From: a virus
Lineage: Duplodnaviria > Caudoviricetes
Virus record (IMG/VR): IMGVR_UViG_3300012953_000101
Span: 1 to 33,717 of that record
Length of the DNA: 33,717 nt
Strand: one strand, 5' to 3'
Of the stretch, positions 1-33,717 are shown piece by piece; position 1 is the first letter of the stretch, and each line of letters starts with the position of its first letter. Both the position numbers and the translations under genes were made by a program. The notes beneath the pieces were generated by a model, which saw nothing but the letters and a program-made list of their open reading frames with translations, was not told where the DNA came from and did no database searches.

Positions 1-2
1 AG

Positions 3-3000
3 TCTTTTAAAGATTTTTTTAAAAAAGCTAAAAAGCTAAAGCCAGATATAATTTATGTCGGCGGAGATATAGTTCATTCTAAAACTCAAGGCATATCACC
101 AGAGTTAATAGATGTTTTAAGCTGGTGGTTTAGAGGATTAAATGATATTGCTCCAACTCACATTATTTTGGGTAATCACGACGGGTTGATTTCTAATAAG
201 CATAGACAAGATGCAATTACACCAATAATCAATGCTTTAGGCTTAGATCAGACTTATTTATACAAAGATTCTGGAATATATCCAACTGGAGTCCCCGGGT
301 TTAACTGGGGAGTTTTTTCGTGCTTTGATGAAGAAGGGTGGGATAAAGTAAAGCCAAAGAATAAAGACGATATTCATATTGCGCTTTATCATGGTGGTGT
401 TTTAGGTTCCGTTACAGACATTGACTGGGATATTGATGGAGAAATTGAAACTAGTTTCTTTGATGGTTTTGATTTTGCTTTTCTTGGTGATATTCATAAA
501 ATGCAGTATTTGGACAAAGATAAAAGAATTGCTTATCCTGGTTCATCAATACAGCAAAATTATGGTGAAGACCCAGGTAAGGGGTTTTTGTATTGGGAAA
601 TAGAAAGCAAAGATAGCTTTACTAGTAAATTTTATCCTATTAAGCATAATAACCCTTTTGTCACGCTAGATTGGAAAGGGAACGTGACTGAAACAATTCA
701 AGAAGCTTTAAAAAATCCTGTAGGATCAAGGTTTAGAATAAAATCAGAATTTGCTATTCCGCAAGCAGAGATTAAACACCTACATGCTGAGCTAAAAGAA
801 AAGCTTCAAGCAAAAGAAATTGTTTTTAAGTATGAAGAAGCTAAAAATGCCCAAGTAGAAACCTATTCTAAGGGAGAAGAGCTACTAAATATGCGAGATC
901 CAGTAGTTCTTTCTAAGCTTATTAGAGAGTTTTATCTTGAAAAAGAAATATCAGATCTTGAGTGGGAAAAAATTGATTTCTTATTAAAGAAACATCTCGG
1001 ACTGGTTTCAAAATCAGATCCACCTAGAAATATTAAATGGTCTTTAAAGAATATGAAGTTTACTAACACTTTTGCGTATGGAAAAGATAATGAGATAGAC
1101 TTTACTAAGTTAAGTGGGGTAGTTGGACTCTTTGGTAAAAATAGGGCTGGCAAAAGTAGTATTCCTGGAACTTTAATGTATTCTCTTTTTAATACTACTG
1201 ACAGAGGATCGATGAAAAATCTTCATGTAATTAATACTAGAAAGGGTCACTGTGAAACTGAGCTTGATTTTGAAGTAAATGGAGTGAAATACAGAGTTCA
1301 AAGGCAATCTGCCAAAAAGCAAAATAGAAAAGGTGTAGTAAGTGCTGCTACTCATGCAAATTTTTGGATGCTAGATAAAAATCAAGAGCCTGTAAAAGAT
1401 ATGTCTGGAGAGCAAAGAAGAGACACAGATATACTCTTAAGAGAGATGATAGGAACAAAAGAGAACTTTTTGCTAACTTCTTTCGCATCGCAGGGAGAAA
1501 TGAATACGTTTATTAAAAATAAAGCAACTCAAAGAAAAGCAATATTAGCAGAGTTTTTAGATTTAGACATATTTGAAAACCTTATTTCTTCTATTAAAGA
1601 TGATGCTAGTGGAACAAAATATCTTTTAGAAAAATCTCCATCTAGAGAGTGGAAAACTCTCATATTAGAAAAAGGCTTAAAATTAAGAGCACTTCAGTCT
1701 GATAGAGAGAAAATAGAAAAGGAATATTCAACCCAGCAACAGAGGCTACAATCTACTAAAATTAATTTACTAAAAGAAGATAAATCTGATATAATAACTA
1801 AAGCGGACTTAGAAAATCAAAAAGTCCAGATTAAAATACTGGAAAAGAGATTAGAAAAAATAAATCATCTTGAAAAATCTTTATTAGATTCTTTTGAATT
1901 ATTACAAAACAAAATAGAGAAAATAAAAGAAATAAAAGTTCAGTTTCCTATTAAAGATTTAAAAATTAGACTTTCTGAAATGATTGAATTGGAAAAAAGT
2001 TTAAGAGACTTAGAACACTCTAGAGAACTAGAAGTTCAACTTTTAGAAAGTAAAAAGAAATTAGCTAAAAAACTAGAACCGTGCGATTGTTTTGAGCACC
2101 TGCCAAACTGTAATTATGTTGTAGAGTCTGATGAACATAAAAGAAAAATAGAAGATCAAAATAATAAAATATCAGAAGTCCAAAATAAAGTAGAGGCAGC
2201 TCAAAAGTCTTTACTTGCTATCCAAAAAGAAAATCTTCAAGAAAAAATCAATAAGTATCAAAAACTTTTAGAGAGAGAAAGTAATTCTAAGATTGAGATA
2301 TCAAATATTAGAGTTAAGCAAGGAGAAAATGAAAGGGAGAAAATAAATTTAACTGATAGTTTAATTCACATGAAAGACGAATTAAAAAACATGAAGCATC
2401 GAGTTGTAGACAATGAAGAAATTGGAACTCTCAACGAAATCAAACAAGAAATAATAAACTTAGAGTTTCAAACTAAGTCTCTAGATGCAAAAAGGCTAAG
2501 CTTAAGTGAGACTATTGGTTTAGTAAATTCTGAATTAAAAAGGCTTGAAGTTGAAGAAGAAGAGTATGGCAAGCTGCTACAAGAATGGAGAGTTTACGAG
2601 TTGATATTAAAAGCTTTCGACAAAAAAGGAATACCGCTCCAGATATTAAGCTCACAACTTCCAAAAATTAATGCTGAAATATCAAAAATTCTTCAAGGTG
2701 TTGCTGGTTTTACAGTTGAGCTCGAAGCTGAGCCAGGCTCGAATGCGATGGACATATATATCAACTATGGAGATTCTAAAAGGATTATAGAGTGTGGTTC
2801 TGGGATGGAGAAGATGATGTCTTCATTAGCTATTAGAGTCGCTCTTATTAATATTTCTTCTCTTCCAAAAAGTGATATATTAATAATTGATGAAGGTTTT
2901 GGCACATTAGATGAAACTAACATAGAGGCTTGTAATAGTCTTTTAGCTTCTTTAAAAAGATGGTTTAAGTGTATTTTAGTCATATCCCATATAGACGCTG

Positions 3001-3071
3001 TTAAAGATGCAGTTGACAATTATATTGAAATTGGAAGCAATGGTAAAGATTCAAGGGTGGTATATAACTAA
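3..3071 (+). CDS. Fused Mre11/SbcD-like phosphoesterase and Rad50/SbcC-like ABC ATPase (T4 gp47+gp46 type), 5' truncated
   Basis: Frame +3 is open from position 3 (SFKDFFKKAKKLKPDIIYVGGDIVH...), so the TTG at 168 is not the real start. Phosphoesterase motifs: GGDIVH, LGNHD, LYHG, LGDIHK, YPGS. ATPase motifs: Walker A GKNRAGKSS, Q-loop ASQG, long coiled coil, signature GSGMEK, Walker B IIDEGFGTLD, H-loop ISH. Confidence 0.93.
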   Translation, partial: SFKDFFKKAKKLKPDIIYVGGDIVHSKTQGISPELIDVLSWWFRGLNDIAPTHIILGNHDGLISNKHRQDAITPIINALGLDQTYLYKDSGIYPTGVPGFNWGVFSCFDEEGWDKVKPKNKDDIHIALYHGGVLGSVTDIDWDIDGEIETSFFDGFDFAFLGDIHKMQYLDKDKRIAYPGSSIQQNYGEDPGKGFLYWEIESKDSFTSKFYPIKHNNPFVTLDWKGNVTETIQEALKNPVGSRFRIKSEFAIPQAEIKHLHAELKEKLQAKEIVFKYEEAKNAQVETYSKGEELLNMRDPVVLSKLIREFYLEKEISDLEWEKIDFLLKKHLGLVSKSDPPRNIKWSLKNMKFTNTFAYGKDNEIDFTKLSGVVGLFGKNRAGKSSIPGTLMYSLFNTTDRGSMKNLHVINTRKGHCETELDFEVNGVKYRVQRQSAKKQNRKGVVSAATHANFWMLDKNQEPVKDMSGEQRRDTDILLREMIGTKENFLLTSFASQGEMNTFIKNKATQRKAILAEFLDLDIFENLISSIKDDASGTKYLLEKSPSREWKTLILEKGLKLRALQSDREKIEKEYSTQQQRLQSTKINLLKEDKSDIITKADLENQKVQIKILEKRLEKINHLEKSLLDSFELLQNKIEKIKEIKVQFPIKDLKIRLSEMIELEKSLRDLEHSRELEVQLLESKKKLAKKLEPCDCFEHLPNCNYVVESDEHKRKIEDQNNKISEVQNKVEAAQKSLLAIQKENLQEKINKYQKLLERESNSKIEISNIRVKQGENEREKINLTDSLIHMKDELKNMKHRVVDNEEIGTLNEIKQEIINLEFQTKSLDAKRLSLSETIGLVNSELKRLEVEEEEYGKLLQEWRVYELILKAFDKKGIPLQILSSQLPKINAEISKILQGVAGFTVELEAEPGSNAMDIYINYGDSKRIIECGSGMEKMMSSLAIRVALINISSLPKSDILIIDEGFGTLDETNIEACNSLLASLKRWFKCILVISHIDAVKDAVDNYIEIGSNGKDSRVVYN

Positions 3072-3301
3072 TGATAGAAAATAAAAATTTTGTTCCATTT
3101 GAATGCCCATTATGTTTAACTTTAATGATAGACGGAAAAGACACAGCTACTTTTTTATCATTTGAATGTTGTTCAGAGTGTTTAAATGAATATTTAATAC
3201 CAAATAGCTATAAAAATGCAAAGGATGCAAAAATAACTCCTGAAATTAAAAAAGAGTTAAGAAAAAAAAGGCAAGCATTGCCTAGTTATATTTTAAGGTG
3301 A
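3071..3301 (+). CDS. Small Cys-rich, probably Zn-binding protein
   Basis: 76 aa with CPLC...CCSEC and a basic C-terminus. Its start overlaps the upstream stop (TAATG). Confidence 0.7.
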   Translation: MIENKNFVPFECPLCLTLMIDGKDTATFLSFECCSECLNEYLIPNSYKNAKDAKITPEIKKELRKKRQALPSYILR

Positions 3302-3312
3302 GGAATTTAAGA

Positions 3313-3681
3313 ATGCTAACAAATGACCAAATAAATGTTCTTGGAAATATATTTGAAACAAGCTGGGGAAAATCCAGCCATGACCATAGCTGTACTGCTA
3401 AATTAGAAGGAAATATATTAAGGATTCAATATAGTACTATAGTATATCTTGCTTCAGAAAAATCAGTTCAGTCACAAATCCCGGCTGTTTCCCATGAAGC
3501 TTCTGAGAGAATTAAAAATAGAATCGATTCAGCAAAAAAAGAATATAAAGAAGCCCTTGATGAAACTCTATCTTTAAAAGAAGTAGATAATCAAGAAGAC
3601 GTTCAATATATTCAAGCTTCATACAATAGCCCTAGAAGAGTTGTCATGTTTAGAAAGCATGTTGATTTAGAGATTGGCTGA
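3313..3681 (+). CDS. Hypothetical phage protein
   Basis: The ORF fills the gap between its neighbours. ATG 3313 follows GAGG/AGGA at about 3300-3304 and is preferred over GTG 3298. No motif recognised. Confidence 0.7.
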   Translation: MLTNDQINVLGNIFETSWGKSSHDHSCTAKLEGNILRIQYSTIVYLASEKSVQSQIPAVSHEASERIKNRIDSAKKEYKEALDETLSLKEVDNQEDVQYIQASYNSPRRVVMFRKHVDLEIG

Positions 3682-4257
3682 ATGAGTCAACATGGACCAA
3701 TCCTCGGCCTAATTGACTTAATTGGAAAAAATGACTTAGTTGTAGAATTAGGTGTCTATAGAGGCGATAGCTTAGATACTATCCTTTCAAACCCTAAATT
3801 TTTAGGGGAATATATTGGAATAGATCTTTGGCAGTTTGATAGAGAAATATACGCTAACGACTCTCGAGCCATGCGGGCTCTAATTGAAGCTGGATCTGAA
3901 AATGCTGAGCCAATATGCAGGATAAAAGAAGAAAAATATAAGAATTGCACTTTAATAAAAGAAAACACTCACACTGCTTCTAGACATTTTCCTGATAACT
4001 CTATTGATTTTTTATTTATTGACGCTAGCCATGATTTCGAATCTGTCATAAATGATATTGAAAGTTGGTATGATAAAATTAAGTTTGATGGCTACATGGC
4101 GGGCGATGATTATTATTCGTCTGGAGTAAAGGCGGCTGTAGATATATGCTTAAGAAAAAAAAGAAAAATAAAAGTACATACTCGAAGCACCCTCCCCGGT
4201 TTTCGCGCAAGCTCAAAAGGACATAGGTTTTGGTTTTTCAAAAAGCGCAGACCATAA
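3682..4257 (+). CDS. Class I SAM-dependent methyltransferase (Methyltransf_24-like)
   Basis: Motif I VELGVYRGDS, then IGIDLW, FIDASHDFESVINDI and GGxM-like/GDDY followed by GVKAAVD, as is typical of this family. Confidence 0.85.
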   Translation: MSQHGPILGLIDLIGKNDLVVELGVYRGDSLDTILSNPKFLGEYIGIDLWQFDREIYANDSRAMRALIEAGSENAEPICRIKEEKYKNCTLIKENTHTASRHFPDNSIDFLFIDASHDFESVINDIESWYDKIKFDGYMAGDDYYSSGVKAAVDICLRKKRKIKVHTRSTLPGFRASSKGHRFWFFKKRRP

Positions 4258-4289
4258 ATAGATCATAGATAAAATTAAAAAATTATATA

Positions 4290-5897
4290 ATGTCAAAAGT
4301 TAATAAGCAAAATCAAATTAAAGAAATAGTAAAGTGTGGAAAAAAACCAACATACTTCTTTAACAAATATGTCAAGATACAGCATCCAACTCGAGGAACA
4401 ATAAATTTTGACACTTTTGATTTTCAAGATGATTGTGTAAAAAGCTTTAGAGAGCATAGGTTTAATGTAGTTTTAAAATCTAGGCAGCTTGGTCTTTCTA
4501 CGCTTTCCGCAGCTTATGCAGTTTGGTTAGCTATATTTTATAAAGACAAAAACATATTAGTAATTGCGACAAAGTTAGCGGTCGCACAAAATTTTATTAA
4601 AAAAGTAAAAACTGCAATTCAGCACTTACCACCCTGGCTAGTTTTACCTGAAGTGACAGGAAATAATAAACAAAGTGTTGAATTTAGCAATGGGTCTTCA
4701 ATCAAAGCTATTCCAACTTCTGATGACGCTGGAAGATCTGAAGCGCTAACTTTATTAATTGTTGACGAAGCAGCTTTTGTTAGAAACTTTGATGAGATAT
4801 GGATGAGTTTATATCCAACTCTTTCTACCGGTGGAAGAGCTATTGTTTTAAGTACCCCAAATGGCGTTGGTGGACAATATTATGACATATATACAAAAGC
4901 TGAGTCAGACGAAAATGAGTTTAATGCAATAAAGCTCCCTTGGCATGTCCACCCCGAAAGAGACGACGACTGGTTTGACAAAGAAAGTAGAAATATGAGT
5001 AAAAAACAAGTTGCTCAAGAGCTTATGTGCGATTTTGCAGCTTCTGGAGATACTTTTTTATCAAATGAAGATATAGCTTATTTAAACCACTGCGTCAAAT
5101 CTCCGATGGAAAAATGGGGGCCATCTAATAATGTTTGGGTATGGAAATATGCACTTTCAGATAGCAATTATATAATTTCAGCAGATGTTTCAAGAGGCGA
5201 TGGTAAAGATTATTCTACTTTTCATGTAATAGATGCTGGCGAATCAGAAGTGGTTTGCGAATTTAAGGGTAAGATACCACCAGACCAATTTGCGGTTCTT
5301 TTAGCAGAGGCTGGAAAGCGATATAATAATGCGTTATTATGCCCTGAAAATAACACTTATGGATATGCAGTTTTAGTAAAATTACAAGAGATAGTGTATC
5401 CAAATATTTATTTTGCTAGAGAAAAAGATAAATTTGATGTACTTTATGGAAATGGAAGTATAGCTAAAGCAGGATTCTCGACGCAAAAACATTCAAGGAG
5501 CCAGATCTTAACTAAGCTTGAACAGGTTATTAGAAATAAAGAAATAAGAGTATATTCATCTAGATTTTATGAAGAGGTAAAGACATTCGTGTGGAAAAAT
5601 AATAAAGCTCAAGCCATGAGAGATAAAAATGATGATTTAATATTGTCTTTGGCTATTGGCTTGTGGCTTTATGAAACTACTCCAAATAGAAATAAAAGCT
5701 CTTTTGATATAAATCAAGCCATGATTAAAGCTATGGGAGTAACTAGTAATGCTCCTCCAAAAGAATTAGATCCTCATATAAAAACATGGGCAGGTGTTAA
5801 TCCATTTAAACCAGTTTTACTAGATAATGTACCATCTAGCGACAAAGATGAACCAGAGCATCCAGTTTTTGGAGATATGAGCTGGTTAATAAAGTAA
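4290..5897 (+). CDS. terL: Terminase large subunit (T4 gp17-like)
   Basis: Adenine-binding FQ, Walker A KSRQLGLST, Walker B LIVDEAAF, motif III STPNG, and nuclease acidic motifs ISADVSRGDGKDYS and NDDLILSLA. Confidence 0.96.
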   Translation: MSKVNKQNQIKEIVKCGKKPTYFFNKYVKIQHPTRGTINFDTFDFQDDCVKSFREHRFNVVLKSRQLGLSTLSAAYAVWLAIFYKDKNILVIATKLAVAQNFIKKVKTAIQHLPPWLVLPEVTGNNKQSVEFSNGSSIKAIPTSDDAGRSEALTLLIVDEAAFVRNFDEIWMSLYPTLSTGGRAIVLSTPNGVGGQYYDIYTKAESDENEFNAIKLPWHVHPERDDDWFDKESRNMSKKQVAQELMCDFAASGDTFLSNEDIAYLNHCVKSPMEKWGPSNNVWVWKYALSDSNYIISADVSRGDGKDYSTFHVIDAGESEVVCEFKGKIPPDQFAVLLAEAGKRYNNALLCPENNTYGYAVLVKLQEIVYPNIYFAREKDKFDVLYGNGSIAKAGFSTQKHSRSQILTKLEQVIRNKEIRVYSSRFYEEVKTFVWKNNKAQAMRDKNDDLILSLAIGLWLYETTPNRNKSSFDINQAMIKAMGVTSNAPPKELDPHIKTWAGVNPFKPVLLDNVPSSDKDEPEHPVFGDMSWLIK

Positions 5898-5902
5898 TAG
5901 TA

Positions 5903-5916
5903 ATAGTTAATATTTA
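5903..5916 (+). promoter_or_regulatory. Tandem ATAnTTA motif (putative late promoter) upstream of the portal
   Basis: ATAGTTA at 5903 and ATATTTA at 5910. The same motif recurs at a similar distance before about 10 other genes. Confidence 0.55.
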
Positions 5917-5936
5917 GCAGTTTAGGGTAATATAAA

Positions 5937-7952
5937 ATGTCAGATCAAGAACCAAGCTTATTTAAAAAATTAACCCAACTTTTTAGATCAGGCCCACAAA
6001 TAAGAAGAAGAGTTCGAAACTTCGAACAAGCTTCTTCTGGTATGAGCTCACTAGAGCAGTTTAAGGCGTCTCATAGAGATGCATATTCTAACGCTATGAG
6101 CGCTTATGGTGCTTTTGATAGAATGGCAAGGTATTCTGACTTTAGCGAGATGGAAGCCACTCCAGAGATAGCGTCAGCACTAGATATCTATTCAGAAGAA
6201 ACAGTCTCTCCTGACGATAAAGGGAGCGTACTTCATATCTATTCAGAGAATAGAAAAGTTAGAGAATTACTTAACACTCTTTTTTATGATACACTGAATG
6301 TGGATTTTAATCTTACTCTTTGGGTTCGAAATCTTTGCAAGTATGGAGATTTTTTCTTATTTAATGATGTAAATCCAGAATTTGGTGTAGTTGGAGCTTA
6401 TCCTATTCCGATTAGTGAAATTGAAAGAGAAGAAGGTTTTGATCCGGAAGATCCAACTGCTGTCAGATTTAGATGGATGACTCAAGGAAATCAAGTTTTA
6501 GAAAATTGGCAAGTTTCTCATTTTCGGCTTTTAGCAAACGATGCTTTTCTTCCATACGGCTCAAGTGTTTTAGACCCAGCAAGAAGAATCTGGCGGCAAC
6601 TTATTTTAATTGAAGATGCTATGCTAGTATATAGAGTTATTCGAGCTCCAGAGCGTAGAGTATTTTATATTGATGTAGGTAATGTTCCGCCTGAGAATGT
6701 TGCAGAATATTTAGAGCAGGCTAAATCTTCTTTGAAGACAAACCCAGTAATAAATAAATCGGATGGTAGAGTTGACCTTAGATACAATCCACTTTCAGTT
6801 GATGAGGATTATTTCATTCCGGTAAGAGGAGGGGACTCTGGGACAAAAATCGATTCTTTATCTGGTGGTACAAATGCTGCCGCTATTGAAGATGTTGAGT
6901 ATATACAATCTAAACTTTTCGCAGCTCTTAAAGTTCCAAAAGCTTATCTTGGCTATGATGAAGATATAGGCTCAAAAGCAACGCTGGCGCAAGAAGATAT
7001 TAGGTTTTCTAGAACAATTGCTAGAATTCAAAAAACTATTATAGCTGAATTAAATAAAATAGCTATGATTCACCTATATTCTCATGGGTTTACTGGAGAA
7101 GATTTAATTGATTTTAGTTTAAAACTATCGAACCCTTCTTCTATAGCCCAACAACAAAAATTAGAGCTTATAAGTACTAGATTTGACATCGCTGGCAAAA
7201 TACCAGAAGGCATGGTCGATCGAAGGTGGGTTCAAAAAAATGTAATGGGCTTTACTGACGAAGAGATTAAAGAAATAGACGAAGGAAAAGTTTTAGATAA
7301 AATTTCTGATGCTGATTTAGAATCCGCCGGCACTGGTGGTGAGGACGATGGTGGCGATGAAGGAGGTGGTGAAGAAGGATTATTCTCCGGAGATACCACA
7401 GACGGAAAATTAATCGATGGAAATTCTCAAAATAAAAAATCTTTAAGGTATGAGTCTGATTATGAAGAAGATAGTGAAGAAGAAGAAGATGATGATGATG
7501 ATGGAATAATTAGATTTAACTTAGATGATGACTCTGGGATTATAAAAGTTGATAACTTAGTCAAAAATGTTTGGGGTGAGCCAATAAAAAAATCTAGAAA
7601 ATCTTCAGGCGGCCCTTTAAAAGCTGTGATGCCAGATATAAAAAGTATAGTTGGCGTCGGAAGTTCAGCGAGATCTAGAGATACTTCAAATGATCCATAT
7701 GATCGTGAATTTTTAAAAAATCCGTTTGGAGAATCCGTAGTAGCAAGCTTAGAAAAATCTGGAAATATAAAAAAAGGAAATAATCATCCAAAATTAGACC
7801 CAGATTCTATTTCCATGTTAAGTAAGCTTTCTAAGGTGATAAGTAATACAAGTAGCGGTTTGTTAAAAGAAGAGTCTAGTTTAGATATAGAAATCATTGA
7901 CGATAATATCACGACTGATAATGTCTTGAGCGAGGATGATAGTGAAACATAA
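5937..7952 (+). CDS. gp20: Portal protein (T4 gp20-like) with a long acidic C-terminal extension
   Basis: MEATPEIASALDIY, EDAMLVYRVIRAPERRVFYIDVGNVP, EDYFIPVRG and IEDVEY..KLF.AL.VP are gp20-family signatures. Lies directly after terL. Confidence 0.95.
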   Translation: MSDQEPSLFKKLTQLFRSGPQIRRRVRNFEQASSGMSSLEQFKASHRDAYSNAMSAYGAFDRMARYSDFSEMEATPEIASALDIYSEETVSPDDKGSVLHIYSENRKVRELLNTLFYDTLNVDFNLTLWVRNLCKYGDFFLFNDVNPEFGVVGAYPIPISEIEREEGFDPEDPTAVRFRWMTQGNQVLENWQVSHFRLLANDAFLPYGSSVLDPARRIWRQLILIEDAMLVYRVIRAPERRVFYIDVGNVPPENVAEYLEQAKSSLKTNPVINKSDGRVDLRYNPLSVDEDYFIPVRGGDSGTKIDSLSGGTNAAAIEDVEYIQSKLFAALKVPKAYLGYDEDIGSKATLAQEDIRFSRTIARIQKTIIAELNKIAMIHLYSHGFTGEDLIDFSLKLSNPSSIAQQQKLELISTRFDIAGKIPEGMVDRRWVQKNVMGFTDEEIKEIDEGKVLDKISDADLESAGTGGEDDGGDEGGGEEGLFSGDTTDGKLIDGNSQNKKSLRYESDYEEDSEEEEDDDDDGIIRFNLDDDSGIIKVDNLVKNVWGEPIKKSRKSSGGPLKAVMPDIKSIVGVGSSARSRDTSNDPYDREFLKNPFGESVVASLEKSGNIKKGNNHPKLDPDSISMLSKLSKVISNTSSGLLKEESSLDIEIIDDNITTDNVLSEDDSET

Positions 7953-8769
7953 TAAAAAAAGAAATGTAGGAATTATTTACGAACAGTTGTCTCAGGCTTT
8001 TTCTGAGTCACTTATTAATGGAAATAAAAAGAAATCTATTCTTATAAAAAAGATTATAGATGACCATTATAGAAAAGAAAGTGAAATATTTAAAGAGTTT
8101 AAAATTTTTAATGCTCTTATAAAAGTTGAAGTAGAAAGTGATTCTTTAGCTTCTAAAATTTTAGATGAAGCAAAAGATGCAACTAGAAATCTTAGTAGAA
8201 AAAAAATAGATATTGAAAAATCTCTTTTAATAAAAGACATCAACTATACTTTAAATGAATCAAGTTTTTATTCTAGAAAAGTTAAAAACTATAAAAATTT
8301 AGCCACAGTTCAAACTTTAATGAATATGTGGACAAATTCTTCTAAACAAAATTTTCAAAAATTAGCTGAATATGAAAATAAAGCTCACAATATTTTAAGA
8401 GAAGCAAAAATAAGAAAGATTGAAAAAATAGATCCTAATATTGATTCTCTTGTTTTAAAAATTATGCAAGAAAAATTTAATAAAAAATACGCGCCGATTC
8501 TGTCAAGCCTTCAATCAAAAATTATTGAAACATATGTTTTTGGAGATGAACAAAAAACTTCAAAACTCTTATCAGAAATAAAATCTTCATCAATTCATAG
8601 CATTAAAGCTTTTGAAGATTCATGCGAAGATAAAATTCTTTTAGAAAAATCAAATAGAGTTATTGAAAACATTAAAAATTTAGATGAAAATTTAATTAAC
8701 GATGATAATATCACCAAATTTTTATTAGCTTGCAAGCTTAAAGAGCAAATCGAGGGCAAAAATGAATAA
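7936..8769 (+). CDS. Hypothetical head-module protein (basic, helical)
   Basis: 277 aa between the portal and protease, overlapping both. Begins KHNKKRNVGIIYEQL. GTG 7942 after GAGG 7932-7935 is an alternative start. Confidence 0.75.
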   Translation: MIVKHNKKRNVGIIYEQLSQAFSESLINGNKKKSILIKKIIDDHYRKESEIFKEFKIFNALIKVEVESDSLASKILDEAKDATRNLSRKKIDIEKSLLIKDINYTLNESSFYSRKVKNYKNLATVQTLMNMWTNSSKQNFQKLAEYENKAHNILREAKIRKIEKIDPNIDSLVLKIMQEKFNKKYAPILSSLQSKIIETYVFGDEQKTSKLLSEIKSSSIHSIKAFEDSCEDKILLEKSNRVIENIKNLDENLINDDNITKFLLACKLKEQIEGKNE

Positions 8770-9370
8770 AAAGCTATTAACAGACTGGACTCCTTTTGAG
8801 TACACAAAAGAGATGATTCAAGAGTCTAGAGACCAAAATGGCGGTAAGATTTTAATGAAAGGAGTCTTACAAAAAGCTGATACGCTTAACCAAAATGGTC
8901 GGGTTTATCCAGAAGTAATTTTAGATAGGGAAGTTAGAAACTATCAAAAATTTATTAGAGAAAATAGAGCGCTTGGAGAGTGCGACCATCCAGACTCTTC
9001 AGTTGTAGAACTTAAAAATGTTTCTCATATCGTAAGAGAAGCTTATATGGATGGCCAAGTTTGTTATGGCATTGTTGAGTTATTAGATACGCCAGCAGGA
9101 AAAATTCTCCAAAGCCTTGTAGAATCTGGAGTAACGCTTGGTATCTCAAGTCGAGGCGTTGGCTCCACCAAGAGAGACGGAGATCACCAAGTAGTTCAAG
9201 ATGATTTTCAGTTAATCTGCTGGGATTTTGTTAGTGAACCATCAACGCCTGGAGCCTTTATGATGAAAGAAGGCAGGGAAATCAGCGACGAAGAATTAAA
9301 TAAACATTTTAATTTTACTGATAGAGTTGATAGAATATTTAATGACATCTTAGAATGGGATGGTGAATAA
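8762..9370 (+). CDS. gp21: Prohead core protease (T4 gp21-like)
   Basis: NQNGRVYP, ALGECDHP (His), GISSRGVGS (Ser), WDFVSEPSTPGAFM. Confidence 0.95.
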   Translation: MNKKLLTDWTPFEYTKEMIQESRDQNGGKILMKGVLQKADTLNQNGRVYPEVILDREVRNYQKFIRENRALGECDHPDSSVVELKNVSHIVREAYMDGQVCYGIVELLDTPAGKILQSLVESGVTLGISSRGVGSTKRDGDHQVVQDDFQLICWDFVSEPSTPGAFMMKEGREISDEELNKHFNFTDRVDRIFNDILEWDGE

Positions 9371-9765
9371 TGGCAAATTGGACAACTCCGAAAGAAGGTT
9401 ATGTTCCTTCATATCAATTATCAGGCAAACCGTACACAACACAAGTATCTGCTGTGGCTGCCGCCGGCGGGACAAAGGTTACTTTTCCTGCTGTTACCAG
9501 GTGGATTCAAGTCACAAACACAACCGCCACCGCCGTGAAGCTTGGCTTTTCAGCTCATGGTGTTGATGGCACTGAAGATGATTATTTCATTACTATCCCT
9601 GGAAAAAATAAAAATGACCAAAACTCAACCGGAGTTTTAGAACTTCGTTGTAAGAGTATATTTTTGAAATCAGCCAGTGGTACTATAGTAATAGACGTCG
9701 TTGCAGGTTTAACTGACATATTAGATTTAAGCTCGAAACTATCTGGTTCAGAAGGTGTTGGATAA
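9370..9765 (+). CDS. Hypothetical beta-rich protein, possibly a head decoration protein
   Basis: Coupled to both neighbours by TAATG overlaps. Thr/Val/Gly-rich, with alternating beta-strand patterns. The function is inferred from position only. Confidence 0.7.
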   Translation: MANWTTPKEGYVPSYQLSGKPYTTQVSAVAAAGGTKVTFPAVTRWIQVTNTTATAVKLGFSAHGVDGTEDDYFITIPGKNKNDQNSTGVLELRCKSIFLKSASGTIVIDVVAGLTDILDLSSKLSGSEGVG

Positions 9766-10190
9766 TGGCAAAGATGTCTAGAACGCAACTTAAAGGTATA
9801 GTAAAAGAATGCTTAATGGAAATTCTTTTAGAGGGTTTAGATTCAAGATCAGCCGTTAATTCACTAATGGAGTCTTCTCAACCAACTCCTCGAAAGAAAA
9901 AGAAGCCACAAACAACCAGGCGTCCCGCATTAGATTCAATTCAAATCAACTCAAGAATTCAAGAACAGGTTTCAAATTTAACTTCAGACCCTATTATGGG
10001 AGAAATATTTGCAGACACCGCCCGGTCTGGAATTCAAGAGTCTACAAATCAAGGAAATAGAGTTTCTCATTCAGATCAAGTAAGACAGTCTGGAGACACC
10101 GCCGCTAAGCAAGTTGCGCAATCTGATCCATCAGACTTATTTGGAGATTCAGCTCATAATTGGGCAGATCTTGCATTTTCTTCAAAATAA
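9765..10190 (+). CDS. Hypothetical head-associated protein
   Basis: Translationally coupled. N-terminal amphipathic helix QLKGIVKECLMEILLE with several hydrophobic-x-E sites. Confidence 0.75.
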   Translation: MAKMSRTQLKGIVKECLMEILLEGLDSRSAVNSLMESSQPTPRKKKKPQTTRRPALDSIQINSRIQEQVSNLTSDPIMGEIFADTARSGIQESTNQGNRVSHSDQVRQSGDTAAKQVAQSDPSDLFGDSAHNWADLAFSSK

Positions 10191-10215
10191 AAAAATTAAA
10201 TTCATAGTTTCGTAA

Positions 10216-10222
10216 ATAGTTA
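10216..10222 (+). promoter_or_regulatory. ATAnTTA motif (putative late promoter)
   Basis: ATAGTTA 38 nt upstream of ATG 10254. Confidence 0.5.
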
Positions 10223-10253
10223 GTTTTGTATTCCCAATCAAGGAGATTAAAAA

Positions 10254-10538
10254 ATGTCAAAAGTTAAAACTCTTACTCCATCTTTGTTAAAAAGACTTAT
10301 TGCTGAGGAGAGATCAAAGTTATTTAAAGAGACTTCAGATCCTGTAGTTGCAGGAGTGGAAAAAGCTGAAGATGTTGAAGCAGAAGAAGTAGACGCAGAC
10401 GAATTAGCAGGCAGTTTAGAAAAAGATATAGATCATCTTAAAGCGCTTAAAATTGCAGAAGCAAAACTAAGAAGGATCGCCAAGCAAGTCTCCCAAAAGA
10501 AAAAGTTAGTTTCAGAAAGAATAATTAAAAACTTATAA
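10254..10538 (+). CDS. Small prohead-core-like protein
   Basis: Strong SD AAGGAG. N-terminal LLKRLIAEE, acidic middle, basic coiled-coil end. Confidence 0.8.
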   Translation: MSKVKTLTPSLLKRLIAEERSKLFKETSDPVVAGVEKAEDVEAEEVDADELAGSLEKDIDHLKALKIAEAKLRRIAKQVSQKKKLVSERIIKNL

Positions 10539-10550
10539 GGAGAATTTTAA

Positions 10551-11108
10551 ATGGCCGGTAAACAAACAGAAACCACGACAAAAGCAGTCACCAGTACTTA
10601 TACTGGTGGTTTTATTCCAAGCTCCGGAGAGGGCTCTGATGGTTCATCAAGTGCACTTTCCAAGCATGATACGGCTAGTATGGTAGCTGCATATCCAGGA
10701 TCGCCTATATTAGGTGCATCACCACCTGACCAATTAAACTCAGAAAAAATGGCTGAATGGTATCAAGCTAATGTATTAGATGCAACTGTTGCTGGCTCTG
10801 ACTTTGGAGACCAGTCTATGGATTATGATGCTAATGGAGCTCCAGATCAAGGATCAGATACTACTACCGGCGGTGCCGGCCTTCCTGCGAGTGGATATGT
10901 TCCTAATTTATCCTCTCCAGAAATCGGAACCGCAGATCCATCGACAATGGGTGTATGGTCTGGAAGAGACCTTTCTACTCCAACAAGCGTTGGAGACGGT
11001 GGAGCTGGTGGAACATCTACAACAGCTAAGGATTCATCAGCTCAGCAGTCCGGTGCAACTCTTGGAGATTATGGATTAGGTAGTTCACCCTACATAAGAC
11101 CGGAATAA
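10551..11108 (+). CDS. Gly/Ser/Thr-rich low-complexity protein, probably virion-associated
   Basis: Strong SD TAAGGAG. 185 aa, few large hydrophobic residues, located in the head module. Confidence 0.8.
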   Translation: MAGKQTETTTKAVTSTYTGGFIPSSGEGSDGSSSALSKHDTASMVAAYPGSPILGASPPDQLNSEKMAEWYQANVLDATVAGSDFGDQSMDYDANGAPDQGSDTTTGGAGLPASGYVPNLSSPEIGTADPSTMGVWSGRDLSTPTSVGDGGAGGTSTTAKDSSAQQSGATLGDYGLGSSPYIRPE

Positions 11109-11109
11109 A

Positions 11110-11661
11110 GTGCCTATAAATCCTCAATATCCCAGTGGAGTAACTGATACCAGATCTGATCTGGGGTATGGGACTACGAAAGCAAAATTTCACAAACATA
11201 GAAGCTTCAACCAATATCCGGAGCCGCCTGAAGAAGATTCAGCGACCGAGGAAGAAATTGAAGCTTCTACTTTTGTATCTGTAGCAAAAAAATTGTTAAA
11301 CTATAAACCTGTAGATCATCTTTCTAAAAATAAGACTGATCCTTTTTATTATGTTGGCTCTGCTACAAAACTTTCTGAAGAAAATTTTACTGCGAAAGGA
11401 ATGGTTCCATTTCCTAAAATGTATAAAAACAAACAAGCGGTATCTGGTGGTACCGCAGCCAATTATCCAACCGGCCCTACTTCTGGTTTTCAATCTAGAT
11501 CCCGGCCAACAGGAACAAAAAGGGGATTTTCAAAACCTCCTTACCCAAAAGAAGAAGATACAAATTTGTATTCAATTATGGACATTTTAAACAAAGATGA
11601 TGATCAAGAGCATTTACAAGATCTGAAATTGTTGATTAGAATGATTCACGCTCAACAATAA
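11110..11661 (+). CDS. Hypothetical Pro/Lys-rich protein
   Basis: 183-aa ORF filling the gap exactly. GTG start 1 nt after the previous stop, no clear SD. Confidence 0.65.
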   Translation: MPINPQYPSGVTDTRSDLGYGTTKAKFHKHRSFNQYPEPPEEDSATEEEIEASTFVSVAKKLLNYKPVDHLSKNKTDPFYYVGSATKLSEENFTAKGMVPFPKMYKNKQAVSGGTAANYPTGPTSGFQSRSRPTGTKRGFSKPPYPKEEDTNLYSIMDILNKDDDQEHLQDLKLLIRMIHAQQ

Positions 11662-11697
11662 TCAATAGCTTAACGGGAAAATTAACGTTTATAAAGT

Positions 11698-11704
11698 ATA
11701 ATTA
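11698..11704 (+). promoter_or_regulatory. ATAnTTA motif (putative late promoter) upstream of scaffold and MCP
   Basis: ATAATTA 37 nt upstream of ATG 11735. Confidence 0.5.
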
Positions 11705-11734
11705 AAGTTTGAAGTTTTTAATTTAAGGTGAAAT

Positions 11735-13327
11735 ATGAGTCTTAACATATATCAAGATGCTATTATAGAAGCAAAGCAGCTAAGAGAAGCTGCTGAGCAA
11801 AATGCTAAAAATAAAATAATAGAAGCCATCACGCCACAAATCCAGATGATGATTGAACAACAATTAGAAGATGAATTTGACGACGACGCGATGGGCTTCG
11901 AAGATTTAGATGATGAATCTCTTGAAGATGAAGTCCCTGAGCCGTCTTTAGACTTAGGTTCTTTATCTTTATCGAGTATGCCAGAAGATACCGACGATGA
12001 CCCGGCCGATGAAGAAGATTCTATCGATCCATTGATAGGTATTAAAGTCATGGGAGATATGGAGATCGATCTAGATTCAGAACAAGACGAAGATGACGAT
12101 GAAGATCTTCTTTTAAATAAAGAGGGTGTTGAGTATCTAGAATCTTTTATTAAAGAATCAAAAAATAATAGGATTTCTCATAGAATAGAAGTTCTGGGAG
12201 AGGGGATTGCGAGTCTCTCTGAAGCAATATCCAATATTGAACTCTCCAAATTAAACACTAGAGAGAGGGCAATTGCCATTAATTACTATGGTAAATTGCT
12301 AAGAGAGATTTATAGTTTATCTCAGAACATTATATTTATGAACGAGTCTATAGACGACAGGCTCGAATATCAAATTATTTCAATGCTTAAGGAGTTAAAA
12401 GACATGTCAAAAGCAAATGATAGAGCAGCATTCCGTAGGCTCTTTGAAGAGCTGGCCCAAGCAGGCCTCACGGAGCAGGAAGACGCGGCTGAAGAAGCTG
12501 AAGAGGCTGAAGAAGCAGAGTTAGATGTTGATGTTGATGCTGCAGAAGGAGCCCTAGAAGATCTAGGCGCTGCGCTCGGTTTAGACATTGAAATATCTGA
12601 TGATGCAGTCGAAGCCGATGAAGACGAAGACGAAGATGAAGATGAAGATGAAGATGTAGAAGCCGGCGAAGAGCTCGATCTTGATCTTTCAGAAGAAGAC
12701 GAAATGCACCACGGAGAAACTGACGAAACAGATGAGGTTTATGAGATCTCAGAAGCATCACTCCGTAGAGAGCTTCGTAAAATGAGACGTCTTAGAGAGC
12801 AAGAAGAAGCAGCAGATGCAGACCCTCACCTTGCTCATGGTGGAGAAGAAATCGGCGATGTTATCGAAATTGACGAAGAAGACCTCATTAATGTTCTAGC
12901 AGACGAACTCGGATCTCACGAAGGTGGAGAGCCAACTGTTGAATCTCGTCGCAGAACTAGAACTAGATCAACTAACCGCAGAAAATTAGTAAGAGAGAAC
13001 ACAAGGCTTAAAAAGCAACTCTCAGAAATGAACCTTTTTAACGCGAAGCTATTATTTGCTAATAAGCTCATGCAAAATCGTGAGCTTTCAACTAAGCAGC
13101 AGCGCGCTATCGTAGAAGCACTTGACAATGCTTCAACAATCAAAGAAGCTAAGTTACTTTATAAGACACTAAGTGAATCTTTGACACGCAAATCTAGAAA
13201 GAACCTTTCAGAAGGCAAATCTAGACTATTATCATCAGCTTCCCGATCAACCCGATCTGCCGCACCGGCAAAAAGTGGCGTTGAGGTTGACAGATGGTCA
13301 GTCCTTGCAGGACTAAACAACAAGTAA
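11735..13327 (+). CDS. Prohead core/scaffold protein
   Basis: Directly upstream of the MCP. Very acidic middle, helical N-terminus (EAKQLREAAEQNAK), C-terminal coiled coil (LSEMNLFNAKLLFANKL) and terminal DRWSVLAGL. Many [LIV]-x-E sites. Confidence 0.82.
   Translation: MSLNIYQDAIIEAKQLREAAEQNAKNKIIEAITPQIQMMIEQQLEDEFDDDAMGFEDLDDESLEDEVPEPSLDLGSLSLSSMPEDTDDDPADEEDSIDPLIGIKVMGDMEIDLDSEQDEDDDEDLLLNKEGVEYLESFIKESKNNRISHRIEVLGEGIASLSEAISNIELSKLNTRERAIAINYYGKLLREIYSLSQNIIFMNESIDDRLEYQIISMLKELKDMSKANDRAAFRRLFEELAQAGLTEQEDAAEEAEEAEEAELDVDVDAAEGALEDLGAALGLDIEISDDAVEADEDEDEDEDEDEDVEAGEELDLDLSEEDEMHHGETDETDEVYEISEASLRRELRKMRRLREQEEAADADPHLAHGGEEIGDVIEIDEEDLINVLADELGSHEGGEPTVESRRRTRTRSTNRRKLVRENTRLKKQLSEMNLFNAKLLFANKLMQNRELSTKQQRAIVEALDNASTIKEAKLLYKTLSESLTRKSRKNLSEGKSRLLSSASRSTRSAAPAKSGVEVDRWSVLAGLNNK
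12620..12655 (+). repeat. (GAAGAY)6 coding tandem repeat encoding (ED)6
   Basis: GAAGAC x2 then GAAGAT x4, read directly from the sequence. Confidence 0.85.
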
Positions 13328-13348
13328 ATAACCTTTTAGGAGATACAC

Positions 13349-15247
13349 ATGAGCAAATTTACGCTTAATCAATTAACTGAAGGTATCCGGCAAAGGCACG
13401 TCGGGACCCATAACCGTCAACTAGTCGAAAAGTGGAGCCGTACCGGTCTCCTCCGCGGCCTTGAGGGTACTACGCGCGAAAACATGGCCACTCTGCTTGA
13501 AAACCAGGCAGCCCAGGTTCTTCGTGAAGCCAATTCAATTTCAACTGGGGGTGGAAGTATGACCTCTAGTGGTGATCTTCGTGGATTCACCAACATCGCA
13601 TTCCCAATCGTACGTAGAGTATTCGGTGGATTAGTTGCTAACGAGTTAGTTTCTATTCAGCCAATGTCTCTTCCATCCGGTCTGCTCTTCTACCTCGACT
13701 ACACCTATGGTACAGTCGTTGGTGATGTTGCTGCCGATGGTGGTGCTACATACGTAACTGGTTCTTCCATCTATGGTTCACCAGTTGGTAAAGGTATCCG
13801 TTCTGGTTCAAACGGCGTCGGCGGTCAGTATGACCTTGCTGGTTCCGGTTACTCCAGAGTCCACGGTACCCAGACCCTCGTCCAGGCTGACATTCTCGCA
13901 TCTGGAGCTTTCCGCGATAACAGCTCTCTAACTGAGAACATCACTGCTATGGCAACTGGTTCTGATGGAAGTTTCCTCCAGTTCGATCCACAGATCACAA
14001 GAGCTATTCTTAATAACAATGGTTCCGGTGGAGCTGGCGCTAAAGTCGGTAACGCTGCTTACTCTTTCGTAGTCGTCGGTGTTGATACTCTTAGTAACCT
14101 CGATTCGTCTATGATTAAGGAAGTCGGCCTTCTCGTCGAGACTCCAGGCACAGAGCCACCAGGTATTGCCAATATTGGTAATGACACAGACGGAAACCCA
14201 ATTCAGCAGGGTAGTCAGTTATTCAATGTTCGTCGTCTTAACAGACTTGGAACATATTCTGGCGGCGCTTGGACATCTAATCCACTTGCTGATATTAGCA
14301 GCAGTGAAACTGCGATTCTTATGGTCGTATCCGGTGTTGCAGGAGACCCAGCTACATTCGGTCCTCGCCTTGAGGTTACTTACCCACTTGCACCAGCTCT
14401 TAGTACTGGAGCAAGCGGTGATACCCTCACCATACCAACCTTCGAGTCTACTTTCACTAGCAGCCCAACCCCAGAGATTCCTGAGATCGACATTAAGATC
14501 GAAAGTATCGCTGTTACAGCTGTTACTCGGAAGCTTCGCGCTCGTTGGTCCCCAGAGCTCGCTCAGGACTTGAATGCTTACCACAGCCTTGACGCTGAGG
14601 TTGAGCTTACTCAGATCCTCTCCGAGCAAGTTGCTCTTGAGCTTGATAGAGAAATTCTTAACGACCTTCTCACCCAGGCTAAGACTAACTACTTCTGGAG
14701 CCGTGCGCCAGGTAACTTTGTCAACAAGAAAGATGGTACTTCTGGTGGCGTCCCAAGTGGAGCTAGCTTCACTGGTACAGTCCGCGAATGGTACGAGACT
14801 CTTGTAGAGACCATTATCGATGTTGCTAATGAAATCCACCGCTTAACGCTTCGTGGTTCAGCTAACTTCATCGTCGTCTCACCAGACGTTGCTACAGTCC
14901 TTGAAGCTTCTGTCCTTTACCGTCCAAGCTATGCTCTCGACGGAGAAGGCCAAGTTTCTGGTGGAATGAGCATCGGCGCAGAGAAGGTCGGTACCCTTAG
15001 CAACCGTTTCACGGTCTACAAGGATCCATACTTCCCACGCAACAAGGTACTCGTCGGATACAAGGGTGGTAGCTACCTCGAAACAGGTTATGTCTACGCT
15101 CCATACGTACCACTGATTGTTACACCTACAATCTTCGCTCCAGAGGACTTCACCCCGCGTAAGGGTGTTATGACTCGCTATGGTAAGAAGATGGTTCGTT
15201 CTGACTTCTACGGTACAGTTACAGTCATGGATCTCAACATTATCTAA
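13349..15247 (+). CDS. gp23: Major capsid protein (T4 gp23-like) with an enlarged insertion region
   Basis: LLENQ, VSIQPMSLPSGLLFY, TRKLRARWSPELAQDLNAYHSLDAEVELTQILS..LELDREIL, GYVYAPYVPL, FTPRKGVMTRYG. Strong SD TAGGAG. Confidence 0.97.
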   Translation: MSKFTLNQLTEGIRQRHVGTHNRQLVEKWSRTGLLRGLEGTTRENMATLLENQAAQVLREANSISTGGGSMTSSGDLRGFTNIAFPIVRRVFGGLVANELVSIQPMSLPSGLLFYLDYTYGTVVGDVAADGGATYVTGSSIYGSPVGKGIRSGSNGVGGQYDLAGSGYSRVHGTQTLVQADILASGAFRDNSSLTENITAMATGSDGSFLQFDPQITRAILNNNGSGGAGAKVGNAAYSFVVVGVDTLSNLDSSMIKEVGLLVETPGTEPPGIANIGNDTDGNPIQQGSQLFNVRRLNRLGTYSGGAWTSNPLADISSSETAILMVVSGVAGDPATFGPRLEVTYPLAPALSTGASGDTLTIPTFESTFTSSPTPEIPEIDIKIESIAVTAVTRKLRARWSPELAQDLNAYHSLDAEVELTQILSEQVALELDREILNDLLTQAKTNYFWSRAPGNFVNKKDGTSGGVPSGASFTGTVREWYETLVETIIDVANEIHRLTLRGSANFIVVSPDVATVLEASVLYRPSYALDGEGQVSGGMSIGAEKVGTLSNRFTVYKDPYFPRNKVLVGYKGGSYLETGYVYAPYVPLIVTPTIFAPEDFTPRKGVMTRYGKKMVRSDFYGTVTVMDLNII

Positions 15248-15271
15248 GATAATTAGTTAATAGTTAATCCT

Positions 15272-15300
15272 GAGGGGCCTGAAAGGGCCCCTCTTTTTTT
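15272..15300 (+). terminator. Rho-independent terminator after the MCP
   Basis: GAGGGGCCT-GAAA-GGGCCCCTC (9-bp stem with one U.G pair, GNRA loop) followed by TTTTTTT. Confidence 0.93.
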
Positions 15301-15311
15301 ATCTTTCGGTA

Positions 15312-15318
15312 ATACTTA
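15312..15318 (+). promoter_or_regulatory. ATAnTTA motif (putative promoter for the tubulin cassette)
   Basis: ATACTTA just downstream of the terminator and 40 nt upstream of ATG 15352. Confidence 0.55.
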
Positions 15319-15351
15319 TTACTATTACCAAAGTAGATCTTGGAGGACACA

Positions 15352-15615
15352 ATGGCAACTACTTCTACTAGTACCACAGCGGTTAAAAAAACAGTAAAGA
15401 CCGCTTCAAAAAACAATACTGCAGCTCTTGAAAAGAGAGTTGATGAATTAGAAAAGAGACTTACAGCTTGCGAAGCATGCTGCTCTGTACAAAAGACTGA
15501 TGGGGATTTTGTAACTTGGGATGATCTTAAAAATGTTCTAGGCAGAGCCGGCGGACAATATCGTGCTCTTAGGAACACCATAAAGGAATCGCTGAGAGAT
15601 GGCAAGCTCAGTTAA
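15352..15615 (+). CDS. Small coiled-coil protein preceding the tubulin gene
   Basis: SD GGAGG at 15342-15346 supports ATG 15352 over TTG 15340. Thr/Lys-rich arm, heptad LEKRVDELEKRL, then CEACC. Confidence 0.75.
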   Translation: MATTSTSTTAVKKTVKTASKNNTAALEKRVDELEKRLTACEACCSVQKTDGDFVTWDDLKNVLGRAGGQYRALRNTIKESLRDGKLS

Positions 15616-16738
15616 ATCTGGTTCTTTAGGAAGAAAATTAAGTAAAAACAAAAAAAAGAAAAAAGAGGCAAAAAAACAAATGATACATGAAAATGAATCT
15701 GGATTCGACGACGATTTTGATTTCGTAGAAGCATATGACGAAGACCCGGCTGCTATCAATGAACAAATGCTTCCAGAAAATGAAGTAGACAGTGCAATTT
15801 CGTGTGCATTTGTTGGAGTTGGCGGTGGAGGAGGAAAACTAGCTAAAGCTTTTTTAGACGCTGGTTTTAACAAAACCTTGTTAGTAAACACTACAGAAAA
15901 AGATCAGCCAGACGGTGTTCCAGAAGAGCACTTTTTATTAATCCCCGGAGCTGATGGAGTCGGAAAAGACGTTACTCTTGGAAAAGAAGTGCTAAGTAGT
16001 AATGGAGCTCTTGTAGAAGATGCTCTTAGAACTAGAATTGGTAAAGTAGATTGGATATTTGTTCTCGCCGGTGGCGGTGGCGGAACTGGAAGTGCATGTC
16101 ACAGCATTCATGACGCAATGTCTAGATATTTAACTTCTACAGGGGCTTCAGGAAAAGTAGTCTATATAGTTACTAAGCCATCTGCTCAAGAGCTTTTAAA
16201 TCCAACCATATCTAATAACTTTTCGCAGCTATTTTCTGATGTAAGCGCTTCTCCCCACATTCTAATTGATAATGAAAGACAGTTGCACCTTTTACGTGGT
16301 AAAGTTGGTATGCTAGGTATGTACCCACTTGCTAATAAAAACTTTGCAAAGCTTTTTTCCCAAGTTTTAAAATTAGCTAATGAACCATCTCCAATTCAAA
16401 GTTTTGACTCTAAAGATTTAGAAAAATGTTTAGCAGTTCCCGGAAGAATGGTTATAGGAAGCACCGTAGTAAGAGATCACTCAGTTAGAGATCTTGGAGC
16501 CACATTATATCAAGGATGTATTAAGTCTTCTCCTTGTCCAGCTCCAGCTAAATCTTCAAAAACCGGTGTATTACTATTAGTAGCAACATCTGAAATAGCT
16601 TCAGATCCAGAAGTATCTAATAAAATAGAAGCTGCATTCTCTTATGTTGGAGGAAGAGCGGATACTTTGTTTTCTGGAGTTTATGTTAAAGAAAGAATCC
16701 CTGGCCTTATAGCAATTTCTTTATTGGGCGGAATGTAA
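15599..16738 (+). CDS. Tubulin/FtsZ-superfamily GTPase (PhuZ/TubZ/CetZ-like)
   Basis: T1 FVGVGGGGGKLA, T2 LVNT, T3 GADGVGKD, T4 signature GGGGGTGS (nt 16070-16093), T5 TKPSAQE, T6 LIDNE, H7 ANKNFA, T7-like SFDSKD. The real start may be ATG 15680 (GAGG at 15665-15668). Confidence 0.92.
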   Translation: MASSVKSGSLGRKLSKNKKKKKEAKKQMIHENESGFDDDFDFVEAYDEDPAAINEQMLPENEVDSAISCAFVGVGGGGGKLAKAFLDAGFNKTLLVNTTEKDQPDGVPEEHFLLIPGADGVGKDVTLGKEVLSSNGALVEDALRTRIGKVDWIFVLAGGGGGTGSACHSIHDAMSRYLTSTGASGKVVYIVTKPSAQELLNPTISNNFSQLFSDVSASPHILIDNERQLHLLRGKVGMLGMYPLANKNFAKLFSQVLKLANEPSPIQSFDSKDLEKCLAVPGRMVIGSTVVRDHSVRDLGATLYQGCIKSSPCPAPAKSSKTGVLLLVATSEIASDPEVSNKIEAAFSYVGGRADTLFSGVYVKERIPGLIAISLLGGM

Positions 16739-16804
16739 AAAAAAATATTAAAGAGTTACATGTAAAAATCACACGTAGATTTTTAACAGGGTAATTTTTC
16801 TAAA

Positions 16805-16866
16805 AAAAGCCTCTGGGAATTAACTATTTATTTACTATATTTAGTAATGTAGTTCCAGAGGCTTTT
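16805..16866 (+). promoter_or_regulatory. Inverted repeat covering the RBS of the neck gene, with an ATAnTTA motif in the loop
   Basis: AAAAGCCTCTGG (16805-16816) and CCAGAGGCTTTT (16855-16866) form a perfect 12-bp pair. ATATTTA at 16837. ATG at 16869. Confidence 0.7.
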
Positions 16867-16868
16867 AT

Positions 16869-18050
16869 ATGTCTACCGCATTTTACAAAACTTTAAACCC
16901 AACTCCATTTGGTAATTTTGATGACGATCAAGAATTTCAACAAGATGCTGATAAGATCGTTACTTTTGTCAAAAGAAAATTAGGCGATGATTTATTAAGC
17001 GTAGAACTAACTAAAAAACAAATTTGGGCTTGCTTTGAAGAAGCCACTATGGAATATGGCACTTTAATTAATGAATACCAAACTAAATCACAGTTGTCTA
17101 ACTTATTAGGAATTACTACTGGATCTAATGTTGAGGGTAAATATGCTCATGAAACTCTTGATTTTATTTTAAGATTAGCAGAACCTTATGCGCAAGAAGG
17201 TGGTTTTGGTGGTTCGTATAATACGCTCTCTGGCTCTATAGCTCTAGAAGACGGTAGACAAGATTATGACATGTACTCTGAACTAAAAGATGGGAGTGGA
17301 AACTTAATTTTTTCTTCTAGCTTAAACGGAGACGGCGCAGGTAAATTAAAAATCCATGAAGTTTTTCACTTCTCACCACAAGCTGCTTATAGGTTTTTTG
17401 ATACGACATCTGCAATAAATTATCTTAATAATGAATTTTCATTCGAGTCATTTACTCCAGAGACCGTATTTTATGTTTTACCAGTCTTCGAAGATGTACT
17501 TCGAGGTGGAATGATGGATATGTCTAATAGAGTTAGAAGATCTAATTTTTCTTATAGAACTTCCGGAACAAAAATAAGAATATTTCCAACACCTACATTT
17601 ACAGACGAAACAGCTTCAACTAAAAAACTTTGGTTAAGAGTTGGTTTTGGTAATGACCCATTTGATCCTGCATATAATGATTCTACTGTAGAGGGAGTAA
17701 GTACAGTTGCGAATATTCCTTTTAACTATTTAACTTATAAAAGCATTAATTCGATGGGGAGACAGTGGATATATGAGTATACTCTAGCACTATCTATGGA
17801 GATATTAGGTCTTATAAGGTCTAAATTTGGAAGCGTACCAATCCCCGGAGGAGATCTTCAGCTTAATGGAACAGACTTATTATCTAGAGCTACATCAGAA
17901 AAAGAGAAACTTATGGCTCATATGAAAGAGCTTTTAGAGAATCTTACATATGATAAGATGCTAGAAGGAGAAGCTACAAAAGCTGAAAATCTTCAAAGAG
18001 TTCTTAAAACTATACCTATACCAGTAGGGAAAGCGATTATAATCGGTTAA
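16869..18050 (+). CDS. Neck / head-tail adaptor protein (T4 gp13-like)
   Basis: N-terminal VKRKLG...VELTKKQI and C-terminal WIYEYTLAL..EILGLIRSKFGSVPIPGGDLQLNG resemble gp13 motifs. Position fits. Confidence 0.82.
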   Translation: MSTAFYKTLNPTPFGNFDDDQEFQQDADKIVTFVKRKLGDDLLSVELTKKQIWACFEEATMEYGTLINEYQTKSQLSNLLGITTGSNVEGKYAHETLDFILRLAEPYAQEGGFGGSYNTLSGSIALEDGRQDYDMYSELKDGSGNLIFSSSLNGDGAGKLKIHEVFHFSPQAAYRFFDTTSAINYLNNEFSFESFTPETVFYVLPVFEDVLRGGMMDMSNRVRRSNFSYRTSGTKIRIFPTPTFTDETASTKKLWLRVGFGNDPFDPAYNDSTVEGVSTVANIPFNYLTYKSINSMGRQWIYEYTLALSMEILGLIRSKFGSVPIPGGDLQLNGTDLLSRATSEKEKLMAHMKELLENLTYDKMLEGEATKAENLQRVLKTIPIPVGKAIIIG

Positions 18051-18053
18051 ACT

Positions 18054-18734
18054 ATGTCTAGACTTTTTATCACACCTAGAGAGCTTGATTTAATATCTCA
18101 TTTAAACAAAGAGATTATAAAGGACGTAGTGGGTCAAAAAGTTTACTATTACAAAGTCAGAGATGACCTATCAGATGTTCACGATGTTTATGAAGAATCT
18201 CCAGAGAAAGTATTTGACCCTCCAGTTGAAATGGATGCAAGAGTAGAATGGAATATGGCATCTTATAGAACTAATAAATTTGGTGTAGAGGAATATTCAG
18301 AAATAACTGTATGGTTTCACCAAAGAGATTTAATGCATAAACAATTAGACGCTGAAACTGGAGATTATTTGTCTTATGGAGATACTTTCTTTGAAGTAAT
18401 ATCTGCAGTTGTTGATAATACTTTGTTTGGCCAAATAGAATATAGCACTGGATATGTGTTAAAATGTAGACAGGCAAGGAAAGGCTTAATTAACAAAACT
18501 CCGCACGGTCCTACTAGTGAAGAATACTCAGATCCTGGGGCCGTTCAAGAGACATTCGTTCAACAAAGAGGTTTCTCCAGCAATCGTCTTGGAGATACTG
18601 GCGATGAAAGAGACTTAATAAATCAAGGTAAATTAGAACTTCCAATTTCAGGTGAACCAGCAGAAGTATCCCCAAGAGGAGATGATTCTGGCGTATCTTC
18701 ATCTTTTTATGCAGACCAAGGAATTAAGAAATAA
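18054..18734 (+). CDS. Head-closure/neck protein (gp14-like position)
   Basis: VGQKVYYY, DVYEES and GDYLSYGDTFFEV (GDxx...FEV stopper-type pattern). Lies between the gp13-like and gp15-like genes. Confidence 0.65.
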   Translation: MSRLFITPRELDLISHLNKEIIKDVVGQKVYYYKVRDDLSDVHDVYEESPEKVFDPPVEMDARVEWNMASYRTNKFGVEEYSEITVWFHQRDLMHKQLDAETGDYLSYGDTFFEVISAVVDNTLFGQIEYSTGYVLKCRQARKGLINKTPHGPTSEEYSDPGAVQETFVQQRGFSSNRLGDTGDERDLINQGKLELPISGEPAEVSPRGDDSGVSSSFYADQGIKK

Positions 18735-20014
18735 TGTCAACTTATTATCAAACTGGCAATGGTTATTTACCTTTCGGTTCTTCGGTAGGAGAAGAAATTG
18801 AAGTTCCTGATTGCTCTGTTGAAGATGTGGATAGAGCATTATTTAACTTTTTTAATAAAGACTTAGATTTATATTACAAAGAAAATAATAAAAATTCTAA
18901 AAGAGTACCAGTTATTTTTGCCACTGGCGAAAGATTTGCAGTTCTGAGAAGAAAAAAGCCATTAAGGGATAAATCTTCTGCACTAATTCTTCCTTTAATA
19001 TCTATATCTAGAACTGGAGTGAACCAGTCTATATCTAGAGGGATGGGAACAAATCAAGTTGGTGATATAACAATAAAGAAAAAATTATCTGCTAAAGACC
19101 CTGCATATCAAAGGTTTATGAATAAAGAAAATCTAATTAACCAAGATGATAGAGCCCACCCTTCACACTATATCCCTAATGTAGATAGAAATGCTTCAGA
19201 TGGCGATGGGACCGAGCCTGGAAAAATAGCAAAAAGAAGATCAAATATACAATCTAGCCCAGACTTTAGATCTGGAAAGTTAATCAGTAAAAAAGCAGCC
19301 AACAATATTTACGAAATATACACTATAAGATCTCCAAAATATTTTACTGCAACTTATGATATAACGATATGGACACAGTATATGCAACAAATGAACGATA
19401 TTTTAAGTTGCATTATGTCATCTTATCATAGTCAAGGAGTTAGGTCTGTAAGGGTCGAATCTGAAAAAGGCTATTATTTTGTGGCATATTTTGGAGAATC
19501 TATAGCATCAGAAGCAAATTTTGATGATTTTAGTGATGATGAGAGAATAGTTAAGTATTCGATGAGTGTAGAAGTTACAGGTTATATAATAAACCCTAAA
19601 TTTCCAGGGTCTAAATCAATTGTCACAAAATACATATCAGCGCCACAAATAAGTTTTGATATGATAGAAGTTAATGCAATGCCAAAACAAATAGACATGA
19701 GAGGAATCGCGAGTGGAAACCCAGATGATTATATTTTGCAAGACTTAACAACAATTGATGAACCGTTACCAGCTGGGGCAATTGGAAACAATTCTTTGAC
19801 TAATGATCCACCATATTATAAAAACACTAATGTCGGTGGAACAGAGTCTGGTCCGGACCCATTAACGGTAGAGAGAAAGTATATAGATCCATACACGGGT
19901 CAAACAGTCAAACAGGAACTTAAAATTAAATCTAGAAACCAGAGATCTGGTGAAACGGTTTATAAAGAACAAATTACTTATGATTTAGGCGAAATAGTAC
20001 TAACTCCTAAGTAA
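18734..20014 (+). CDS. Tail completion / sheath stabiliser (T4 gp15-like) with extensions
   Basis: KRVPVIFATGER, ILPLISISRTG, YDITIWTQYMQQMNDIL, YSMSVEVTGYI. Directly precedes the sheath genes. Confidence 0.72.
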   Translation: MSTYYQTGNGYLPFGSSVGEEIEVPDCSVEDVDRALFNFFNKDLDLYYKENNKNSKRVPVIFATGERFAVLRRKKPLRDKSSALILPLISISRTGVNQSISRGMGTNQVGDITIKKKLSAKDPAYQRFMNKENLINQDDRAHPSHYIPNVDRNASDGDGTEPGKIAKRRSNIQSSPDFRSGKLISKKAANNIYEIYTIRSPKYFTATYDITIWTQYMQQMNDILSCIMSSYHSQGVRSVRVESEKGYYFVAYFGESIASEANFDDFSDDERIVKYSMSVEVTGYIINPKFPGSKSIVTKYISAPQISFDMIEVNAMPKQIDMRGIASGNPDDYILQDLTTIDEPLPAGAIGNNSLTNDPPYYKNTNVGGTESGPDPLTVERKYIDPYTGQTVKQELKIKSRNQRSGETVYKEQITYDLGEIVLTPK

Positions 20015-20031
20015 GATTGAAATTAACTTTA

Positions 20032-20038
20032 ATAATTA
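20032..20038 (+). promoter_or_regulatory. ATAnTTA motif upstream of sheath 1
   Basis: ATAATTA 42 nt upstream of ATG 20074. Confidence 0.5.
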
Positions 20039-20073
20039 TGATAGACAGCATATGCGCTTGAGGAGATAAAAAC

Positions 20074-23000
20074 ATGGCAGAACAAACATTTAGGTCTCCA
20101 GGGTTTTTCGAGCAGGAGATCGACCTTTCACAAAGACAGGCATCTCCGCTAGGAACACCGGCTGGAGTTATAGGCACAGCAGAAAAAGGACCTGCATTCG
20201 TGCCGGTCACTGTCGGGAGCTTCGCAGATTTCGAAACTAAGTTTGGAACTCTTCACCCAGATAGATTTGGTCCTTACGCAGTGAATGAGTATTTAAAATA
20301 TAGAGAAGCAGTAACCTACACTAGGGTGTTAGGTGCAGGATCAAACTCTAGTAACAGTGATATCAGCAATACCAGAACTTATGGTTATGTTAAAAATGCT
20401 GGTTTTAAACTTGTTAGCTCACGATCTGATGATGCAGTTGCAGGATTGATAGACCAAGGTATGGTTCAGTTTATAACTGCTTTACACTACGTTTCAGCCT
20501 CGCAAGAAGGTGTTGGTTATCCTTCTTTTACAGATAATGTTAGTTATCCTTCACTGGCAACTAGACCAACTAAATTTGGTGGTGCTCGAAATATTAACCT
20601 GGTCCGTGGAGTTATACTAACTTCAACTGGCTCAAGAGCTTTAGTAGCAGACCACAATCAAACAATTAATACTTCCTGGTTAAGAGCTAATACAGCAGCC
20701 GGGGCTGCAGCTCGAATAACAGCTACTCAATTCCGCAATTCTGGCGGAGAAGAAGCTACTGGCAATCCAAAGTATCAAACTTTCAAGCTAGTTATTTCTT
20801 CTTCTGCAGGACAAAGGTGGGGATATGATGATAATGTTGCTGGACTTAGAATCTACACAGCTTCTTTAAACCCAGCTAATAAACACTACATAGCTAACGT
20901 TCTAAACGCTGACCCAGATTTATTCCAAGAAGCGCAACACTTGCTTTGGCAAGATTTCGCTGTTGAAGACGAGCTAGCACCAGTTAGTCACTTAACAAAA
21001 TCTATTGGTTTATTCTCAGGTTCGACAAAAATAAACAATGTCGGCGCCGGCGATAAATGGATGGATTCGTTTGGAAGATTTGATACAAGATATACAACGC
21101 CAAGAACAACAAGCTTCATATCTCAGCCATTTGGAACCCAAGAGTTTGAGTTATTTCACTTTGAAACTATAGATGATGGTGCTTATGCGAACGATAAAGT
21201 TAAAATATCAATTAGTAACTTAGTAGCTTCTACAGATCCAAACTATGAATATGGAACATTTAACGTTGAAGTAAGAGTTCTCACTGACACTGACTTAGGT
21301 AGGGAAGTACTTGAAGTATTCCCTAATTGTAGTCTAGATCCAAAGAGCGACAGATTCATTGCTAAGCAAGTTGGTGATAAAAAAGTTTATTACGATTTTG
21401 ACTCTGAAGATCCAGATGATAGAAGAATTGTAATTGAAGGTCTTTATCCTAATAAATCTGCTAGAATTAGAGTAATTGTAGACGATGATGTATATAACCA
21501 AAGAATTCCAAAAACTTGCTTACCATTTGGTTTTACTGGAGTTCCAACGCTTAAGTTCTCAGATTCTCTAACAGATACAGGGCAAAAAATCAGAGCACTT
21601 GGAATTGATGTTGATAATGCATCTGATCAAGCTTTCAACAGAAGGATTGAACAAGGGATTGGTACCGGAGTTCGTGCACCATCACTAACAGGTTCAATTG
21701 TTCCTCCGCTTCCATTTAGATTTAAAGTCACTAGAGGTAAAGTAAAGCAGACTAGCACAAAATACAAGGGAGATATCGGTAAGAGCGAAAGAGTTGATTC
21801 ACGTTTATACTGGGGAGTTAAAACAACAAGATTACAATTAACTTCTTCTCTTCACACTAATGGATCTGTAAATCCAGCTTTAGATGCCAACGCAGGATCT
21901 ACTTTTAATAGAATAATTGGTGCATATAGTAAATTTACTGGAATTGAAAAACTAGATAACTTAGTCACTGGCTCTGGAAAAGACTACTTCAATAACAATA
22001 AGTTTAGTTTAGCTAAAGTTGCTTTACTAGATAATACTGTAGTTGCACTCTCTAGCTCCGCAGCAGAAGCTATGAAAAGATCGGCATACTTTAGAGACGC
22101 AATCCCAGATGGTACCACTTACAAGGTCTATGACCCTTCATATGGAACTGACAGGATAACACTTGCTTCTTTAGTACAGTCAAGCTCTATAAAATTCAAT
22201 AGATTCTCTGATTATGCAAAATTCACCAATATATTTTATGGTGGATGGGACGGATTAAACATTCTTGATAAAGATGTTCGATTAATGAGAGACAAAGCAG
22301 CATCTACTGACGCTGGAGGAAAAGGCGGAGATACTATTACTGGTGGATTAGGATTAGCAAACACTAGCAATGGTGGGATGATGGGCGCCGGCTCTCAAAA
22401 TAATGTCATCGCAGCTTATCGTAAAGCAGTCCAAATAATGACAGACAACACTATTGTTAACACGAATTTACTTTCTATTCCTGGAATTAGAGATCCATTC
22501 GTTACAGACTTAGCACTTAGATTAAATAAAGAATACGCTATGTCGATGTATGTCATGGACATTCAGCATTACGATGAAGATGAAAACAGGCTTTTCGACG
22601 GCGGTACAGCTAAACCAGATGCAAGAGAGACTGGAGAGCAATTTGAAAGTAGAACGGTCGATAATAACTATGCTGCTACATACTTCCCAGATGTATATAT
22701 TAATGATGCTGTTAATAACAGAAGCGTTAAAGTTCCATCTTCGGTAGCTGCACTTTCAGCTCTAGCTTATAATGATTCGGTGGCTTACCCATGGTTTGCA
22801 CCCGCAGGGTTTAACAGAGGGTCTCTTGGATCAGTTGTGAATACCCAGGTTAGACTATCAACTTCTGATAGAGACAACCTCTATGATGCTAGAATTAACC
22901 CGATTGCAAACTTCCCCACTGGCGGTTTTGTAATCTTCGGGCAAAAGACACTTCAGCAAGCTAAGTCTGCTCTAGACAGAGTTAATGTTAGAAGAATGCT

Positions 23001-23289
23001 TCTAGAAGTTAAGAGGCTGGTTGTACAAATAGCAGATAAGCTTCTATTTGAGCCTAACAACTCTAAAACAAGAGACAGGTTTGTTGGTCAAGTTGCACCA
23101 CTTCTTGCTTTGATTCAAACTCAGCAAGGAATTGAAAAATTCAAAGTAATTTGTGACAGCACTAACAACTCGCAAGAAGATGTTGATCAAAATAGGCTTA
23201 ATGGAAAGATCGTAGTTGTACCAACTAGATCAATTGAATTTATTGCTATTGACTTTATTGTAACAAACAGTGGCGTATTATTCGAATAG
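20074..23289 (+). CDS. gp18: Contractile tail sheath protein, paralog 1 (gp18-like)
   Basis: SPG..EIDLS N-terminus, G.A.KGPAFVP, PWFAPAGFNRG, INPIA.FP, FGQKTLQ, SALDRVNVRRMLL, FEPN, PTRSIEFIAIDF. Confidence 0.94.
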   Translation: MAEQTFRSPGFFEQEIDLSQRQASPLGTPAGVIGTAEKGPAFVPVTVGSFADFETKFGTLHPDRFGPYAVNEYLKYREAVTYTRVLGAGSNSSNSDISNTRTYGYVKNAGFKLVSSRSDDAVAGLIDQGMVQFITALHYVSASQEGVGYPSFTDNVSYPSLATRPTKFGGARNINLVRGVILTSTGSRALVADHNQTINTSWLRANTAAGAAARITATQFRNSGGEEATGNPKYQTFKLVISSSAGQRWGYDDNVAGLRIYTASLNPANKHYIANVLNADPDLFQEAQHLLWQDFAVEDELAPVSHLTKSIGLFSGSTKINNVGAGDKWMDSFGRFDTRYTTPRTTSFISQPFGTQEFELFHFETIDDGAYANDKVKISISNLVASTDPNYEYGTFNVEVRVLTDTDLGREVLEVFPNCSLDPKSDRFIAKQVGDKKVYYDFDSEDPDDRRIVIEGLYPNKSARIRVIVDDDVYNQRIPKTCLPFGFTGVPTLKFSDSLTDTGQKIRALGIDVDNASDQAFNRRIEQGIGTGVRAPSLTGSIVPPLPFRFKVTRGKVKQTSTKYKGDIGKSERVDSRLYWGVKTTRLQLTSSLHTNGSVNPALDANAGSTFNRIIGAYSKFTGIEKLDNLVTGSGKDYFNNNKFSLAKVALLDNTVVALSSSAAEAMKRSAYFRDAIPDGTTYKVYDPSYGTDRITLASLVQSSSIKFNRFSDYAKFTNIFYGGWDGLNILDKDVRLMRDKAASTDAGGKGGDTITGGLGLANTSNGGMMGAGSQNNVIAAYRKAVQIMTDNTIVNTNLLSIPGIRDPFVTDLALRLNKEYAMSMYVMDIQHYDEDENRLFDGGTAKPDARETGEQFESRTVDNNYAATYFPDVYINDAVNNRSVKVPSSVAALSALAYNDSVAYPWFAPAGFNRGSLGSVVNTQVRLSTSDRDNLYDARINPIANFPTGGFVIFGQKTLQQAKSALDRVNVRRMLLEVKRLVVQIADKLLFEPNNSKTRDRFVGQVAPLLALIQTQQGIEKFKVICDSTNNSQEDVDQNRLNGKIVVVPTRSIEFIAIDFIVTNSGVLFE

Positions 23290-23324
23290 TGAATATCTAT
23301 CTATAAGGATTAGGAGAATTAAAC

Positions 23325-26300
23325 ATGGCAGAACAAACATTTAGAAGTCCAGGAGTGGGAACAAGGGAGATCGATTTAAGCGGTCCGACTGCAACAGCTC
23401 CTCAGGGCACGCCGGCAGGAATTATAGGTACTGCAAAAGAGGGACCAGCATTTGTTCCTCAAACTGTAGCCACTTATCAAGACTTTGTCGCTATATTCGG
23501 ATCAACTGATGGCGAAAAACTCGGGCCATTAGCTATGTATGAGTGGATGAGAAATGCTCGAGCTGGTACTTACTTAAGAGTTTTAGGGGTTGGTACTGGA
23601 GAAAAAAGGCTTGACTCAGCAGGAACTGATGCAGACAGTAATACTATTGAAGCTGGAGGAGTAAAGAACTCTGGATTTACAGTAGGTCAGAGGGGAGTAC
23701 AAGACAATGGGCTTGTAGGAAATAATAGTTACGCATACGCAACAGCTAAAGGTGGCGAAAATAAAGGCCGAACATATTTGCTTGGAGCTTTTATGTCTGC
23801 TTCAGCTGGTTCTACTATCTTCGATGATGCTGGAATGGGAGCTGGTTTTAAAGGAAACACAATCCACCGAACCGGTGAAAACCAAGACAAAGGCTTCCCA
23901 ATTGTCCGTGGCGTTATCATGGTTCCGTCAGGAGTCGTTGCTTCGCTAAGTGGTTCCGGATACAGTGATAATACTCCCGCAACCGCAAAAGATTGGGATG
24001 TTAAATCTCTTGCCGGTGGTCATGTTGGAGATGTAAATCTTTCTAACACAACCAACTATGAATTTGTTATGTTGCTAAATGGCCACAAACATACTACAAG
24101 GTATCCAAACACTGTTACAGCTTCTCTCTCTCCATTGAGTCCGTCTTATCTGCCAAATATCCTAAATACGGACCCATCTAAAATAGAAGAGGCTGGACAC
24201 TACCTTTACAATTACTATACTGTTCACCCTAATTTAGCTATTATTACAGGATCTATGGTGTTAAGTGGGGCTTCTCAGTTCAAGCCAACAGGCTCTGGAG
24301 AGCCAGTTGCGTTCTTATTGACAAGTTCATTAAACCGAAACACAGGAAACGCAACAAAACCAAATTACGAAGGCTTTCAAGATAGATTCAGAACAGCATT
24401 TTCTCCATTCGTAACATCTCAGAAGTTTGGATCTAAAAGAACTAACTTGTTTAAGTTTCATGCTTTAAATGATGGAGATAGAAGCAAAGAGCAGTTAGCT
24501 ATTGAAATTGCAAATATTAAATCTGGAAAAACAGATAGAGATTATGGAAAGTTTGATGTCTACATTAAGAGAGTTCTTCCAGAAGCTCTCGGTGATGGAC
24601 CAATAGAGACTTTTTCTGGTGTCGACTTAAATCCTGGATCTGACAATTACATCGCTAGAAGAATTGGTGACTATAACATTTATTATGATTTTGATAAAAT
24701 GGCTGGAAACCAAAAAATAGTTGTTGAAGGAACACACCCGAACTTATCAAAACAAGTCAGAGTAGAAGTACACCCAGATGTTACAAATGGTAATGTTCAC
24801 CACAGCGCACTTCCATTGGGATACAGGGGTCCATACCACTTAGTTAGTTCTGGGTCAGATATCTTTAACGCTGCAGACGTATTTACTGGGTCTGGTGGTA
24901 ACGATGTACTCCAGGGAAGCTGGTGGGATCACTTAGTTGAACCACCACAGCCCCAGAGACAAAATATCTCCCTCGGAACTGATCCAAAGAGAGAAACTAG
25001 TTCAAGATTATCTTGGGGATTCCAGTTTGAAAAGCTTGATTCAACCACAGAGCCCAACAAGCAAGTTGTTGTAGACGAATCGATTTTAGCTTTCATGAAA
25101 TATTATCCATACTTCCAGACTGCTAATAGGCCAGCTTGGGTTGGAGATAACGCTGGAATATTAGATTCTGGTGGAACAATTTTAGATTCTGATAGGTTTA
25201 ACAATAATGCTTTTAGTATGGAGCAAATCCAAGTCCATACAAAATCTTCTTCAGACGTTGTAGATAATAACGAATGGGCATTTGCATCCTATAGAAGAAA
25301 AGGAGTGCTTAGTGCTTCTCTAAGAAAAACTGATGGAACTTTTGATCCAGGCAGATTCCTTGACGCTAGTAAAGACTTTGGAGATCCAGCTTCTACTAAA
25401 TTCCTCAGATTTACTTTCCCAATGCAGGGTGGTTTTGATGGAGTCAATATTTTTGATGCTCAAAAAGCAAAACTATCTAACCTAGCAGCATTAAGAGAAA
25501 TGAATGATACTAGTCAAGGTGAAGGAGAAGGGCAAACAGTTTCTACTTATCTTAAAGCTTTAGACGTAATGGCAGAAAAATCAGATGTAGACATTCAACT
25601 CCTTGCAATTCCTGGGATTAGAGAGACAAAAATCACAGATTATGCAGTCCAGAAGACAGAAGAAAGATTTGATGCTCTTTATATTATGGATATCGAAGAA
25701 AGAGATACACTTAATAACGTAGTTACTTCATCTCTTGAACAAACTGTTAGCGTTTCATTAACAGTCGATGACTTTAAGTCAAGGACTCTTGATACTTCAT
25801 TCGCCGCAGCATACTTCCCTGATGTCGTAATACCTGATCCAGCAACCCAAACAAATGTTCGGGCGGCACCTTCAGTTGCAGTTATTGGCGCTTTAGCTCT
25901 CAATGATGCTGTTGCATTCCCATGGTTTGCTCCCGCTGGCTTTACTCGCGGCGCACTCCAAGATGTGAACCAGTCAACATTAAACTTAAGCAAAAATAAT
26001 TTAGACGTGTTATATGATGCGGATATCAATCCAATCACTAAATTCCCGACCTCTTCTGGTCTGGTAATATTCGGTCAGAAGACCCTACTTAACGCTGCTT
26101 CTTCTCTTGATAGAGTTAACGTTCGTAGACTTCTAATTGACATTAGAAGAAAGGTAAGACAAGTTGCAGATACATTCTTATTCGAGCCTAACCGTGGTGA
26201 AACACTTACAAGGTTCTCAGCTGCAGTCAGCCCAATTCTTACAACTATTCAACAACAGCAAGGTTTAGATAGATTTAAGGTTCTTATTGATACTACTACC

Positions 26301-26420
26301 ACAACTCAAGCTGATGTTGAAAACAACACAATCCGCGGTAAAATATTCTTACAGCCTACCCGGGCAGTAGAATTTATTAGTCTAGACTTTGTCGTTACAA
26401 ACAATGGCACAGAAATCTAG
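23325..26420 (+). CDS. gp18: Contractile tail sheath protein, paralog 2 (gp18-like)
   Basis: Same motif set: SPGVGTREIDLS, PWFAPAGFTRG, FGQKTL, LDRVNVRRLL, FEPN, QPTRAVEFISLDF. SD TAGGAG, and a variant motif ATATCTA at 23293. Confidence 0.94.
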   Translation: MAEQTFRSPGVGTREIDLSGPTATAPQGTPAGIIGTAKEGPAFVPQTVATYQDFVAIFGSTDGEKLGPLAMYEWMRNARAGTYLRVLGVGTGEKRLDSAGTDADSNTIEAGGVKNSGFTVGQRGVQDNGLVGNNSYAYATAKGGENKGRTYLLGAFMSASAGSTIFDDAGMGAGFKGNTIHRTGENQDKGFPIVRGVIMVPSGVVASLSGSGYSDNTPATAKDWDVKSLAGGHVGDVNLSNTTNYEFVMLLNGHKHTTRYPNTVTASLSPLSPSYLPNILNTDPSKIEEAGHYLYNYYTVHPNLAIITGSMVLSGASQFKPTGSGEPVAFLLTSSLNRNTGNATKPNYEGFQDRFRTAFSPFVTSQKFGSKRTNLFKFHALNDGDRSKEQLAIEIANIKSGKTDRDYGKFDVYIKRVLPEALGDGPIETFSGVDLNPGSDNYIARRIGDYNIYYDFDKMAGNQKIVVEGTHPNLSKQVRVEVHPDVTNGNVHHSALPLGYRGPYHLVSSGSDIFNAADVFTGSGGNDVLQGSWWDHLVEPPQPQRQNISLGTDPKRETSSRLSWGFQFEKLDSTTEPNKQVVVDESILAFMKYYPYFQTANRPAWVGDNAGILDSGGTILDSDRFNNNAFSMEQIQVHTKSSSDVVDNNEWAFASYRRKGVLSASLRKTDGTFDPGRFLDASKDFGDPASTKFLRFTFPMQGGFDGVNIFDAQKAKLSNLAALREMNDTSQGEGEGQTVSTYLKALDVMAEKSDVDIQLLAIPGIRETKITDYAVQKTEERFDALYIMDIEERDTLNNVVTSSLEQTVSVSLTVDDFKSRTLDTSFAAAYFPDVVIPDPATQTNVRAAPSVAVIGALALNDAVAFPWFAPAGFTRGALQDVNQSTLNLSKNNLDVLYDADINPITKFPTSSGLVIFGQKTLLNAASSLDRVNVRRLLIDIRRKVRQVADTFLFEPNRGETLTRFSAAVSPILTTIQQQQGLDRFKVLIDTTTTTQADVENNTIRGKIFLQPTRAVEFISLDFVVTNNGTEI

Positions 26421-26433
26421 TATAAATCCATTA

Positions 26434-26447
26434 ATACTTAATATTTA
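26434..26447 (+). promoter_or_regulatory. Tandem ATAnTTA motif upstream of the tail tube
   Basis: ATACTTA at 26434 directly followed by ATATTTA at 26441. ATG at 26469. Confidence 0.55.
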
Positions 26448-26468
26448 AATCATGAAGGAGTAATAAAA

Positions 26469-26957
26469 ATGGCAGAAACATTATCAGTTGGAGATATGCT
26501 ACCCAACAAATTCGAGCCAAAGAGAAAGTTTAGATGGGTTTTTGCCATCGAAGGTATTGACGCATTCTTAATGAAGTCTGCAGCTCGACCATCAGTTTCC
26601 GTTGGTGAAACAACTATTGAGTACATCAATAGAAGAAGATACCTCGCAGGTAAACTCTCTTACGAAGCATTGAGCGTAACGCTCTATGATCCAATTGCAC
26701 CGTCTGGAGCACAACAAGTTATGGAGTGGATTAGAACTCATTCTGAAACTGTTTCAGGTCGCGCCGGCTACGCAGATTTCTATAAGAGAGATTGCCAACT
26801 TAAAATGCTTGACCCTGTAGGTAGTGTTGTTGAGCTTTGGGATCTTAAAGGTTGTTTCTTAACAGCGGCTAACTTTGGCGATCTAGATTATGGTACAGAA
26901 GATGCTACCGAAATTGCTTTAACAATCCGTTTCGATAACTGCGTACTTCAGTACTGA
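26469..26957 (+). CDS. gp19: Tail tube protein (gp19-like)
   Basis: 162 aa after the sheaths. FEPKRKFRW, YLAGK, TLYDPI..AQQVMEW, YKRD..L.MLDP.G.VVE.W.L.G.F, LDY, LTIRFD. SD AAGGAG. Confidence 0.9.
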   Translation: MAETLSVGDMLPNKFEPKRKFRWVFAIEGIDAFLMKSAARPSVSVGETTIEYINRRRYLAGKLSYEALSVTLYDPIAPSGAQQVMEWIRTHSETVSGRAGYADFYKRDCQLKMLDPVGSVVELWDLKGCFLTAANFGDLDYGTEDATEIALTIRFDNCVLQY

Positions 26958-26972
26958 TTTATATCAAAAAAT

Positions 26973-27074
26973 CTAAATCAACTCCTAAGATTATCAAAAC
27001 TTTCATTTTACAAACTAGATAGAATGTTTTGAATTATATAGTACAAGATTACTATATTCTTAGGAGTTGTTTAG
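26973..27074 (+). promoter_or_regulatory. Long inverted repeat covering the RBS of the gp26-like gene
   Basis: CTAAA-T-CAACTCCTAAGA (26973-26990) pairs with TCTTAGGAGTTG-TTTAG (27058-27074): 17 bp with one bulge, containing the AGGAG SD. Confidence 0.7.
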
Positions 27075-27075
27075 T

Positions 27076-27915
27076 ATGTCAGACAAGAAAAACAAAAGAA
27101 ATGAAGTGTTCGCAACTCAAGGTCACGAAACTAGAGATGTGATGATGGATGACTTTGGCTACCAAGTCCCGGTTGAGAATGTTCCTCTTCCATCTAGGGG
27201 AGTAGTTTATCCAGCAGATTCAAAAATGCACGGCAAAGAAATGTTATCTATCCGAGCAATGACTGCTAGAGAAGAAGATATTTTAACTTCTAAAGCTCTT
27301 ATAAAGAAGGGCACAGTAATATCAGAACTCTTAAAATCGTGTATTGTGGATGAAGGCTTTCACCCGGAACAATGCTTAGTTGGCGATAGAAACGCTTTAA
27401 TGATAGCTTTAAGAGTTACTGGTTATGGAGCTTCTTATAGAGTTGAAGTAGACTGCCCTGCATGCTCAAATAGATCTAAGCAAGAGTTTAATTTAACAGA
27501 ATTACCATTAAAGAGATTACAGATTGAGCCAGTTTCTTTAGGGGCAAATCTTTTTGAAGTAGAGCTTCCAATGACTAAAAAGGCAGTTAGGTTTAAATTC
27601 TTAACAGGCCAAGATGAAAGAGACATTAGCCAAATAACAGAAAGAAGAAAGAAGCAAGGCATGGTAGCAGATAGTTTAGTTACCACAAGACTACAGTATC
27701 AAATTGTTAGTATCGATGGTATTACTGATAAGAGTAAAATTAATATGTTTATTAGGAATATGCCAGCTAGAGATTCTCTATTTTTAAGAAAATTTGTAGA
27801 TAAGAATGAGCCTGGCATTGACATGAAATCATGGATGGATTGCCCTAGTTGCATGGAGACTTCGGAGGTTAGACTGCCCCTTGGGGCGGCGTTTTTTTGG
27901 CCTGACTCCGAATGA
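27076..27915 (+). CDS. Baseplate hub assembly / tail chaperone protein (T4 gp26-like)
   Basis: LPSRGVVY, MTAREEDIL, DRNALMIALR, two Zn knuckles (CPAC, CPSC), terminal FFWPD. SD AGGAG supports ATG 27076 rather than TTG 27067. Confidence 0.8.
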   Translation: MSDKKNKRNEVFATQGHETRDVMMDDFGYQVPVENVPLPSRGVVYPADSKMHGKEMLSIRAMTAREEDILTSKALIKKGTVISELLKSCIVDEGFHPEQCLVGDRNALMIALRVTGYGASYRVEVDCPACSNRSKQEFNLTELPLKRLQIEPVSLGANLFEVELPMTKKAVRFKFLTGQDERDISQITERRKKQGMVADSLVTTRLQYQIVSIDGITDKSKINMFIRNMPARDSLFLRKFVDKNEPGIDMKSWMDCPSCMETSEVRLPLGAAFFWPDSE

Positions 27916-28150
27916 TAAAGAGGTATATTTAGAAGAAACATTTCTTCTGATGTACTATATGGGCTTTACTTACCAAGAGTGTTACGACTTAGCGATATAT
28001 AAACGTAGATGGTTTATTAATAGGCTGAATGAAGAAATTAAAAAAGCCCAAGGAGCTTCTAGAGGCGCAGCGTCAAATGATTCCGGCACTAGAACTCTTC
28101 AGGGAAGACAAAGAAGCCAAGTACCGGCAAAGTTACGTAGGTTTACCTGA
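27881..28150 (+). CDS. Small gp51-like domain ORF, probably translated by frameshift from the gp26-like gene
   Basis: +1-frame ORF overlapping the upstream 3' end across a T7 run. Sequence YLEETFLLMYYMGFTYQECYDLAIYKRRWFINRL. The start is unconvincing. Confidence 0.65.
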   Translation: MGRRFFGLTPNDKEVYLEETFLLMYYMGFTYQECYDLAIYKRRWFINRLNEEIKKAQGASRGAASNDSGTRTLQGRQRSQVPAKLRRFT

Positions 28151-28156
28151 TGGTGA

Positions 28157-28169
28157 ATATTTATATTTA
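28157..28169 (+). promoter_or_regulatory. Overlapping double ATATTTA motif
   Basis: TGGTGAATATTTATATTTAT, 33 nt upstream of ATG 28190. Confidence 0.55.
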
Positions 28170-28189
28170 TCGAAACCGGAGATAAATCA

Positions 28190-28438
28190 ATGAGTTCAAA
28201 GGGACCTAAGAAGCTAATGGCTGCCTCAGCTGCATATATAATGGGTATATCACCAATGGTTAAAGTCAAGGGAAGTAAGAGCAAACTAGAAGCTTATAGC
28301 AGCGTTTTAAATTGCTCTAAAGATCTTTATGAAAACCTTTTAAACGGAAATAAATTATTAATATCAGAGTCCATAGAGAAAAAGAAAACACTTTCAAAAA
28401 AATTTAAAAAAGAGTTTGGTTGGTCGTGGCCATTTTAA
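28190..28438 (+). CDS. Small basic hypothetical protein before the tape measure
   Basis: 82 aa, SD GGAG, ends KFKKEFGWSWPF. Confidence 0.75.
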   Translation: MSSKGPKKLMAASAAYIMGISPMVKVKGSKSKLEAYSSVLNCSKDLYENLLNGNKLLISESIEKKKTLSKKFKKEFGWSWPF

Positions 28439-28482
28439 GGTATTTGTTTGATTGCTATTTCATCTGATTTTTTGCGTGGTGA

Positions 28483-28489
28483 ATACTTA
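28483..28489 (+). promoter_or_regulatory. ATAnTTA motif upstream of the tape measure
   Basis: TGGTGAATACTTAT, nearly identical to the copy at 28151-28164. 43 nt upstream of GTG 28526. Confidence 0.55.
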
Positions 28490-28525
28490 TCAAACAGGCA
28501 ACTTTTATTTTTATAGTGTGGCACA

Positions 28526-31500
28526 GTGGCATCAATAGACGATCTTCAAACTCAGCTAGACCTTGTTAACCAATTAAATGCTGCGCTTCGTGAGCGTAAC
28601 AGCATCTTGAATGACATGAATGCTGCTGGATCTCAGCAAGCAGACATAAATTCAAGATTAGCCGAATCTTTAAATGAGATGGGCGATTCAAATCAGCAAT
28701 CCGCCAGTGGAATATCTGACCTAGCTGGAAGCCTTAATGACTTAGGCGACTCTGGTGGAGGTATTGACAGTTTAAGTAAAGGTTTAGGCGGAATTGGAAA
28801 AACCGGGGCTGGCAGCTTTTTAAAGCTCGGCGGCCAAATGGCAATCTTCGGCGGCACAGCAATTAACGTAATTGAAAAAGTTGGTTCATCTTTCGAAGCC
28901 ACCTTAGCCGCAGCTACCGGTGGTATAAGTGTTATAATTAACCTTGTCATGAGTGTTGCTGGCGCGCTGGGCGGCTTCATGGATACTTTTGGTGCAGCTG
29001 CTGTAAAAATGGCCCAAGAAGGAGTTCAAGTTCGCCAAGCTTGGGAGGGAGTTGCTAATGAGTTTGGTAGAGGTTCACAAAACTTTGAAGCCATAGCGGG
29101 AACTGTAGCCGAGATGGGCGACTCAGTCGCTGGTTCGTCTAGAATCTTTGGTTACGGTGGCGAAGGTATGGCAGCCAAAATTGCATTTGTATCAGAAATG
29201 GCATCAGGATTAGGATCTCAGTTTGAATTAATGCGCGACGAATTAGTAGCTAACGCTGGAGAGTTTATAGTTGCTAAGAAAGCTCTAGGTTTCTCTGCTG
29301 AAGCGTTTGCTAATCTTGGTCGGGCAGCCCGATCTTCTGGTCAAGATCTTGGAAACGTCATGAGAACGCAAATGCAGCAGACCGTTCACTTGTCTAAGAC
29401 GTTTGGTGTAAGTTCAATGACGATCGGCAAGAATGTTAGTGCCATGGCTGAAGATATGGCGACATTTGGTAGCGCTACTTCGAAAAGTTTCGTTGCTGCT
29501 GCTGCATATGCTGGCAAGTTAGGCGTAGAAATTAAAGCGCTACAGGGACTAACTGGTAAAACTGACGATTTTGAAGGAGCTGCACAAGCAGCTTCTGAAC
29601 TAGCGCAAACATTTGGCGTTACTGTTGACACTATGGATTTGATGACTGCTGATCCTGCTGAAAAGCTTGAAATGTTAAGAAAAGGCTTCGCAGAAACTGG
29701 AAAATCTTTTGCTGATATGAGTCGCCAAGAGAAACAACGACTTGCAGACATAAGTGGGATGGATGTTGGTGATCTATCCAATGCATTAGACCCATCAAAC
29801 GCTGATGTTGCTTTAGGAGACTTTGAAGATGCAGCTGCAGATGCAGCCGCTGGTGCATTAACACAAGAAGAAGCCATGATGAAGCTTACTGAGCAAATGG
29901 GTAAGTTCGTTGACACATTAAGTGATATGGAATCTGGGCCGTTTGCTAATCTTTTTGCTGGATTTAGCAAAGGATTATTTTATAGCAAAGGAATGCAGTC
30001 TTTGCTAGGCGATGTTTATGACTCTCTTAGAGATATGTACAATATTGGACTTGAGCTCGGCCAAGTTTTTGGAGAAGCTTTTGGCGAGGGTGGTGGATTA
30101 GAATTCCTAGCAGATTATATTCGATATTGGTTTTCTCGTTTTCCAAAAATAATGGCAAATGTAACTTCAGCGTTTAGAACATTTTTTGAAGCTATAAAAG
30201 ATCCATCAACTGCTGTTGATGCCTTAGGAAATCTCATTAATGATATTTTTGGTCAAGGTTTAAGTGATGGAAACATGCAAGAGTTTGCTGCCAAGACCAT
30301 GCAGTTTTTCTTAAAAGTGTTTGACTTAGGCTTTGGAATGCTAATAGGCGCTATTCCACAAGTTGTTGGTATGGCTGTTGATTTCTTAATAGACATGCTT
30401 AACGGTTTAACAGATTGGCTCAATGGAAACTCAGAGTCAAGCGGAAAAGATGTGGCTAACTCTATGTTTCCAACCATTACAGCCGCGTTGGGTCAACTCA
30501 TACCAAAATTAGCTGAAATACCGTGGGGAGAACTTGTATCTGCTCTTTGGACAGCGCTAAAAACAGGATTTGAGAAAAGACCAGCAGAAACCATCGCAGT
30601 TTTGACTTCTATCTTGCTATTACCATTCGGCGGCCCAATTATTGCTGCAGCTCTAGGAGCAGTAAAATTATTCGTATGGAATAAACTTTCTAATATTTTT
30701 GGTAAGAAGCTTATAGGCGAGGGTGTTGAACAAGCTATGAAAAAAGCAGGCCCTGGTTTAACTTCAAAGATTGGGGCCTTCTTTAAGGGTATAATGCCAA
30801 AAAGTTTAGCCGCATTCGGCGCAAAAGCAGGGTCATTAGCATCAAAAATCTTCCCACCGGCGATGGCAGTCGCTATTGCATTAGGTGTAGGTGACTCAAT
30901 AGGCGAAACTAGAGAAAGAATTGGCACAAGATTTGAAGATGAGTTTAGCACTCTCGGTGCCCAGGCTGGGATTGGTGCTGCTTCAGTTTTAGACGCACTA
31001 ACAATGGGTTTACTTCCAGACGAATGGATTACAACTTTCGGTGAAGTGATCGCTTCTGTTGGAGATTTTGCTACTGACCTCCTTGATGCTATTGGGCTAG
31101 GATATGTTGCCGAGCTCATAGGCTTGCAGATTAATAATTTCTTAGACGTAATAAAAGGATTCTCTGATATAATAATAGGGATGTTCACTGGAGATATTGA
31201 TCAAGTATCTGAAGGATTTTCTTCTTTAGTCGAAGGATTTGTTGGATTCTTTGCTAACATTGGAGCTTCACTTACAAGATTCTTCATGGAGACTTTGCCA
31301 ACATGGCTTTCTAACATCGGAGGCTGGTTAGGAGACGCTGCTCTTTGGATAGCAACTGACGGAGCTAAAATGCTCTTTAATGGAATTAAGAAGGCGATTA
31401 AGTTTATTGGAAAAACCTTAAAGACGCTATTTATGGGATTGTGGAATTTTATAACAAGCCCAACAGAATGGATGAGAATAGCCAGAAACGCTGGCCGGGG

Positions 31501-32989
31501 AGTTGAGTCTATTCTAGAAGGAATGGCTAATGTCTGGGAAGATATTCCTGAACAATTCATGGAAAAAATTAGAGAAATGTGGACTGCTTTTAAAGAATAC
31601 TGGGGCATCAATTCAGAAAGTACTTTAATGAGGGAAGCTTCTGAGTGGATCCTGGCTGGATTCTTTGGTCCATTCGAAGGTATCAGTGAAACATTTAATG
31701 CAATCTGGTCGGGAATGGTCGATGGAGTTTCCGGGTACTGGGAAGACTTGAAAGATTTAGTTAGCGCCACTGAAATCTCAGAATGGGCGACAGGTATCAT
31801 TGAAGATATCGGTAAAATACCATCAAAAATGGGAACATATATCTCCACAGCCTGGACAAACTTAACTACCACATTTTCTTGGAAAAATATCAAAGAGGTT
31901 GGTGACAATCTTCTAGAAGGTCTTTTACAGGCAATCCGGGGTCTTCCTGCTGAAATCAGACGGATTGCCGAGAATGCAATTAGAGAAATGGGCGCCGGCT
32001 TCTTGATCGACAGTCCTTCCAAAGCAACTAACGAAATGGGGCATTTTCTAATTGAAGGGCTCATGCAGCAGGTTCTATTATTACCAGATCTACTAAGAGA
32101 GGCAGCTGTAATGGCTATGGACATGATGTCTGAAGCAATTGGGTCAATGATTGGCAATATCACAACCTTGTTTATGGAAACAATGGTCGGCTTAGTGGAA
32201 ACAGTAGTTGGTGGAATGGCAGATGTACAAATTGCCTTCTTAGATTCTTTTACAAGAGTTTTCGACGCTGTTATGGGAGTGGTTCAAAGCTCGGTGTCTC
32301 AAATAGTCGACACCTTCATGATAGCGTTTAGCGGATTATCAGAAGTAATATTGTCTTCTGGAATATTAGAAGCAGTTCAAGCTGTTGGTGTAAGAATGAT
32401 AGCGGTGTTTGAAATTACAGCACTTGGAATTGCTAGCGTAGTAGATACAATTTTCTCGACTATGGTAAGTGGGATTGAGAGGGTAGTTTCCTTGATGGAT
32501 CAAGTTATTCGTACTGTAAGTATGGTCTCTGGATTTACAGGAATGGGCGATATAATACGGGGCGCGATGAGCTTCTTCGGCGGAAGCGATAGTGCCGCTG
32601 ACAGAATATCAGCATTTGGAAATACTTTTGATGCAGTTGTAGCAACAGAAAAAAGCCTTCAAGCTGTTGAAAATATAATCCAATCTAGAACAGGAGAGGC
32701 TGGCGAGGCTACTGCCACTAGAATTGCAGCCCTTGTTGAAGCATACAACCAAACTGCCGAGAGTCTTCTCCAGATTAAGCCTATAAATATAGATGCGGTC
32801 CTTGAGCAAGTGAATGATTCACTTAGAGTTAGGAGAGATAAGGTTACAATTGATGATGGTAATGTTACTATTAACTTAAGCTTGAATGTTACTATGAAGG
32901 CCGAAGATGTTGCAATTCCGTTAGTTGAGGCTGATCTCGTTGCTAAGGGAACCAGTGATAAAGTTTCAAGCCTCGGTCGAACAACTTAG
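28526..32989 (+). CDS. Tape measure protein
   Basis: 1487 aa, Ala/Gly-rich amphipathic helical, with hydrophobic segments and periodic W/F. Canonical position after the tube and chaperone genes. The start codon is uncertain. Confidence 0.87.
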   Translation: MASIDDLQTQLDLVNQLNAALRERNSILNDMNAAGSQQADINSRLAESLNEMGDSNQQSASGISDLAGSLNDLGDSGGGIDSLSKGLGGIGKTGAGSFLKLGGQMAIFGGTAINVIEKVGSSFEATLAAATGGISVIINLVMSVAGALGGFMDTFGAAAVKMAQEGVQVRQAWEGVANEFGRGSQNFEAIAGTVAEMGDSVAGSSRIFGYGGEGMAAKIAFVSEMASGLGSQFELMRDELVANAGEFIVAKKALGFSAEAFANLGRAARSSGQDLGNVMRTQMQQTVHLSKTFGVSSMTIGKNVSAMAEDMATFGSATSKSFVAAAAYAGKLGVEIKALQGLTGKTDDFEGAAQAASELAQTFGVTVDTMDLMTADPAEKLEMLRKGFAETGKSFADMSRQEKQRLADISGMDVGDLSNALDPSNADVALGDFEDAAADAAAGALTQEEAMMKLTEQMGKFVDTLSDMESGPFANLFAGFSKGLFYSKGMQSLLGDVYDSLRDMYNIGLELGQVFGEAFGEGGGLEFLADYIRYWFSRFPKIMANVTSAFRTFFEAIKDPSTAVDALGNLINDIFGQGLSDGNMQEFAAKTMQFFLKVFDLGFGMLIGAIPQVVGMAVDFLIDMLNGLTDWLNGNSESSGKDVANSMFPTITAALGQLIPKLAEIPWGELVSALWTALKTGFEKRPAETIAVLTSILLLPFGGPIIAAALGAVKLFVWNKLSNIFGKKLIGEGVEQAMKKAGPGLTSKIGAFFKGIMPKSLAAFGAKAGSLASKIFPPAMAVAIALGVGDSIGETRERIGTRFEDEFSTLGAQAGIGAASVLDALTMGLLPDEWITTFGEVIASVGDFATDLLDAIGLGYVAELIGLQINNFLDVIKGFSDIIIGMFTGDIDQVSEGFSSLVEGFVGFFANIGASLTRFFMETLPTWLSNIGGWLGDAALWIATDGAKMLFNGIKKAIKFIGKTLKTLFMGLWNFITSPTEWMRIARNAGRGVESILEGMANVWEDIPEQFMEKIREMWTAFKEYWGINSESTLMREASEWILAGFFGPFEGISETFNAIWSGMVDGVSGYWEDLKDLVSATEISEWATGIIEDIGKIPSKMGTYISTAWTNLTTTFSWKNIKEVGDNLLEGLLQAIRGLPAEIRRIAENAIREMGAGFLIDSPSKATNEMGHFLIEGLMQQVLLLPDLLREAAVMAMDMMSEAIGSMIGNITTLFMETMVGLVETVVGGMADVQIAFLDSFTRVFDAVMGVVQSSVSQIVDTFMIAFSGLSEVILSSGILEAVQAVGVRMIAVFEITALGIASVVDTIFSTMVSGIERVVSLMDQVIRTVSMVSGFTGMGDIIRGAMSFFGGSDSAADRISAFGNTFDAVVATEKSLQAVENIIQSRTGEAGEATATRIAALVEAYNQTAESLLQIKPINIDAVLEQVNDSLRVRRDKVTIDDGNVTINLSLNVTMKAEDVAIPLVEADLVAKGTSDKVSSLGRTT

Positions 32990-33001
32990 GAGATAGTCTA
33001 A

Positions 33002-33286
33002 ATGGGAAAAAAGAAAAACATAGATTTTGATGAGTCCGGCCCTTATGGGGTTGGTGATGATCCAGAAGAAATAAAAAACATGGACGTTTTTAAAACGCTG
33101 CAGAAAACGCCTGCGTTTCAACAGATAATCGAAGATTTAAACGAAGAACAGCGAGATCATGTTCTTAAAGAGTCAGAGTTATTTGCTGGTCGCTGGCAAA
33201 AAGTTATTGGTTCAATGGCCAAAGTCTTGGAGACACCTGAAGGACAGAGAGAGTTTTTAAAACAGCTAAAGAAAAGATCAGGTTAA
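33002..33286 (+). CDS. Hypothetical protein
   Basis: 94 aa, strong SD TAGGAG overlapping the TMP stop. Confidence 0.75.
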   Translation: MGKKKNIDFDESGPYGVGDDPEEIKNMDVFKTLQKTPAFQQIIEDLNEEQRDHVLKESELFAGRWQKVIGSMAKVLETPEGQREFLKQLKKRSG

Positions 33287-33288
33287 TG

Positions 33289-33295
33289 ATATTTA
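33289..33295 (+). promoter_or_regulatory. ATAnTTA motif
   Basis: ATATTTA 33 nt upstream of ATG 33322. Confidence 0.5.
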
Positions 33296-33321
33296 GTATC
33301 TAAAGGTAGTGTAACGGTCTA

Positions 33322-33717
33322 ATGGCAAATAAGAACGAAACTAATAAATTATATGCTCCAAAAGGTGATCCTTCAGCCCCAAGTGTGCCTCCAGATTTAG
33401 ATGTACCAAAAAGCGATCTACTAGAATCAGCAATTGAATCTCTAAGCGATTATATGATTGCTGAAACTGAGAAAGTGAATAAGTATAGACCACCTACCGC
33501 TCCTAAAATTAACGTAGAGCCATCAACTAAAGAAAGTCTTTCTACTCCAAAATCTACATCTGTTGATTCATCTTCGACTGCATTTATGCTAGATGTTTTA
33601 GAAGAAGCCTCTGCATATTTTGATCACATATCAGGCGGTGGTGATCCAGAAACTAGATCGGGCGGCTTTTTCGATGAAGAAACCCTGCAGACTTTAATTG
33701 ATAAAACTAGCCAAGTA
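33322..33717 (+). CDS. Hypothetical protein, 3' truncated (absent from the ORF track)
   Basis: ATG 33322 opens a frame with no stop to the window end (MANKNETNKLYAPKGDPSAPSVPPDLDVPKSDLLESAIESLSDYM..., 132 codons), preceded by AAGGT and the motif. Confidence 0.75.
   Translation, partial: MANKNETNKLYAPKGDPSAPSVPPDLDVPKSDLLESAIESLSDYMIAETEKVNKYRPPTAPKINVEPSTKESLSTPKSTSVDSSSTAFMLDVLEEASAYFDHISGGGDPETRSGGFFDEETLQTLIDKTSQV

Follow-up and report, generated by a model that had tools for sequence, protein, structure and literature searches.

The occurrence of a tubulin-like gene between the capsid and neck genes of a T4-type phage raises the question of which kind of tubulin this gene encodes and what its product does in the infected cell. 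Reviews of the field name only two phage cytoskeletons, PhuZ of the nucleus-forming jumbo phages and TubZ of a plasmid-like prophage (PMC7950403, PMC13282480), and phage tubulins were previously found only in large-genome phages (PMC7950403). The window, i.e. the whole stretch of DNA that was analysed (33,717 nucleotides, IMG/VR record IMGVR_UViG_3300012953_000101), belongs to an uncultured marine giant phage of the T4-like kind and is estimated to represent 14% of its genome. It encodes T4-type TerL, portal, protease, capsid protein (MCP), neck adaptor, gp15-like, tube, hub and tape measure proteins and two sheaths, in agreement with the gp17/20/21/23-type morphogenesis genes named in a preliminary description of the locus.

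The tubulin gene and its product

The features of the region, all located on the plus strand, are the following:

13349..15247, +, MCP gene of the gp23 type, upstream neighbour (Pfam Gp23 E 2.9e-76; phrog_138 E 4.7e-73)
15272..15293, +, intrinsic-terminator-like hairpin downstream of the MCP stop, with 9 pairs (7 GC) and then TTTTTTTATC (terminator scan)
15310..15323, +, promoter-like box TAATACTTATTACT, common to the upstream regions of the portal (5901) and tube (26432) genes
15352..15615, +, small lineage-specific ORF of 87 aa with a Thr/Lys-rich N-terminus and predicted helices (ORF list, sequence)
15599..15784, +, N-terminal arm of the tubulin, residues 1-62, predicted disordered (alignment, AF2)
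15785..16738, +, tubulin core, residues 63-379, and stop codon (PF00091, AF2, Foldseek, VIA-align, hhalign)
15815-15838, +, T1 loop GVGGGGGK in the GTPase domain
16067-16093, +, T4 signature AGGGGGTGS in the GTPase domain, residues 157-165
16403-16420, +, T7 loop FDSKDL, residues 269-274
16751..16866, +, intergenic stretch between tubulin and neck adaptor with two stable hairpins (16751-16799, 16805-16866)
16869..18050, +, neck or head-tail adaptor-like gene, downstream neighbour (phrog_211 E 2.7e-8)

ORF 15599-16738 (+) encodes a protein of 379 aa, for which the preliminary description had claimed a full tubulin/FtsZ GTPase motif set. This claim holds, as the T1, T4 and T7 motifs are joined by T3 (GADGVGKD), T5 (KPSAQE) and T6 (IDNE). 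The match to the Pfam Tubulin profile PF00091 (E 1.6e-5, 25.7 bits) falls under the gathering cut-off of 33 bits, so that the superfamily assignment rests on fold and motifs; all 29 family members compared with this profile matched it at E<=0.01. The AF2 model (mean pLDDT 82.2, pTM 0.79) contains both domains and has an unambiguous fold: Foldseek against the PDB gave FtsZ, TubZ and CetZ as best matches (E 1e-20 to 1e-18), VIA-align of residues 62-379 gave Z scores of 28-32 to CetZ, TubZ and FtsZ over about 290-309 residues, and no tubulin chain was among the structural matches listed by either program. An hhalign comparison with E. coli FtsZ (E 3e-9, 207 columns) aligned GVGGGGGK, GGGTGS and IDNE, and paired the T7 loop FDSKDL with VDFADV. 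The catalytic T7 residues D270 and D273 are invariant in 29/29 aligned family sequences, while GGGTGS is present in 200/200 and FDSKDLE in 177/200. Judged by its motifs and its predicted structure, which combine the two-domain GTPase and activation fold, the GGGTG(S/T) signature and the T7 acidic residues that characterize the superfamily, ORF 15599-16738 is a complete, very divergent FtsZ/tubulin-fold GTPase with intact loops and T7 aspartates.

The N-terminal arm is composed of a conserved MASxVK start (a start peptide of this type occurs in just 90 of 200 family sequences), a variable Lys-rich linker, and an invariant acidic-aromatic motif, DDFDFVEAYDxDP...LPxN, whose FDF[VI] part was found in 175/200. 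Residues F40, F42, V43, A45, Y46, D47, L58 and N61 are invariant in the family alignment, though pLDDT is below 50 at residues 1-54. The C-terminal domain stops at its last strand without a tail, five residues past the last strand motif (PGLIAIS); the protein likewise ends 5-7 residues past this motif in 147 of the 152 family sequences where it was found. The C-terminal tether peptide of FtsZ binds FtsA/ZipA, and by analogy a role as docking peptide is predicted for the arm. The reading that we prefer, at a probability of roughly 55%, is that the protein would polymerise with GTP into filaments, that these filaments would give the infected cell its organisation (of phage DNA, of proheads or of an assembly zone), and that the conserved acidic arm would dock them, as C-terminal tails do in FtsZ, TubZ and PhuZ.

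The preliminary description had paired the tubulin gene with a small partner ORF in one cassette. The end of the small ORF (ATG 15352, stop 15615) shares 17 nt with the beginning of the tubulin gene, but such a cassette is unsupported because beyond the window the ORF is confined to the two nearest relatives: besides itself, two homologues (75-77% identity) were found in 5.8 billion proteins, and it is present in none of 80 related tubulin loci and none of five large relatives. Its AF2 model is of low confidence (pLDDT 52.5), and its best scores were obtained with Pfam DUF7310 (E 0.002, 19 bits, cut-off 40) and the NCBIfam RelB-like antitoxin model (E 0.01); BLASTP against the analogous small ORF of a related locus, L004, gave E 34. 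A TubR-like partner role was rejected for this ORF, which lacks a significant family match.

Distribution and conservation of the family

Metagenomic homologues of the tubulin numbered 1009 at E<=0.001 among 8000 candidates scored, on source contigs of up to 290 kb. A scan of IMG/VR confirmed 87 of 98 candidate stretches as carrying the tubulin, and 80 loci were retained. The carriers are T4-like phages of marine origin, about 250-290 kb in size. Five large contigs from relatives (255-293 kb; one has terminal repeats, three are at least 92% complete) possess an MCP 68-75% identical to that of the window and a single tubulin each. The ESM-Atlas clusters nearest to the tubulin are 87-100% viral, and the family is apparently virus-only. 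Among deposited phages (tblastn on 50,697 records) no family member was found, the sole match being Bacillus phage G gp138 (22% identity, with 51% of the query aligned). In 7999 long candidates no fused or longer form scored E<=1e-10, which is weak evidence, and an IMG/VR search for remoter members with the outgroup sequence P0122 returned only two loci, both of the main family. In Flavobacterium phage immuto, a 546-aa ORF separated from the preceding MCP gene by one small ORF was rejected as a relative (hhalign E 0.43). As the family scores below the Pfam cut-off it is overlooked by routine annotation, and a description of it was not found in the openly available article texts searched; we provisionally call it undescribed.

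The tubulin and the capsid protein are conserved to about the same degree. In related loci the identity of the tubulin to the window sequence follows that of the MCP or is higher, with 79% against 76% for locus L004, 71% against 64% for L020, and 60% against 43% for L036, while in related loci identity drops to 24-39% for the gp15-like protein and to 37-51% for the sheath. The trees include three named references, E. coli FtsZ, phiKZ PhuZ and phage G gp138. In them the family forms a single clade (99*) whose stem measures 1.05-1.18 substitutions per site, separate from gp138, from E. coli FtsZ and from a set of 82 remoter FtsZ-like proteins. The phylogeny proposed in the preliminary description is covered for these three references.

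Relation to FtsZ, CetZ, TubZ and PhuZ

FtsZ is the sole named family detectable from the tubulin by sequence profile. The FtsZ equivalog TIGR00065 matches at 30.2 bits (E 2.8e-7), far from its cut-off of 295.2 bits and from the 471.7 bits of E. coli FtsZ used as positive control, so the protein is no member of this equivalog; FtsZ chains of the PDB match its sequence at E about 5e-5. Both proteins share the two-domain fold (VIA-align Z 28.9, rmsd 3.0, 292 aligned), and the T1-T6 loops and the T7 Asp-x-x-Asp align. In contrast to FtsZ, the phage tubulin has no C-terminal linker or tether peptide and possesses the N-terminal acidic arm, and its gene sits in a virion module instead of the dcw cluster. 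The low TIGR00065 score and the separate long-stemmed clade rule out a recent capture of a host FtsZ.

It is unlikely, in our estimate, that the protein interferes with host division as an FtsZ mimic, which would cap or co-assemble with host FtsZ and, because it carries no C-terminal membrane-tether peptide, disable the Z ring, leaving the infected cell undivided and large. The detectable FtsZ kinship and the missing C-terminal tail agree with such a role, and phage inhibitors of FtsZ such as lambda Kil are known (PMC3961180). The identity to FtsZ chains in the structural alignments is only 18-20%, which together with a score of 30 bits versus the 295-bit cut-off makes a match to the longitudinal interfaces of FtsZ doubtful. 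To our knowledge, the phage FtsZ inhibitors are small peptides, unlike this full GTPase with its intact T7 loop, and the intact T7 loop and the conservation of the whole protein suit a self-assembling polymer, as in the preferred reading, better than a cap.

The best structural score was obtained with CetZ2 (Z 32.1, rmsd 2.5, 290 aligned, 23% identity; CetZ structures 4b45, 4b46 and 3zid compared), and the sequence match to 3zid (E 7.5e-5) equals those to FtsZ. CetZ differs in being archaeal and cellular, with a function in cell shape. Its Z score is tied within one unit with that of Bacillus cereus TubZ 4ei7 (Z 32.0, rmsd 2.4), which gave the longest alignment (309 residues), and a second TubZ structure, 2xka, scored Z 30.2; the protein thus has a TubZ-like core fold, but given this tie the core fold does not discriminate.

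TubZ resembles the phage tubulin also in being encoded on a mobile element, and TubZ-like_C domains occur in 17-26% of the members of neighbouring ESM-Atlas viral clusters. Sequence similarity to TubZ/RepX is weak (4xcq, E 0.0077), and the Pfam models of the TubZ C-terminal domain or tail (TubZ_C, TubZ-like_C; PF21493 / PF22453) gave no match at E<=0.1. The preliminary description had noted an absence of tubC-like iterons; indeed, no iteron arrays were found around the gene, where just two-copy short repeats occur. A long C-terminal tail and a TubR-like or other small DNA-binding neighbour conserved across contexts are equally missing, and identity with a TubZRC cassette was rejected. That the protein would act in pseudolysogeny as a TubZ-like motor, segregating a phage genome in a plasmid-like or carrier state, appears improbable. 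The fold similarity and the viral clusters with TubZ-like_C are compatible with it, and certain jumbo-phage tubulins have been connected with segregation during pseudolysogeny (Iyer et al., PMC7824862). Against it stand the missing iterons, DNA-binding neighbour, TubZ C-terminal domains and long tail, the restriction of the small upstream ORF to the nearest relatives, and the location of the window gene inside a lytic-type T4 virion module.

PhuZ (phrog_4733) is likewise a tubulin-fold GTPase encoded by large-genome phages. An acidic-hydrophobic terminal peptide is a further likeness, by analogy only: phiKZ PhuZ ends in ...LDVDDQATSSGLVFD, so that the peptide is C-terminal in PhuZ and N-terminal in the family described here. 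No PHROG was hit at E<=0.001 (phiKZ PhuZ scores 395 bits with phrog_4733 as control), and hhalign to phiKZ PhuZ gave E 0.31. Structurally PhuZ is more remote, as BFVD returned only two named PhuZ-type rows (TMq 0.50-0.52), the PhuZ of phage Noxifer (E 1.1e-12) and a tubulin-like protein of Edwardsiella phage pEt-SU (E 4.1e-11). Because the window represents only a small part of its genome, chimallin (phrog_4795) was sought in the relatives, and was detected in none of the five large ones (positive control phiKZ, E 1.8e-232). PhuZ identity was rejected on these grounds. The search for chimallin or TubR suggested in the preliminary description thus yielded neither in the genomes and contexts covered, and the proposed distinction of this T4-type phage from the PhuZ and TubZRC systems is sustained by sequence, neighbours, iterons and chimallin alike.

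Bacillus phage G gp138, an FtsZ/tubulin-like GTPase, also aligns with the tubulin (hhalign E 2.7e-11, 213 columns), with IDNEK and FDxxDL in both proteins. It differs by its 22% identity, its separate branch in both trees, and its origin from another phage type with another host; in the available text of PMC12484599, gp138 is given as not detected proteomically.

Gene placement, role and expression

The order MCP-tubulin-neck (A-type) was found in 20/80 related loci, the neck adaptor-like gene being kept downstream of the tubulin in 17 loci, and protease-tubulin-scaffold in 4/80. In the remaining 56 loci (C-type) the tubulin lies away from the structural genes of the window, with genes for DNA methylase, lysozyme, PEPCK, PrkA, PhoH-PIN and primase as neighbours; here it is often located 14-73 nt 3' of tmRNA, or of a tRNA following tmRNA, near PhoH-PIN, and its timing may therefore differ between lineages. 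The synteny expected in the preliminary description, MCP-small ORF-tubulin-neck, is retained in part, without the small ORF. Placement is non-random on the tubulin tree (8 changes versus a shuffled mean of 21.5), in contrast to the random placement that would have spoken against a link to assembly; Fitch parsimony with outgroup P0122 and P0123 allows either A or C as the root state. No neighbour family is common to A-type and C-type contexts, and hence no cargo adaptor was identified. The link to virion assembly, drawn initially from position, is weakened by the number of loci with another arrangement, and position ties the tubulin only weakly to assembly.

Genes for core and internal proteins of T4 are located in the head-gene region, and a prohead-core or packaged protein with the arm as targeting leader would account for the place of the tubulin among head genes (24/80 loci and the window) and would suit the conserved N-terminal peptide with its variable linker, yet we consider it very improbable, as the MASSVKSGS... 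start is unlike the MSK-type leader of the window MCP and ORF 10254, the Glu of LPEN needed for a T4-type protease site is not invariant, the gene is far from head genes in most loci, and passive cargo needs neither an intact GTPase nor a T7 loop.

The preferred reading of cell-organising filaments may tentatively be extended, at somewhat less than even odds, to a tubulin of a third kind, built by nucleus-free ocean T4-like giant phages, that would dock through its N-terminus and form filaments moving or positioning proheads or replicating DNA. It has been proposed that filaments may be required to move large virion parts through the crowded cytoplasm (PMC7950403). If this extension is true, cytoskeleton-driven virion production would be a general trait of large phages and not a speciality of chimallin phages. 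The available text of a marine jumbo phage survey presents tubulin as unique to the phiKZ-like cluster (PMC9123017); contrary to this, abundant marine T4-like giant phages, with chimallin in 0/5 large relatives, carry their own tubulin-fold GTPase. If filaments form, one can test beyond the phage-nucleus system why large phages require a cytoskeleton, and the arm would be a natural experiment in partner attachment by tubulin-family polymers.

Late expression of the tubulin in this phage is inferred from four features: a terminator and a promoter-like box precede the gene, its start overlaps the small ORF by 17 nt, and it lies on the strand of the structural genes. The terminator reported initially is present directly after the MCP gene (stop at 15247). 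A motif preceding structural genes was also claimed, and the box TAATAsTTAwTAyT indeed has exactly three matches, at 5901 (portal), 15310 (small ORF) and 26432 (tube), against 0.01 expected, a statistic that is inflated because the pattern was derived from these very sites; the other structural genes of the window are preceded by looser versions only. Similar boxes follow a terminator 5' of the tubulin gene in relatives L003, L006, L008, L020 and L032. A further box, CTATTTAT, which is found upstream of the tubulin in several C-type loci, was rejected as a shared late-promoter box, with three matches in the window versus 3.3 expected.

An imperfect 42-nt inverted repeat (15237-15278 / 16809-16850) encloses the small ORF and the tubulin with a score of 29, reached by 4/1000 shuffles. 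It was rejected as a cassette boundary: the intergenic stretch 20015-20073 scores 28 with the same arm, and the repeat therefore looks like a shared intergenic motif. The two hairpins downstream of the tubulin gene fold at -37.7 kcal/mol (z -5.79), a stability equalled by 0/200 shuffles. The arms of the second are perfect over 12 nt (16805-16816 / 16855-16866); this hairpin is followed by UUUUAU and covers the AGAGG immediately 5' of the adaptor ATG.

Fold, motifs and proposed function of the tubulin

As modelled, the 379-aa tubulin protein has a real and complete FtsZ/tubulin fold. The Pfam Tubulin model matched it at E 1.6e-5 with 25.7 bits, under the 33-bit gathering score, and the same model matched 29/29 aligned members of its family, a tight set of homologues in marine T4-like phages of about 250-290 kb. 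An AlphaFold2 model built with 29 homologues reached a mean pLDDT of 82.2, with residues 1-54 disordered and the remainder mostly above 90. Foldseek retrieved FtsZ, TubZ and CetZ from the PDB at E 1e-20 to 1e-18, and VIA-align placed CetZ2 (Z 32.1, rmsd 2.5, 290 aligned), B. cereus TubZ (Z 32.0, rmsd 2.4, 309 aligned), B. thuringiensis TubZ (Z 30.2) and S. aureus FtsZ (Z 28.9) so close together that the fold by itself does not assign a subfamily.

The complete tubulin/FtsZ GTPase motif set noted in the preliminary description is borne out by profile comparison with E. coli FtsZ (E 3e-9, 207 columns), in which GVGGGGGK, AGGGGGTGS, KPSAQE and IDNE align with their FtsZ counterparts and FDSKDL aligns with the T7 loop VDFADV. 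Both T7 aspartates are invariant in the family alignment, GGGTGS is present in 200/200 family sequences and FDSKDLE in 177/200; the machinery for nucleotide binding and polymerisation-dependent hydrolysis is therefore intact, and the protein presumably polymerises. Identity to the window's proteins declines in parallel for tubulin and the major capsid protein (MCP), with other virion proteins diverging far more quickly. Such constraint over the whole sequence would be expected, without being proof, of a subunit contacting neighbours on several faces.

Identity to the window's proteins at three loci of relatives carrying the family
L004: MCP 76%, tubulin 79%, adaptor 78%, sheath 64%
L020: MCP 64%, tubulin 71%, adaptor 60%, gp15-like 36%
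L036: MCP 43%, tubulin 60%, adaptor 33%

The N-terminal arm begins with MASxVK or variants of it in 90/200 sequences, continues with a variable linker (1-138 residues, median 40) before the FDFV motif, and ends in DDFDFVEAYDxDP...LPxN, which is nearly invariant in the family alignment and lies immediately N-terminal of the GTPase core. At the other end, 147 of 152 sequences with an identifiable last-strand motif stop 5-7 residues beyond that strand. The C-terminal tails of FtsZ, TubZ and PhuZ bind partners or neighbouring subunits, and phiKZ PhuZ ends in an acidic-hydrophobic peptide; from these we infer, by analogy, that the N-terminal arm would do here what the tails do there. The most likely reading, with a probability of roughly 0.55, is that the protein would self-assemble into a GTP-driven filament which organises the infected cell, the arm serving as its docking peptide.

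Relationship to FtsZ, TubZ and PhuZ

A word-indexed search scored 8000 candidates and yielded 1009 homologues at E<=0.001; the top 120 share 62-91% identity with the window's protein, are mostly marine and lie on contigs of up to 290 kb. An exhaustive profile search of a library clustered at 50% identity returned 935 proteins at E<=0.001, comprising one representative of the tight family (710 bits), the more distant members P0122 and P0123 (372-390 bits) and, past a gap filled by fragments, a broad full-length FtsZ-like set (84-154 bits). Among the distant FtsZ-like proteins P0246, P0265, P0251 and P0255, two have an intein-like insertion past the first ~130 residues, while a sigma-54-activator-type AAA+/HTH region is fused to two. 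In FastTree (98 rows) and IQ-TREE (34 rows) phylogenies, the family groups with P0122 and P0123 in a single clade (99*) whose stem measures 1.05-1.18; E. coli FtsZ, phage G gp138, phiKZ PhuZ and the distant proteins all fall outside it, the reference branches being long and uncertainly placed. Viral proteins make up 87-100% of the nearest ESM-Atlas clusters.

Recent capture of a host FtsZ is ruled out: the protein scores 30.2 bits against the FtsZ equivalog model, with a cut-off of 295.2 bits and E. coli FtsZ, as control, at 471.7 bits. The cut-off was reached by none of the 89 full-length proteins scanned from the exhaustive search (3 family members and 86 more distant; maximum 105.8 bits). 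An FtsZ mimic that disables host division would draw on the detectable sequence relation to FtsZ and has to be set against this distance from the FtsZ model; we consider it unlikely.

A partition motor of the TubZ kind, serving a carrier state, to which the structural match with TubZ could be credited, is a still weaker candidate. The TubZRC cassette was rejected, as the region holds only two-copy short repeats, in agreement with the preliminary description, which saw no tubC-like iterons. The TubZ C-terminal Pfam domain has no match in the protein, which also has no C-terminal tail, unlike the expectation for TubZ, and no small DNA-binding neighbour is conserved among the tubulin loci.

PhuZ was rejected by sequence (no PHROG matches; hhalign to phiKZ PhuZ, E 0.31), and the only PhuZ-type rows named in BFVD were phage Noxifer PhuZ and the Edwardsiella phage pEt-SU tubulin-like protein, at TMq 0.50-0.52. 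Chimallin (phrog_4795) was not found in any of five large relatives (255-293 kb; completeness at least 92% in three) by a search that recovered the phiKZ positive control at E 1.8e-232. The sole match among 50,697 deposited phage genomes was Bacillus phage G gp138 (22% identity), so the family has no cultured representative among them. A report on phage G describes gp138 as FtsZ-like, CetZ-like by KEGG and without proteomic detection (PMC12484599), and a marine jumbo-phage survey reports tubulin from the phiKZ-like cluster alone (PMC9123017). No description of the family was found by full-text searches covering main texts outside subscription journals.

Gene order and signals in the window

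The window, one viral contig of 33.7 kb, carries all its genes, as read, on the + strand; CheckV estimates its completeness at 14%, implying a genome of about 240 kb. It encodes an SbcC-like nuclease and, on the + strand, two long sheath paralogues, tube, baseplate hub and tape measure, together with the following features.

4290-5897, +: large terminase
5937-7952, +: portal
8762-9370, +: head protease
11735-13327, +: acidic scaffold-like protein
13349-15247, +: MCP, gp23-type
15272-15293: terminator-like hairpin and T-run (terminator scan), between capsid and neck
15310-15323: promoter-like box, between capsid and neck
15352-15615, +: small ORF, 87 aa
15599-16738, +: tubulin ORF, 379 aa, overlapping the small ORF by 17 nt
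16751-16866: two very stable hairpins (z -5.79), filling the gap between tubulin and neck adaptor, directly before the adaptor ATG
16869-18050, +: neck adaptor-like protein
18734-20014, +: gp15-like protein

The frame of the small ORF is kept in two near relatives (75-77% identity), so that it looks like a real gene; no further homologues were found in 5.8 billion proteins, and it was present in 0/80 tubulin loci and 0/5 large relatives. Close relatives with the MCP-tubulin-neck order fill the corresponding slot differently: L003, L006 and L008 have unrelated ORFs (149-219 aa), L004 and L005 have other small coiled-coil ORFs rich in Thr and Lys (BLASTP E 34), and L007 has none. The structural model of the small ORF has low confidence (pLDDT 52.5). 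This ORF occupies a variable slot in a lineage-specific way, and its earlier designation as a partner of the tubulin does not hold for the family.

Within the window the box TAATAsTTAwTAyT has exactly three matches, lying 25-30 nt ahead of the portal, small-ORF and tube starts; any chance estimate is too favourable, the pattern having been derived from those same sites. The motif preceding structural genes in the preliminary description stands as an observed box, with a pattern fixed post hoc. A similar box follows the terminator, upstream of tubulin, in relatives sharing the MCP-tubulin-neck order (5/6 matches are of this type). As the strand is also shared and the start and stop codons overlap, co-transcription of the tubulin with late virion genes is plausible in this phage.

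In the second of the two hairpins, 12-nt arms pair perfectly around a 38-nt loop; the hairpin precedes UUUUAU and sequesters the AGAGG just ahead of the adaptor ATG. It may terminate transcription, control translation of the adaptor gene, or do both. A 42-nt imperfect inverted repeat (15237-15278 / 16809-16850, 71% complementary) brackets the small-ORF/tubulin pair and scores similarly with another intergenic region (20015-20073), which suggests a shared intergenic motif (AATAGTTAAT). In T4-type phages, promoter-stem-loop cassettes shuffle genes, and the repeat may be reminiscent of these.

Gene position in relatives

The family is encoded at 80 IMG/VR loci, in which the window's head and neck proteins were located by tblastn. 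The MCP-tubulin-neck order (A) is found in 20/80 loci and a position between protease and scaffold/MCP genes (B) in 4/80. At the other 56/80 (C) none of the window's structural genes lies beside the tubulin, 10 of these being uncertain because of a short flank on one side. The MCP-small ORF-tubulin-neck synteny to be checked thus holds in part, without the small ORF. Neighbours in C include DNA methylase, GH25 lysozyme, PEPCK, PrkA, PhoH-PIN, glycosyltransferases and primase, and no neighbour family is common to A and C. The type-C contigs belong to the same phage group as the window: in five of them (255-293 kb) the MCP shares 68-75% identity with the window's and is encoded roughly 75-155 kb away from the tubulin.

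Arrangements cluster on the tubulin tree (8 changes vs a shuffled mean of 21.5; 0/200 shuffles as low), yet A occurs in at least 4 separate lineages and the ancestral arrangement is ambiguous with P0122 and P0123 as root; the window's gene position is therefore neither random nor universal in the family. A head-associated or packaged protein, consistent with arrangements A and B and at odds with the frequency of C, is very improbable, and the rest of the odds goes to functions outside these four readings. The tubulin at L014:5893-6999 (79% identity) nests within the window's A-type clade, yet has a C-type context, which suggests exchange between related phages or recent relocation.

In C, a phage tmRNA gene often precedes the tubulin. 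Words of the tmRNA 3'-end occur in about 28/76 regions upstream of tubulin genes, and ARAGORN detected tmRNA in 8/10 loci examined. These one-piece phage tmRNAs stand just upstream of tubulins outside the head module and have tags such as ANDNVEYDYALAA; in the seven loci whose tag reads ...ALAA, 14-73 nt separate the end of the tmRNA, or of a tRNA after it, from the tubulin start. The AND...YALAA tags, which we take to resemble proteobacterial ones, give a weak hint of a proteobacterial host for these relatives.

tmRNA genes
L009:5572-5977
L011:5546-5912
L019:4969-5349
L059:5404-5748
L070:5617-5957
L041:5509-5823
L082:1250-1569

The N-termini of ORF 10254 (10254-10538) and the MCP are alike (MSKVKTLTPSLLKRLIAEE... 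and MSKFTLNQLTEGIRQ...), and ORF 9765 (9765-10190) begins MAKMSRTQLKGIVKECLMEILLEG...; these starts, not shared by the tubulin N-terminus, might be T4-type leaders for head targeting that a protease removes. The tail-sheath paralogues lie in tandem (20074-23289, 1071 aa; 23325-26420, 1031 aa); both begin MAEQTFRSPG and have roughly double the usual length. The window's MCP (13349-15247) is long, at 632 aa, and its Gp23 match is split into two stretches, which suggests an inserted domain. The complete 293 kb relative L084 has two tandem MCP copies (G003:C1:176275-180147), 75% and 73% identical to the window's.
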